Origin: Minisyncoccota bacterium | Lineage (GTDB): Bacteria > Patescibacteriota > Minisyncoccia > Phycocordibacterales > BOKC01 | Assembly: GCA_030583745.1 (NCBI GenBank) | Contig: CP129473.1 | Location: 508,783 to 550,210, forward strand | Length of the DNA stretch: 41,428 bases | Direction of reading: 5' to 3' | Shown: positions 1-41,428 of the stretch, one piece after another | How the letters are laid out: every line of letters starts with the position of its first letter | Position numbering within the stretch: position 1 is the stretch's first letter | Notes under the pieces: model-generated | Seen by the model: the letters and a program-made list of their open reading frames with translations, nothing else | Told to the model about the DNA's origin: nothing | The model's database searches: none | Program-made: the position numbers and the translations under genes

Positions 1-97
1 TACCTTCCTGCCAATGGTTGCAGGTTCCCGAAGCATCCCTATACCCTATTGGCTATACCCTAAACCCTAACTTAACAAGTGCAATTTATCTCCACAA
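1..97 (-). repeat. Junction element copy A. The window opens inside it. It contains a relic Zn-ribbon gene 3' end, the TAGGGT/CCAAT motif and the -35 half of a promoter.
   Basis: nt 1-62 equal 2881-2942 except one base (C11 vs T2891). nt 79-95 equal 2953-2969. Read on the minus strand, 95..72 still spells VEINCTC-stop, like the end of ORF 2946..3140, with synonymous changes. Confidence 0.85.
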
Positions 98-104
98 CAG
101 TAAA

Positions 105-140
105 CACTAAAGGCCCAAGCATTGCTTTGGGCCTTTAGTG
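105..140 (-). terminator. Intrinsic terminator downstream of the Fic gene
   Basis: A 13-bp stem cactaaaggccca / tgggcctttagtg is followed on the minus strand by tttact. Confidence 0.7.
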
Positions 141-208
141 TATGGCTTTCTGCAAGTTCTAATATTCTAAGATTTCGGCAGAGATCCTGAGACTAATTAG
201 AAACCCCT

Positions 209-1354
209 TTAGATACTCTTCAGAATATTAATGAGCTTCCGATTTATGAAGACTGTTTGCTTCTGAAATGTGGCTCCTTGCTGAAGGATTCCGTATTCTT
301 TGAGAAGATTCAGGTATCTTTTACAGGTGGTCACGGGTACACCAGTACTCCTACTCACCATAGGTGCCGTGAGATACGGCTGTTTAAAAGCATAATCAAG
401 TACCATGATCATTCGCATACTTGCTGCCTGCTTTTCGACAACAGCTTTTCCATTCTTGTATAGCTCATCAATATCTAGTACGAGCTTGAGAGAAAGTTCC
501 GCTTGTCTTTGAATACCCTTGAGGAAGAACGTGAGCCACTTATACCAATCCTCTTTCTGATCCACAGCAGAAAGGGCCTTCATGTATGAAGGTTTATGTT
601 CCTCGAAATAACCGCTTGGATAAAGAATGGGCAGCGTAAGGAGACCTTCTTTTATAAGGTATAGCGTAATTAGCAGACGCCCCACTCGGCCGTTACCATC
701 TTTGAAAGGATGGATGGCCTCGAATCTGTGATGAATAACACCACAAGCAATTAACGGATTGAGTTTCCCACTATCTTGCATAAAGGCAATCAACTGCTCC
801 ATCAGCGCTGGCACATGCACTCCGTCTGGTGGAAGATACCTCGCTTTTCCTTTATCCGTGCCATCTTTACCAATCCACACTTCATCCTTTCTGAATTCGC
901 CAGGAAGTTTCTTACTCCCTCGCGCACCATGCAAGAGAGTTTTATGCATCTCCCTTATGACAAACTCACTAAGTCCATGCTTTTCAAGTCCTGCAAGCCC
1001 TTTGTACATTGCCCGTTCGTAATTCACAATCTCCTGCGCTTCGTTTCGCATCTCAACAGATTGTTCAGCAAGACCCAGCTGATACGCATCTTCTATTGAG
1101 GCCTGTGTTCCCTCGAGCTGTGAACTCGATTCGGCTTCCTTTGCCAAAACTGGCCTCATCAAAAGATCAGGGTTCTGTAAAAGACGAGCAGTCTGCCTCA
1201 AACTACCAATTGCACCTTGCGTTTGAGCAAGTTGATTTGCCAATTCTTCATCATAAATCTCCTTAAGCTTTGGGGGGAAAGTATGGCCTAAAATAATGTT
1301 TTCCTTCATCCATCCATTTTTAGCAGAAAATGGTCGGATTGGCAAGTCATCCAA
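209..1354 (-). CDS. Fic family protein (AMPylase-type) with an N-terminal inhibitory motif
   Basis: Carries the canonical Fic motif HPFKDGNGRVGR. An upstream SSQLEG fits the (S/T)xxxE(G/N) auto-inhibition helix. Length is 381 aa. It is G+C-richer than the core genes. Confidence 0.9.
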   Translation of the reverse strand: MDDLPIRPFSAKNGWMKENIILGHTFPPKLKEIYDEELANQLAQTQGAIGSLRQTARLLQNPDLLMRPVLAKEAESSSQLEGTQASIEDAYQLGLAEQSVEMRNEAQEIVNYERAMYKGLAGLEKHGLSEFVIREMHKTLLHGARGSKKLPGEFRKDEVWIGKDGTDKGKARYLPPDGVHVPALMEQLIAFMQDSGKLNPLIACGVIHHRFEAIHPFKDGNGRVGRLLITLYLIKEGLLTLPILYPSGYFEEHKPSYMKALSAVDQKEDWYKWLTFFLKGIQRQAELSLKLVLDIDELYKNGKAVVEKQAASMRMIMVLDYAFKQPYLTAPMVSRSTGVPVTTCKRYLNLLKEYGILQQGATFQKQTVFINRKLINILKSI

Positions 1355-1409
1355 CCATAAATGGTCGGATAACTTTTTGGACGTTCAAAATGCACGATTA
1401 ACGGTCGGA
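1328..1409. promoter_or_regulatory. Three direct repeats of (a)aTGGTCGGA(t) straddling the Fic start codon; possible operator
   Basis: aaatggtcggat occurs at 1328-1339 and 1359-1370, and acggtcggaat at 1401-1411. Repeat starts are spaced 31 and 40 nt apart. Confidence 0.3.
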
Positions 1410-1463
1410 ATATTTCAATCCCTTGGGACGATGCGGAGGTGGTGAGGGAGGAATTGAAGAATC

Positions 1464-1497
1464 AGGGTCTAGGGCGCAGCCAATAGCCAATAGGGTC
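1464..1497 (+). repeat. TAGGGT-repeat/CCAAT motif, copy B (inverted relative to copies A, C and D)
   Basis: cagggtctagggcgcagccaatagccaatagggt. It contains tagccaatagggt (1484-1496), the exact reverse complement of 43-55. It also contains agggtctaggg, matching the reverse complement of 31375-31385. Confidence 0.75.
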
Positions 1498-1555
1498 TAT
1501 TATTTATTGATATTTCACTGGCAAGGTAAAACCCTGTCAGTAGAATTACTATTAA

Positions 1556-1584
1556 GAAAAACCCGCGCCGCAAGGACGCTGGGG
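1556..1584 (-). terminator. Probable intrinsic terminator after the 60-aa membrane-peptide gene
   Basis: A GC-rich bulged stem cccgcgcc-GCAA-ggacgctggg is followed by a T5 run when read on the minus strand. Confidence 0.45.
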
Positions 1585-1626
1585 GGGGGACGAACAGTGC
1601 CAGCCCACAACTCCAAGTGAGAATCC

Positions 1627-1809
1627 TTACTTAGAATTCCTTGAAGTAAGGAACTGGTTGAGGCCTGAAGCAGCAGTAAGAACCAGAACGAGATTCGCGA
1701 TCCAGACGATTCTCGTGATATCCGGCCTGCCCAAAATGAACGGCAAAAAAGCATTAAACATCACGAGAATGAAGATGAGCAACAATGCGAGGAACATGCT
1801 CTTTGGCAT
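1627..1809 (-). CDS. Small hydrophobic membrane protein (60 aa, two predicted TM segments)
   Basis: An AAGGAG Shine-Dalgarno lies 9 nt upstream of the ATG. It has its own promoter (junction copy B) upstream and a terminator downstream. Confidence 0.55.
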   Translation of the reverse strand: MPKSMFLALLLIFILVMFNAFLPFILGRPDITRIVWIANLVLVLTAASGLNQFLTSRNSK

Positions 1810-1926
1810 TTGACTTACTCCTTATGAATGTCTCATCGGGCCGTGAAACGCCTACCAAGAAACCCTGATTCTGTTTGTAATATTAGCACAAACTCTTGAA
1901 ACCACAAGTTTCTATATATGCCCCCG

Positions 1927-1968
1927 ATTATACACAAAAATACCTTCCTGTCAATGGTTGCAGGTTCC
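1927..1968 (-). promoter_or_regulatory. Junction element copy B (short form) carrying a consensus sigma70 promoter
   Basis: 1941-1968 is identical to 2881-2908. The minus strand reads TTGACA (1954-1949), a 16-nt spacer, then TATAAT (1932-1927). Confidence 0.7.
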
Positions 1969-2010
1969 GCGCGATCTCTAAAACCTTACTGTGGGATTAA
2001 CCAGACAAAG

Positions 2011-2034
2011 AAAAAGCCCCGCATCGCTGCGGGA
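2011..2034 (-). terminator. Intrinsic terminator after the 189-aa ORF
   Basis: The minus strand reads cccgc-agcgat-gcggg followed by gcttttt. Confidence 0.55.
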
Positions 2035-2109
2035 CTTCTATGTCTACGTCTGATATGTTGCGACAATTTTATCGCAAGCAAAGAGCCCAAAAGTTCAGAG
2101 CGTCAAGTC

Positions 2110-2679
2110 CTAAGCGCTAACTTGCGCGGATGGTGGCGGAGGCGGAAACATGGCTCTCGCATCGAACTGGCGGTAGATGGATCGCCAGCAAGCCCAGTCG
2201 TAGTCCCAGTACAGACACCGGGCGCAGAGGATGCCATCAGGGTTGCAGTAGACCGTTCCCCAGAAGAAGATGTAATGGATGTAGCCCCGCTCATCCACCT
2301 TCCAGCTGTCGGGAATAAGGTCGGGATGAGCCAAGAGGTAGTCGAGAACGTTGGCATTCAGGAATGGCTCCTTCGCGAGCTCCTCGAGGGACTTCTTGTC
2401 ATCGATGGATTTGTTGCCCATATGATTCGGTGGGAAGGTAATCTTCTTGCCATCCAAGAACAAATCGTCGCCCTCGCGCGTGAGCTGGAGGTTGCCAGAC
2501 TTCGTGTGCTTTTCCACCTTCCAGCCGTCTGGCACGAACGGGTCGGCGCTACAGTTGATGATGTGGTTCTTGATGACAACAGCGAGCTCGTCACGAAGGA
2601 GCCGATCGACACCCTCCTCGCCACCCAGCTTGTCCCAGACGGCTTCGATGCGGCCCAAAGTGTTAGGATACTTGCTCAT
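2110..2679 (-). CDS. Hypothetical protein (189 aa) with a Trp/Tyr-rich C-terminus (FFWGTVY...CLYWDYDWACW)
   Basis: An AAGGAG SD lies 6 nt upstream of the ATG. It has a dedicated promoter and terminator. It is strongly G+C-rich. No family is recognised with confidence. Confidence 0.7.
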   Translation of the reverse strand: MSKYPNTLGRIEAVWDKLGGEEGVDRLLRDELAVVIKNHIINCSADPFVPDGWKVEKHTKSGNLQLTREGDDLFLDGKKITFPPNHMGNKSIDDKKSLEELAKEPFLNANVLDYLLAHPDLIPDSWKVDERGYIHYIFFWGTVYCNPDGILCARCLYWDYDWACWRSIYRQFDARAMFPPPPPSAQVSA

Positions 2680-2866
2680 GACATCTCCTTTCCGACTTCT
2701 AGTCGGATTTTTCTACTTACCCTACTAGGGTTCGAGTGGTTTGTGCCATTTGTGCCAGATGACGACCACACTGGTAGTCATAGCCAGAAAACCTCTATTT
2801 TAAAGGTCTTTTGGCTATGACCGCCTTTTTACAAATAGCTCTTTTAGGTACAAATTTCTGCTTTAG

Positions 2867-2969
2867 ATTATACATAAACATACCTTCCTGTCAATGGTTG
2901 CAGGTTCCCGAAGCATCCCTATACCCTATTGGCTATACCCTAGTTCTAGCAGGTGCAATTTATCTCCAC
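2867..2969 (-). promoter_or_regulatory. Junction element copy C (full form): Zn-ribbon gene 3' end, TAGGGT/CCAAT motif and a consensus promoter
   Basis: The minus strand reads TTGACA (2894-2889), a 16-nt spacer, then TATAAT (2872-2867). It is near-identical to copy A over 62 nt. Confidence 0.75.
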
Positions 2970-3140
2970 CATCCCGCACTTCTTGCACTTTAATTTCATT
3001 TTACCCGCATTAATGCACGCTCTCCAATGACTTGGATCAAAAACAGCCGAAGTTATTTTGCATTCCGGGCATTTGAAGCCGTCAACTTCCCCGCCGCAGG
3101 TTGAGCAATGTTTGCTTGAAGCAATATTTATATGACTCAT
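2946..3140 (-). CDS. Small Cys-rich zinc-ribbon protein (64 aa)
   Basis: CxxC pairs are present (CSTC, CPEC, CKKC) plus a terminal CTC. A GGGAG lies about 13 nt upstream of the ATG. Confidence 0.55.
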   Translation of the reverse strand: MSHINIASSKHCSTCGGEVDGFKCPECKITSAVFDPSHWRACINAGKMKLKCKKCGMVEINCTC

Positions 3141-3281
3141 GATTTAATTTTACTCCCTGAATAGATAATGTAAAATGACTACGAACTACTTAGTACTAAC
3201 TAAAAACTAATTCATCCTCTCAAAATTTTTGGCTGTGAAATTATGATAATAGATTTTACCCCGCCCTATTTTTTAAAAAGC

Positions 3282-3436
3282 CATCCCGCCCCAATTTCAC
3301 TTTTTCAAAACAACAGATAGTGGTTAAATGTTATTATGTTGAGTATCCCATCTGCGACAGGCTTCGCCCGGCAAAGGATGAGCTATTCGCTCACGCCTGT
3401 CGCATGTAAATCAAAAGGTGAAATTGGAGCGGGATG
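3282..3436. ncRNA. Candidate structured RNA or palindromic element (~155 nt) in the Zn-ribbon/fpg divergent spacer
   Basis: A 24-position closing helix pairs 3282-3305 with 3413-3436 (one mismatch, one wobble). An inner 10-bp stem tgcgacaggc/gcctgtcgca (3351-3360/3395-3404) contains a nested 5-bp hairpin tgagc-tattc-gctca. On the minus strand the helix is followed by a T5 run. Confidence 0.4.
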
Positions 3437-3475
3437 CTCAAAAATTATATTCATTAACATTCATTAATTTTTGGC

Positions 3476-4459
3476 ATGCCAGAACTACCCGAAGTCCACA
3501 CAACCGCAAAAATGCTAAATAATCTTCTGTCCGGACGGAAGATTTTAGATGTCTGGACAAGTTATGGAGGGGTGATTCACGAGGGCAAAAATCATATAAA
3601 AAACAGAAAATATTTTTCTGGATTTAAGAAAAAAGTTGTTGGTGAGAAAGTGAAGAGTGTCAGCCGGCGGGGTAAAAATGTTTTGATTCATCTTTCAGAC
3701 AACAAAACAATTTTAGTTCATATGAAAATGACGGGCCACTTACTTTTCGGTAGCTATCGAAAAGTAAGTGGAAACTCTAAGTCCGAAACTCTAAATTCTA
3801 AACAAGCTCAAAATTCAAAATCTAAAATTACAAACAGCTGGGAAAAAGAAAAATGGATGCCAAATGAACCGGCAAAATCACCACTTTGGGATCCTTTCAA
3901 CAGATTCGTTAGATTGGTTTTTATCCTCTCTGGCAAAAAACACTTGGTTCTCTCCGATGTTCGTAAATTTGCCAAAGTTTGCTTGATTGAAAAGGATGAA
4001 AAAACTGACATTGATACGCTTGGGCCGGAGCCACTTGAAAAAAGTTTCGGATTTTCGAATTTCAAGTTTCAACTTATGAAAAAACCAGCCTGGAAAATCA
4101 AAACCGCGCTAATGAATCAAGAACTCATCGCCGGAGTTGGAAATATTTATTCAGACGAAGTTCTTTGGCTTGCCGACATTCATCCGGAAAGCCAAGTTTC
4201 AAAAATCCCAGAGAAAAAAAAGAAAATTTTGTTTCAAGAGCTAAAAATAATTTTAAAGAAAGGAATTGAATTCAGTGGCGACTCAACATCGGACTATCGC
4301 CGGCCAGATGGTCAACGTGGGTCTTTTCAACACCACCATAAGGTTTACCAAAGAAAAGGAGAAAGGTGCCTTAAAAAGAACTGTGCCGGAACAATTTCCA
4401 GAATTGTCGTCACCGGCCGTAGCGCTCATTTCTGCCCCAAACACCAAAAAAAATACTAA
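3476..4459 (+). CDS. mutM: Formamidopyrimidine-DNA glycosylase (Fpg/MutM) with a low-complexity insertion
   Basis: It has the N-terminal MPELPEV catalytic signature and an H2TH region. A C-terminal Cys4-type zinc finger is present (C..C...C..H/C). Confidence 0.9.
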   Translation: MPELPEVHTTAKMLNNLLSGRKILDVWTSYGGVIHEGKNHIKNRKYFSGFKKKVVGEKVKSVSRRGKNVLIHLSDNKTILVHMKMTGHLLFGSYRKVSGNSKSETLNSKQAQNSKSKITNSWEKEKWMPNEPAKSPLWDPFNRFVRLVFILSGKKHLVLSDVRKFAKVCLIEKDEKTDIDTLGPEPLEKSFGFSNFKFQLMKKPAWKIKTALMNQELIAGVGNIYSDEVLWLADIHPESQVSKIPEKKKKILFQELKIILKKGIEFSGDSTSDYRRPDGQRGSFQHHHKVYQRKGERCLKKNCAGTISRIVVTGRSAHFCPKHQKKY

Positions 4460-4938
4460 ATTTCCAAAATTCTAAATAGAGCGATGCCGGTAGCTACCGA
4501 AACGTTGAGAGACTCTTTTTTACCCTTCATCGGAATTTCAGCCACAACGTCGCTTAATTTTAAAACTGATTCTGGCAGACCATCTACTTCCCCGCCCAAA
4601 ACAAAAGCGGCTTTTTCTTTGGCTGAAACTGTTTTGTAATCAACTGAATTTTTGGACTGTTCGATTGAGATAATTTGAAAACCTTCTTTTTTAAGATTTT
4701 TTAAAACTTCTAAAGAAGATTCGGCTTTCTCCCAAGGAATGTTTTTTTCAGCGCCGAGAGCAACTTTGGCCAAATCTTTTCTCGTCCGACCGAAACGATC
4801 TTTTGGAGTCGGTGTTACGCCTACTAAATAAATTTTTGAAACGCCGCAAGTATCAGCGGTTCTAAAAATAGAACCAACGTTATGAACGCTCCGAATGTCA
4901 CACAAAATTAAAACTGTATCTTTTTTACTGTTGGCCAT
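4456..4938 (-). CDS. SpoU/TrmH-family RNA 2'-O-methyltransferase
   Basis: The motifs HNVGSIFRTADTCGV and IPMKGKKESLNVSVATGIALF are typical of SPOUT methyltransferases. Confidence 0.85.
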   Translation of the reverse strand: MANSKKDTVLILCDIRSVHNVGSIFRTADTCGVSKIYLVGVTPTPKDRFGRTRKDLAKVALGAEKNIPWEKAESSLEVLKNLKKEGFQIISIEQSKNSVDYKTVSAKEKAAFVLGGEVDGLPESVLKLSDVVAEIPMKGKKESLNVSVATGIALFRILEI

Positions 4939-4959
4939 TGACTATTTTTAAGATAAAAT

Positions 4960-5370
4960 GTGAGCATGCTTAATCCTTTCCCTGAACTTTTAACTTACGG
5001 ACTTATGGCGCCATTTATTCTGCGTCTAGTTGTCGGTTACTTATTTATAAATCTTGGCTACTTGAAACTGACCTCGGAAAAGGGTCGGTGGTTATCTTCT
5101 GTCAGTTCTTTAAGATTAAAGCCGGCGGAATTTTTTGTAAAGATTTTTGCTTTGATGGAAATTATTGGTGGAGCAATGCTTTTTATCGGTCTTTACACCC
5201 AAGTCGCTGCTTTGGCTTTGGCATTTTTGACCTTTAGCGAGCTTTATGTTGAGTATAAAGAAGAAAGTTTGCTTAAAAGAAATCTGGTTTTTTATCTTTT
5301 GCTTTTTGCCATCTGCCTTTCTCTTCTTTTTTCTGGAGCGGGTTTCTTGGCTTTTGACTTGCCGCTTTAG
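4960..5370 (+). CDS. DoxX-family membrane protein
   Basis: It has four hydrophobic segments. The LRLVVGYLFINLGYLKL pattern is typical of DoxX. Confidence 0.55.
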   Translation: MSMLNPFPELLTYGLMAPFILRLVVGYLFINLGYLKLTSEKGRWLSSVSSLRLKPAEFFVKIFALMEIIGGAMLFIGLYTQVAALALAFLTFSELYVEYKEESLLKRNLVFYLLLFAICLSLLFSGAGFLAFDLPL

Positions 5371-5408
5371 AATTTTTTGATATATTTTAGTTTTGTAAAT
5401 CTGCCTAA

Positions 5409-5555
5409 AGCTGTTTTGGTAGGTATGAAGTTAGTTATTTCCGATTATAGCTGTTTTGGTAGGTATGAAGTTAGTTATTTCCGCTTATAGCTGTTTTGGT
5501 AGGTATGAAGTTTATTATTTCCGATTATAGCTGTTTTGGTAGGTAGGTATGAAGT
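5409..5555 (+). repeat. 40-nt tandem repeat, about 3.6 copies, immediately upstream of tRNA-Lys
   Basis: The unit agctgttttggtaggtatgaagttagttatttccgattat starts at 5409, 5449, 5489 and 5529. The last copy is partial and carries a ggta duplication. Full units differ by 1-2 substitutions each. Confidence 0.9.
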
Positions 5556-5565
5556 AAAAATATAT

Positions 5566-5638
5566 CCGCCCATAGCTCAATTGGTAGAGCAGTTGACTTT
5601 TAATCAATTGGTTGTAGGTTCGAGTCCTACTGGGCGGA
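5566..5638 (+). tRNA. tRNA-Lys (anticodon UUU), no encoded CCA
   Basis: A manual cloverleaf fits. The acceptor stem is ccgccca/tgggcgg and the D stem gctc/gagc. The anticodon stem gttga/tcaat carries the loop cTTTTaa. The T arm is gtagg-ttcgagt-cctac and the discriminator is A. Confidence 0.9.
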
Positions 5639-5642
5639 CAAG

Positions 5643-6347
5643 TTATATCTTCAAAATAAATTTTTCTAGACTAGAGAGAAAATCTATTTTGCCTAAATGG
5701 GCTTCGTGATAAAGCGAATTCAAACCAGAAGAAAGTTTTTTCAAATCTTCGGCTGAAAAATTCTTTGAAAATTCCTTGGCTTTTTTATAAGGAAACGATT
5801 TTAACCCGCTCTCGGCTTCATTTTTTGAATCCAAGACAATCAAAATATTTTTTACCTGCCAAAAAAGCACTCCCAGAATTTCTTCCGGAGTAAAGCCGGC
5901 TGTTTGGGCTTTTAGAAAAAGAATCCAGAATTTTTTTCGATCTCTTCGACCAAAAGCGTCTGAAAGACTATAGAGATTAAAAGGTCTAATCTCCGGTAAA
6001 TCCATCTTCTCTATTTTTGCTTTCCCTTTCAAAACTTCAGTTAGTTTTTTTTCTTCTTCCGTCTCCAATAAAACAAACACATTAGGAGACTCTGAAAAAC
6101 CTAAGACGCTCTCTAAAAACAAATCTCTAAATTCAGATACGGAAAAAATTTGGTCAAAGACTGCGATAATTTGTTTTTCAAAAAGACCCTGCCCTTTAAT
6201 CAAGTTTTCAATTTCAGACCGAGAAAAATTATCCTGAACAAAACGTAAAACAGAATTACTACCCGTCTTTTCTTGAAATTCTCGGATCAAATCAGCCAAA
6301 CGCCTGTTTTTCTTTACGTAGTCATTACCAAAAAGCGCGATTATCAT
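5643..6347 (-). CDS. Hypothetical protein; possibly a short DNA polymerase III delta subunit (HolA-like)
   Basis: It is translationally coupled (ATGA overlap) to the upstream polA. The N-terminal LFGNDxxxxxxxL pattern and helical composition resemble HolA. The call is weak. Confidence 0.35.
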   Translation of the reverse strand: MIIALFGNDYVKKNRRLADLIREFQEKTGSNSVLRFVQDNFSRSEIENLIKGQGLFEKQIIAVFDQIFSVSEFRDLFLESVLGFSESPNVFVLLETEEEKKLTEVLKGKAKIEKMDLPEIRPFNLYSLSDAFGRRDRKKFWILFLKAQTAGFTPEEILGVLFWQVKNILIVLDSKNEAESGLKSFPYKKAKEFSKNFSAEDLKKLSSGLNSLYHEAHLGKIDFLSSLEKFILKI

Positions 6348-8752
6348 ATTTTACTTTTGAGAGGTTTAAGTTCTAACCAATTTTTGCCGACTTCTGCGCT
6401 TGCCAAAAGCGGCACCCCGTTTATTTCTTTCGGATCCAAAACTCTTTCCATAATTTCTTTAATTTTTGGTACTAATTCTTCCAATAAATCGTTATGAATT
6501 TCGTAAACCAACTCATCGTGAATCTGCAAAACCAAACGAACTTTATCTTGCAATTCATTTTCCTGAACATATCTATCAACCCCAATCATCGCCAACTTTA
6601 TTATATCGGCTGCAGTCCCTTGGAGAGGTGCGTTAACTGCCATTCTTTCCGCCGCTGAACGAATATAATCTATACCGGACCTAAGCGCCGGAAAGTATCG
6701 ACGACGTCCAAAAAAAGTCTCTGTGAAGCCATTTTTTCTGGCTTTTTCTTTTACATCTTCCAAATAAGTGGCTAGGGTTGCAAACTTTTTAAAATAATCA
6801 TCAAGAAATCTTTGAGCTTCCTCCCTACTTGATCCCAAACTAAGACGCAAGGCGTTTACCCCCATACCATAAATAATTCCAAAATTTATAACCTTGGCTT
6901 TACGCCTCATTTCATAATTAACTTTTTCAATTGGTACTCCAAAAACCTCTGAGGCTACGGCGCTGTGGATGTCGCCATTTTCGTGAAAAACATTAATTAA
7001 TTTTTTTTCGCCCGAAAGAAAAGCTGCAACTCTAAGCTCAATTTGCGAGTAGTCAAAAGCCGAAAGCTCAAAACCTTCCTCGGCGACAAAAGCTTTTCGT
7101 ATCCTTTTACCCAGTTCAGTCTTTATTGGGATGTTCTGCAAATTCGGAGAGTTTGATGACATTCGCCCAGTTGTTGTCCCGGTTTGAGAAAATTTGGCAT
7201 GCAGTCGACCGTCGGCAGACAGCATTTCTGGGATGTTGTCTATATAGGTTGAGAGAAGTTTCTGAAATTCTCGATACTCCAAAATCAGGGGTATTACCGG
7301 ATGCAAGTCTTTCATTTTCTCTAATTCTGATTCGCGTGTTGATTTGGCGCCAGTTGAAGTCTTTTTCTGGTTTTTCGGCTTAAGCTTTAGGTTTTCAAAA
7401 AGAATAACCCCCAACTGTTTCGGAGAGTTGATATTAAATTCCAAACCGGACAATTGCCAGATTTTCTTCTCTAATTTCGAAAGCTCTGTGTGATATTCAC
7501 CGGAAAGCTCTTTCAGAAAGGAGGTGTCAATTTTTATTCCCCGATCTTCCATCCTCTCAACAACTGAAATGAGAGGAGTTTCAATTTCTTCAAATAATTT
7601 TTTTAAATTTCTTTTTTCTAACTCGACAAAAACTTTTTCTTTTGCCTTCTCAAAAGAATCGGTTGATGCAAATCTCAAGACATCTTCGGTTGTTGGATTT
7701 GTAATGTTAGAATCCAACAACCAAAGAGCCACGAGTGTTTCTTTTAAATCTTTTTCTGGAATCCTATAATTTTTGGAATGGTCAATAAGTTCCAAACGAG
7801 GGTCTTCTTTTTTTTCTGAAAAATCATTTTTAACTCTGTCAGCCAAAGCCCTGAATTCTAAATCTTCAAAAATCTTCAAAATTTTTGATTTGTCCAAAAT
7901 TTTCACCCACTCTTTTTCTGGTAATTTAAAATCTATCGGCACCTCTCTGTTTATAAGCGCCAAAGTTTTAGAAAATATGGCTTCTTCTTCGTTGTTTAGC
8001 AAAATCTCTATAATTCTCTTTGAAACTCCAACCTTCTCAAATCTCTCCGGCGCTCTTTTCAATTCTTTGTACATATCCTCAATAGTCCTGAATTCTTTTA
8101 TTAAAATACTAGCGGTTTTTTCCCCAATACCCGGCACCCCAATAATATTGTCAGATGGGTCACCCCTCAAACCCTTATAGTCAGGTAGGAGTTCTGGACC
8201 AAAACCAAACCTCTCTCTCACGCCGTTTTCATCATAAACTACTGTATCTTTTATTCCCTTTTTTAAGGTATATACTCTGACTTTATCACCAGAAACCAAC
8301 TGCAAAGTGTCCATGTCGCCAGAAGCGATTATGATTTCAAGGTCTTTCTGTTTCTTTAGTTTTTCTACTATTGTTCCCAAAAGATCGTCAGCTTCGTATC
8401 CAGGCATCTCATAAGTTGGGATACTGAAACTTTTAAAAACTTCTTTTGATTTTTCAATTTGCCAGATTAAATCTTCCTTGGTCTTGGCTCTTTTGGCCTT
8501 GTATCCCTCATAAGCTTCGTGGCGGTAGGTCGGCTTGCCGACATCAAAACAAGCAACTATGTAGTCCGGCTTAAATTCAGAAATAATTTTAAGAAGCATA
8601 AGGGATAGACCGTAGAGAGCGCCGGTCGGCTCACCTTTATTGGAAGAAAAGTCTGGTAGAGCATGATAAGCTCGATGAAGAATAGCTTGTGCGTCCAAAA
8701 GGACCAGCCGTTTTTTATCTTTGTCTTTAGTTTTAGTCATTTTTAAGTTCAA
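6344..8752 (-). CDS. polA: DNA polymerase I
   Basis: It has an N-terminal 5'-3' exonuclease/FEN domain. Polymerase motifs DYSQIELR, RRKAKVINFGIIYG and QIHDELV are present. Confidence 0.95.
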   Translation of the reverse strand: MNLKMTKTKDKDKKRLVLLDAQAILHRAYHALPDFSSNKGEPTGALYGLSLMLLKIISEFKPDYIVACFDVGKPTYRHEAYEGYKAKRAKTKEDLIWQIEKSKEVFKSFSIPTYEMPGYEADDLLGTIVEKLKKQKDLEIIIASGDMDTLQLVSGDKVRVYTLKKGIKDTVVYDENGVRERFGFGPELLPDYKGLRGDPSDNIIGVPGIGEKTASILIKEFRTIEDMYKELKRAPERFEKVGVSKRIIEILLNNEEEAIFSKTLALINREVPIDFKLPEKEWVKILDKSKILKIFEDLEFRALADRVKNDFSEKKEDPRLELIDHSKNYRIPEKDLKETLVALWLLDSNITNPTTEDVLRFASTDSFEKAKEKVFVELEKRNLKKLFEEIETPLISVVERMEDRGIKIDTSFLKELSGEYHTELSKLEKKIWQLSGLEFNINSPKQLGVILFENLKLKPKNQKKTSTGAKSTRESELEKMKDLHPVIPLILEYREFQKLLSTYIDNIPEMLSADGRLHAKFSQTGTTTGRMSSNSPNLQNIPIKTELGKRIRKAFVAEEGFELSAFDYSQIELRVAAFLSGEKKLINVFHENGDIHSAVASEVFGVPIEKVNYEMRRKAKVINFGIIYGMGVNALRLSLGSSREEAQRFLDDYFKKFATLATYLEDVKEKARKNGFTETFFGRRRYFPALRSGIDYIRSAAERMAVNAPLQGTAADIIKLAMIGVDRYVQENELQDKVRLVLQIHDELVYEIHNDLLEELVPKIKEIMERVLDPKEINGVPLLASAEVGKNWLELKPLKSKI

Positions 8753-8786
8753 AGATCAAAGTCCCAAATTCAATTTTTGAGTTTGA

Positions 8787-9248
8787 TTAGAACCCAAGGT
8801 TTAGGTTTTTAATTGACTTGATTTCTCTCTCCGACTCGTTTACAACTCTTAATCTAATGATAACAGCTCCTTTAGGAATCACACTAATCACATTTTCCGG
8901 CCACTCAATAAAAACTAAGTTGTCTTGTTCGGAAACAATATCCTGCCAACCAAGACTCAAAAGCTCGCTTCCAGACTTAAGTCTGTAAGCGTCAATGTGT
9001 ATAAGGTTCTTGAAAGACGGGGTGTTGATTTTATAACGTTTCAAAATTACAAAGGTGGGGCTAGTGATATGCTCTTTGATTCCGAGCGCTTTTGCCAAAG
9101 ACTTTACAAGGGTGGTTTTACCGGCTCCAAGCTCACCGGAAAGACATATGATCACGGCTTGTTTACTCTGTTGTTTTGAATAAAGTAGCTTGACCAAATT
9201 TTTTGCAAAATCGTCAGTCTCTTTTAAGCTTTTTGAAATAAACTTCAT
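8787..9248 (-). CDS. tsaE: tRNA t6A biosynthesis ATPase TsaE
   Basis: It has the P-loop GELGAGKTTLVKSLAKALGI, a SPTF motif and typical size. Confidence 0.9.
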   Translation of the reverse strand: MKFISKSLKETDDFAKNLVKLLYSKQQSKQAVIICLSGELGAGKTTLVKSLAKALGIKEHITSPTFVILKRYKINTPSFKNLIHIDAYRLKSGSELLSLGWQDIVSEQDNLVFIEWPENVISVIPKGAVIIRLRVVNESEREIKSIKNLNLGF

Positions 9249-9277
9249 AAAACAATTTTAACAGACAAAACGACCAT

Positions 9278-10993
9278 TTGTTCAAACACGCTAAAGGGGT
9301 TAAAATGTACTTGATTATGGCCAAATTTCAAGAAGAAAAACAGAACCTGAAAATCGAGGAATTAAGAAAGTCCGAAGCAGAAGAATTGGCCCAAACTCTT
9401 TCTTCAAAGTACGGTCTTTCGTATATTGATTTAACAATAAGTCCAATAAATATAGAAGCCCTGAAAATTTTAAGTGAAAAAGACGCTAGAGCGTTCGGGC
9501 TTGCTGTTTTTGATGTCATAAATAAACGCCTGAAAATCGGCATCTTAGCACCCAACAATCTAAAAAGTCGAGAAATGATAGAATCTCTAAAAAGAAAAGG
9601 TTACCAGATAGAGTTGTACATGGTCTCTCAAGAGGGTCTAAACAGGGCGTGGGAAAGATACGCTGATCTTCATACATCAGTAAAAACAAGAAGTGGCGCT
9701 CTCGATATTTCCAACGAAGGTCTTTTAAGTTTGATAAAAAACGCCAACAGTCTTGACTCAATAAAACAGCTTGTAGAAAAAAATCTGGTTTCAAAAGAGA
9801 TTAACCGGACCTCAAAAATTCTTGAAGTGATATTAGCCGGCGCTTTGTCTATAAAAGCTTCAGATATTCACTTGGAGCCGGAAGAAAATTATGTTCGCCT
9901 GCGCTTTCGATTAGACGGAGTCTTAACCGACATCTTGAATTTTGATAACGCAACATACAAACTTTTATTGTCTAGAATAAAACTTCTTTCGGGGCTGAAG
10001 CTAAACATAACAAGCCAAGCTCAGGATGGGCGATTTAGTATTATTTTAAAAGACGAAGAAATAGAAATAAGAACCTCAATTTTACCCGGAGCTTATGCCG
10101 AAACAATAGTTTTGAGAATCCTGAATCCAAAAGCGATATCCGTGTCTTTAGAAAATCTAGGCATGCATCCACGTCTGTTGAAAGTCTTACTTTACGAAAT
10201 AAGTAAGCCAAACGGTATGATTTTAACCACTGGTCCAACTGGCTCTGGAAAGACAACAACCCTTTACGCCTTCCTAAAAAAAATCCACCAGCCGGGAATT
10301 AAAATAATTACAATTGAAAATCCGATTGAATACCACCTACCGGGAATTGTCCAAACACAAACCGACAACAAAGAGGGTTACACCTTCCTCTCTGGTTTAA
10401 GAAGTGCTCTGCGACAAGACCCAGATGTCATAATGGTTGGCGAAATTCGAGATTCTGAAACAGCTTCGGTCGCCATCAACGCCGCTCTTACTGGACACTT
10501 GGTTTTTTCAACACTCCACACCAACAATGCCGCCGGCACCTTCCCTCGCCTCATAGACCTGAAGATAAATCCGAAGGTTATAACTTCGGCAATCAATGTA
10601 GCTATGGCTCAACGCCTTGTAAGACGGCTTTGTCCTAAGTGCCGAAAAGTTAAAAAATTGTCAGGGCAAGAGAGAAGTTCGGTTTTAAAAATTTTGGAGT
10701 CTATAAAAGAAAAAAGCTACCTTGAAAATCTACAAACAGAAAATGTTTGGGAAACCCAGGGTTGCAAAGAATGCAACTTTACCGGTTTTGCCGGAAGAGT
10801 TGGGGTTTATGAAGCTATAAGAACCGATGAAAAAGTTGAGGGAGTAATACAAAATAATCCGAGCGAGCGAGAAATAAAAAAAGCGGCAGAAAATCAGGGG
10901 CTTTTAACCATGGCGCAAGACGGAATAATTAAGGTTTTTCAAGGAGTTACGTCTATAGCTGAACTTGAAAGAGTGGTTGAACTGCTAGAATAA
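9278..10993 (+). CDS. pilB: GspE/PilB-family secretion/type IV pilus assembly ATPase (orphan; no pilC/pilM/pilT adjacent)
   Basis: Walker A is GPTGSGKTTT. Asp/His boxes and a tetracysteine CPKC...CKEC are present. The true start may be an internal Met (about 9305 or 9317). Confidence 0.9.
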   Translation: MFKHAKGVKMYLIMAKFQEEKQNLKIEELRKSEAEELAQTLSSKYGLSYIDLTISPINIEALKILSEKDARAFGLAVFDVINKRLKIGILAPNNLKSREMIESLKRKGYQIELYMVSQEGLNRAWERYADLHTSVKTRSGALDISNEGLLSLIKNANSLDSIKQLVEKNLVSKEINRTSKILEVILAGALSIKASDIHLEPEENYVRLRFRLDGVLTDILNFDNATYKLLLSRIKLLSGLKLNITSQAQDGRFSIILKDEEIEIRTSILPGAYAETIVLRILNPKAISVSLENLGMHPRLLKVLLYEISKPNGMILTTGPTGSGKTTTLYAFLKKIHQPGIKIITIENPIEYHLPGIVQTQTDNKEGYTFLSGLRSALRQDPDVIMVGEIRDSETASVAINAALTGHLVFSTLHTNNAAGTFPRLIDLKINPKVITSAINVAMAQRLVRRLCPKCRKVKKLSGQERSSVLKILESIKEKSYLENLQTENVWETQGCKECNFTGFAGRVGVYEAIRTDEKVEGVIQNNPSEREIKKAAENQGLLTMAQDGIIKVFQGVTSIAELERVVELLE

Positions 10994-11051
10994 AAAGGTG
11001 TGAATTGCGATATTGATTTCTGATTTATTACGTGAAATGATCAAGTAATAA

Positions 11052-11191
11052 AAAACACAAACCTCTAAGCAACACTTTTAAGTGGAACAAAAAAGCATGG
11101 TTGATAGCTAGGGATAATTTCAGCCAAGACCAAAAGGTCCCCGCTAAAAACCAAAAGGCCCGGAGGCCCGTTGCTTAGAGGTTTGTGTTTT
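11052..11191. repeat. Perfect 22-bp inverted repeat enclosing 96 nt (MITE-like element or structured RNA)
   Basis: aaaacacaaacctctaagcaac (11052-11073) is the exact reverse complement of 11170-11191. The interior contains the ccaaaagg(t/c)cc direct repeat and the hairpin ggcc-cgga-ggcc. T-runs follow the helix on both strands. Confidence 0.6.
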
Positions 11192-11298
11192 CAATTTGCC
11201 AAATTTCTTAGGCACAACCATCCTAGCATAAAACATGGTTTATGTCAAATGTTTTAAACTTTCAAAAAATAGTAAAATGACAGAATAAAAAGACAAGT

Positions 11299-12297
11299 AT
11301 GGGAAAAAAAGAGGTAGAAGAAAAAAACGATTTTCAATATTTAGACCAAAAACTTCGACCGAGTAGGTGGGATGAATACATAGGCCAGAAAAATATAAAA
11401 GATAATTTGCATATTTTGCTCTCGGCAGCGAAAGAAAGAGAGCATCCACCGGAACATATTCTCTTTTATGGCCCGCCCGGGCTCGGTAAAACAACTTTAG
11501 CGCATTTAATTGCCAAAGAAATCAGTGCTCAGATAAAAATAACTTCCGGTCCAGCGATTGAAAGGGTCGGAGACTTGGCTTCAATTTTAACCAATCTCTC
11601 ACCGGGCGACATTCTATTTATTGACGAAGTCCATCGACTGAACAAAGTCATTGAAGAGGTTTTGTATCCGGCTATGGAGTCTGGCACCTTAGATATTGTC
11701 TTAGGTAAAGGACCTTCAGCCCGTACCGTGCAGTTAGAATTGCCACCCTTCACCTTAATTGCCGCTACCACCAGAGTAGCGCTTATTTCCTCTCCGCTTC
11801 GTAGTCGTTTTTCCGGCGGGATTTTCCGCTTGGAATACTACAACCAAGAAGAAATAGCCGAAATCGTCAGACGGTCAGCAAAAATTTTGGGAATTGAAAT
11901 TGATGACAAAGCGGTTTTGGAAATTGCCAAGCGCAGCCGCTTTACGCCTCGCACCGCCAATTATTTTCTTAAGAGATGTCGCGATTATGCCCAGATTAAA
12001 AAACGAGGGCTGGACGAGAAAACAGCAAAAGAGGCTTTAGAGCTTTTGGGAATTGATGAAATGGGGCTTGCATCATCTGACCGAAAAATTCTTGAGGTTA
12101 TCGCCGAAAATTTTAAAGGCGGACCGGTCGGGCTTAACACCCTTTCAGCTTCCATTTCCGAAGAGATGGCAACGATCGAGGAATACAACGAACCGTATTT
12201 AATCCAGATCGGCTTTTTGGAACGCACCCCTCGCGGTCGCTCATTAACCGATCTTGGCTTTAAACATTTAGGTCGCAAAAAAGAGGGGTTGTTTTAA
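11299..12297 (+). CDS. ruvB: Holliday junction branch migration helicase RuvB
   Basis: Walker A is GPPGLGKTTLA and Walker B is LFIDEVHRL. The rest shows RuvB-typical AAA+ and winged-helix segments. Confidence 0.95.
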   Translation: MGKKEVEEKNDFQYLDQKLRPSRWDEYIGQKNIKDNLHILLSAAKEREHPPEHILFYGPPGLGKTTLAHLIAKEISAQIKITSGPAIERVGDLASILTNLSPGDILFIDEVHRLNKVIEEVLYPAMESGTLDIVLGKGPSARTVQLELPPFTLIAATTRVALISSPLRSRFSGGIFRLEYYNQEEIAEIVRRSAKILGIEIDDKAVLEIAKRSRFTPRTANYFLKRCRDYAQIKKRGLDEKTAKEALELLGIDEMGLASSDRKILEVIAENFKGGPVGLNTLSASISEEMATIEEYNEPYLIQIGFLERTPRGRSLTDLGFKHLGRKKEGLF

Positions 12298-12451
12298 AAA
12301 AATATAAAGGTTCCTCGAGTCAAGCCCCAAGGGTAATGTACAAACAACTTTTGGCACCTTTAATAAATACACACAGGTAGTTTTAAGTAGTTTTAATGTA
12401 CCCAAAAACAATAACATACCCATTAATAACATGTCCATTTCAGTTCAGGCA

Positions 12452-12493
12452 TTTTCAAACAATCTATGACGGCCGTCATAGATTGTTTGAAAA
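12452..12493. terminator. 42-nt perfect palindrome with a GACGGCCGTC core (REP-like / bidirectional terminator)
   Basis: The sequence is ttttcaaacaatctatgacgg|ccgtcatagattgtttgaaaa. Confidence 0.6.
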
Positions 12494-12574
12494 TTTAATT
12501 CTTGATGTTAAAATTAATAAAGCAAGAAATAAAAGAGAAGAAAGTATAAAAAATAATTAAGACAAATAAAAAAT

Positions 12575-13069
12575 ATGATTTACAGGGGAACAATAACTGA
12601 AATGCTCCTTAAAGCCCTTCTTTACAAGACCCACTCTTTCAGAGAGGTTGAAGAAATGGTTAAAAAATATAAACCTAACAAAGAGGTTTCCCGAATTTCA
12701 ATTTTAAACACTCTTTATAGGTTGAAAAAGAGGGGTTTGGTCACCAAAACGGCTTCCGGCTGGTCGGCAAACAAGACCACTAAATCGGCACTTGCTAATA
12801 GAAGTAATTTTAATAAAAATTATTTTTCTAAAAACAAAAAAGATGGACAGATAAAAGAAATGATTGTTATGTATGATATTCCAGAAAATCTAAGAGCAAA
12901 ACGGGAGCGCTTACGAGAAGGATTAAAAGCTTTAGAGTTTAAACAAAAACAGCAAAGTGTTTGGATTGGACCAGCCCCATTACCAAAAGAGTTTATTAAA
13001 TATCTTGCTGAATTGAAAATAATAAAATTTATCAATTTTTTTCAAGTCAAAGAAAAGGATATTGTTTAA
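12575..13069 (+). CDS. Winged-helix protein with a C-terminal PaaX_C/Cas2-like ferredoxin-fold segment
   Basis: The N-terminal ILNTLYRLKKRGLV is wHTH-like. The C-terminal IVMYDIPENLRAKRERLREGLKALEFKQKQQSVWIGP follows the beta-alpha-beta pattern of Cas2 and the PaaX C-domain. Confidence 0.5.
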   Translation: MIYRGTITEMLLKALLYKTHSFREVEEMVKKYKPNKEVSRISILNTLYRLKKRGLVTKTASGWSANKTTKSALANRSNFNKNYFSKNKKDGQIKEMIVMYDIPENLRAKRERLREGLKALEFKQKQQSVWIGPAPLPKEFIKYLAELKIIKFINFFQVKEKDIV

Positions 13070-13106
13070 TCAAACATTTTAAGACGGCCGTCTTAAAATG
13101 TTTGAT
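13067..13106. terminator. 40-nt perfect palindrome, a homologue of the 12452 element
   Basis: The sequence is aatcaaacattttaagacgg|ccgtcttaaaatgtttgatt. It shares tcaaaca..t.ta.gacggccgtc with the upstream copy and overlaps the stop codon. Confidence 0.6.
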
Positions 13107-13323
13107 TAGTAAAACAAAATTTTATTAATTAATATTATTAATTAATTCTCTGTTAACCAGTGATTTAAATTCTGTTAACTGGTATCAAAATACTATGAAT
13201 TGGAATTCAAATTGTAAACTAGTATCTAAAAGAAGTCTGTTAAAACCATAGAAATACGAAAATAAGAAGCGAGAGATAAATATGTTACTATCTATAAAAT
13301 TGAAGTTTAAAATTTATTAAAAT

Positions 13324-13875
13324 ATGGCAGGTCACAACAAATGGTCAAAAGTTAAGAGAAAGAAAGCGGTTTCGGATGCTGAAAAAAGTAAGGTCTTCAG
13401 TAAAATCGTCAAGTTAATCAGCAGTGAGGCAAGAAAATCCGGCGGAGTTGAATCAGCCGGACTTAAAACGGCAATTGAAAAAGCCAAGGAAGCTAACGTA
13501 CCAAAAGATGTCATTGAACGGGCAGTTAAAAAAGCTAAAGAAAGTGCGCCACAAGAGTCAATTACCTACGAAGCATACGGGCCGGGCGGAGTAGCTTTGA
13601 TAATAGAAGCACTGACTGAAAACCGAAACAAAGCGGCGGCCGAGGTAAAACACATTCTTTCCAAGCACGGCTTTTCTTTGGCCTCGCCGGGAAGCGCCAC
13701 CTGGGCTTTTCAAAAAGACCCGGCATCCGGCAACCCTGACGCAATGATCGGGGCAGGTTGGCAAGCAACAACAATGATTAAGTTGTCAGAAGAAGATGGT
13801 GAAAAACTCGGGGCCTTGATTGACGATTTAGAAGAAAACGACGAAGTGCAAGAGGTTTTCATGAATGCCGAATAA
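13324..13875 (+). CDS. yebC: YebC/PmpR-family regulator, unusually short form
   Basis: The N-terminus MAGHNKWSKVKRKKA matches the family signature MAGHSKWANIKH. Confidence 0.85.
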   Translation: MAGHNKWSKVKRKKAVSDAEKSKVFSKIVKLISSEARKSGGVESAGLKTAIEKAKEANVPKDVIERAVKKAKESAPQESITYEAYGPGGVALIIEALTENRNKAAAEVKHILSKHGFSLASPGSATWAFQKDPASGNPDAMIGAGWQATTMIKLSEEDGEKLGALIDDLEENDEVQEVFMNAE

Positions 13876-13894
13876 AATTGAAAAATATTTTTAA

Positions 13895-14164
13895 TTGATG
13901 AAAAATTTATCGGACTTCCTTAAAAAATTCAGGGTTCTGGTGAAGGACGACAGTGAATTGAAAAAAATAATTTCTGAATCTTTCAAATCGGCTGCCGGAA
14001 TTGCCACAGAAACTGAAAGTTTTGAATTTAAAAACGGAATAATATCTTTGAAATCAGAAAAATTTAGCCCTTCACAAAAAAATGCTGTTTTTTTAAGAAA
14101 AAAAGAAATTCTTTTGGAAATAGAAAAAAGAAGCGGAAAAAATTTCAAAGACGTAAGGTTCTAA
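13895..14164 (+). CDS. Small DUF721/DciA-like protein (tentative)
   Basis: The C-terminal pattern (...ISLKSEKFSPSQKNAVFLRKKEILLEIEKRSGKNFKDVRF) resembles DUF721. This strand is preferred over the antisense ORF 13891..14148. Confidence 0.4.
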   Translation: MMKNLSDFLKKFRVLVKDDSELKKIISESFKSAAGIATETESFEFKNGIISLKSEKFSPSQKNAVFLRKKEILLEIEKRSGKNFKDVRF

Positions 14165-14174
14165 TCAACAAGAA

Positions 14175-16697
14175 TTAGTCCGTGATGGAAAAAGAAATTT
14201 CTGTTTCAGACTTGTTGAAAACAGAGTCGTAAACAACCGCCCTCAAAACATTTTCTCCAAACGGCGCCCCAACCTCTTGTGGCACAAAGGAGAAAGTAAA
14301 GTTTGGTGCGTCAGCGCTTCCCAAAAAGCCATCGTTTAAGAAAAACTCAATTTTATTCCTTGGATAGAATCCATTGGTACTTGTCCGAACATTAATTTTT
14401 TGGTTGGCCGAATACTCGCGACCTGACAGTGGCTCATTAACGCTAATACTTGGGAATCGTTCCGGAACATGAACGTCGTCAAACTCTGTTGGTAAATCAG
14501 CTTCAGTCAGCTCTCTTATCCCCTGCCTTACCACCCATTCTCTAACTGGAAAATCCCAGAGTTGGTATTGGGAATCACGCGCCGGGTTTATGGGTCTCTC
14601 ACCTCTTGGATTGTCTTTGTCCAGCCAATGAAGAATGGTTCTGATTTCGCCGATAACAAGTTCTTCCAGGGTTTCTTTTGGAGTGAACTCCGTCGCCAGC
14701 TTGCCGGAAATTTTATCAACCAAGAAAGATTCGCCACCCTGCCAGACACCTCTCAAAACAGGTTTCAAGTCTCCTGTTTCAGACGGAGCGTCTAGAGATT
14801 GGCTGGAGAATTTCTCTGCCGGAAACATTGGCAAAACTTCTTCCATAAAAGCTCTCCAAAAAGGCGCGATAATAAAACCTGCAATTTGTTTTTCCATCGG
14901 AGAATTATCATTATTTCCAGCCCAAGCGCCAACAGCTAGGTTCGGTGTATAACCAACAATCCAAGCATCACGATAATCATTGGTCGTTCCAGTTTTAACA
15001 GCTACTTGCTGGTTAGCAAAGTGGAGTGGAGAGTTTTGCCCAAAGGCCGGAGCACGAGCTGAATTGTCTGAAAGAATATCTGAAATTTTACGAGCCGTGT
15101 CTTCAGATAAAACTATTCTGGGCTCCAAAGTATTCTTTTCTAAAACATTACCTTTTGAATCCATAATTTCCATTATTACCGAATGCGGGATGCGGACCCC
15201 ATCATTGGCAAAAACCCCATAGGCACTTGTCAGGTCAAGAAGTGCGACCTCGCCACCACCTAAAACTAGGGTCAATCCGTATCTGTTGGCATCTCCCAAA
15301 TTTTGAATACCCATGGCGCGTGCCAGATTTAGTGTTTCTTGGAGCCCGGCAAGATAGAGAGTCTTAACGGAAGGAACATTGACTGATTGTGCTAGGGCCT
15401 CTCTCATAGTAATCGGCCCGCGGAAAACATTATCGTAGTTTTGAGGCATATAACAATTTGCGCCGACACCTTGTGGGGAACAGCCAGTGGTAAACACTGT
15501 CGGCAAATCAAACAAAGAAGTTTCTGGTGTATATCCCTTATTGAAAGCCGCGGCATAAGCAAAGGGTTTGAAAGCCGAGCCCGGCTGTCTGAAAGCTGTT
15601 GCCACATTAAAATTACCATCAATCTCTTCGTCAAAATAATCGCGTGAACCAACCATAGTTAAAATTTCTCCGGTTTTTGGTGCAACAACAACTAACGCGA
15701 TGTTTTCGGCATCAAAATTATCTTTGTTTCTTAAAGCAAAATCTTTAGCCAGATCTTCGGCCTTCTTTTGCATTTCATAATCAAGAGTCGTTATAACCTT
15801 TAGACCGCCACTTTCCAAAACCTGCCGACCATATTTGCTTTCAAGAAGCTCTTTTACATACATTACAAAGTGCGGGGCTTTTATACCACGATCCTCTCGA
15901 GGTCTGAATTTTACTTCTTCTGAAACGGCGCTCTGATACTCATCTTGAGTGATAAAGTTGTACCTTAGCATTTCTGTAAGCACTAGATTCTTACGACCCT
16001 CCAGTCTCTCTCGATTATCTTTTTGATAAGGTGAGTAAAAAGATGGGGCTTGCGGCAAAGCAGCAAGATAAGCGGCTTCCGCCAAAGTTACATCTTTTGC
16101 TTTTTTACCAAAAAAAGCATTGGACGCCTCTTCTACACCGTAAATATTTCCACCGTAAGGACTTTCGTTCAAATACAAAGCCAAAATTTCGTCTTTAGAA
16201 AGCAAGTTTTCAAGCTTAACAGCCAAAACCCACTCTTTTATTTTTCTAGAAATTTTTTTCTCGGTCGTAAGTAAGGAATTTTTTATAACCTGTTGGGTAA
16301 TAGTTGAACCACCTTGTCTAAACTGAAGCGAGCCAAGGTTAACAAAAACCGCGCGCAAGGTTGAACGAATCTGGATTCCTTTGTGATTATAGAAATTGGC
16401 GTCTTCTATGGCCAAGGTCGCAATTTTAATATTCTCTGATATGTCTTCAAGTGGAACAATTGTTCTTTTAATATCTTGAGATATGTCAAAAAGTAAAACC
16501 TCGCCGGTCCGATCGTATATTTTTGTAGACTGAATCACTTTTCTTTCATCAAAAGACTGCAGATCGGGAATTTTGAAAGTTGATATCCAAACAGCCAAAG
16601 ACCCAAGGATTAAAAACCCAGCAATTAGAACCCATAAAAATAAAATTTTAAGCCCGCCCCTTAACCACTCCATCTTGATTTTTAAATAAGACAACAA
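14175..16697 (-). CDS. Class A penicillin-binding protein (glycosyltransferase + transpeptidase) with a C-terminal extension
   Basis: GT51 motifs EDANFYNHKGI and RQGGSTITQQ are present. Transpeptidase SxxK (GSAFKP) and KTGTT motifs are also present. There is an N-terminal TM anchor. Confidence 0.95.
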   Translation of the reverse strand: MLSYLKIKMEWLRGGLKILFLWVLIAGFLILGSLAVWISTFKIPDLQSFDERKVIQSTKIYDRTGEVLLFDISQDIKRTIVPLEDISENIKIATLAIEDANFYNHKGIQIRSTLRAVFVNLGSLQFRQGGSTITQQVIKNSLLTTEKKISRKIKEWVLAVKLENLLSKDEILALYLNESPYGGNIYGVEEASNAFFGKKAKDVTLAEAAYLAALPQAPSFYSPYQKDNRERLEGRKNLVLTEMLRYNFITQDEYQSAVSEEVKFRPREDRGIKAPHFVMYVKELLESKYGRQVLESGGLKVITTLDYEMQKKAEDLAKDFALRNKDNFDAENIALVVVAPKTGEILTMVGSRDYFDEEIDGNFNVATAFRQPGSAFKPFAYAAAFNKGYTPETSLFDLPTVFTTGCSPQGVGANCYMPQNYDNVFRGPITMREALAQSVNVPSVKTLYLAGLQETLNLARAMGIQNLGDANRYGLTLVLGGGEVALLDLTSAYGVFANDGVRIPHSVIMEIMDSKGNVLEKNTLEPRIVLSEDTARKISDILSDNSARAPAFGQNSPLHFANQQVAVKTGTTNDYRDAWIVGYTPNLAVGAWAGNNDNSPMEKQIAGFIIAPFWRAFMEEVLPMFPAEKFSSQSLDAPSETGDLKPVLRGVWQGGESFLVDKISGKLATEFTPKETLEELVIGEIRTILHWLDKDNPRGERPINPARDSQYQLWDFPVREWVVRQGIRELTEADLPTEFDDVHVPERFPSISVNEPLSGREYSANQKINVRTSTNGFYPRNKIEFFLNDGFLGSADAPNFTFSFVPQEVGAPFGENVLRAVVYDSVFNKSETEISFSITD

Positions 16698-16750
16698 CAG
16701 ATAAAAATATTACCACGAATCAGCAAATATGATACATTTAATACAAAATT

Positions 16751-18157
16751 ATGAAACCAAACCCTAAAGAAATAGCGTCTTTCTTCTCAAGAGGTGTTTA
16801 TCAGTTTATTGACCCAGACGATGTTTTTCAAAAAAAACTGAAGGAGAAAATTTCCGGAAAATACCAAAAACCACTAATTGTGAAGTGGGGGGTAGATCCA
16901 ACCCGCCCAGATCTTCATCTAGGGCACGCTGTTATCTTAAGGAAACTAAGACAACTTCAGGATTGGGGTTGTAAGGTTGTTTTTTTGGTTGGAGATTTCA
17001 CTTCCTTGATTGGTGATCCAACGGGAAGAAATAAAGTTAGACCGGAAATTGAACAAAATGAGGTAGAAGCTAACATGAAAACTTATTTAGAGCAGGCCGG
17101 AAAAATCTTAAGAACAGATAAAGACTCTTTTTCCTGGATAAGAAATTCGGATTGGTTTACTTCTCCTACCGACCTTAATTTGCCTGAAGACTACAAAGTT
17201 AATTTAGAAATAGACAAAAAAGGAGAGAAAACCAGCGCGCCGATAAACCCGAACTCATTTGTCGGCAAGGCAATTGTATTTGAAAAGACCAGAATGCAAA
17301 TCGGAATTTCCGAACAAAAAAAGGTAGCGGTAATAACTTTAAAAAATTTTTTGTGGTTTTTAAAAAAAACAACCCACGCCAAACTAATTGAAAGAGATAT
17401 GTTCCAAGAGCGACTTAAATCGGGACAAGAACTTTACGCGCACGAATTAATGTACCCGGTTCTCCAGGGAATTGACTCTCAAATCATCGCGCAAATCTAC
17501 GGTAGCTGTGACATCGAGGTTGGAGGCAGTGATCAAGTTTTCAATATGCTTTATGGGCGCGACACGATGAGAATATCCGGACTCTCACCTCAATCTGTCT
17601 TGTCTTTTAAGCTTCTGGAAGGAACAGGTGGTAAAGAAAAAATGAGCAAAAGCTTAGATAATTACATTGGGATTAATGAGTCACCAGAAGAAATTTTTGG
17701 GAAGACCATGTCCATACCTGACAACTTGATAACCCAATATTTTATCCTTTGCACCTATACCCCGGAGGAAGAAATAAAAGAAATAGAGAACAAACTTGAA
17801 GATCCAGAGAATAATCCAAGAGACTTAAAATTAAGGTTGGCAAAAGAAATCACAGCAATTTACCACGGACAAGATAAAGCTAACAAAGCTGAAGAAAGTT
17901 TTTTAAAAATTTTCCAAAAAAAATCAGTGCCAGAGGACATGAAAACCGTTGAGGTTATGAAGGGAGAAAAACTGTCAGAAATTCTAAAAAAAGAAGGATT
18001 GGTAAAATCAAAATCGGATTTCAGAAGATTGGTACAAGAAGGGGCTGTTGAAGAAGTTAGTAGCGAACAAAAAATTTCTGACCCTGAATTTAAAATTTAT
18101 GAAGAAACCTCAATAAAAATAGGAAAAAGAAGGTTCGTTCGAATTCAGCCAAAATAA
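16751..18157 (+). CDS. tyrS: Tyrosyl-tRNA synthetase
   Basis: It has a HIGH-type motif (PDLHLGH), KMSKS, and a C-terminal S4-like domain (SKSDFRRLVQEGAV). Confidence 0.9.
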   Translation: MKPNPKEIASFFSRGVYQFIDPDDVFQKKLKEKISGKYQKPLIVKWGVDPTRPDLHLGHAVILRKLRQLQDWGCKVVFLVGDFTSLIGDPTGRNKVRPEIEQNEVEANMKTYLEQAGKILRTDKDSFSWIRNSDWFTSPTDLNLPEDYKVNLEIDKKGEKTSAPINPNSFVGKAIVFEKTRMQIGISEQKKVAVITLKNFLWFLKKTTHAKLIERDMFQERLKSGQELYAHELMYPVLQGIDSQIIAQIYGSCDIEVGGSDQVFNMLYGRDTMRISGLSPQSVLSFKLLEGTGGKEKMSKSLDNYIGINESPEEIFGKTMSIPDNLITQYFILCTYTPEEEIKEIENKLEDPENNPRDLKLRLAKEITAIYHGQDKANKAEESFLKIFQKKSVPEDMKTVEVMKGEKLSEILKKEGLVKSKSDFRRLVQEGAVEEVSSEQKISDPEFKIYEETSIKIGKRRFVRIQPK

Positions 18158-18195
18158 AGTACCTTACTGAACCCAAACTTCATTCTGAATTGCCA

Positions 18196-18230
18196 AAAAA
18201 CAAAATCCCCATAGCGGGGGTTTTGTTTTA
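18196..18230. terminator. Bidirectional intrinsic terminator between tyrS and a convergent micro-ORF
   Basis: The hairpin aaaacaaaatcccc-atagc-gggggttttgtttt has A/T runs on both sides. Confidence 0.7.
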
Positions 18231-18234
18231 GTAT

Positions 18235-18321
18235 CTACATCTCCTCTTCGTCTTCATCATCTCCAATATCATCATCTTCAGTATCCTCGGTTTCTTCCAT
18301 TTCGTTTAATTCGTCTCCCAT
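18235..18321 (-). CDS. Possible 28-aa extremely acidic micro-protein
   Basis: The ORF is ATG..TAG and encodes MGDELNEMEETEDTEDDDIGDDEDEEEM. It ends at the shared terminator. No clear SD is present. Confidence 0.2.
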   Translation of the reverse strand: MGDELNEMEETEDTEDDDIGDDEDEEEM

Positions 18322-18442
18322 GTTTTGGATTATTTAACATGATAAGTCGGCGACCACCTTCGTATATCCGAAGGTAAATCATTTTTAGCAGATTTATTTT
18401 TTTTTGTAAACGTCATTTTTAGAGCCTGTGGATAACGAGCTA

Positions 18443-18940
18443 CTACCCCAAATCAGAGAACCTAAACGAGGCGCAAGCGGTAAGACCAACAGCGATTGCA
18501 TCATATTCGTCGTCCTCCAACTTCCCCTTTTTCTCTATTTTTACAAGTCTCTTAACCATCTCTTCAACCTGCGACTTATCACTTCGGCCATAACCAGTTA
18601 CCGCAATTTTTACCTCAAGAGGGGAGTAATGTTTTGTTTGCATTCCAAAAAGCATAGCTTCATACAAAATAATTCCACGCGCCTCCGAAACAAGCAGAGC
18701 AGTTTTTTGATTTTTATTAAAAAATAAATTTTCCATTGCCAGCAGGTCTGGCGAAAAATCTTTTGAGACTTTTTTAATTTTTTGGCCAATTAAAAGCCAT
18801 CTCTTTTCCTTGTCAGATTTTTTCGTAAAGAAACACTCCGAATGAATAAGTGTTTCTTTCCCGCCACGGACTTTTTCCAAAACAGCAATCCCCAGTTTTT
18901 CATAGCCCGGGTCAACAGCCAGAATTCTTATTTTTTGCAT
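18443..18940 (-). CDS. ruvC: Holliday junction resolvase RuvC
   Basis: The N-terminal ILAVDPGYEKLGIAV contains the catalytic Asp. Size and remaining acidic residues are consistent with RuvC. Confidence 0.9.
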   Translation of the reverse strand: MQKIRILAVDPGYEKLGIAVLEKVRGGKETLIHSECFFTKKSDKEKRWLLIGQKIKKVSKDFSPDLLAMENLFFNKNQKTALLVSEARGIILYEAMLFGMQTKHYSPLEVKIAVTGYGRSDKSQVEEMVKRLVKIEKKGKLEDDEYDAIAVGLTACASFRFSDLG

Positions 18941-18956
18941 TTTAAAAAATAGGAAA

Positions 18957-20057
18957 TTACCTATTCATAGGCATCACCAGATACAAGAAGCTCTTGTCCC
19001 CTACACCGCGTATAACCATCGGTTTAGATACATCATTTAAAGAAATTGACACGCTGTCAGAAGAGATAGAGCTCAAACAATCAGCAATATACTTTATGTT
19101 AAAACTTATATCCAACTCCTTGCCAGAAAGAGCGGCGTCCAACTTACAATTGTTCTCTCCCAACTCCGAGTGTCTCGTCCGAACCTCCAAATCCTTTTTT
19201 GCCGGAGAAACTAAAAAGTTAATTTGATTGAGCTTGTCAGACCAGACGTTCGCCAACTTCAGTGCCGAAATTAAATCTTGACGCAAAATTACAGCTTCGG
19301 TCTCAAACTCCTTAGAAATAATTTGTTTGTAATCCGGAAAAGAGCTATCAACCAGACGGGAGGTGATATAAATTCCGTCAGAGCTTAGAGAAATCTGATT
19401 TTTATCCAAAAAAATGTTTGTTTCGCCTGTCTCGTCTTCTAAAACCCTGACAATCTCAAGAGCGTTTTTATAAGGCAAGAGAACATTTCCAAAATCCTTA
19501 TTTTGCTTCACTTTTATTCTTTTTTCCGCCAAACGAAAAGAGTCTGTAGCCACAAAAACCATTTCACCGGAGTCGGTGTAGATAAAAACACTCGACAACT
19601 CTGGCTTTATGGAGGACTGTGTTGAGCTATACCAAACAGATTTTAAACCGTTAGTAAAGTCCTTGGTTGAGACTGAAAAGGCGTCAGATTTTGTCTCTGG
19701 AATCGAAGGGAAGTCGTTAATATCTTTTGTTTTTATAACTGATCTGTTTTTTTCAGTTGCGACCACTATTTCTCCGTCTCTGCCCTCAATTTTTATATTT
19801 TTGCCGGATGGCAAGTTTGTCAAAAGATTATTTAAAATTTCCCCAGGGACAGCCACCGAGCCAGGTTTTTCTGTTTTTACCGGAACATCCAAACAAACCC
19901 CGATTTCAAGATTAGTGGCCTTAATAGTCAATCGATTATTCTTGTTCTCCAAAAGTAAACAACTCAAAATCGGTAGTCCTGGATTTCTATTTGTCGCTAG
20001 TCGACTAGCTTTGGAAACCGCTTCTGATAATTTGTCTTTTGAACATTCTAGTTTCAT
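18957..20057 (-). CDS. dnaN: DNA polymerase III beta sliding clamp
   Basis: It lies directly downstream of dnaA. It has three-domain length (366 aa) and the typical clamp C-terminal end (MPMNR). Confidence 0.93.
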   Translation of the reverse strand: MKLECSKDKLSEAVSKASRLATNRNPGLPILSCLLLENKNNRLTIKATNLEIGVCLDVPVKTEKPGSVAVPGEILNNLLTNLPSGKNIKIEGRDGEIVVATEKNRSVIKTKDINDFPSIPETKSDAFSVSTKDFTNGLKSVWYSSTQSSIKPELSSVFIYTDSGEMVFVATDSFRLAEKRIKVKQNKDFGNVLLPYKNALEIVRVLEDETGETNIFLDKNQISLSSDGIYITSRLVDSSFPDYKQIISKEFETEAVILRQDLISALKLANVWSDKLNQINFLVSPAKKDLEVRTRHSELGENNCKLDAALSGKELDISFNIKYIADCLSSISSDSVSISLNDVSKPMVIRGVGDKSFLYLVMPMNR

Positions 20058-20301
20058 TTTATTTTTCTATATTATTTCTTAATTATTTATTGTTATTTTT
20101 ATTATTATCTTTGTTGATAAGTGGAAAAGTGTTTTTTGTCTTTATTTCTAGGCCTATTTATTTTTTGTCAGTGTGTAAATGTTGTTTAAAAGTCAGGCGA
20201 TCTTCCAAATAAGTTGTTTATAAAAAACCACCGTCCTTAAAATTCTTTGAGATATCAGTCGTTTATCCACGTGTTTGCTTTTGTTTTTCCACATCATTTT
20301 T
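20058..20301. other. Candidate oriC in the dnaA-dnaN spacer: an AT-rich unwinding stretch plus DnaA-box-like 9-mers
   Basis: TTATCCACg is at 20263-20271 and TTtTCCACA at 20285-20293. The reverse-strand TTTTCCACT is at 20120-20128. A very A+T-rich tract spans 20058-20115. Confidence 0.55.
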
Positions 20302-21663
20302 TCAACTAATAATCGACCTTAGTTGCTCTATTTCTTTAAATAAAACGCTGTCGTTTTTTATCTCCCCTCTTATTTTCTCGCAAGAATGAATTACGGTTGT
20401 GTGATCTCGCCCACCCAACTTCTCACCGATTGATGGATAGGAAATCCCAAAATCTTCCCTAAGGAGGTACATTATTATTTGTCTTGGTTTTATAACCTCC
20501 TTTTTCCTGGTTTTTTCGTATATGGTTCCTTCTTCCATATTATAAAAATCGGAAACAATTTTAATAACCTCTTTTACCGACAGTGTCTTTTTGGGTTTAG
20601 AGCTGTGGCGTAGAAGATTTTTTACGTCGTTTAGAGTTAACTCCCTGTTTTTAATTTGGTGTTGGCAGGAGATCGTGTTTAACGCTCCCTCAAGTTCCCT
20701 AACGTTTGAAGTGATGGTTGAGGCGATGAAGTCTATTATCTCCTGCGAGAGCTCAATATTGAGACTTTTGGACTTGGTTTTAAGTATCGCTGCTCTTGAC
20801 TCATGGTCAGGAATAGGAATATCTACAATCATTCCAGCGCTAAATCTGGATTTTAATCTATCTTCCATATCAGGAATGAAATTCGGGTGCTTGTCTGACG
20901 AAAATATTATCTGTTTGTTGCTATCGTGTATGTTGTTAAATAAATGGAACAGCTCTTCTTGAGTCTTTTCTTTGCTGGAAAGAAACTGAATGTCGTCCAT
21001 TATCAAAACATCGTATTTTCTGTATTTTTCCTTAAAATTATTGACCTTGTTAGTCTGCACTGAATTTATGTAATCCATAGCAAATTTTTCAGATGTCGCA
21101 TAATGAACTCTTTTTTCCGGGTAAGAAGTTTTTATTTGATTCCCTATTGCTTGAATAAGGTGGGTTTTACCGACCCCCGTGTTGCCGTAGATAAAAAGAG
21201 GGTTGTAAACTAAACCCGGCTGTTTGACAATTGCTTGGGAGGCGGCAAAAGCAAGTTCGTTAAACGGACCGACGACAAAAGAATCAAAAGTGTATTTTGG
21301 GTTTAGATTGTCCTCTCTGTTTATATGAAACTCCCCGAGAGGAAGTTCTTTGTTTGCAATACCCCTGACAGACACGGGTTTTGAGGGTGACTCAACACCT
21401 CTTTTTTTGGGGTCAGTCGGAGAGATGTTGTATTCAAGCGCTCGAACATCGTCAGACAACTTTCTTATGGTTTTTAGTATGAAATTGTGGTGCTTTGAGG
21501 AAAGCCATTCCTTAACAAAAGCATTCGGCACGCTCAAAAAAACCACCCCGCCATCCTTTTTTGATATTAAGGTATCTTTAAACCAGGTATTAAAATTGGC
21601 AGGAGAGATACTCATCTCTATTTCGGCCAAGGCGTTTTCCCAGAGTTTTTTGTTGTCGTCCAT
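20302..21663 (-). CDS. dnaA: Chromosomal replication initiator DnaA
   Basis: It has the AAA+ Walker A GNTGVGKTHL and Walker B VLIMDDIQFL. The C-terminal DNA-binding domain contains GGRDHTTVIHSCEKI. Confidence 0.97.
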   Translation of the reverse strand: MDDNKKLWENALAEIEMSISPANFNTWFKDTLISKKDGGVVFLSVPNAFVKEWLSSKHHNFILKTIRKLSDDVRALEYNISPTDPKKRGVESPSKPVSVRGIANKELPLGEFHINREDNLNPKYTFDSFVVGPFNELAFAASQAIVKQPGLVYNPLFIYGNTGVGKTHLIQAIGNQIKTSYPEKRVHYATSEKFAMDYINSVQTNKVNNFKEKYRKYDVLIMDDIQFLSSKEKTQEELFHLFNNIHDSNKQIIFSSDKHPNFIPDMEDRLKSRFSAGMIVDIPIPDHESRAAILKTKSKSLNIELSQEIIDFIASTITSNVRELEGALNTISCQHQIKNRELTLNDVKNLLRHSSKPKKTLSVKEVIKIVSDFYNMEEGTIYEKTRKKEVIKPRQIIMYLLREDFGISYPSIGEKLGGRDHTTVIHSCEKIRGEIKNDSVLFKEIEQLRSIIS

Positions 21664-21763
21664 AGTTTTGCGTTAGTAATTATATCTTTTGATTTTGATT
21701 TTGAAACTTGTTAAAAAGCTCCAATTGTGTTTATAATATGTTTACAAGTTGTTAATAAAATTT

Positions 21764-21898
21764 ATGGCTAAAGCAAACAAACTAAAAAGACGAAAAAGAT
21801 CTAGAGCCCACGGCTTTCTGGGAAGGATGAAAACTGCTAGTGGAAGACGCACTATCAGATTAAGGAGGCGGAAAGGAAGAAAGAATCTCTCCGCCTAA
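21764..21898 (+). CDS. rpmH: 50S ribosomal protein L34 (below the ORF-track size cut-off)
   Basis: Hand translation gives [44 protein letters not shown]. It is in the canonical position divergent from dnaA and upstream of rnpA. Confidence 0.9.
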
Positions 21899-21906
21899 CC
21901 CAACTT

Positions 21907-22266
21907 TTGTTTTTTATGCTCCCCTCTTCTCTTAGAGTCAGGAAAGAGTATTTTCGGGAAATTTTTAAGAGTGGAAAATTTTTTCCTAGCAAAAACCTGA
22001 CTATTGTAGTCTTGGAAACAAAAGAATTGGCGCAAAAACAAAGCCGGTTTTCTTTTTCAATCTCCTCCAAGGTCTCCGGAAATGCTGTTGATAGAAACAA
22101 ACTGCGTCGGCGCGGCTACGCGGCGGTCAAAGACTTAATTCTCCAGATAAAACCGGGCTTTTTAGCGGTTTTTGTTCTAAAAAAAGGTGCCGAAAAGCTG
22201 AATTTTGAAGAATATAAGAAGGAAATAGAAGATCTCCTAAAAAAATCTAGCTTGACAGACAGGTAA
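21907..22266 (+). CDS. rnpA: RNase P protein component
   Basis: It follows rpmH. The basic RNR-type motif NAVDRNKLRRRGY is present. The start may be the Met at 21916. Confidence 0.85.
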   Translation: MFFMLPSSLRVRKEYFREIFKSGKFFPSKNLTIVVLETKELAQKQSRFSFSISSKVSGNAVDRNKLRRRGYAAVKDLILQIKPGFLAVFVLKKGAEKLNFEEYKKEIEDLLKKSSLTDR

Positions 22267-22339
22267 CAATTTGATAGGTTTTGCCAGGAAATGAACCTAG
22301 ACAGAAGCTCGGAGCTTTCTGTCGGACAGAACAAGGAGA

Positions 22340-22867
22340 ATGAGCGTGGAGTTGCTTTTGCTTAAGGGAATCTTAGGAATGATTATTTCCGCGGCAGCTG
22401 GGTTCCTTACAGCGATCGTGGGCGTTGTAATGTGCGCAACCCTCTTCAAGAAAGAGATTCAGTTAAGAACAGCCCTTCTTTTCTTCGGAATCCCCACCTC
22501 TGTGATTATCTTCCTCATCCTGATACCGTTTTCCCATATTCTCATCTCTGAGGAGAGGAGAGAGGTTGAGGAGGCCAGGAAAGCCTACGCCGAAGAGAAT
22601 TTCGGGAATGCCCAAGTCGGCGACTTCATCCTCCATTCTGACGGCACGGTTGGCGTTATCCTTTGGGAAACCTCGCACGGTCTGCGTGTCCAATACCTGG
22701 AATCTGCGGGTGTTGGAGGAGGAGGACTACTCCCCTTTAAGCTCCACCCACATCTCGTCGAAGGGTCAATCCTAATCCCCTACGGCGCCGGCGAGGAGCC
22801 GAGCCACGAATGGGCCGAGGTTGCCCAACAGTACTTCGCACCGGTTATCTCAAGGCGAGAGCGGTAA
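22340..22867 (+). CDS. Hypothetical membrane-anchored protein (175 aa), a G+C-rich insert between rnpA and yidC
   Basis: An AAGGAGA SD lies upstream. It has two or three N-terminal TM segments and a soluble C-terminal domain. Its composition is clearly G+C-richer than both flanking genes. A GC-rich terminator lies near 22905-22955. Confidence 0.6.
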   Translation: MSVELLLLKGILGMIISAAAGFLTAIVGVVMCATLFKKEIQLRTALLFFGIPTSVIIFLILIPFSHILISEERREVEEARKAYAEENFGNAQVGDFILHSDGTVGVILWETSHGLRVQYLESAGVGGGGLLPFKLHPHLVEGSILIPYGAGEEPSHEWAEVAQQYFAPVISRRER

Positions 22868-23102
22868 GGCTCGTCTAGCCGGAGGAATGAACGGCAAGAC
22901 CCCCTTGAAACCGCACGTGGCAAGCAGACACGGTCTGCACCGCGCGCGGTTTTTTCTTTTCAATATTCGAAAATCTCCAGTGGTCTGACCGCTGGGAGTT
23001 TATTGACTAACTTGCGAACTTTCGAAGTCCGCAAGTATGTGATAACGAGACGTCACCTCGCGGAAGTTTGGAATTTTACTGAAAATGGATTAAAATACCG
23101 AG

Positions 23103-23849
23103 ATGTCTTGGTTATATAACACTCTGATGTATGAGCCCCTATACAACGGGCTTATTTTTTTGATGGACATCGGGGCTGATGCCGGTGTGGCAGTTGTAGT
23201 CTTAACCTTGATTGTTCGTTTTATTCTGTTCCCTCTTTCCAGAAAAGCGGTTATAACCCAGCAAAATGTAAAAAGATTTCAACCGGAAATAGATGCAATA
23301 AAAGAAAAGTACAAAAAAGATCGGCAAGAACAGGCCCGCAAAATTTTAGAGCTTTACAAAGAAAAAGGTATCAACCCGTTTTCCAGTTTTTTTCTAATTT
23401 TAATTCAGCTCCCAATCATTTTTGCTTTGTACCGAATTTTTTGGGCTTCCGGTTTGCCGGAAATTAAGCAAAATATTTTGTATTCTTTTGTGCCGGTTCC
23501 TGAATCTGTCAACATGGTATTTATCGGAATTTTTGATATTGCTTCTAAAAGCTGGGTTCTGGCGGTTTTGGTTGGCATAACAACTTTTGTCCAAATGAAG
23601 CTTTCAATGCCAGCTTTGAAAGGGGCTAAGCCGATAGGTCAATCGTTTAAAGATGATTTAGCGCGCAGTATGAATATCCAAATGCGATATTTTTTTCCGG
23701 TAATTTCCATATTTATTTCCTACACTCTATCTGGCGCTATCGCTCTCTACTGGCTGACGAGCAACTTGTTTACCATTGGCCAAGAAATTGTTATAAAAAG
23801 AACAAACGGAATTAAATCAGAAAAAAATGGAAATAAACAAAAACAATGA
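23103..23849 (+). CDS. yidC: Membrane protein insertase YidC (short, Gram-positive-like form)
   Basis: It carries the conserved PLYxxQxxSxxKMxxxQP-like segment (LFPLSRKAVITQQNVKRFQPEIDAIKEKYK). It has multiple TM segments and operon context with jag. Confidence 0.9.
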   Translation: MSWLYNTLMYEPLYNGLIFLMDIGADAGVAVVVLTLIVRFILFPLSRKAVITQQNVKRFQPEIDAIKEKYKKDRQEQARKILELYKEKGINPFSSFFLILIQLPIIFALYRIFWASGLPEIKQNILYSFVPVPESVNMVFIGIFDIASKSWVLAVLVGITTFVQMKLSMPALKGAKPIGQSFKDDLARSMNIQMRYFFPVISIFISYTLSGAIALYWLTSNLFTIGQEIVIKRTNGIKSEKNGNKQKQ

Positions 23850-24324
23850 AGAACAAGGTGAGAGCTTGGCCTATTGTTTAGAGGTTAAAGGTGTAATTGA
23901 AGAGATGCTTTGTCGAATGAGAGTTGATTACGATGAAATAGAGGTTTTCAAGGGTCTTTCTGATTCAGGCCCGAAGTTTGTGGTTAAAAGTCAGGAGTCT
24001 GGAATTTTAATTGGTCACCATGGTGAGAATTTGCGTGCCTTCAGTCACTTGGTTAGAAGGATAATTTTCCAACGAAAAAATGGTGTTACCAGATTTACTC
24101 TTGATATAAATAATTATCAAGAAGAGTCAGCAAAGAAAATAAGAAATAAAGTTATTTTCGTGGCAGATGAGGTAAAGAAAAGTAAAAAACCTGTTGAGCT
24201 TGAACCGATGTCGGCTTATGAAAGAATGATAATCCACTCCTTGTTTTCTTCCGACCCGGAAATTCAGACAGAATCAATTGGTGAAAAATCGGAAAGGCGG
24301 GTTGTTATTCGACCCAAGACTTAA
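23827..24324 (+). CDS. jag: Jag/KhpB-like RNA-binding protein (KH + R3H)
   Basis: It overlaps the yidC end. The C-terminal R3H-like segment is LEPMSAYERMIIHSLF. Confidence 0.75.
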   Translation: MEINKNNEEQGESLAYCLEVKGVIEEMLCRMRVDYDEIEVFKGLSDSGPKFVVKSQESGILIGHHGENLRAFSHLVRRIIFQRKNGVTRFTLDINNYQEESAKKIRNKVIFVADEVKKSKKPVELEPMSAYERMIIHSLFSSDPEIQTESIGEKSERRVVIRPKT

Positions 24325-24341
24325 GTTTAAACAATCAACTT

Positions 24342-25868
24342 TTAGTTTAATTTGTAGGCCCAAAGAGAGTGGTCTTTTTTGTTAATGAAGAACAAGAATT
24401 CTTCATTGTCATCCATCAGTAGATTGGTTGCGTCTGCGTCTTCTAATAAAAACATTGGGTATACATTATTTTTTTCCAAATTTATTTCCCACAAAGCGTC
24501 TTCAAAAGAAACTAATCCTTGGAGCCAGCTGTCGGGGTAAATGGCTCCCGTCGGAACTGACTCCGGGGTGGCGCAATAAATTAAGTTTTCATTTTTCTTG
24601 CTCCAGACACATTTTTCGGTGAAAGTTTCAAGGAAATTCAAATCTGGTCGCTCTTTGTTTTCTAGGTCGAGAACTCTTAGGAAGATTTTGGCGTTATCAA
24701 ATCCGGAATAAAGAAATCGGTCTCCGTTGGGGCTTGCCAGAACCGACAAGCCGAAAACTTCACTAAGAATTTTTCTTAGACCACCGTTCGTGTTTAAAAC
24801 ATACGCACTACCCGGGAAGATAAAAGACGGTTTAGTTGTAAGAAGTATTTCATTTTCGGAAATCGCTTCAGCCGACCATTCTTTTGCTGGAGACTCAAAG
24901 ACTTGTTCTCTCTCGGTTCCGTTTGGGTTAGAAATAAAACCAACAGACCCCTCGCTGTCTTCCAAAATATAGAAAATTTTATTTGATTCGGGTAAATATG
25001 TAAGATTTTTTATGTCTGTCGGCAGGAAGGTCAAAGAGGTTTTGTAAAGACCTTCCCCCTCTTCTTCAACCACAATCGGCTTTTTGGCACCAGTTATTTC
25101 GTTTAATTTTTCTCTAGTCCTCTCATCGACAACTCCGTTTGACTCTTCTATGGTTGCATATTTTTCTTGAAATCTTTCAACCGCGGCTTTGGTGGCCGGA
25201 CCGAAAATTGAGGTTTCTAATCCAGGACTGCCACTACCGGAGACCGCGACTCTGGTATCTGGGTCTTGGTTTAAAACTCTTTGCAAGTTCAATACCGCCA
25301 CTCCAGTGCTCCCCTGTTGTAGTTCGGTTGTGAATTCGTAGCCGGAAATAATTCCGCCGATTTCAGACTCGGGACTTAGAATTTGCAAAGCGACACTCTC
25401 TATTGTTTCCCGGTCTTCTTTTAAAAATCTTAAAATGGCGGTGTCTGTGCCGGCCCAGACAGCTTCTTGGATTTTTGGCAAGGTGGTGTTGGAAATTCTA
25501 ATCAAATTAGCGGAATAAGAGCCTGTTTCCCAAATATGGCCGGTGGCGCGGTCTATAAATCTAACAAAAATTTCTCCATTTTGACTGAAAACATTAAATC
25601 CGGCGATTGGGTTTTGAGAAATTTTAGATAGTGGTGAGTTAAAAATTTGTTCTGTGGGGCTGAATTCATTTTCTCCAACCTCTTCCTGGGTCGGAGTAAC
25701 TGGTCTTAAAGTCGGCGTTTCGGAAGTTCGGCCAAAAGGAAAGAAGTCGCGGATGCTCAATCCCGAATTTTCTTCTCCCGGCGCTTGGCGAGTAGCAAGA
25801 ATAAAGAAAGTAAGCGCCAAAACGGCAACAACTATCAGGATAATTAAAATTACTTTCTTTTTTTTCAT
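24342..25868 (-). CDS. Exported protein with a peptidoglycan-binding (PG_binding_1-like) domain and a beta-propeller-like C-terminal half; last gene of the T4SS-like operon
   Basis: GSTGVAVLNLQRVLNQ...IFGPATKAAVERFQEKY matches the PG_binding_1 pattern. There is an N-terminal TM/signal anchor. The start is placed at MKKKKVILI (25868) rather than the ORF-track 25907. Confidence 0.7.
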   Translation of the reverse strand: MKKKKVILIILIVVAVLALTFFILATRQAPGEENSGLSIRDFFPFGRTSETPTLRPVTPTQEEVGENEFSPTEQIFNSPLSKISQNPIAGFNVFSQNGEIFVRFIDRATGHIWETGSYSANLIRISNTTLPKIQEAVWAGTDTAILRFLKEDRETIESVALQILSPESEIGGIISGYEFTTELQQGSTGVAVLNLQRVLNQDPDTRVAVSGSGSPGLETSIFGPATKAAVERFQEKYATIEESNGVVDERTREKLNEITGAKKPIVVEEEGEGLYKTSLTFLPTDIKNLTYLPESNKIFYILEDSEGSVGFISNPNGTEREQVFESPAKEWSAEAISENEILLTTKPSFIFPGSAYVLNTNGGLRKILSEVFGLSVLASPNGDRFLYSGFDNAKIFLRVLDLENKERPDLNFLETFTEKCVWSKKNENLIYCATPESVPTGAIYPDSWLQGLVSFEDALWEINLEKNNVYPMFLLEDADATNLLMDDNEEFLFFINKKDHSLWAYKLN

Positions 25869-25875
25869 ATTTATA

Positions 25876-26565
25876 TTAATCCGGAACGCGCTCACAGACA
25901 TAAGCAATGCATTTAGGTGGTCCGGCGTATATTGGCCATTGATTGTCTCTTATTTTATCCCAGCACTTCTTACTTGATTCAAACGTATCCTCAAACGGTC
26001 CGAAACTTGTCCTCTTTCCACCACAGTTTCTTGTTCCCGGAATTCGTGTGTCTATTCTAAATATCCTATAATTTCCCGGCGGGTCACCAGTGTCTTTTAA
26101 GACATCATTTACTCCACCCACAATTGGATCTTCTAATGGAGGTGGTGGTAGCAGCTCTTCCTCTTCTTGTACGCTTTCTGGTTTTGTTATGTTCAATTTG
26201 AGGGAAAGTAGGTCTGGATTAATGGTATAGAGGATAATCCAAGCGGCGATAGCCAAGAAAAGTCCGATTAGCGCCTTGCTGATTTTTTCTTTACCGTCTT
26301 CTTTACCAGAAAAAGAACCAGAGGTTATGTATTGTATCCCACCAATCATTATAACGAGAACCGCCAAAACGCCGGTAATTCCAATTGCCAAGGCAAAAGC
26401 CCCACTTAAATAATTAGCCAGAACAACCGGCTCATTGTTGGGTGTAACGCCAGGGATTGGCGCTAGTGGAACGTACCCGGTATCTTGCGCTGTGGCGAAT
26501 AAAGGCAGAGCGCTTAAAACAGAAAGAACGAGTATTAGAATTATCAGATTTTTATTTTTCTTCAT
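25876..26565 (-). CDS. T4SS pilin-like protein (VirB2/TrbC-type, PF18895-like) with an extra Cys-rich C-terminal domain
   Basis: It has a signal peptide and LAPIPGV. Two TM helices flank GGIQYITS...GKEKISKALIGLFLAIAAWIILYTINPDL. These are followed by a PPPP linker and a ~90-aa domain with 5 Cys. Confidence 0.7.
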   Translation of the reverse strand: MKKNKNLIILILVLSVLSALPLFATAQDTGYVPLAPIPGVTPNNEPVVLANYLSGAFALAIGITGVLAVLVIMIGGIQYITSGSFSGKEDGKEKISKALIGLFLAIAAWIILYTINPDLLSLKLNITKPESVQEEEELLPPPPLEDPIVGGVNDVLKDTGDPPGNYRIFRIDTRIPGTRNCGGKRTSFGPFEDTFESSKKCWDKIRDNQWPIYAGPPKCIAYVCERVPD

Positions 26566-26574
26566 ACTAAAAAA

Positions 26575-27576
26575 CTATTCGGTTAGATTTAAAATAATTT
26601 CTGATTGCCCAGTCTGCAGAAGTTTATTTTTATGTCTTACACTTAAAGAAATTTCAGCTTGGCCGGTAATTTGTCCTTCTTTTCGTAAAGTTAAAGAACT
26701 CCTGTTTCCGGCGGATTGCCCTGCTTGGCGCCAAGAATATTCCAAATCATTACTGTTCTTGAGCGATGCTGAAAAAAAATATGGCACAGCAGACAGAGTA
26801 ATTTCTCTATCTTTTAATTCAAAACCCAGAACCGCCCTGTTCAGCATAAGTCCGTATAGAGGACTGTCTTCATAAATTATAACCCGTGGGTTGGAGTTTA
26901 CGATCCTTGCGGATTTTTCAGCTCTGATTGAGCCGTCCGAATTTGAAACCTCGACCTTTATGTTTAAAGGTCTTGTTATCGGGCCGGTACTGATGGTGAT
27001 TTTATCTTTTCCTAATCCAGAATCTCTTTGCAATAAAGTGTTGTCTCTATACCATCGGAAAAATAAATTTTGAGGATTAATTCTTTGGCCACTACTGTTT
27101 AAAAATATGGGAAGAGCTGATATTGACACCTCACTTCTGTCGGTGAAAATTGCTCGACCTTTGTAAAACGGCGGGGTGTAGGTTTCGGCGTTCCAAATCA
27201 AATCAACTTCGGCCGATCTCATACTTACTTCCCTTCTGAACTCCTGTCCACTAAGAGTTGTTAATTCTAAGACAAGGCGGGTTAATTCTCCCAGCTGGCC
27301 TGATTCAAATTCAAATTCCGTTTCGCCGATACCACTTTTTGCCAATTCGCCGTTCAGGAACCATGAAATGTTAGCTCGCTTTAAGTCTGTGAGATTCATC
27401 TCGACGCTGGCGAGCACTGTTTCCAATGGCGCTGGATTGGCTGGTTTTAGATTCAAAACAAGAAACTCATCAAGAATCGGCATTTGGGCACTTAAAAGTG
27501 ATGGCGAAAATAAGAAAATAAGAAATGTAAACAAGAAATAAGTTTTTTTTACGGTTTCGACTGTTTCAAATTTCAT
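26575..27576 (-). CDS. Exported protein with three tandem Ig-like repeats (unknown function)
   Basis: It has an N-terminal signal/anchor. A periodic pattern recurs around ISWFLNGE, FRWYRDNT and YSWRQAGQ. Confidence 0.55.
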   Translation of the reverse strand: MKFETVETVKKTYFLFTFLIFLFSPSLLSAQMPILDEFLVLNLKPANPAPLETVLASVEMNLTDLKRANISWFLNGELAKSGIGETEFEFESGQLGELTRLVLELTTLSGQEFRREVSMRSAEVDLIWNAETYTPPFYKGRAIFTDRSEVSISALPIFLNSSGQRINPQNLFFRWYRDNTLLQRDSGLGKDKITISTGPITRPLNIKVEVSNSDGSIRAEKSARIVNSNPRVIIYEDSPLYGLMLNRAVLGFELKDREITLSAVPYFFSASLKNSNDLEYSWRQAGQSAGNRSSLTLRKEGQITGQAEISLSVRHKNKLLQTGQSEIILNLTE

Positions 27577-27589
27577 ATGTTAAATTTTA

Positions 27590-27988
27590 TCATAATTTGG
27601 CGATCGAGCTCATTCCAGACTTACTCTTTTTAGTTGTCCAAATTGTTATAGCAACCGAGCCGGTTATAGCTGGTAACATGTTTACAAGTGGGATCAGGGA
27701 TATGACAAGACCACTTCCCATCGCGGCGATTCTTTTTCCAGTCATTAATTTCACTCCCTTCATCATAAACCACAGGAAAAACACAATATAAGCCATTCCA
27801 CCTATGACAATGCTTATGATCTGGCCGATGACGGGAATTAAATTGATTAAAAAAATAATTAGATCAAAAAACAATGCGGTGCCAATCATGAGATAAATTG
27901 AGCCAAGCCCAATTTTCTGGCTCTCGTCTTCCGAGCCCGAAACTGCTGTTGGTTTTTTAAGATTTGGCTTTGGTGTTTTGTCGGGCAT
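27590..27988 (-). CDS. Small polytopic membrane protein (132 aa)
   Basis: It has three hydrophobic segments and is tightly packed after virB4 (2-nt spacer). Confidence 0.6.
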   Translation of the reverse strand: MPDKTPKPNLKKPTAVSGSEDESQKIGLGSIYLMIGTALFFDLIIFLINLIPVIGQIISIVIGGMAYIVFFLWFMMKGVKLMTGKRIAAMGSGLVISLIPLVNMLPAITGSVAITIWTTKKSKSGMSSIAKL

Positions 27989-27990
27989 TT

Positions 27991-29823
27991 TTATTTTTCA
28001 CTCTCCTTCTCTTCCAATTCTTGCTTGGCTTTTTTGATGGCCAGAATTTGCGATGGGTCGGAAGTGATAATTTGGTCTTCGGTGTAAGAGGCGATGATTT
28101 TTATAGCTACGTGCTTTAGTCCGGCAAAGAAAATTCCCTCTCCGACACCAGATTCCAAAAGCAAAAACTTTTCTTCGTCGGTTAGATTAAAAACCTTCTG
28201 GAGCTTCTCTATAACCGTCGGCGATTGTTTTAACAAAATTTGAATTGAAGAATTGGTGATAATCGGTAAACCGTAAGGTGACCTTAAGAAGTCATCAACG
28301 TCTTGAGTGATTGTTGAAAGACCAAGATAGTATTTTCGGCCTCTTTTGGCTAAGCTCAAAAGGAATGAAGCGGTATCTTCAGACTTCATCATCCACCACG
28401 CTTCGTCAATGACCAATAACCGTTTCTTCAGCTCTTTTCTGATAGCGTTCCAAATGTAGTGCATTACGATGTACATAGCCACCGGCTTGAGCTCATCCTC
28501 CATATCTCTTAAGGAGAAGACCACAAATTTATTGTTGATATCTATATTGGTCGGCTGATTTATAAAACCAGACCAAGTACCAACTGTGTATTTGGTCAGT
28601 CTTTGGGCCAAAGATTCTGCGCCACTCATTCCCTTTAAAACCATTTCAAAATCTGAAAGCAATGGCGCTTCTACGTTTGAAAAATTGGATTCCGGTGTGA
28701 TGTCTCTTAAGGCGTAAGTTTCTGTGATGGCGCGGTCGATGATTGCGTCTTCTTCCGGTGTTAGACCGCCGAGCATCAGACGGAACAAGCCGACTAAATT
28801 TATAATGTGTGAACGCAGAACGTCGGCATTTGATTCATCCTCGCCGGCTATTGGCAGGTCAAAGGGGTTTATGTGGTGCTCGGAAGTTAAAGAAATTTTG
28901 AAATAGCGCCCTCCGATAGCGTCGGCCATGTATTCATATTCCCTCTCCGGATCAATAACCATAACATCGGCATCAAACATTAAAGTTCTTAAGATTTCCA
29001 ATTTTGTTGCGTAACTTTTGCCGGAACCGGATTTGGCAAAAACAACCGAGTTATAATTTTCCAGAGAAAATCTGTCAAAAAGAACCAAGCTTGAGTTGTG
29101 CCGGTTTATTCCGTAAAGAATTCCTCTGTCAGACGTTAAGTCAAAGGAAATAAAAGGAAAAACACTGGAGAGAGGTGAAGAGTTTAATTTTGAATGGACT
29201 TCTAAAAGGTCTGTGCCGATTGGGACAACGCTTTTGAAACCTTGTTCTTGCTGGAAGAGCGCGGGTTTGACATATACCAGTTGGGCTTCCAAAACTGATT
29301 TTATTTCTGTTTCTATTTTGTCTAACTCCTTCTCATTATCTGCATAGATTGAAATGTATAGTCCGACATCAAAAATTTTTTCTTGGGCCTGCTGAAGTTG
29401 GTCTCGAAGATTTTCCAAGTCTTGGTAGGCAGTATCAAGCATTGGGTCTCTAACCATTCCCTTTTCCTCTCGGCCATGTATCTGGCTTTGAACTTCGGCG
29501 ACTTTTTTTTGAAATTGTTTGAGGATTCTTGCGGTGTCTATTGGGTGAACAAAAATTGAAACATCGTAAATTTTATCCAGGTTTATAATCGGTGAAAACC
29601 AACCTTCCGCTAGGTATCTCGGGTAAGAAATTACAAAATATGTTCTGGCGATTTTATTGCCGAGATTCAGTTCTCGAGGACTGACTTTTAGAGCGCTTGG
29701 CGCGATGACGTCTTTAAGCTCCAAGACGCTCGCCTGGTAAAGCTCTTGGGGCAATTTTAAGATCTCCTCATCCCCACCTCCTTTCTCTTTGTTTTTCTTT
29801 TTAAATATGCTTAAAATTCCCAT
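27991..29823 (-). CDS. virB4: VirB4/TrsE-type T4SS ATPase
   Basis: Walker A is FAKSGSGKSYATK and Walker B is RLLVIDEAWWMM. The N-terminal domain pattern IAPSALKVSPRELNLGNKIARTYFVISYPRYLAEGW is typical of Gram-positive-type VirB4. Confidence 0.9.
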   Translation of the reverse strand: MGILSIFKKKNKEKGGGDEEILKLPQELYQASVLELKDVIAPSALKVSPRELNLGNKIARTYFVISYPRYLAEGWFSPIINLDKIYDVSIFVHPIDTARILKQFQKKVAEVQSQIHGREEKGMVRDPMLDTAYQDLENLRDQLQQAQEKIFDVGLYISIYADNEKELDKIETEIKSVLEAQLVYVKPALFQQEQGFKSVVPIGTDLLEVHSKLNSSPLSSVFPFISFDLTSDRGILYGINRHNSSLVLFDRFSLENYNSVVFAKSGSGKSYATKLEILRTLMFDADVMVIDPEREYEYMADAIGGRYFKISLTSEHHINPFDLPIAGEDESNADVLRSHIINLVGLFRLMLGGLTPEEDAIIDRAITETYALRDITPESNFSNVEAPLLSDFEMVLKGMSGAESLAQRLTKYTVGTWSGFINQPTNIDINNKFVVFSLRDMEDELKPVAMYIVMHYIWNAIRKELKKRLLVIDEAWWMMKSEDTASFLLSLAKRGRKYYLGLSTITQDVDDFLRSPYGLPIITNSSIQILLKQSPTVIEKLQKVFNLTDEEKFLLLESGVGEGIFFAGLKHVAIKIIASYTEDQIITSDPSQILAIKKAKQELEEKESEK

Positions 29824-29825
29824 TT

Positions 29826-30476
29826 TTATTCTTCAAGCTTAATAGCTTTTTCAAGCTCCCCAGGATTGAAAGTTTTGTAAAAGAGTTCAACAACTTCCTC
29901 TGTCCTTAAAACTACGGTTCTCAAACCAAAACTTATAAGACCTTGTTCTAAAACTGAAATTCTCTGCTCTAATTGAGTTAAGTTTTCTTCAAAAACATCA
30001 CCCTCACTTTCTTTCTTGTCTACGTTTTTTTCTTTTCTTCGAAAGTTGGCTAAAGAAATTCCGCCTCCTTTACCCCTTTTAATTATTGATGGGGTGTAAG
30101 GTATTACTATGAAAAAATGTTTTGTCATTATATTGGTGTTTTCGGTGAAAGCTTTTATAAAACCAATATATTCTCTGACCTGAATTTTCATCAAATCGCT
30201 TTTTTGTGCCTTCTCTCTTTCTTCTAAGAGAGCAAGGTATGGTCTAATGTCGAGCCGTCTTGATTGCACTACAATCTGTACCGAGAAATCTAAAGAGTTC
30301 AGAAGGTTTTGAAACTGAAAAATTATTGCTTTTCTTTCCTCCTCGGATTTTAAGGCAAAGTTTGTGGAAGAAACCATCAAAATCGCTCTCAAACTCCCAT
30401 CTTTTAGGGTTATGATTCCGTTCCTTATTTCTTTTATTGGAACAAACTCTTGTGTTGCTTTAGCAGAAATTGCCAT
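29826..30476 (-). CDS. Hypothetical protein resembling a stand-alone VirB4 N-terminal (non-ATPase) domain
   Basis: The pattern TQEFVPIKEIRNGIITLKDGSLRAILMVSSTNFALKSEEE parallels the opening of conjugative VirB4/TrsE proteins. No P-loop is present. Confidence 0.4.
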   Translation of the reverse strand: MAISAKATQEFVPIKEIRNGIITLKDGSLRAILMVSSTNFALKSEEERKAIIFQFQNLLNSLDFSVQIVVQSRRLDIRPYLALLEEREKAQKSDLMKIQVREYIGFIKAFTENTNIMTKHFFIVIPYTPSIIKRGKGGGISLANFRRKEKNVDKKESEGDVFEENLTQLEQRISVLEQGLISFGLRTVVLRTEEVVELFYKTFNPGELEKAIKLEE

Positions 30477-30539
30477 TTTATTAAAAATTATATTTCAGTT
30501 TTTTAACTGAAAGACCGTATAAAACATTCTATCATTTTT

Positions 30540-30992
30540 TTACCCGATTTTTTCTGACACCTTGCTGTCTTTGTATCTCCTGATTTCTTCTCCCTGTTCT
30601 TTCACATCTAATTTCCAAGTTAAGTCTTTGAGTTTTGAGCCGGTCAGTCGTGGAACAAACTCATCCGGCATTTTTTCTGTTTGTTTCGCATCTTTTATTA
30701 CTATCTCTTCTTTTTCTTCTTTTCTCCAAATATAAAGTTTGCCGGAGAGCAAGTATTTAAAAGCTGCCTCAAGAATTTCAATGAATGGTTTGTTATTGAT
30801 TTTCCAAAATGCCAACGCTAGACCCAAAGCACCAATTGGTAGGATAAGTAAAAGAGCTAAAAAACGCGGCAAGACATTATATAGCACGATTATAATTCCA
30901 GCTGTTCCGGCAAGATAAATAAACTGCTTTAAAGTAAAAGGGCCGATAATTTTGTCCTCTACTTCTATAAATTGTGGGACTTGAAAACGCAT
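30540..30992 (-). CDS. PrgI/VirB3-like small membrane protein
   Basis: The N-terminal VPQFIEVEDKIIGPFTLKQFIY is followed by two TM helices, matching PrgI-family architecture. It lies upstream of virB4. Confidence 0.6.
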   Translation of the reverse strand: MRFQVPQFIEVEDKIIGPFTLKQFIYLAGTAGIIIVLYNVLPRFLALLLILPIGALGLALAFWKINNKPFIEILEAAFKYLLSGKLYIWRKEEKEEIVIKDAKQTEKMPDEFVPRLTGSKLKDLTWKLDVKEQGEEIRRYKDSKVSEKIG

Positions 30993-30995
30993 AAG

Positions 30996-31008
30996 CTAGG
31001 GTTTAGGG
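30996..31008 (+). repeat. Short TAGGGT-repeat motif (copy E), inverted partner of 31375-31388
   Basis: ctagggtttaggg is the reverse complement of ccctaaaccctag. Compare ccctaaaccctaa at 58-70 and ccctagaccctaaa at 31375-31388. Confidence 0.6.
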
Positions 31009-31048
31009 AAGAAAGAAGTTTGTTTAACATCTTCATTACTTCCACTAA

Positions 31049-31358
31049 TTAATTATACACTTTTTCGGTTTCGTTTTTGTTAGCCAGTTTCAGGTCTATA
31101 ACTAATAAAAGTTGAGTTTCTAATTCTGCCCCAGAACCAAAAGCAACTCTTACGAATTGAATATATTCTTGTCTTGATTTCCTACTATAACCTTCTGCAA
31201 GCTTCTGCAAGGTTAGACGGAATGGAAACTGCCGACCGACGCATTTGTGAAACCAGCCCGTATAATTCCTCTCTTGGAAATTGTTTGGTCAGGTTATAGA
31301 CAGACTTAACAAGTTCGAAATTTTTTTGCCAAACAATCAGGTCTTTATAAGATTGCAT
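31049..31358 (-). pseudogene. Frameshifted four-helix-bundle protein gene (23S rRNA intervening-sequence protein / Avd family)
   Basis: Hand translation gives MQSYKDLIVWQKNFELVKSVYNLTKQFPREELYGLVSQMRRSAVSIPSNLAE, then a 10-nt near-perfect tandem duplication (tgcagaagct/tgcagaaggt, about 31190-31209) shifts the frame. Removing it restores ...AEGYSRKSRQEYIQFVRVAFGSGAELETQLLLV... through to a stop at 31049. Confidence 0.8.
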
Positions 31359-31360
31359 TT

Positions 31361-31388
31361 CCCTATTGGCTATACCCTAGACCCTAAA
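31361..31388 (-). repeat. TAGGGT-repeat/CCAAT motif copy D, abutting the pseudogene start and the stop of the 326-aa gene
   Basis: ccctattggctataccctagaccctaaa matches 46-69 (ccctattggctataccctaaaccctaa) at all but one position. Confidence 0.8.
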
Positions 31389-31390
31389 TC

Positions 31391-32371
31391 CTATTCGAGA
31401 GGTTCACGATACGGGTCGGTGCTGTGATATCTTTCTTTTCTGGATTTTTCTATTTCTTCTTGGCTTTTTGCAAACGATAAATCATTGTTGCCGGTCGGCA
31501 AATTTTCCGGAGCAGAAGGTCTTGGCTCTGGTCGGAAATCAGTTTGTCTTGATTCGCCTGTAATCTGCCGTTCAAATGCTGTTTTCTGTCCGTAAGCTGG
31601 TGGATGTTCTATTTCTTCCAAAATTCGGCTTTTGTCCAAATTCTCTTCATCATCTTCTTCCTCGTACTGATTTTCTATTTCTACACCCCCGACATTTCCT
31701 TTCCAGTCAAAGTCGTTTGCGCCTAAATCTTTTGCCGGTTCAATCCCATATCTTTTTGTATTGTTTATGGGTGGATTTTCTTTTATTGCCGAGTTAAAGA
31801 CCGGCGCTTTATCATTTTTTATTTCCGGCACTTTAGACAATTCCTCTCTGATTCTTTTTAAAGAGTCGTTTGGTTCTGGTTTTTTTACTGCTGTCTGGGG
31901 CGGTATATATGTTTCTGGCTCTCTTCGTGCCACTCTTTCAGATCTTTCGTTTAGGCCGGCGGATAAATTTGGAGTGTAATTTTTCTCTTGCGGTTTCTGG
32001 TTTTCTTTTTCGCCGAGACCAGTTTCCGTCATTCCTTTTTCGTTTTCTTCAATCGCTTCTTCTATAGCTTCCAAAGTTGTTTCCACCGGACGAAAAATGT
32101 TTTTATAGACATCGGTTGAAATCAAAGATGCTTGGCCAAAACTAATACCTAATTGTTTTTGAATGTTACCACCGTAGTCGCTTAAATTTTCTAAACCCAA
32201 AAGCACAAAGTAGGTTTCGTTTTTTAGCGCTTCCAGTTGGTCTTCACTTAAGCCGTTGGCGGTGGCGATTGCTCGGAACTTACCCCTCAATTCAGGGTTA
32301 GCGATTGTTTGTTTAAGGTCGTCAGGTAAGTTTTGATAATTTTCTTTTATTAATTGCTTTAAATCATCCAT
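31391..32371 (-). CDS. Hypothetical soluble protein (326 aa): helical N-terminal domain with an acidic/Pro-rich tail
   Basis: It is an ORF with operon context only. No TM segment and no recognised motif are present. Confidence 0.55.
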   Translation of the reverse strand: MDDLKQLIKENYQNLPDDLKQTIANPELRGKFRAIATANGLSEDQLEALKNETYFVLLGLENLSDYGGNIQKQLGISFGQASLISTDVYKNIFRPVETTLEAIEEAIEENEKGMTETGLGEKENQKPQEKNYTPNLSAGLNERSERVARREPETYIPPQTAVKKPEPNDSLKRIREELSKVPEIKNDKAPVFNSAIKENPPINNTKRYGIEPAKDLGANDFDWKGNVGGVEIENQYEEEDDEENLDKSRILEEIEHPPAYGQKTAFERQITGESRQTDFRPEPRPSAPENLPTGNNDLSFAKSQEEIEKSRKERYHSTDPYREPLE

Positions 32372-32398
32372 TTTATTTTTTATTTTTAATCAACAAAT

Positions 32399-34366
32399 TT
32401 ATTTTTTGTCTTTGTCTGACCCTTTGTCTTTCCCCCCTTTTTCCTCATCTAAGATATCTCTTATAACGCTTTCAATATTTTGGCCAGGAGCTTTACCTGT
32501 CCGAATAGCTTTAGCTGCCGCTATTCTTTGTTCTTTGTTTGAAAATGAGAAGGTTTGTCTTAAAACCCCTCTCGGTCTCTCAAGTTCTTCGGCTCTTTGC
32601 TCCATTACAGCTTTTTTCACTTGCGCTCCTTTGATTTGGGCGTTTGTATTCCTTTGTTTGTATCTTTCTCTAAGTTTTTTCATTTCCTGTAAATATTTCT
32701 TTCTAGCTTCAATTATCTGTCGTTTTGCTTCTTCTTCCGCTTCTTCTTGGGTTCCCGCTCCGACAGCTACTGTATCTATTTTTTCCTGCTCTATTCTGTC
32801 TAATTCTGCTTGGTATGTGCGGCCGATTCTTCCTGCCTTACCTTTGTCTGGCGATGCCTCAACCGTGGCCATTCTCTGGCTTCTCTGCTCCACTACTTCT
32901 TGTTCAGCCTTTTCCCCAGCCTTTTTTGCTTTTTCTACTTCAATTTTTGCAAAAGCATCCCTTCGTTTATCTCTTGCTTTTTGAAAGTCCGCGCCACTTG
33001 GGCCTTTACCACCAAACTTGCTCTTTGAAAGTCCCGTAAGCGGGGCTCTTAACATAGAACCAACAGCTGTTTGTCCGAATCTCGTACCACCGAGCGCTCT
33101 GTCAGCCCCTGCAGCCAATCTGCCGACGGTTTGTCTTGCCGGAGCTGACCCCATTCTTTTGGCGCTGTTGCTTGCCCATTTCACCGCTTTTTCTCCACCC
33201 TGAACCCCGATTAATTTCGCGGCGACGATTGAGAATGCTGCCATTCCTATAACCACTATAAAATTGAAGATTATCGCCATTTTGTCTTTCAAAAGACCCT
33301 CCACGAACCCTTCCTTATTAGAACCACTTAATCCGTCTGGTATTATGCGGGTGAGAGATTCTCCCAAATTTGTTCCACCGTTTGTCAATCCATTTAGTAC
33401 TAGTATTGTTACCCAGATCAAAGCTAGAAAAATTGGAGCAAAGATCGCTTGAGAGATAAGTGCATCCCACCATTTTTTTGACCAATCGTCCTTCGGTAAA
33501 GCCATAGCGGCAAAAGCTAGAGGTGAAAGAATCATCAGGAATATTAAGACCACAAACCTTATTGTTAAAAGAATTGCTGCGGCGGCAAAAACAAAAGCTA
33601 CCACCATAAAAAGGAAAAAACTTAAAATTGCTACCAGAAGAATGTTTAAGGGGCCGTTGACAGTGCTTAGTAATTTTTCTGCTCCCGCTAAATTAAAAGC
33701 ACTTTCAAGTCCGAGTTGTCTCATAAATGCTCCGGAGAGGCCTAAATCTTTTCCGGTGCTTGAGACCCCCACCTCTTCTATTTGATTATAGAAACTTGTT
33801 GCCACAATATTTGAGGCATCTATAAGAGCTTTTGTGAAAAACAAACTGAAATTTATTAGTAGAGCGATGATTATGACATGAACCAAGAGTTTTTTGGTGG
33901 TAGCGGTATCCATCCGCAAAATGGTCATTATGGCGATGTATAGGATGATGAAGATAAAGAAAATATTGGCGAGGTCTCGGAAAGTCCCCCAGGCATCTGT
34001 TATGACCGGCAGGTCTCTAACCCTTTGAGCCATTTCCACGATCGTATAATCAAGAGTGTAGTTTAACAATAGTCCAGCCAAGCCAAGAACCCAACCGGCA
34101 AGCATGATTATAAATTTACCAATCCAAGAAGCTATGCCTTCTGCAAAACCTTCAGCGAATTCTTTAGGTTTTTCAGCTACCATTTGACCTCCTTGGATAA
34201 TTCCACGAATAGCTATATCTGCGCCGGGAAGCGGCACAATTTGAGCTTCAGAAGATTTTGTTTCAATAAACGGTAACGGAAAAACAGCCGAAAAAAATAA
34301 GAAAACTATTAGAGTTGAGAGAAACAGAAATTTTTGTTTTTTGTTAATGCCCGTTAAGTTTTTCAT
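32399..34366 (-). CDS. Polytopic membrane protein, VirB6/TrbL-like, with a long Lys/Glu/Ala-rich C-terminal tail
   Basis: It has a signal/anchor and at least 6 hydrophobic helices. It shares an ATGA overlap with the upstream gene. Position and architecture fit the VirB6 role, but no strict sequence motif was verified. Confidence 0.5.
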   Translation of the reverse strand: MKNLTGINKKQKFLFLSTLIVFLFFSAVFPLPFIETKSSEAQIVPLPGADIAIRGIIQGGQMVAEKPKEFAEGFAEGIASWIGKFIIMLAGWVLGLAGLLLNYTLDYTIVEMAQRVRDLPVITDAWGTFRDLANIFFIFIILYIAIMTILRMDTATTKKLLVHVIIIALLINFSLFFTKALIDASNIVATSFYNQIEEVGVSSTGKDLGLSGAFMRQLGLESAFNLAGAEKLLSTVNGPLNILLVAILSFFLFMVVAFVFAAAAILLTIRFVVLIFLMILSPLAFAAMALPKDDWSKKWWDALISQAIFAPIFLALIWVTILVLNGLTNGGTNLGESLTRIIPDGLSGSNKEGFVEGLLKDKMAIIFNFIVVIGMAAFSIVAAKLIGVQGGEKAVKWASNSAKRMGSAPARQTVGRLAAGADRALGGTRFGQTAVGSMLRAPLTGLSKSKFGGKGPSGADFQKARDKRRDAFAKIEVEKAKKAGEKAEQEVVEQRSQRMATVEASPDKGKAGRIGRTYQAELDRIEQEKIDTVAVGAGTQEEAEEEAKRQIIEARKKYLQEMKKLRERYKQRNTNAQIKGAQVKKAVMEQRAEELERPRGVLRQTFSFSNKEQRIAAAKAIRTGKAPGQNIESVIRDILDEEKGGKDKGSDKDKK

Positions 34367-35625
34367 AGCGGCAGGGTTGATGTGGCGACACTCATTGACC
34401 GACCAGATTCTTGCTCAAGATCGTTAAACGCGGATACCTGGTAAGTATATTCTGTATTGGGAAACAAGCCGACATCTGTAAATACCGTCTCTGTTGTAGT
34501 TACGACAGAGACGTCATTCCTCCATACCCGATAGTTTATTGATCCGATTTGTCCGACTGCTGGATCCCAACCAAGACGAACTGTTGTCCATGTCGTGTCG
34601 AGAACTTTCAAATTTTCAGGAGTTAAGGGAGCGTATTGGCGGGTCGGTACTTTTTCGTCAGCTCTGGCCTGCGCTGCCCCCTTTAATCCGCCGCTACTTA
34701 AAGCGCCGGTGATGAGTTGGCTCGAAAGAGATTGTAGAATACGGTCAAAACTGTCAGCTGTTTCAAGTTCCCGCAGTTCCGTTCCAAGGGCGGTATCTAA
34801 ACTGTTGGCAATTGTTTTGCCTGGCGTAATTATATTCCCGATATCATCGGTCAAAGAGAAAAATCCGTCGCCCCAGTTTAATTTCATAAGCTCTGTGTTT
34901 TGGGCGCCTGCGATTCTGGAATTAAGCTCGGCTTCAGTTGCCGAATAAGCTCCGTAAGGATTGTTTTGCGGTTGGATAATCTGAAACCAACCATCCCATC
35001 CGCCGACTGAAAAACCACCGGGCTTTGTAAAATTAGCGTAACTTTCCGCATTTTGGAGCGCGCCGGAGAGGGTGCAGGACCACCGCGATCTACTCGACTC
35101 AAATTGGTTATTATATTTGAAATTCAAGAGGCCTCTTAAATCAAAGCCGAACTCGGGAGTTTTGAACGGACTGCAGAGGAAACTCTCTAAGCCGGCGCTG
35201 TTTATAAACCCACCAGCAACAGAATCGGCAACGCCTAAAAAGAAATTATTTGGATCGGTAACAAATGCCGACCCACCAGCAAATCCAGAATCCACCCACT
35301 TGATTATATTGCTTGTTACCATGCCTAAAATTCCGCTTGAAATCTGTCGGGCGATGAAATCGTGGCTTGTCGGAGCGAGTGAAGCGGCCACTCCCGGACT
35401 TAGGGGATAAATTCCTGGTACTTGGCCGACTTCTTTTGCAGTGTTGGCGCCAGTGGCAATCGCAGTGTTCATTCCGTAGGTGTTTAGAAAAGTTCCTTGT
35501 AGAGCGTCAATTGGAACGTGTGGTTGAGCTTTGGCTTGGATTGGGGCGAGCGTGCAAAACATCGCCAAAAACATCGCCGAGCAGAATAAGAAGTTTTTTT
35601 CAGCTTTGGTTTTCAGGAAATTCAT
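34363..35625 (-). CDS. Exported protein with a C-terminal fibronectin type III domain
   Basis: It has a signal peptide ending in AKAQP. The C-terminal LKVLDTTWTTVRLGWDP...YRVWRND...NTEYTYQVSAFN shows the classic FN3 pattern. Confidence 0.65.
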   Translation of the reverse strand: MNFLKTKAEKNFLFCSAMFLAMFCTLAPIQAKAQPHVPIDALQGTFLNTYGMNTAIATGANTAKEVGQVPGIYPLSPGVAASLAPTSHDFIARQISSGILGMVTSNIIKWVDSGFAGGSAFVTDPNNFFLGVADSVAGGFINSAGLESFLCSPFKTPEFGFDLRGLLNFKYNNQFESSRSRWSCTLSGALQNAESYANFTKPGGFSVGGWDGWFQIIQPQNNPYGAYSATEAELNSRIAGAQNTELMKLNWGDGFFSLTDDIGNIITPGKTIANSLDTALGTELRELETADSFDRILQSLSSQLITGALSSGGLKGAAQARADEKVPTRQYAPLTPENLKVLDTTWTTVRLGWDPAVGQIGSINYRVWRNDVSVVTTTETVFTDVGLFPNTEYTYQVSAFNDLEQESGRSMSVATSTLPL

Positions 35626-35644
35626 TTAATAAAAATTTATAAAT

Positions 35645-36493
35645 TTAAATATTCAGAACTTTTTCAATCACGTAGCCCGGGTCGTTTGGAGAGAAATAAA
35701 CATCGTTTTTCTTCAAATATTCGCTGATTTTTGAAAGTGCCTCGCGTAAATCAGAACCATATCCGGCGTAATTACTGATAATAAATATTCCATCAACCGG
35801 GTCTGACAAAACAGTTTCAAAATTCTGAATGCTGATTCTGACTCCATTTAAGGCATTTATCATTTCAAGATGCGAGGAAGCGATTTCCGCAGGTGTTTCA
35901 AGTTTCAGATATTCGGAGATTAAATTGTCGTAATTTTTTATTACCAGCTCAAGTTGTTTTAATTCAGCCGGACTGTTTAACTGCATAGCTTTGGCCAAAA
36001 CGTCGTTTGGGTTAGGAACATTTGCGGAAAAAGAGTATTTTTGGGAGATTTCGCCAATCTTGTTTCCGTAAAGACGCAGATCTTCTTTGCTGTTTCTAGC
36101 GCTGATTTTCAGATCCGAAATTCTGTATTCCGTCGCTGATTTTCTTAAAATTTCCTGATCAATGGGGTTTTTGTCAAATATTTTTTTTATTACTTCTTCC
36201 TCATCTATCCTTTCTTTGTTTTTCTGGGCTTGGAAGTATTCTTCTAAGACTCCTTTTGCCAACTCATCCGCATAGGCGCCGCTGACTCTGGGAATAATCA
36301 TTTGCCGTCTTTCCAAGATTTCTTTTTCCCACATAGCCAAAGAATTGTTTGGGGACTCGGTTCTTATAATCGGCTGGTCGGACTTATAAACTAGTTCGCG
36401 CTCGGCGCCCAATTCAACGCTCGCTGCCGTGACAATTATCACTAGGGAAAAAACTATCGCTCCGATTATGGTTATGATTGATTTTCTAGGCAT
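35645..36493 (-). CDS. Bitopic membrane protein (N-terminal TM + ~250-aa helical ectodomain); first gene of the T4SS-like operon
   Basis: The TM segment is IITIIGAIVFSLVIIVTAASV. The topology is compatible with a VirB8/PrgL-like scaffold, but this is speculative. Confidence 0.5.
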   Translation of the reverse strand: MPRKSIITIIGAIVFSLVIIVTAASVELGAERELVYKSDQPIIRTESPNNSLAMWEKEILERRQMIIPRVSGAYADELAKGVLEEYFQAQKNKERIDEEEVIKKIFDKNPIDQEILRKSATEYRISDLKISARNSKEDLRLYGNKIGEISQKYSFSANVPNPNDVLAKAMQLNSPAELKQLELVIKNYDNLISEYLKLETPAEIASSHLEMINALNGVRISIQNFETVLSDPVDGIFIISNYAGYGSDLREALSKISEYLKKNDVYFSPNDPGYVIEKVLNI

Positions 36494-36588
36494 AAAACTT
36501 AAAAGTATTATATCAAATAAAAGCCGGAATTCATTTTGTTTTTCAGCTGTGTGGATTATTTTCTCTACCTTGTTGTATAATAGGCGAA

Positions 36589-37674
36589 ATGTTTTTTAAA
36601 GAAAAAAAATTGAAGATTTACAAATACTTTTTGGCCGTTTTTATTTTCTTCCTTTTAATTTTTGGCGGGTTTGGTTTGGGCTTTTCGCAAAAAGATTTTA
36701 AACCGGGAATCGTTTTCTTGTCGCAGAAACTGGGTTGGTTTAACCTTGGCTTGGCAAACGCTTCAAATCACTTTTCTTTTTTGCTTTTGCAGGCCGAAAA
36801 CTGCCGGGAAATAGTTTCGGCGTACGGAGAGTTGACTGATAGCAGGATTAGCGTTTGTGTTTCAGCTTTTAGAAGTTGGGAAAAATGGGGCTTTGAAAGA
36901 AACGATGATTTTCACCCGCTTTGGCTGACTTGGCTTTATTGGAAAGAAAACCCCGACAAGCAGGCACCTCTGACTTTTGATGGTTGGGCAAGGGGGGCTT
37001 CCGGCATGCTTAATTCTTGGGCAAAATTCATGAGTGAATATGAGGGGCCGTTAGATGATATTCACAACCCTTGCCACGACATCACTCTTCACTACTCTTC
37101 CAGTGTCATTAATACTCCGCTACAAAATCCGGATACGGGATGGAGAAACTATTCCAGTTATTACGAATCATGTGAAGAAAAATTCAACAAATTTTCGGAA
37201 TATGAATATGACGATCCGGAGCACCCGCTCTATCTTTTTTGGGAACAATGGAACACAGACCAATCTTGGGAGACGGATGATGGACAACAGAATCTTATTC
37301 CGCCCCCAATTTTCAGCCAATGGGAAATTGGCGCTGGACTTTTAGCCGAGAGCGAATGGAATTTTACGAGGCAGCCGTTTTTTAGTAGTTTACCTGGCTT
37401 TGGTGGGAGGGTCGCAAGCGTTATGGACTGCACCTGCGACGAGACTAAGCTTTTTTATTTAACACCCGTTCCCGGAAGCTGGTCTGGGCCGTATTTGGTA
37501 AGAGAGTCAACTGACTTGCACCCGGTTTACGGTCCTGTTTCTTCAGGCCGGTGGGTTTTGGGGAATGTTAATTCCGGCGGATCTTGCATGATGACTTCCA
37601 ATACCGGTTGCTATCCAATCCCGACAATGTTTAAAGTTCAGCCTCGTCCGGCCGGAGTCGGCGCTAGCCAATAG
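36589..37674 (+). CDS. Membrane-anchored Trp-rich, Cys-containing protein, divergent from the T4SS-like operon
   Basis: It has an N-terminal TM and many W residues (WLTWLYWKENPDK, WEQWNTDQSWETDD). A C-terminal Cys cluster is present (DCTCDE...GGSCMMTSNTGC). A TATAAT at 36576-36581 ends 7 nt before the ATG. Confidence 0.6.
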   Translation: MFFKEKKLKIYKYFLAVFIFFLLIFGGFGLGFSQKDFKPGIVFLSQKLGWFNLGLANASNHFSFLLLQAENCREIVSAYGELTDSRISVCVSAFRSWEKWGFERNDDFHPLWLTWLYWKENPDKQAPLTFDGWARGASGMLNSWAKFMSEYEGPLDDIHNPCHDITLHYSSSVINTPLQNPDTGWRNYSSYYESCEEKFNKFSEYEYDDPEHPLYLFWEQWNTDQSWETDDGQQNLIPPPIFSQWEIGAGLLAESEWNFTRQPFFSSLPGFGGRVASVMDCTCDETKLFYLTPVPGSWSGPYLVRESTDLHPVYGPVSSGRWVLGNVNSGGSCMMTSNTGCYPIPTMFKVQPRPAGVGASQ

Positions 37675-37679
37675 TTTTT

Positions 37680-38471
37680 CTAATTAAAATTTTTCGCCAA
37701 ACAACCCCAATTTTCCAGAGTCAAATTTTCGGCTCGGCTTTTCTCGGTGATATTACATTTTTTGTAAACCTCTTCTAATTTTTCTTTTGGCGCGAAAATC
37801 AGGAACTTCTTCTGTAAAATTTTTCTTTTCTCGGCGAAGCCGACTTTTATAATCTCAAAAAATTTTTCTTCCGCGATTTGGTTTTTCCGGAAAAAATCAC
37901 GGCTGATATTCTTTATGGCGATAATCCCCGAATCTACTTTTGGCGCTGGACTGAATTCTTTGGCTCGGACTGTTTGGATGTATTTCGGATTACCAAAGGT
38001 TTTAACGCTTATGGACAATAAACTTTCTTTTTTATCTTGGGCTACTATTCTTTTGGCGACTTCTTTTTGGAGCATTAAGACCATGGCCGCTGGCTGGTTG
38101 TCGCTTTGTAAAAACTTTCGTAAAAACTTTCCAGTTATGTAGTATGGTAAATTAGCTACCAATTTGTAGCTATTTTTAATGTAAGTACTTTGGTCTATTT
38201 CTAAAATGTCACCATGAATTATTGTAAGTTTTCCGCTAGAAATTTCAGCCCCGAATTTTTCTTTTAGAAACGGGATAAAACGATCGTCTTTTTCGATCGT
38301 GATAACTCTACTCCCCTGTTTTAACAATTCTTCAGTCAACAATCCTTCTCCTGGCCCGACTTCTACCACCAAATCGTCTGGCAAGATTTCTGCCGCCTCT
38401 CTCATTGTTTTCAAAATTTTCCTGTTTCTCAAGAAATTTTGACCGAGAGTTTTTTTGGCTTTAATTCTCAT
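37680..38471 (-). CDS. rsmA: 16S rRNA (adenine1518/1519-N6)-dimethyltransferase
   Basis: It has KKTLGQNFL and the SAM-binding VVEVGPGEGLLT motif. Confidence 0.93.
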   Translation of the reverse strand: MRIKAKKTLGQNFLRNRKILKTMREAAEILPDDLVVEVGPGEGLLTEELLKQGSRVITIEKDDRFIPFLKEKFGAEISSGKLTIIHGDILEIDQSTYIKNSYKLVANLPYYITGKFLRKFLQSDNQPAAMVLMLQKEVAKRIVAQDKKESLLSISVKTFGNPKYIQTVRAKEFSPAPKVDSGIIAIKNISRDFFRKNQIAEEKFFEIIKVGFAEKRKILQKKFLIFAPKEKLEEVYKKCNITEKSRAENLTLENWGCLAKNFN

Positions 38472-38480
38472 TTTTTTACT

Positions 38481-40406
38481 TTAAAATTCGATGTTTATGA
38501 AGTTTGAAGACCGGTTGTAAAATTCTATCAATTCGCCCGGAATGTCGGCGATGAAGGATGAAGGCAGGTTATAGACATTGTTGCCAAAAATTCCCCGCCG
38601 ACCCGCGTAAGAAAGAAAAACCTTTTTTCTGGCTCGCGTCAGGGCGACATAAAACAGACGCCTTTCTTCTTCTTTTTCTTCCGCTCTCATATTTGGGCGT
38701 TCATAAGGAAATAAATTTTCTTCAAGGCCACTAATAAAGACATAATCAAACTCCAAACCTTTGGCGGCATGCGCTGTCATGAGTTTCAAATTTTCTTGAG
38801 GTTTTTCCGGTGAATCTTCGTCGGTGGCGAGCGAAACATCGTCTAAAAATTTGCTCAATGATTCACTGGGATTTCCGTAAGAATATCTGCCGGCGAAATT
38901 CACAAGCTCAAGGATGTTCTCTAAGCGTTCTATGTCTTCAACTCCACCTTTCTCCAGATGATTTTTCAACCCGCTTTTTTCCAAGACAAACCTGATTAAT
39001 TCAGATGGATATTTTGTCTCTGACTCCTTTTTTATTTCCAGCAAAAAATCTCTAAATTTTTTAATTTTTATTTTAATTCCGATGTTCAGCTCGCTTTCTT
39101 TTCCGGCAAAAATTTTCAGAAGAGAGGTTTTCCCTAAGCCCCTTGGCGGTACATTTATTATTCTTTTAATATCCGAGAAGCTTTCCCAGTCCAATGCCGC
39201 TCTTAGATATGAGACGATGTCTTTTATTTCTTTTCTTTCAAAAAATTTGATGCCAATAACTTGGTATGGCAGGCCCTCCCCCATAAAGACCTCTTCTAAA
39301 GCCCGCGATTGAAAGTTGGCTCGGTAGAGCACGGCGATTTCTTTTGCCGAAACACCGCCTTGAATAAGGTCTTTGACTAGCGTGGCGATTTTTGCAGCTT
39401 CATCAATCTCATTTTCCGCTTCTATGAGTGAAAGTTTATCCCCTATTTCGTTTCTGGTGAATAAATTTTTTTCCGGCCGGAGTGTGTTCTTTTTTATGAC
39501 TTCGTTAGCGGCATTTAGAATGTTTTGACTTGATCGATAATTCTCTTCCAAAAAAATCATCTTTGCTTCCGGGTAGTCTTTTTCAAAATCAATTAGGTTT
39601 TTGAATCTGGCACCTCTGAAGCTGTAAACACACTGGTCGTGGTCGCCGACCACGCAGATATTTCGCTTGTCTTTTGCCAGTCGTTTGGCAATTTCATACT
39701 GAGCTTTGTTGGTGTCTTGGTATTCATCAATGTGTATGTAGTGCCAAAGGTCATGATATTTTTTAAGGATTTCGTCTTTTCTCAACAAAAACTCACACTT
39801 TAGAAGTAAATCGTCAAAATCCAAGGCCCTCTCTCTTTTTAGAATTTTTTCATACTCTCGCCAAACGTGAACAACTTCTTTTGGTAGGTATGAAAACCCA
39901 GAATCTTCAAACGAAAATTCTTCAAAATCTTCCGGAGTCTTGAGTTCGCCCTTTTGTTTTGAGATTAAACTTAAAATTGCGCCGGGAGACAAATCACTTT
40001 TTTTTCCAAGGTTTTTCAAAGACTCTTTTATAGCTTTTTTTGAGTCTTCGCGGTCAAAAATTTTAAAATACCTGTTTAGGCCGAAGATTTTTGAATTTTC
40101 TTTTATTATTTTTACACCCAATGCATGGAATGTTCCGAGGAACGGACCTTTACCATTATGAATCTCAACCCCTCCTTGTTTAAGGAGTTCAAAAACTCTA
40201 TCTCTCATTTCCCGCGCGGCTTTATTGGTAAAAGTAATTGCCAGAATTTTTTCCGGATCCACCCCGCTTTTTATAAGATGGAGAATTCTCCAAGTCAGGG
40301 TTTTGGTTTTTCCGGCTCCGGCTCCGGCCACTATCAAAACCGGCCCGTCAATCGTTTCAACCGCCTCTTTTTGCTTTGGATTTAATTTTTCAGAAATATT
40401 TTTCAT
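38481..40406 (-). CDS. pcrA: UvrD/PcrA-family SF1 DNA helicase
   Basis: Motif I is AGAGAGKTKTL and motif II is IHIDEYQDTN. Motifs VGDHDQCVYSFRGA and LMTAHAAKGLEFDYVF are also present. Confidence 0.93.
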   Translation of the reverse strand: MKNISEKLNPKQKEAVETIDGPVLIVAGAGAGKTKTLTWRILHLIKSGVDPEKILAITFTNKAAREMRDRVFELLKQGGVEIHNGKGPFLGTFHALGVKIIKENSKIFGLNRYFKIFDREDSKKAIKESLKNLGKKSDLSPGAILSLISKQKGELKTPEDFEEFSFEDSGFSYLPKEVVHVWREYEKILKRERALDFDDLLLKCEFLLRKDEILKKYHDLWHYIHIDEYQDTNKAQYEIAKRLAKDKRNICVVGDHDQCVYSFRGARFKNLIDFEKDYPEAKMIFLEENYRSSQNILNAANEVIKKNTLRPEKNLFTRNEIGDKLSLIEAENEIDEAAKIATLVKDLIQGGVSAKEIAVLYRANFQSRALEEVFMGEGLPYQVIGIKFFERKEIKDIVSYLRAALDWESFSDIKRIINVPPRGLGKTSLLKIFAGKESELNIGIKIKIKKFRDFLLEIKKESETKYPSELIRFVLEKSGLKNHLEKGGVEDIERLENILELVNFAGRYSYGNPSESLSKFLDDVSLATDEDSPEKPQENLKLMTAHAAKGLEFDYVFISGLEENLFPYERPNMRAEEKEEERRLFYVALTRARKKVFLSYAGRRGIFGNNVYNLPSSFIADIPGELIEFYNRSSNFINIEF

Positions 40407-40451
40407 TTTTAGTCAAGGAAAGTCTCTATCCACAGACCATTTATGTTACTA

Positions 40452-40479
40452 TTGACTCCCCACCTTGTATCGCTATAAT
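40452..40479 (+). promoter_or_regulatory. Near-consensus sigma70 promoter upstream of the LysM-M23 gene
   Basis: The arrangement is TTGACT (40452-40457), a 16-nt spacer, then TATAAT (40474-40479). Confidence 0.6.
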
Positions 40480-40646
40480 GGCAAGTATACCAGAAATGAG
40501 GTCACCCTGAATTCAGAGGCGACAGGACACAGAAATTCCGAATTATCATTAATTTAAGCAATATTTTACTTGATTCTCAAAATATCGACCCCCCAGGGTC
40601 TCTAAGTCGGGGTCGTAAAAACTGTATTTTATTTGGAAGAACCTTT

Positions 40647-41428
40647 CTGATAAAGGCCTTGTTGTTGCTTGTGGCGGTTTCTGTTCCTTTTTTAGCTCAA
40701 GCTAAAATCATTTCTTTCGTTTCTAATCTTTTTGCCAGCGGAAACGAGGTTTGGGACAAAACAGCTCCAAATTCTCAACAAATGAATTTACTTGAAGCCC
40801 CACTATCCCCTTTCAACTCAATTGGTGGTGGAGACGTTATTATTGACGGTGGTGCTCTGCTAGTTGAGGGCGGTCTTTTGTCAGGGCAAGGCGACAGCTT
40901 GCACGAACCTGGCAAAATAAGCGTCTATGTTGTACGCGAAGGAGATTCCTTGTCGCAAATTGCTAAAATGTTTAATGTTTCGGTCAATACTATACGTTGG
41001 GGTAACGATATAAAGGGTAACACTATAGCTCCCGGGCAAACTCTTGTGATTTTGCCAATTTCTGGCATTCGCCATACCGTAACATCCGGAGATACTTTAG
41101 AGAAAATCTCCTCCCGTTATAAAGGAGACGTGGAAGAAATTATTGCTTACAACAATATCAGCAAAGATTCGAAACTTGCCGTAGGTGAGATATTGGTAAT
41201 TCCGGGCGGTATTATTCCTGAATCAAGTCCAACAGTGAGAACCTCTTCGTCTTCTTCTGGTTCACAATCTCGACCGTCTTCAGGCGCGCCGGTTTACGAG
41301 GGCTATTATTTAAGACCGATTTCAGGCGGTTACCGCTCTCAAGGTATTCACGGCTACAATGGTGTTGATTTGGCAGCTTCTGCAGGCACTTCAATTATGG
41401 CTTCGGCAAGCGGAGTTGTTACCGTCAG
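40647..41428 (+). CDS. Secreted LysM-LysM-M23 peptidoglycan endopeptidase (3' end beyond the window; start uncertain and non-ATG)
   Basis: The frame is open from 40500 to the window end. A signal peptide ...LIKALLLLVAVSVPFLAQA is present. Two LysM repeats occur (YVVREGDSLSQIAKMF...; HTVTSGDTLEKISSRY...). The M23 motif begins at GIHGYNGVDLAASAGTSIMASASG. The only plausible starts are CTG 40647 or TTG 40659. Confidence 0.8.
   Translation, partial: MIKALLLLVAVSVPFLAQAKIISFVSNLFASGNEVWDKTAPNSQQMNLLEAPLSPFNSIGGGDVIIDGGALLVEGGLLSGQGDSLHEPGKISVYVVREGDSLSQIAKMFNVSVNTIRWGNDIKGNTIAPGQTLVILPISGIRHTVTSGDTLEKISSRYKGDVEEIIAYNNISKDSKLAVGEILVIPGGIIPESSPTVRTSSSSSGSQSRPSSGAPVYEGYYLRPISGGYRSQGIHGYNGVDLAASAGTSIMASASGVVTV

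Follow-up and report, generated by a model that had tools for sequence, protein, structure and literature searches.

Inverted heptamer arrays at gene ends and around a four-helix-bundle protein gene in a Minisyncoccota genome

A Fic gene in the genome of a Minisyncoccota bacterium lies between inverted copies of a motif in which several TAGGGT units surround a CCAAT core, and the same motif recurs some 30 kb away on both sides of a second gene-sized insert, all within the stretch of 41,428 nucleotides analysed here (the window). The initial annotation read this geometry as that of recombination-site-bounded modules or very small mobile units, with a shared repressor-operator as the alternative, and the question is which of these, if either, describes the locus. 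Our analysis suggests that each motif copy represents one arm of an intergenic palindrome, and that such palindromes, built of heptamer arrays, make up a family common in the CPR/Patescibacteria. It is not a Fic-specific site, and the Fic gene is merely located between two elements, not inside one. For the explanation as a whole, in which heptamer arms would enclose either the gene of an intervening-sequence protein (IVP) or a short loop, and Fic would stand between duplicated gene ends, we estimate a joint probability of about two in three (0.68).

Every copy of the motif was found where it had been placed, including the exact 13-nt inverted pair (43-55 and 1484-1496) and the partial partner at 30996-31008, which is TAGGGTTTAGGGAA at 30997-31010. 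The string TAGCCAATAGGG has four matches (44-55, 2924-2935 and 31361-31372 on the minus strand, 1484-1495 on the plus strand) against 0.09 expected, a number reached in none of 100 shuffles. What had been overlooked is that the motif has a strict period of 7 nt, with units TAGGGTN or TAGCCAN arranged as two to five tandem units per array. The copy at 35-69 is composed of TAGGGTT, TAGGGTA, TAGCCAA, TAGGGTA and TAGGGAT, and that at 1463-1497 of cAGGGTC, TAGGGCG, cAGCCAA, TAGCCAA and TAGGGTC. As TAG returns once every 7 nt, the arrays present stop codons in all three frames. With three to four GGG tracts per window array, they also show the G-tract of at least three, the period of 7 and the convergent pairing of G-rich heptameric simple sequence repeats (SSRs), while four GGG tracts occur in array 35-69 only (loops of 4, 11 and 4 nt). 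The TAACTGA unit known from other heptamer repeats is absent from the window arrays. Counted by in-register TAG units, 15 arrays have two, 13 have three, 18 have four, 22 have five and a single one has six, so that array size is sharply capped at five units.

At 31 kb, the insert between the motif copies proved to be a PF05635 gene (23S rRNA intervening-sequence protein; TIGR02436), i.e., a four-helix-bundle gene, at 31016..31358 on the minus strand. The whole cassette (30997-31393) sits between a gene for a 326-aa protein and prgI of a type-IV-secretion-like operon. Its 5' arm (31359..31393, minus strand) consists of the units TAGGATT, TAGGGTC, TAGGGTA, TAGCCAA and TAGGGAA; translation of the upstream 326-aa gene stops at the first TAG, and the last unit ends 0 nt before the IVP ATG, placing five heptamers directly upstream of the open reading frame. 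The 3' arm (30997..31010, plus strand) has two units and ends 4 nt before the start codon of prgI (30992). In the window the IVP gene is broken by a 10-nt tandem duplication (cttctgcaag twice, 31192-31211), and PF05635 matches both halves (1.8e-21 and 9.7e-12). The gene is intact in sister strains, where the 127-aa protein matches TIGR02436 at 2.3e-37 and NF008911 above the cut-off, and its closest solved structures are 2gsc (XCC0516, E 1e-22) and 2rld, each with five chains per entry. The minimum-free-energy and centroid folds of 30985-31400 (minus strand) both show the two arms of the cassette paired with each other, the z-score of the whole domain being only -1.4. Contigs from RNA runs cross both arms at low depth and carry no end information, hence no evidence of processing either way. 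No rRNA lies in the window, so the position between the 326-aa gene and prgI is not that of a 23S rRNA helix, and an Rfam search of the window returned tRNA-Lys only.

Relatives display a striking range of states at the junction upstream of prgI. The window and L040 have TAGGGTN arms; L046 has TAACTTA/TAACTGA arms around an IVP that is 25% identical, L056 has TAGCTTT/TAGGTGT arms (IVP 49% identical) and L059 GGAATAA-like arms (IVP 39% identical). In L044 the site is decayed, and in L061-63 it is empty, with an unrelated spacer of 72 nt. Filled sites span exactly the distance from the stop codon to a few nucleotides before the start, with no recognisable duplication. IVPs that are 58% and 53% identical to that of the window (L004 and L026, respectively) occur at unrelated sites with the same arm vocabulary. 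Given that one junction contains differing IVP lineages with their own arm units, or nothing, this comparative evidence indicates that gene and arms travel together. The 31-kb IVP gene and its inverted arrays thus appear to behave as a small unit, gained and lost together, and the earlier suggestion of small mobile units holds for this part of the window, where gene and arms are swapped or missing in relatives, but not for Fic. Co-variation of IVP protein and arm unit should be regarded as a trend only, because the IVP tree lacks resolution (2 of 15 forks supported). The swaps of IVP lineage could also be allelic replacement, with homologous recombination acting through the conserved flanking genes, and not transposition.

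The association of IVP genes with such arms extends well beyond this junction. In the window and L001-L026, all four IVP genes are enclosed by convergent arrays, and IVP remnants are retained between the arms in L011 and L005. The same layout of gene and heptamer arms is found around IVP genes of cyanobacterial, Bacteroidota and other plasmids: short tandem repeats, of period 7 and in some cases 8, flank 10-11 of 12 plasmid IVP genes, and in most of these the upstream and downstream runs are reverse complements of each other. The hosts of repeat-flanked IVP genes are Nostoc, Geminocystis, Picosynechococcus, Anabaena, Leptolyngbya, Riemerella and Gemmatirosa, to which a 23S copy in Azospirillum is added, and the arms of the N. 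punctiforme IVP gene read TAGGGTG/CACCCTA.

The exact 19-mer TAGGGTATAGCCAATAGGG occurs at 26 loci in Paceibacterota, Saccharibacteria, Kaiserbacteria, Daviesbacteria and Campbellbacteria; in the viral contigs searched, neither this 19-mer nor the promoter repeat described below was found. Since the 26 loci were chosen by the motif itself, the array statistics that follow are biased towards arrays of at least three units. For arrays of this size, the outer end falls within 15 nt of a CDS end in 33 of 52 cases; a same-strand stop precedes 22 of these 33 arrays, and in 10 of the 22 the array itself supplies the stop codon. Neighbouring arrays (24 pairs) are convergent in 20 cases, tandem in two and divergent in two. 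A complete element can accordingly be described as two convergent arrays, with the TAG sense pointing inward, that adjoin the flanking coding regions and enclose a loop consisting of either 2-60 nt or a PF05635 gene. The convergent arrays constitute terminal inverted repeats of the kind by which MITEs and small transposons are recognised, and their placement (forward repeats overlapping an upstream stop or abutting a downstream start, stops in all frames) is that of the TAACTGA class. No recombinase, transposase or target-site duplication linked to the arms was seen in the window or the loci examined. Arm-pair hairpins reach z-scores of -4.5 to -7.4 in four of the eight pairs tested and about -2 to -3.5 in two further ones, and complementarity between the arms is poor in several (z about -0.4 to -2, three of eight). 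Settings of arrays in other genomes include stop codons, start codons, 5' UTRs and positions beside rRNA or tRNA genes. A post-terminator junction motif resembling CACAGYAAGGTT, known from by-eye reading only, returned no match in a regular-expression search.

A more complicated arrangement is evident at the Fic end. The Fic gene (209..1309, minus strand) encodes a predicted SoFic-like adenylyltransferase with Fic_N, Fic and C-terminal wHTH domains and is followed by an intrinsic terminator (104..141, minus strand). Beyond the terminator lie the last eight codons and stop of a zinc-ribbon gene (VVEINCTC*; relic at 72..98, minus strand, identified by alignment), then the five-unit array at 35..69 (minus strand), which follows the relic stop codon, and finally the upstream half of a promoter block (1..34, minus strand; -35 box TTGGCA at 14->9, -10 box beyond the window start) that is a copy of 2881-2914. 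On the other side of Fic, the relic 3' end of a Mur-ligase-like gene (PWDDAEVVREEL...; 1417..1462, plus strand) runs into the five-unit array at 1463..1497 (plus strand), in which two TAG are changed to CAG; the reading frame of the relic enters this array and stops at its fourth unit. Two cargo genes on the minus strand come next: a 60-aa membrane-like gene (1627..1809; terminator 1565-1579; promoter B 1954->1927, a 12/12 consensus match) and a 189-aa gene (2110..2679; terminator 2012-2039) whose product has no family match. They are followed by a structured leader with promoter C (2680..2914, minus strand; promoter 2894->2867, TTGACA-16-TATAAT), by the four-unit array at 2915..2942 (minus strand), which starts 3 nt past the zinc-ribbon stop and is the convergent partner of 1463-1497, and by the intact 64-aa zinc-ribbon gene (2946..3140, minus strand). 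A direct repeat of about 97 nt had escaped the initial annotation: it includes 1-62 and 2881-2942, the last eight zinc-ribbon codons and a consensus promoter, and the relic at 72-98 differs from 2946-2972 at synonymous or stop positions only.

Comparison with a sister strain (L028), where the locus is undisturbed, clarifies this arrangement. L028 corresponds to window positions 2755-12481 at 99.1% identity and shows, in order, an intact Mur-ligase-like gene whose last codons are encoded by the array, different cargo, and then the same promoter, array and zinc-ribbon gene. Relic positions 1421-1457 are identical to the end of the intact L028 gene (2894-2930). An unrelated 211-aa gene replaces the 189-aa cargo gene, and the block of leader and promoter C is conserved from 2755 on despite the different cargo. 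The pair in the window that matches L028 is 1463-1497 with 2915-2942, which encloses the 60-aa and 189-aa cassettes and not Fic. The unitig of the Mur-ligase relic has 2x depth in run X1. Loose ends at 1456-1461 in X13 and X16 probably stem from the intact Mur-ligase copy and not from the relic, and are thus uninformative on variation of array 1463-1497. Searches for contigs encoding Fic, RuvA, the zinc-ribbon protein and Fpg returned either no record or unitigs that are short and break off at the repeats.

These data bear directly on the proposal that Fic is a mobile or recombination-site-bounded module ending in the motif copies at 43-70 and 1464-1497, which we now consider distinctly improbable. 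Fic and its terminator are indeed enclosed by a perfect 13-nt inverted pair, and Fic, an accessory gene of higher G+C content within an island that varies between strains, bears a weak likeness to 'mobile mystery protein B', below the cut-off of that model. However, the arrays around Fic face outward, an orientation seen in just two neighbouring pairs where 20 are convergent, and opposite in polarity to the 31-kb pair, a point not previously made; each of the two arrays adjoins the relic of a host gene's 3' end. In L028 the homologous convergent pair corresponds to 1463-1497 with 2915-2942, 1-98 and 2881-2972 are direct-repeat copies that include the promoter, and at L026 (6413-6823) an ordinary gene shows the same divergent geometry simply by its position between two elements. 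An operator or activator site, through which one regulator would control Fic, the cargo cassettes and the IVP gene, is improbable as well. In its favour, arrays 35-69 and 2915-2942 are each followed, after 20 nt, by the -35 box of a consensus promoter, the two promoters being identical, array 31359-31393 is directly 5' of the IVP start codon, and promoter-near heptamer repeats affect NtcA/LexA action at Nostoc recO (bioRxiv 10.1101/2022.06.06.494920). Yet the two promoter-linked copies are one block that was duplicated together with its promoter, and the distance to a promoter is not constant, with two of the five window arrays near one. Promoter B has the same core and no array, array 1463-1497 and the arm at 30997 have no promoter, and at the 26 loci arrays stand after stops, before starts in the opposite sense, downstream of the promoter in the tuf 5' UTR (L006) and beside rRNA or tRNA genes. 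Neutral heptanucleotide microsatellites, generated by replication slippage and devoid of function or relation to IVP, seem very unlikely to us. Heptamer repeats are the most over-represented class of long SSRs in many bacteria (reviewed in PMC4679880 and PMC4692102), and close strains do differ in unit content (L039 versus the window), but slippage leaves unaccounted for the non-identical units, which are drawn from a fixed vocabulary and mirrored in their order between the two arms, the size distribution that stops sharply at five units and has no tail, the strict orientation relative to CDS ends, the 20:2 excess of convergent pairs and the recurrence across phyla of a link to one gene family. 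Scarcely credible, finally, is an integron-like cassette array at the left window end in which the motif would belong to an attC-type recombination site. This would suit the single-gene cassettes, which are co-oriented, vary in content between strains and show a recurring junction element 3' of each gene, but every one of them is equipped with a consensus promoter and a terminator of its own (two promoters with 12/12 matches), where mostly promoterless cassettes would be expected. The junction at promoter B lacks the motif, the core pair RYYYAAC...GTTRRRY does not occur in the repeat, there is no integrase in the 41-kb window or L028, and core genes in many genomes are flanked by the same arrays. 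HutP-type readers recognise UAG-N4-UAG; such a reader, Csp/Y-box (CCAAT) binding and telomere-like TTAGGG synthesis were also considered and dropped, as the arm units of the relatives lack these motifs.

We therefore return to the element family as the preferred explanation, for which we suggest the following scenario. At permissive junctions, an IVP gene and its arms would most likely be acquired, lost and exchanged together, and internal deletion would most likely give rise to gene-less arm pairs. In transcripts, the arms may pair to form an imperfect stem of about 20-35 bp, of the kind cut by RNase III in rRNA intervening sequences (IVSs). In the leftmost part of the window, the ends of a Mur-ligase-like and a zinc-ribbon gene are marked by three arrays that hold no gene, and the two genes face each other across strain-variable, promoter-driven cargo cassettes. 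Recombination would then have duplicated the array-bearing gene ends, leaving Fic between the relics at 72-98 (with array 35-69) and 1417-1462 (with array 1463-1497); judging from the window and L028, the probable event is a single crossover between the locus and a circular or tandem copy of it.

Several known systems share part of this architecture. In Leptospira, Ralph and McClelland reportedly described in 1993 an ORF-bearing 23S rRNA IVS that encodes S23p/IVP. In the IVS of Coxiella burnetii, GACAGAT heptamers precede the S23p ORF and are part of a stem that RNase III cuts (Warrier et al., 2016, PMC4990558). Like the CPR element, ORF-bearing 23S IVSs have a PF05635 ORF, often decaying, in the loop of a long stem formed by terminal inverted repeats, with tandem heptamers of strain-variable number directly before the ORF start, and they are regarded as selfish with no known mobility enzyme. 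In contrast to them, the CPR element lies between protein genes of an operon or at gene ends and not in helix 9/25/45, its arms consist wholly of heptamers with a TAG stop per unit, and gene-less arm pairs are dispersed in the genome. The G-rich heptamers GGGAATC of Xanthomonas and GGGGA(C/T)T of Nostoc PCC 7120 (Rehm et al., 2015, PMC4692102) are likewise intergenic, recur every 7 nt and contain a G3-4 tract in each unit, often form convergent array pairs on opposite strands (70-75 per Xanthomonas genome; PMC4692102) and are conserved in position but variable in length between relatives. They differ in unit sequence, whereas CPR arrays mix GGG and CCA units and are capped at five, and the report names no gene family (no mention of S23/IVP) and stresses G-quadruplex formation. 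The TAACTGA direct repeats of marine Beggiatoaceae, Cyanobacteria and Bacteroidetes (MacGregor, 2015, PMC4679880) comprise two to six tandem heptamers in intergenic spacers, provide forward-sense stops in all frames, and either run over the upstream stop or lie directly against the downstream start, with no Shine-Dalgarno sequence; the exact TAACTGA/TAACTTA unit forms the IVP-cassette arms of L046, at the same junction as the window cassette. That study, unlike ours, deals with direct repeats (one indirect pair only), reads them as sites of a translational regulator and draws no link to IVP. Avd of diversity-generating retroelements (DGRs; bAvd, PF22296/NF033474) is a homologous pentameric four-helix bundle that binds nucleic acid and a partner enzyme; the window IVP matches it weakly and below the cut-off (E 1.5e-07), and near the CPR cassette there are heptamer arrays as the repeats but no reverse transcriptase or TR/VR pair. 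Correia/NEMIS, REPIN-RAYT and RPE elements are short palindromic intergenic repeats that are co-transcribed with their neighbours and include gene-less derivatives of a gene-bearing form, and the miniature inverted repeats of Neisseria are processed by RNase III. The CPR elements differ from these in having no transposase, RAYT or target duplication, and in arms of tandem heptamers that vary by copy and lineage where the former have one conserved terminal repeat.

A further reading, compatible with the element family and adding a mechanism to it, treats the arrays as putative sequence-specific RNA or ssDNA binding sites of a pentameric IVP, one 7-nt unit per protomer, so that gene and arms would be a self-propagating pair and gene-less arrays its dispersed targets; we regard this as rather unlikely. 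A pentameric ring reading one unit per protomer would explain the cap at five in CPR arrays, and the five chains in 2gsc and 2rld fit this number, as does the homopentameric toroid that is reported (Lin, 2006, cited in PMC4990558 and PMC3936711). The arm unit shifts with the IVP lineage at one junction and stays constant with similar IVPs at other sites, and in Xanthomonas, from which XCC0516 comes, GGGAATC heptamers form about 186 arrays, of which 70 belong to convergent pairs (PMC4692102). On the other hand, cyanobacterial arms have 7-8 units, some of period 8, the co-variation of IVP and arms is explicable by common descent of the whole cassette, and the window IVP is a pseudogene while its arrays persist. 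That PF05635 proteins may read their own heptamer arms, the gene and arms thereby propagating themselves into transcribed junctions (rRNA helices, operon spacers and gene ends), is thus a tentative proposal. If true, the gene-less arrays left behind would punctuate genes with three-frame stops and cleavable stems, and the prgI junction would be a natural swap experiment in which several IVP lineages each come with a different arm unit. It would also bring 23S rRNA IVSs, the heptamer repeats TAACTGA and GGGAATC, and the very large 'four helix bundle protein' family under a single explanation.

To our knowledge, the mobility of ORF-bearing 23S IVSs, known since 1993, has never been explained, and we know of no function for the "four helix bundle protein" family outside DGR Avd. 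A link between heptamer repeats and this gene family was found in no paper of the literature searched. To this background the window adds an element type that CPR bacteria carry in abundance, built from a defined set of units and capped at five of them, and one conserved operon junction with differing IVP lineages and arm units as well as an empty site. It also adds arrays that provide the stops, and even C-terminal residues, of core genes such as the Mur-ligase-like gene, and a strain-variable cargo island bounded by arrays. For annotation, it cautions against taking inverted arrays for the transposon ends of a gene that lies between two neighbouring elements. More broadly, 23S IVSs, the excess of heptanucleotides in Xanthomonas, cyanobacteria and Beggiatoaceae, and the "four helix bundle protein" family may be aspects of one thing.

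All copies of the motif described in the initial annotation, TAGGGT units around a CCAAT core, were recovered in place, and their period is strictly 7 nt. The 41-kb window has four occurrences of TAGCCAATAGGG (0.09 expected; no shuffle reached four). The minus-strand array at 35-69 reads TAGGGTT TAGGGTA TAGCCAA TAGGGTA TAGGGAT and has close variants at 2915-2942 and 31359-31393 on the same strand, while the plus-strand array at 1463-1497 reads cAGGGTC TAGGGCG cAGCCAA TAGCCAA TAGGGTC and a partial partner array lies at 30997-31010 (TAGGGTT TAGGGAA). Positions 1-62 and 2881-2942 are 98% identical; the duplicated block of ~97 nt comprises, in minus-strand order, the end of a zinc-ribbon gene (its final eight codons plus the stop), the array and a promoter. 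A perfect 12/12 match to TTGACA-16-TATAAT is shared by this promoter and the third occurrence of its core (1954->1927), and every cargo gene has its own terminator. Elsewhere in the window, two spacerless perfect palindromes at 12451-12494 (22+22 nt) and 13067-13108 (21+21 nt) share the centre GACGG|CCGTC, and a 40-nt tandem repeat (~3.6 units, 5389-5545) enters the 5' side of tRNA-Lys(UUU) at 5566-5639.

The motif is an element found across the ultra-small Patescibacteria (CPR), not a local site. Exact matches to the 19-mer TAGGGTATAGCCAATAGGG were found in 26 loci of GTDB genomes (L001-L026; Paceibacterota, Saccharibacteria, Kaiserbacteria, Daviesbacteria, Campbellbacteria and unclassified Patescibacteria) and none in viral contigs, and every time the 19-mer lay inside a heptamer array of small unit vocabulary (TAGGGTA 51, TAGGGTT 42, TAGCCAA 38, TAGCCAC 16, plus others). 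Because unit types are so few, exact identity between lineages need not mean recent transfer. Per array there are two to five TAG units in register, and the distribution drops abruptly after five (15, 13, 18 and 22 arrays with two, three, four and five units, one with six). Taking the TAG-sense 5' end as the outer end, and filtering out ORFs below 80 aa, 33 of 52 arrays with at least three units begin no more than 15 nt from an end of a coding region: 22 follow a same-strand stop codon, with the array's own TAG being the stop in 10 of the 22, and 11 adjoin the start of an opposite-strand gene. The remaining arrays of this size lie beside ORFs shorter than 80 aa, rRNA or tRNA genes, or contig ends, and all five window arrays keep the placement rule. 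A 7-nt period shifts the reading frame from unit to unit, so three units supply TAG in all frames. Neighboring arrays up to 1.5 kb apart are convergent, with TAG-sense pointing inward, in 20 cases, tandem in two and divergent in two. Convergent pairs can form hairpins: among eight tested, four have z between -4.5 and -7.4, three reach about -2 to -3.5 and one has -0.4. Differing unit types tend to be mirrored between arms (e.g., TAGCCAC opposite GTGGCTA). These data establish the unit structure of the arrays, their placement and polarity rules, and their pairing potential. In L006 (7238-7330, minus sense), a convergent pair occupies the tuf (EF-Tu) 5' UTR from a consensus-like promoter to the ATG, and no Shine-Dalgarno sequence remains between array and start codon.

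The gene-sized insert that the initial annotation saw near 31 kb is a PF05635 gene, split in two ORFs, for a four-helix-bundle "23S rRNA intervening-sequence protein" (S23p; here IVP). In minus-strand order, a 326-aa gene ends ...CTCGAA TAG, and this TAG opens the first unit of the 5' arm (31393->31359), which runs up to the IVP ATG (31358); the IVP stop is followed by the 3' arm (31010->30997), GCTT and the ATG of a PrgI-family gene belonging to a type-IV-secretion-like operon. The predicted RNA fold has the IVP domain closed by its arms. A 10-nt tandem duplication (cttctgcaag x2, 31192-31211) frameshifts the IVP in the window strain and in sequencing run X2; it is lacking in runs X13 and X16 and in relatives L039/L040, where the 127-aa ORF is intact, so that the window strain's IVP is a fresh pseudogene. 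Contig depth across the cassette (31032-31397) is 2-3x that of the flanks in runs X2, X13, X15 and X16, and several other contigs stop exactly at the outer arm ends (loose ends 30997, 31386, 31393, 31395); similar cassettes are therefore present at further sites in the same communities.

Relatives picked by PrgI identity present the same junction in different states. At 97% PrgI identity, L040 has the window's arms and L039 differs in one arm unit; L044/45 (72%) carry a decayed 91-aa IVP with decayed arms; L046/47 (65%) have arms TAACTTA/TAACTGA ... TCAGTTA and an IVP 25% identical to the window's; L056 (61%) has arms TAGCTTT/TAGGTGT ... AAAGCTA and an IVP 49% identical; L059 (63%) has GGAATAA-like arms and an IVP 39% identical; and L061-63 (64%) have an unrelated 72-nt spacer with neither IVP nor heptamers. 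Wherever the junction is filled, the upstream stop codon marks the precise start of the first arm unit. The window IVP is 58% identical to that of L004 (Kaiserbacteria) and 53% to that of L026 (Saccharibacteria), which lie at unrelated genomic sites yet use the TAGGGTN/TAGCCAN vocabulary; the arm unit therefore follows the IVP lineage, not the genomic site, and this joint travel, like the existence of one junction in filled, empty and swapped states, we regard as established. Several rounds of filling, emptying or refilling have taken place at the prgI junction. Allelic replacement via the conserved flanking genes, instead of transposition, is an alternative route to such exchange, and the junction comparison revealed neither a target duplication nor an associated enzyme for the cassette. 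The comparison lends support to a "very small mobile unit" for the IVP element. A small PDDEXK_3 (PF13366) gene between prgI and a TraC-like gene in L056 (2445-2840) is a second small insert of this operon beside the IVP cassette. A second vocabulary, TAGCTTN/TAGGTGN/TAGGTTN (L001 603-637, L024 1372-1399, L005 7850-7877, L004 4235-4255), coexists with TAGGGTN arrays within the same genomes and matches the L056 arms.

Four IVP genes could be detected in the window (31016-31358) and L001-L026 (in L026, L004 and L015), and every one is enclosed by convergent arrays. Between the arms of L011 the IVP is reduced to its first ~14 codons and in L005 to a C-terminal remnant; gene-less pairs therefore plausibly descend from gene-bearing pairs, and deletion may be their origin. 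The association extends across phyla, as is established by the flanks of twelve IVP homologs from plasmids of unrelated phyla, ten or eleven of which have short tandem-repeat arms; the Calothrix homolog has no such arms in its flanks. Upstream and downstream units are TAGGGAG x8 and CTCCCTA x5 in Nostoc edaphicum (between two ribonucleotide-reductase subunit genes), TAGGGTG and CACCCTA in N. punctiforme (after a recombinase gene), AGGGAAC and GTTCCCT in Nostoc C052, GGGAAAA and TTTTCCC in Geminocystis, GGTGACA and TGTCACC in Anabaena 90 (before cas4), GGAGATA-type and complement in Picosynechococcus (between cas10 and cmr3), and GGTTYAA and complement in Riemerella (between an Fe-S assembly accessory gene and sufB), with an 8-nt unit upstream in Gemmatirosa and heptamers inside 23S rRNA in Azospirillum. 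In the Coxiella 23S intervening sequence (IVS), two to four GACAGAT heptamers, differing in number among strains, lie immediately 5' of the S23p ORF within a 28-bp, RNase III-cleaved stem (PMC4990558). Convergent G-rich heptamer arrays are known from Xanthomonas and Nostoc with no gene named (PMC4692102), TAACTGA repeats occur at stop/start codons in Beggiatoaceae, cyanobacteria and Bacteroidetes (PMC4679880), and IVP genes within cas operons have been recorded with repeats not mentioned (PMC3936711). A link uniting heptamer arrays and the IVP family was not found in the searchable literature.

For the Fic end, a metagenome scan with the promoter repeat as query located a sister strain (L028) sharing 99.1% identity with window 2755-12481 and differing left of 2755. 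Its order, RuvA, Mur-ligase-like gene, cargo, leader/promoter, minus-sense array and zinc-ribbon gene, is that of the locus in its undisturbed state. Its G+C-rich cargo (~1.1 kb) holds an unrelated 211-aa gene with its own terminator. The Mur-ligase-like gene, a core gene, has an array-encoded tail, KLGYRV* in L028 (2920-2975, plus-sense array) and KNQGLGRSQ* in the window relic (1440-1486), so that turnover of the array changes how the protein ends. Window 1421-1457 and the end of the L028 gene are identical, with no homology to that gene left of 1421, and in run X1 a unitig of 1421-1461 has double depth, its other branch leading into an intact Mur-ligase-like gene. Window 72-98 repeats the zinc-ribbon gene's last eight codons with three differences, all at synonymous or stop positions, and was therefore copied from a functional allele. 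Arrays 1463-1497 and 2915-2942 thus form the convergent pair equivalent to that of L028, enclosing a swapped cargo (60-aa and 189-aa genes in the window, the 211-aa gene in L028); runs X15/X16 lack 1500-2200.

The leader and promoter (window 2755-2914) are the same in L028, kept while the driven gene was swapped (189 aa vs. 211 aa; the two are unrelated and match no family); the leader itself (2755-2866; L028 4101-4212) is ~110 nt and structured, with a 10-bp stem GTCATAGCCA...TGGCTATGAC. By eye only, a loosely conserved segment follows each cargo terminator, ..CACAG[C/T]AAGGTT[A/T][A/T]A.. / ..TGACAGGGTTTTACC.., at 1517-1546 and 1977-2010 in the window and 3016-3045 and 3304-3335 in L028 (minus sense); a pattern search did not recover it.

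The Fic unit (98-1416, including terminator and upstream region) thus lies between a zinc-ribbon relic with array and a Mur-ligase relic with array, relic gene ends that we consider established, and its arrays are inverted and outward-facing because each accompanies a relic. In L026 an ordinary 136-aa gene has the same divergent geometry, merely lying between two elements. The resulting order, Mur ... array/promoter/zinc-ribbon relic - Fic - Mur relic/array ... zinc-ribbon, would be expected if the chromosome had recombined by one crossover with a circular or tandem locus copy carrying Fic, its probable origin. The right-hand strain breakpoint falls within the shared leader (2755), outside any array, and the arrays are therefore not demonstrably recombination sites. 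The initial annotation had likened both bracketed units to recombination-site-bounded modules or very small mobile units: junction swaps support this for the IVP unit, and the relic gene ends and outward arrays speak against it for Fic. Its alternative, a shared operator motif, found no support.

We suggest that the arms pair within the transcript and would be cut by RNase III, like rRNA IVSs, and that the three-frame stops would make it harmless for an element to insert at a stop codon or across one. More speculatively, five heptamers might be read by an IVP pentamer: structures 2gsc and 2rld contain five chains, arrays are capped at five units, and TAGGG-type arms trend with the most similar IVPs, but arms elsewhere have 7-8 units or an 8-nt period and the IVP tree is unresolved. 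The element itself is the CPR form of two things already described, IVS-type IVP elements and convergent heptamer arrays, and its value lies chiefly in the junction-swap evidence and in the arrays found at gene ends throughout the CPR.

What the first reader, a model, noticed from the sequence alone, without database searches (positions are those of the whole stretch)
24342..37674. Minimal type IV secretion-like operon lacking the DNA-processing and outer parts of known T4SSs
**Operon structure.** Twelve minus-strand genes run 36493 to 24342. They are tightly packed, with ATGA overlaps at 34363-34366 and 2-20 nt spacers elsewhere. One divergent gene sits on the plus strand.

**Recognisable parts.**
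- A PF18895-style VirB2/TrbC pilin (25876-26565)
- A PrgI/VirB3-like protein (30540-30992)
- A VirB4 ATPase (27991-29823)
- A VirB6/TrbL-like polytopic protein (32399-34366)
- A PG_binding_1 protein (24342-25868)
- An FN3 surface protein (34363-35625)

**What is missing or unknown.** The window holds no VirD4 coupling protein, relaxase, VirB11, VirB7/9/10 or recognisable VirB1 lytic enzyme. Half of the genes are exported or membrane proteins with no recognisable family: the three-Ig-repeat protein, the 132-aa membrane protein, the 326-aa acidic protein, the 282-aa bitopic protein and the 361-aa Trp-rich protein.

**Interpretation.** An ATPase, channel and pilin core without DNA-transfer machinery fits a protein-delivery, DNA-uptake or cell-cell attachment apparatus better than a conjugation system. 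That would matter for an epibiotic or parasitic reduced-genome cell. Function and composition appear uncharacterised.
Basis: partly seen in the sequence, partly recalled or inferred. Interest (0 to 1): 0.8.

Follow-up and report, generated by a model that had tools for sequence, protein, structure and literature searches.

The report
Known Patescibacteria type IV secretion operon
This is the chromosomal, non-conjugative type IV secretion system already described across ultrasmall Patescibacteria (CPR) bacteria, here in its Paceibacteria layout next to the replication origin, so it is a real but published kind of system whose transported cargo is still unknown.

Summary
The operon is real: 11 intact, tightly packed minus-strand genes (36493 to 24342) plus one small frameshifted gene. 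HMMs support the VirB4 ATPase, PrgI/VirB3, T4SS pilin, PG_binding_1 and FN3 calls. The 216-aa protein is a TrsD-like detached VirB4 N-domain. The VirB6 call rests only on topology and weak TrbL hits in 3 of 31 orthologues.

The locus lies between yidC-rnpA-dnaA-dnaN and ksgA-uvrD. That order is kept in about 48 fully sampled Paceibacteria genomes, whose VirB4 is 76-92% identical. No integrase, relaxase, coupling protein or att-like repeats were found in the window, so it is not an ICE.

All of this is published. Quinonero-Coronel et al. 2025 describe a Patescibacteria VirB4 clade nested in MPF-FATA, with TrsD, PrgI, VirB6 and VirB2-like pilins, no relaxase, and a dnaA/rnpA/ksgA neighbourhood. 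Wang et al. 2023 showed the Saccharibacteria counterpart is essential for epibiotic growth.

Structure tests on two accessory proteins found no VirB8- or VirB5-like fold. The divergent Trp-rich gene is not a conserved part.

The parts
24342..25868 (-). g1: membrane-anchored envelope protein (508 aa from the ATG at 25868). It has a PG_binding_1 insertion and a conserved C-terminal, possibly beta-propeller-like, domain.
   Evidence: One N-terminal hydrophobic helix. PG_binding_1 E 1e-5, but seen in only 3 of 31 orthologues. PD40 hit weak, 1 of 31; TolB E 0.13. Present in 48 of 48 full related loci.
25876..26565 (-). g2: VirB2-like T4SS pilin with a signal peptide, a two-helix hydrophobic hairpin and a ~110-aa Cys-containing C-terminal extension.
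   Evidence: PF18895 T4SS_pilin 5.4e-10, 39.6 bits above the 26.6 cutoff. Single copy in the window, and the C-terminal extension is hypervariable among orthologues. Present in 45 of 48 full loci.
26575..27576 (-). g3: exported protein with three Ig-like repeats, universal in the Paceibacteria operon, role unknown.
   Evidence: N-terminal hydrophobic segment. Present in 48 of 48 loci at 96% coverage. A W-x-x-N/D-G motif recurs three times. Only weak Ig-like hits among orthologues: BiPBP_C 6 of 31, Ig_3, PKD_3; PDB profile hits above E 0.02.
27590..27988 (-). g4: small polytopic membrane protein (132 aa), poorly conserved.
   Evidence: At least 2 hydrophobic helices. No family. Detected in 15 of 48 loci. 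No significant similarity to the pilin.
27991..29823 (-). g5: VirB4-type ATPase that lacks the usual N-terminal domain.
   Evidence: NCBIfam CD1110-family VirB4 2.5e-115, 386.5 bits above the 325 cutoff, matching profile positions 181-733 of 752. Pfam P-loop_TraG 1e-27. PDB 4AG5 1.8e-42 and TrwK 1.7e-7. Walker A 'SGSGKS' and Walker B 'LLVIDEAW' are visible in the translation. 76-92% identical across the 80 best of 546 or more species genomes.
29826..30476 (-). g6: TrsD-like protein, a detached VirB4 N-terminal domain, probably translationally coupled to g5 (2-nt spacer).
   Evidence: Matches the N-terminal parts of VirB4 models (Mbov_0397 positions 102-233, 4.2e-11; CD1110 positions 2-118) and TrsD (4.2e-6). 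A separate ~212-aa ORF in 79 of 80 loci.
30540..30992 (-). g7: PrgI/VirB3-like small membrane protein.
   Evidence: Pfam PrgI 3.1e-9, 37.7 bits above the 27 cutoff; TcpE 0.002. Two adjacent hydrophobic helices. Present in 48 of 48 loci.
31049..31358 (-). Disrupted 23S_rRNA_IVP (four-helix-bundle, Avd-like) gene lying inside the operon; not a T4SS part.
   Evidence: The joined translation hits PF05635 at 2.3e-34. The frame is broken by a 10-bp tandem duplication at about 31195-31214.
31391..32371 (-). g8: acidic, probably cytoplasmic protein (326 aa) in which only the N-terminal ~100 aa is conserved.
   Evidence: No hydrophobic helix, 19.9% D+E. No family. Found in 21 of 48 loci at 31% coverage.
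32399..34366 (-). g9: probable extended VirB6-like polytopic channel protein with a long charged C-terminal tail.
   Evidence: At least 6 hydrophobic helices within residues 13-382. The window protein has no Pfam or NCBIfam hit, but 3 of 31 orthologues hit TrbL/VirB6, best 2.6e-4. Present in 47 of 48 loci.
34363..35625 (-). g10: exported protein with a conserved Cys-containing core (about aa 90-328) of unknown fold and a C-terminal FN3 module; start/stop overlap with g9.
   Evidence: fn3 9.9e-8. AF2 is confident only for the FN3 module. Among family members the C-terminal module varies: fn3, F5/8-type-C, Ig-like, PKD, Big_2. The family is very large, with 5837 50%-identity clusters. ATGA overlap confirmed.
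35645..36493 (-). g11: first gene of the operon; bitopic membrane protein with an extracytoplasmic helical-bundle domain.
   Evidence: One N-terminal hydrophobic helix. In the AF2 model, residues 120-281 have pLDDT 80-93 and are all helical. No PDB fold match below E 0.3. Found in 25 of 48 loci.
36494..36588 (.). 95-bp divergent intergenic region with -10-like elements for both transcription units.
   Evidence: TGATATAAT ends 13 nt before the g11 ATG, and TATAAT lies 8 nt before the g12 ATG. These are consensus matches only.
36589..37674 (+). g12: divergent Trp- and Cys-rich exported protein (361 aa); a lineage-specific neighbour, not a conserved system part.
   Evidence: 4.4% Trp, 8 Cys, one N-terminal hydrophobic helix. 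No family. Detected only in L001, the closest relative.

Best explanation

**Shown by homology.**
- The energising and membrane core derives from monoderm (MPF-FATA-type) conjugation machinery.
- The VirB4 ATPase is split into a TrsD-like N-domain protein (g6) and the ATPase body (g5).
- There is a PrgI/VirB3-like membrane partner (g7).
- There is a VirB2-like pilin (g2), which ordinary Gram-positive T4SSs lack.

**Inferred.**
- g9 is probably an extended VirB6-like channel protein.
- VirB4/TrsD hexamers dock on PrgI and VirB6 in the membrane. They drive extraction and polymerisation of the Sec-exported pilin into a short pilus or conduit.
- The conserved exported proteins g1, g3, g10 and g11 form or anchor the cell-wall-spanning and host-contact part.
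- The variable C-terminal modules of g10 and of the pilin face the host cell.
- By analogy with the Southlakia system, which is essential for epibiotic growth, the machine mediates contact-dependent exchange with a host cell. Protein export or uptake of host material is more likely than conjugation.

I put the identity at about 0.9 and any specific cargo at no more than 0.4.
For: **Component homology.** VirB4, TrsD-like, PrgI and pilin HMM hits are above curated cutoffs or strongly significant. TrbL hits occur in 3 of 31 g9 orthologues.

**Closest relatives outside the phylum.** The nearest non-CPR VirB4 homologues are in Firmicutes and Actinobacteria plasmids at 35% identity or less, annotated as CD1110 family. 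The best solved structure is a Thermoanaerobacter VirB4.

**Distribution.** At least 546 species-level genomes carry a relative of this VirB4. The 80 best are 76-92% identical, and those whose records name a lineage are all Patescibacteria MAGs, mostly Paceibacteria/Parcubacteria.

**Synteny.** The order UvrD-KsgA-[g11..g1]-YidC-RnpA-DnaA-DnaN is kept across about 48 full loci.

**No mobile-element signs.** No integrase, relaxase or T4CP among the window ORFs scanned. No att-like flanking repeats. GC content of the operon is close to that of its flanks.

**Literature.** PMC12102498 reports exactly this repertoire, the absence of relaxase and the dnaA/dnaN/rnpA/ksgA neighbourhood for Paceibacteria. 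PMC10633639 shows the Saccharibacteria T4SS, including its pilins, is essential for epibiotic growth and lacks recognisable coupling protein and relaxase. PMC12857230 reviews it.
Against: - No experiment exists for any Paceibacteria system, so essentiality and cargo are extrapolated from a different class (Saccharimonadia).
- The VirB6 assignment is weak for this protein.
- No VirB8-like or VirB1-like component was found in the operon. g11 is a helical bundle, not NTF2-like.
- I did not build a VirB4 tree, so placement inside the published Patescibacteria clade is inferred from nearest neighbours.
- The rest of the roughly 0.69-Mb source contig could not be searched for a T4CP or relaxase.
Confidence: 0.85

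Rival explanations
1. It is an ordinary or decaying conjugative element (ICE or integrated plasmid) whose relaxase, coupling protein and oriT lie just outside the window.
For: The VirB4, TrsD and PrgI parts are homologous to Firmicutes conjugation genes. A T4CP could lie elsewhere in the genome, since the 2025 survey finds many distant T4CP homologues in Patescibacteria.
Against: The operon sits between housekeeping genes at the origin region. The same gene order recurs in about 48 fully sampled species-level genomes, with VirB4 76-92% identical. There is no integrase and no att-like repeat, and the only tRNA is 19 kb away. Composition does not differ from the flanks. Only 109 relaxases were found in 3,035 Patescibacteria genomes, 15 of them near virB4.
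Confidence: 0.03
2. It is a DNA-import machine, analogous to the archaeal Ced system, that feeds nucleotides or DNA from the host to a cell lacking nucleotide synthesis.
For: VirB4 shows weak similarity to CedB, 5.8e-9. Recombination genes (ruvB, ruvC, polA) and a PilB-type ATPase lie in the same window. In class ABY1 the T4SS co-localises with comF, recG and radA.
Against: The CedB score is 35 bits against a cutoff of 700, so this is not a CedB equivalog. In Southlakia a comEC deletion abolished competence but not viability, so T4SS essentiality is not explained by ComEC-dependent DNA uptake. No DNA-binding component is recognisable in the operon.
Confidence: 0.1
3. It no longer transports anything: the VirB4, VirB6 and pilin core only assembles an adhesive pilus or attachment organelle that holds the epibiont on its host.
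For: A pilin gene is present where Gram-positive T4SSs have none. The pilin C-terminus is hypervariable and g10 carries swappable binding-type modules, as expected of host-recognition surfaces. No coupling protein lies in the operon.
Against: Type IV pili already provide adhesion in Patescibacteria, and a PilB gene is in this window. Retention of an extended VirB6-like channel protein suggests a translocation channel. No direct data exist either way.
Confidence: 0.15

Closest known systems
Patescibacteria-clade T4SS (Quinonero-Coronel et al. 2025, Microb Genom, PMC12102498), Paceibacteria arrangement
   Same: MPF-FATA-like VirB4 with an adjacent TrsD homologue, PrgI/VirB3, a VirB6-like protein and a VirB2-like pilin near virB4. 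No relaxase or T4CP nearby. Chromosomal position beside dnaA, dnaN, rnpA and ksgA.
   Different: Nothing substantive. This window has a single pilin gene rather than an array, and no recognisable VirB1 homologue in the operon, although the paper reports VirB1 association with virB4 in Paceibacteria. The accessory genes g1, g3, g10 and g11 are left unnamed in that study.
Southlakia epibionticum ML1 T4SS, SEML1_0006-0019 (Wang et al. 2023, Cell, PMC10633639)
   Same: Gram-positive-like subunit composition plus predicted pilins, with no recognisable coupling protein or relaxase in the cluster. Proposed role is in DNA or protein delivery at the epibiont-host interface.
   Different: It belongs to a different class (Saccharimonadia). 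It has an array of six divergent pilins, and essential peptidase and lysozyme homologues lie downstream of virB4. Here there is one pilin with a variable C-terminal domain and no hydrolase in the operon. Essentiality is shown there and not here.
Monoderm conjugative T4SSs of the MPF-FATA class (pGO1 Trs, pCF10 Prg, C. difficile CTn2/CD1110-type ICEs)
   Same: VirB4 of the CD1110 family, a TrsD-like protein (a pGO1-subclass feature), a PrgI-type VirB3 and no outer-membrane core complex.
   Different: Those systems have a relaxase, a T4CP, VirB8-like proteins, a VirB1-type hydrolase and surface adhesins but no pilin, and they sit on mobile elements. This locus has a pilin, none of the DNA-processing parts in view, and a fixed chromosomal position.
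T4CP-less effector or toxin exporters (Bordetella Ptl, Brucella VirB)
   Same: T4SSs that work without a coupling protein, on substrates first exported by Sec.
   Different: These are diderm MPF-T systems with VirB7/9/10 and VirB11, and are only distantly related in VirB4 sequence (TrwK-type match 1.7e-7).

Membership tests
Patescibacteria-clade T4SS | VirB4 ATPase of monoderm (MPF-FATA) type | tested here: met
   NCBIfam CD1110 family 386.5 bits above the 325 cutoff. Best PDB match 4AG5 at 1.8e-42. Best plasmid homologues are in Firmicutes and Actinobacteria.
Patescibacteria-clade T4SS | VirB4 falls inside the monophyletic Patescibacteria clade | tested here: inconclusive
   No tree was built. 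The 80 closest of at least 546 relatives are MAGs and those named are Patescibacteria, mostly Paceibacteria, at 76-92% identity. Non-CPR homologues are 35% identical or less.
Patescibacteria-clade T4SS | Separate TrsD-like protein encoded next to virB4 | tested here: met
   g6 matches the N-terminal segments of VirB4 models and TrsD. It is 2 nt upstream of g5 and conserved in 79 of 80 loci.
Patescibacteria-clade T4SS | PrgI/VirB3 homologue near virB4 | tested here: met
   Pfam PrgI 37.7 bits above the 27 cutoff.
Patescibacteria-clade T4SS | VirB2-like pilin near virB4 | tested here: met
   PF18895 39.6 bits above the 26.6 cutoff.
Patescibacteria-clade T4SS | VirB6-like polytopic protein | tested here: inconclusive
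   No hit for the window protein. 3 of 31 orthologues hit TrbL at 2.6e-4. Topology is compatible.
Patescibacteria-clade T4SS | No relaxase and no coupling protein beside virB4; chromosomal position near dnaA/dnaN/rnpA/ksgA | tested here: met
   Pfam scans of the long window ORFs and synteny in related genomes.
Patescibacteria-clade T4SS | Required for epibiotic growth | not testable with these tools
   Known only for Southlakia epibionticum.
Conjugative T4SS / ICE | Relaxase, VirD4-type coupling protein, oriT, and integrase with att repeats | tested here: not met
   None among the long ORFs of the 41-kb window that were scanned. No flanking repeats. The rest of the genome was not searchable.
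Archaeal Ced DNA-import system | CedB-type ATPase at equivalog level | tested here: not met
   CedB model 35.1 bits against a cutoff of 700.
VirB8 / PrgL / TcpC (NTF2-like bitopic T4SS subunit) | Bitopic protein with an NTF2-like alpha+beta extracytoplasmic domain | tested here: not met
   g11 is the only bitopic candidate that was modelled. It comes out as an all-helical bundle with pLDDT 80-93 over residues 120-281, with no PDB match below E 0.3.
VirB1-type cell-wall hydrolase | Lytic transglycosylase, CHAP or M23 catalytic domain encoded in the operon | tested here: not met
   Only a non-catalytic PG_binding_1 domain in g1. An M23/LysM gene lies outside the operon at 40665 and onward.
DUF4141 (protein encoded beside traJ in Bacteroides conjugative transposons) / VirB5-like minor pilin | Homology of the conserved core of g10 to DUF4141 | tested here: not met
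   Full-length family members hit DUF4141 in 2 of 31 and 4 of 87 cases. None of 58 did when only the conserved core was scanned. The AF2 model of the core has low confidence.

The most novel reading that the evidence does not exclude
The conserved but unnamed Paceibacteria accessory set forms a Patescibacteria-specific wall-spanning and host-contact module. The set is g1 (anchored, propeller-like), g3 (three Ig-like repeats), g10 (Cys-containing core with swappable FN3, discoidin, Ig or PKD modules) and g11 (helical bundle). On this reading it replaces VirB8, VirB1 and the adhesins of Gram-positive T4SSs. The hypervariable C-terminal domain of the single pilin, together with the g10 module, would set host specificity for a machine that takes material from the host rather than delivering DNA.
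Probability: 0.25. Interest if true: 0.55.

Novelty: already known. Interest (0 to 1): 0.25.

Why it matters
The system class matters. It is nearly universal in a radiation that holds a large share of bacterial diversity. It is the first T4SS shown to be essential for its owner's growth, and its cargo is unknown. This particular locus adds only another example in the published Paceibacteria layout.

The modest added value here is threefold:
- A per-gene conservation map of the Paceibacteria operon. The core is g1, g2, g3, g5, g6, g7, g9 and g10; g4, g8 and g11 vary; g12 is not part of it.
- Negative structural tests for VirB8-like and VirB5/DUF4141-like assignments.
- The observation that the pilin C-terminus and the g10 C-terminal module are the variable, probably host-facing, parts.

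Tried and rejected
1. **g10 as a VirB5-like or Bacteroides DUF4141-type subunit.** The idea came from recurrent DUF4141 hits and from its position overlapping the VirB6-like gene. I rejected it because no hit remained when only the conserved core was scanned. The AF2 core model was also unreliable, with mean pLDDT 55; the fold search returned only FN3 matches, and a PDB profile search gave nothing.
2. **g11 as VirB8-like.** Rejected: the model is a helical bundle with no significant fold match.
3. **g4 as a second pilin.** No similarity to the pilin, either by BLASTP or by a pilin-hairpin HMM run over all window ORFs.
4. **PDB profile searches for g9, g3 and g1.** Nothing significant.
5. **ICE boundaries.** Only short chance repeats, one distant tRNA-Lys and no Rfam feature other than that tRNA.
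6. **Walking outside the window.** On the right side this reached only a 10-kb contig that adds a LysM/M23 gene. On the left side the Fic gene is found only on contigs under 2 kb.
7. **VirD4 elsewhere in the genome.** I could not search for it, because no suitable query or whole-genome access was available.

Full report
**Observation.** The window carries a tightly packed minus-strand operon from 36493 to 24342. It has 11 intact ORFs. A twelfth small gene (31358..31049) belongs to the 23S_rRNA_IVP four-helix-bundle family and is broken by a 10-bp tandem duplication. The ATGA overlap at 34363-34366 is real. Spacers are 2-27 nt, apart from one of 63 nt and the stretch that holds the broken gene. 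A divergent gene lies at 36589-37674.

**Family calls.**
- Pfam supports T4SS_pilin (39.6 bits), PrgI (37.7 bits), a VirB4-type P-loop (P-loop_TraG 1e-27), PG_binding_1 and fn3.
- NCBIfam places the 610-aa ATPase in the CD1110 VirB4 family above its cutoff, but only from profile position 181 onward.
- The upstream 216-aa protein matches the missing N-terminal part of VirB4 models, and TrsD. VirB4 is therefore split, as in pGO1-type systems.
- The best solved relative is the Thermoanaerobacter VirB4 (4AG5, 1.8e-42), far ahead of R388 TrwK.
- The best plasmid homologues are in Firmicutes and Actinobacteria at 35% identity or less.
- The 655-aa polytopic protein has no HMM hit of its own. Three of 31 orthologues hit TrbL/VirB6, and its hydropathy fits an extended VirB6. 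That call is plausible but weak.

**Context.** The operon is flanked on one side by jag, yidC, rnpA, dnaA, dnaN and ruvC, and on the other by ksgA and a UvrD/PcrA helicase. The rest of the window is housekeeping:
- polA, tsaE, a PilB-type ATPase, ruvB, a YebC-family regulator, a class A PBP, tyrS, fpg and a SpoU methylase.

No integrase, relaxase, VirD4, VirB11 or VirB8/9/10 was found. No att-like repeats flank the operon. The only tRNA is 19 kb away, and operon GC matches the flanks.

**Relatives.** A genome-collection scan with VirB4 found at least 546 species-level genomes carrying a relative. The 80 best are 76-92% identical. All are MAGs, and those whose records name a lineage are Paceibacteria/Parcubacteria or otherwise Patescibacteria. 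In the 48 loci with full 10-kb flanks, the order UvrD-KsgA-[g11 g10 g9 (g8) g7 g6 g5 (g4) g3 g2 g1]-YidC-RnpA-DnaA-DnaN is kept.
- Present in 44-48 of 48 loci: g1, g2, g3, g5, g6, g7, g9 and g10.
- Detected in 15-25 of 48: g4, g8 and g11.
- Detected only in the closest relative: the divergent Trp-rich gene.

This is a vertically inherited chromosomal system, not a mobile element. The window's own g11 protein is recorded on a 691,769-bp contig, which fits a small CPR genome.

**Comparison with the literature.** This is a published system.
- Quinonero-Coronel et al. 2025 (PMC12102498) surveyed 3,035 Patescibacteria genomes. VirB4 was present in 2,417, and most sequences form a monophyletic clade nested in MPF-FATA.
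- They found TrsD, PrgI/VirB3, VirB6 and VirB2-like pilins near virB4, and almost no VirB8 or VirB1.
- They found relaxases in only 103 genomes, and T4CP homologues mostly far from virB4.
- In Paceibacteria and Microgenomatia the neighbourhood is rich in dnaA, dnaN, rnpA, ksgA and rpmH.
- Wang et al. 2023 (PMC10633639) showed by Tn-seq that the Southlakia T4SS cluster, pilins included, is essential for epibiotic growth. They noted the lack of recognisable coupling protein and relaxase.
- McLean et al. 2020 had already pointed to the conserved locus, and a 2025 FEMS review summarises it.

Lack of VirB7/9/10 is simply the monoderm condition.

**Accessory proteins.** I tried to add information on the unnamed genes.
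- **g10.** The conserved core is about residues 90-328, with conserved Cys and Trp. Its C-terminal module varies among family members: FN3 here, and elsewhere F5/8-type-C, Ig-like, PKD, Big_2 or PG_binding_1. The family has 5,837 50%-identity clusters. AF2 with a 38-sequence alignment was confident only for the FN3 module. Sporadic DUF4141 hits disappeared when only the conserved core was scanned, so I dropped a link to the Bacteroides DUF4141 protein or to VirB5.
- **g11.** It models as a membrane-anchored helical bundle (pLDDT 80-93 over residues 120-281) with no significant fold match. It is not VirB8-like.
- **g3.** It shows three repeats, with only weak Ig-like hits among orthologues.
- **g1.** The PG_binding_1 domain is an insertion found in 3 of 31 orthologues. 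The conserved part is at best weakly TolB/PD40-like.
- **Pilin.** It is single-copy in the window, and its C-terminal extension is hypervariable among orthologues.

**Mechanism.** Homology shows a VirB4/TrsD ATPase, a PrgI/VirB3-like partner and a VirB2-like pilin, with a probable VirB6-like channel protein. The following is inferred. The ATPase complex at the membrane extracts and polymerises the Sec-exported pilin. The conserved exported proteins span or anchor to the wall. The variable pilin C-terminus and the g10 module contact the host. Function is extrapolated from Saccharibacteria: contact-dependent exchange needed for growth on a host, and not conjugation. Cargo and direction of transport are unknown.

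**Rivals.** DNA import, adhesion only, and a conjugative element are listed with their evidence. The conjugative-element reading is effectively excluded by synteny.

**Verdict.** The finding is an instance of an already described system. Interest is low to moderate; the open questions (cargo, roles of the accessory genes) belong to the whole class rather than to this locus.

Noticed in passing
window 31049-31358 (-), duplication at about 31195-31214: A 23S_rRNA_IVP / Avd-like four-helix-bundle gene sits inside the T4SS operon. It is frameshifted by a perfect 10-bp tandem duplication (CTTGCAGAAG twice). Removing one copy restores the usual '...SNLAEGYSRKS...' reading. This could be a pseudogene, a slippage switch or an assembly error.
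   Followed up: partly
window 40665-41428 (+), cut by the window end; L081 125-1102: A LysM-LysM-Peptidase_M23 cell-wall hydrolase gene (325 aa in L081) lies just beyond uvrD, two genes from the operon. M23/LysM proteins are among the VirB1-like candidates discussed for Patescibacteria, but it may equally be a general division hydrolase.
   Followed up: partly
window 25876-26565 (-) and orthologues in L001-L080: The VirB2-like pilin carries a C-terminal extension of 100 aa or more, often Cys-rich. It differs completely in sequence and length between orthologues (proteins of 112-411 aa), whereas the hairpin is conserved.
   Followed up: partly
window 36589-37674 (+): An exported protein rich in Trp (4.4%) and Cys (8 residues), with no family, inserted between the operon and ksgA. 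It was detected only in the closest relative (L001, 57% identity). It could be a lineage-specific effector or surface protein.
   Followed up: partly
window 209-1354 (-) and 1-3000: A Fic/DOC-family protein lies in a segment of higher GC (0.44-0.48, against about 0.37-0.40 nearby). The identical 381-aa protein is recorded on nine contigs under 2 kb; the three shown come from three different sequencing runs. This may be a mobile or recently acquired gene. The adjacent 300-aa ORF (1918-2820) has no family.
   Followed up: no
window 9278-10993 (+): A PilB/GspE-type T2SSE ATPase with an MshEN domain (type IV pilus extension motor) lies 13 kb from the T4SS operon. No other pilus genes were recognised next to it.
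   Followed up: no
window 12575-13069 (+): A 164-aa protein with a PaaX central Cas2-like domain (5.4e-15) and a weak CRISPR_Cas2 hit. No CRISPR-like repeat array was noticed in the window, but no dedicated repeat scan covered this region.
   Followed up: no
window 36494-36588: The 95-bp divergent intergenic region holds an extended -10 (TGATATAAT) ending 13 nt before the g11 start, and a TATAAT 8 nt before the g12 start. Most genes in the operon lack a Shine-Dalgarno-like sequence. This suggests very short leaders.
   Followed up: no
Most orthologues are about 410-430 aa and lack it.
   Followed up: yes
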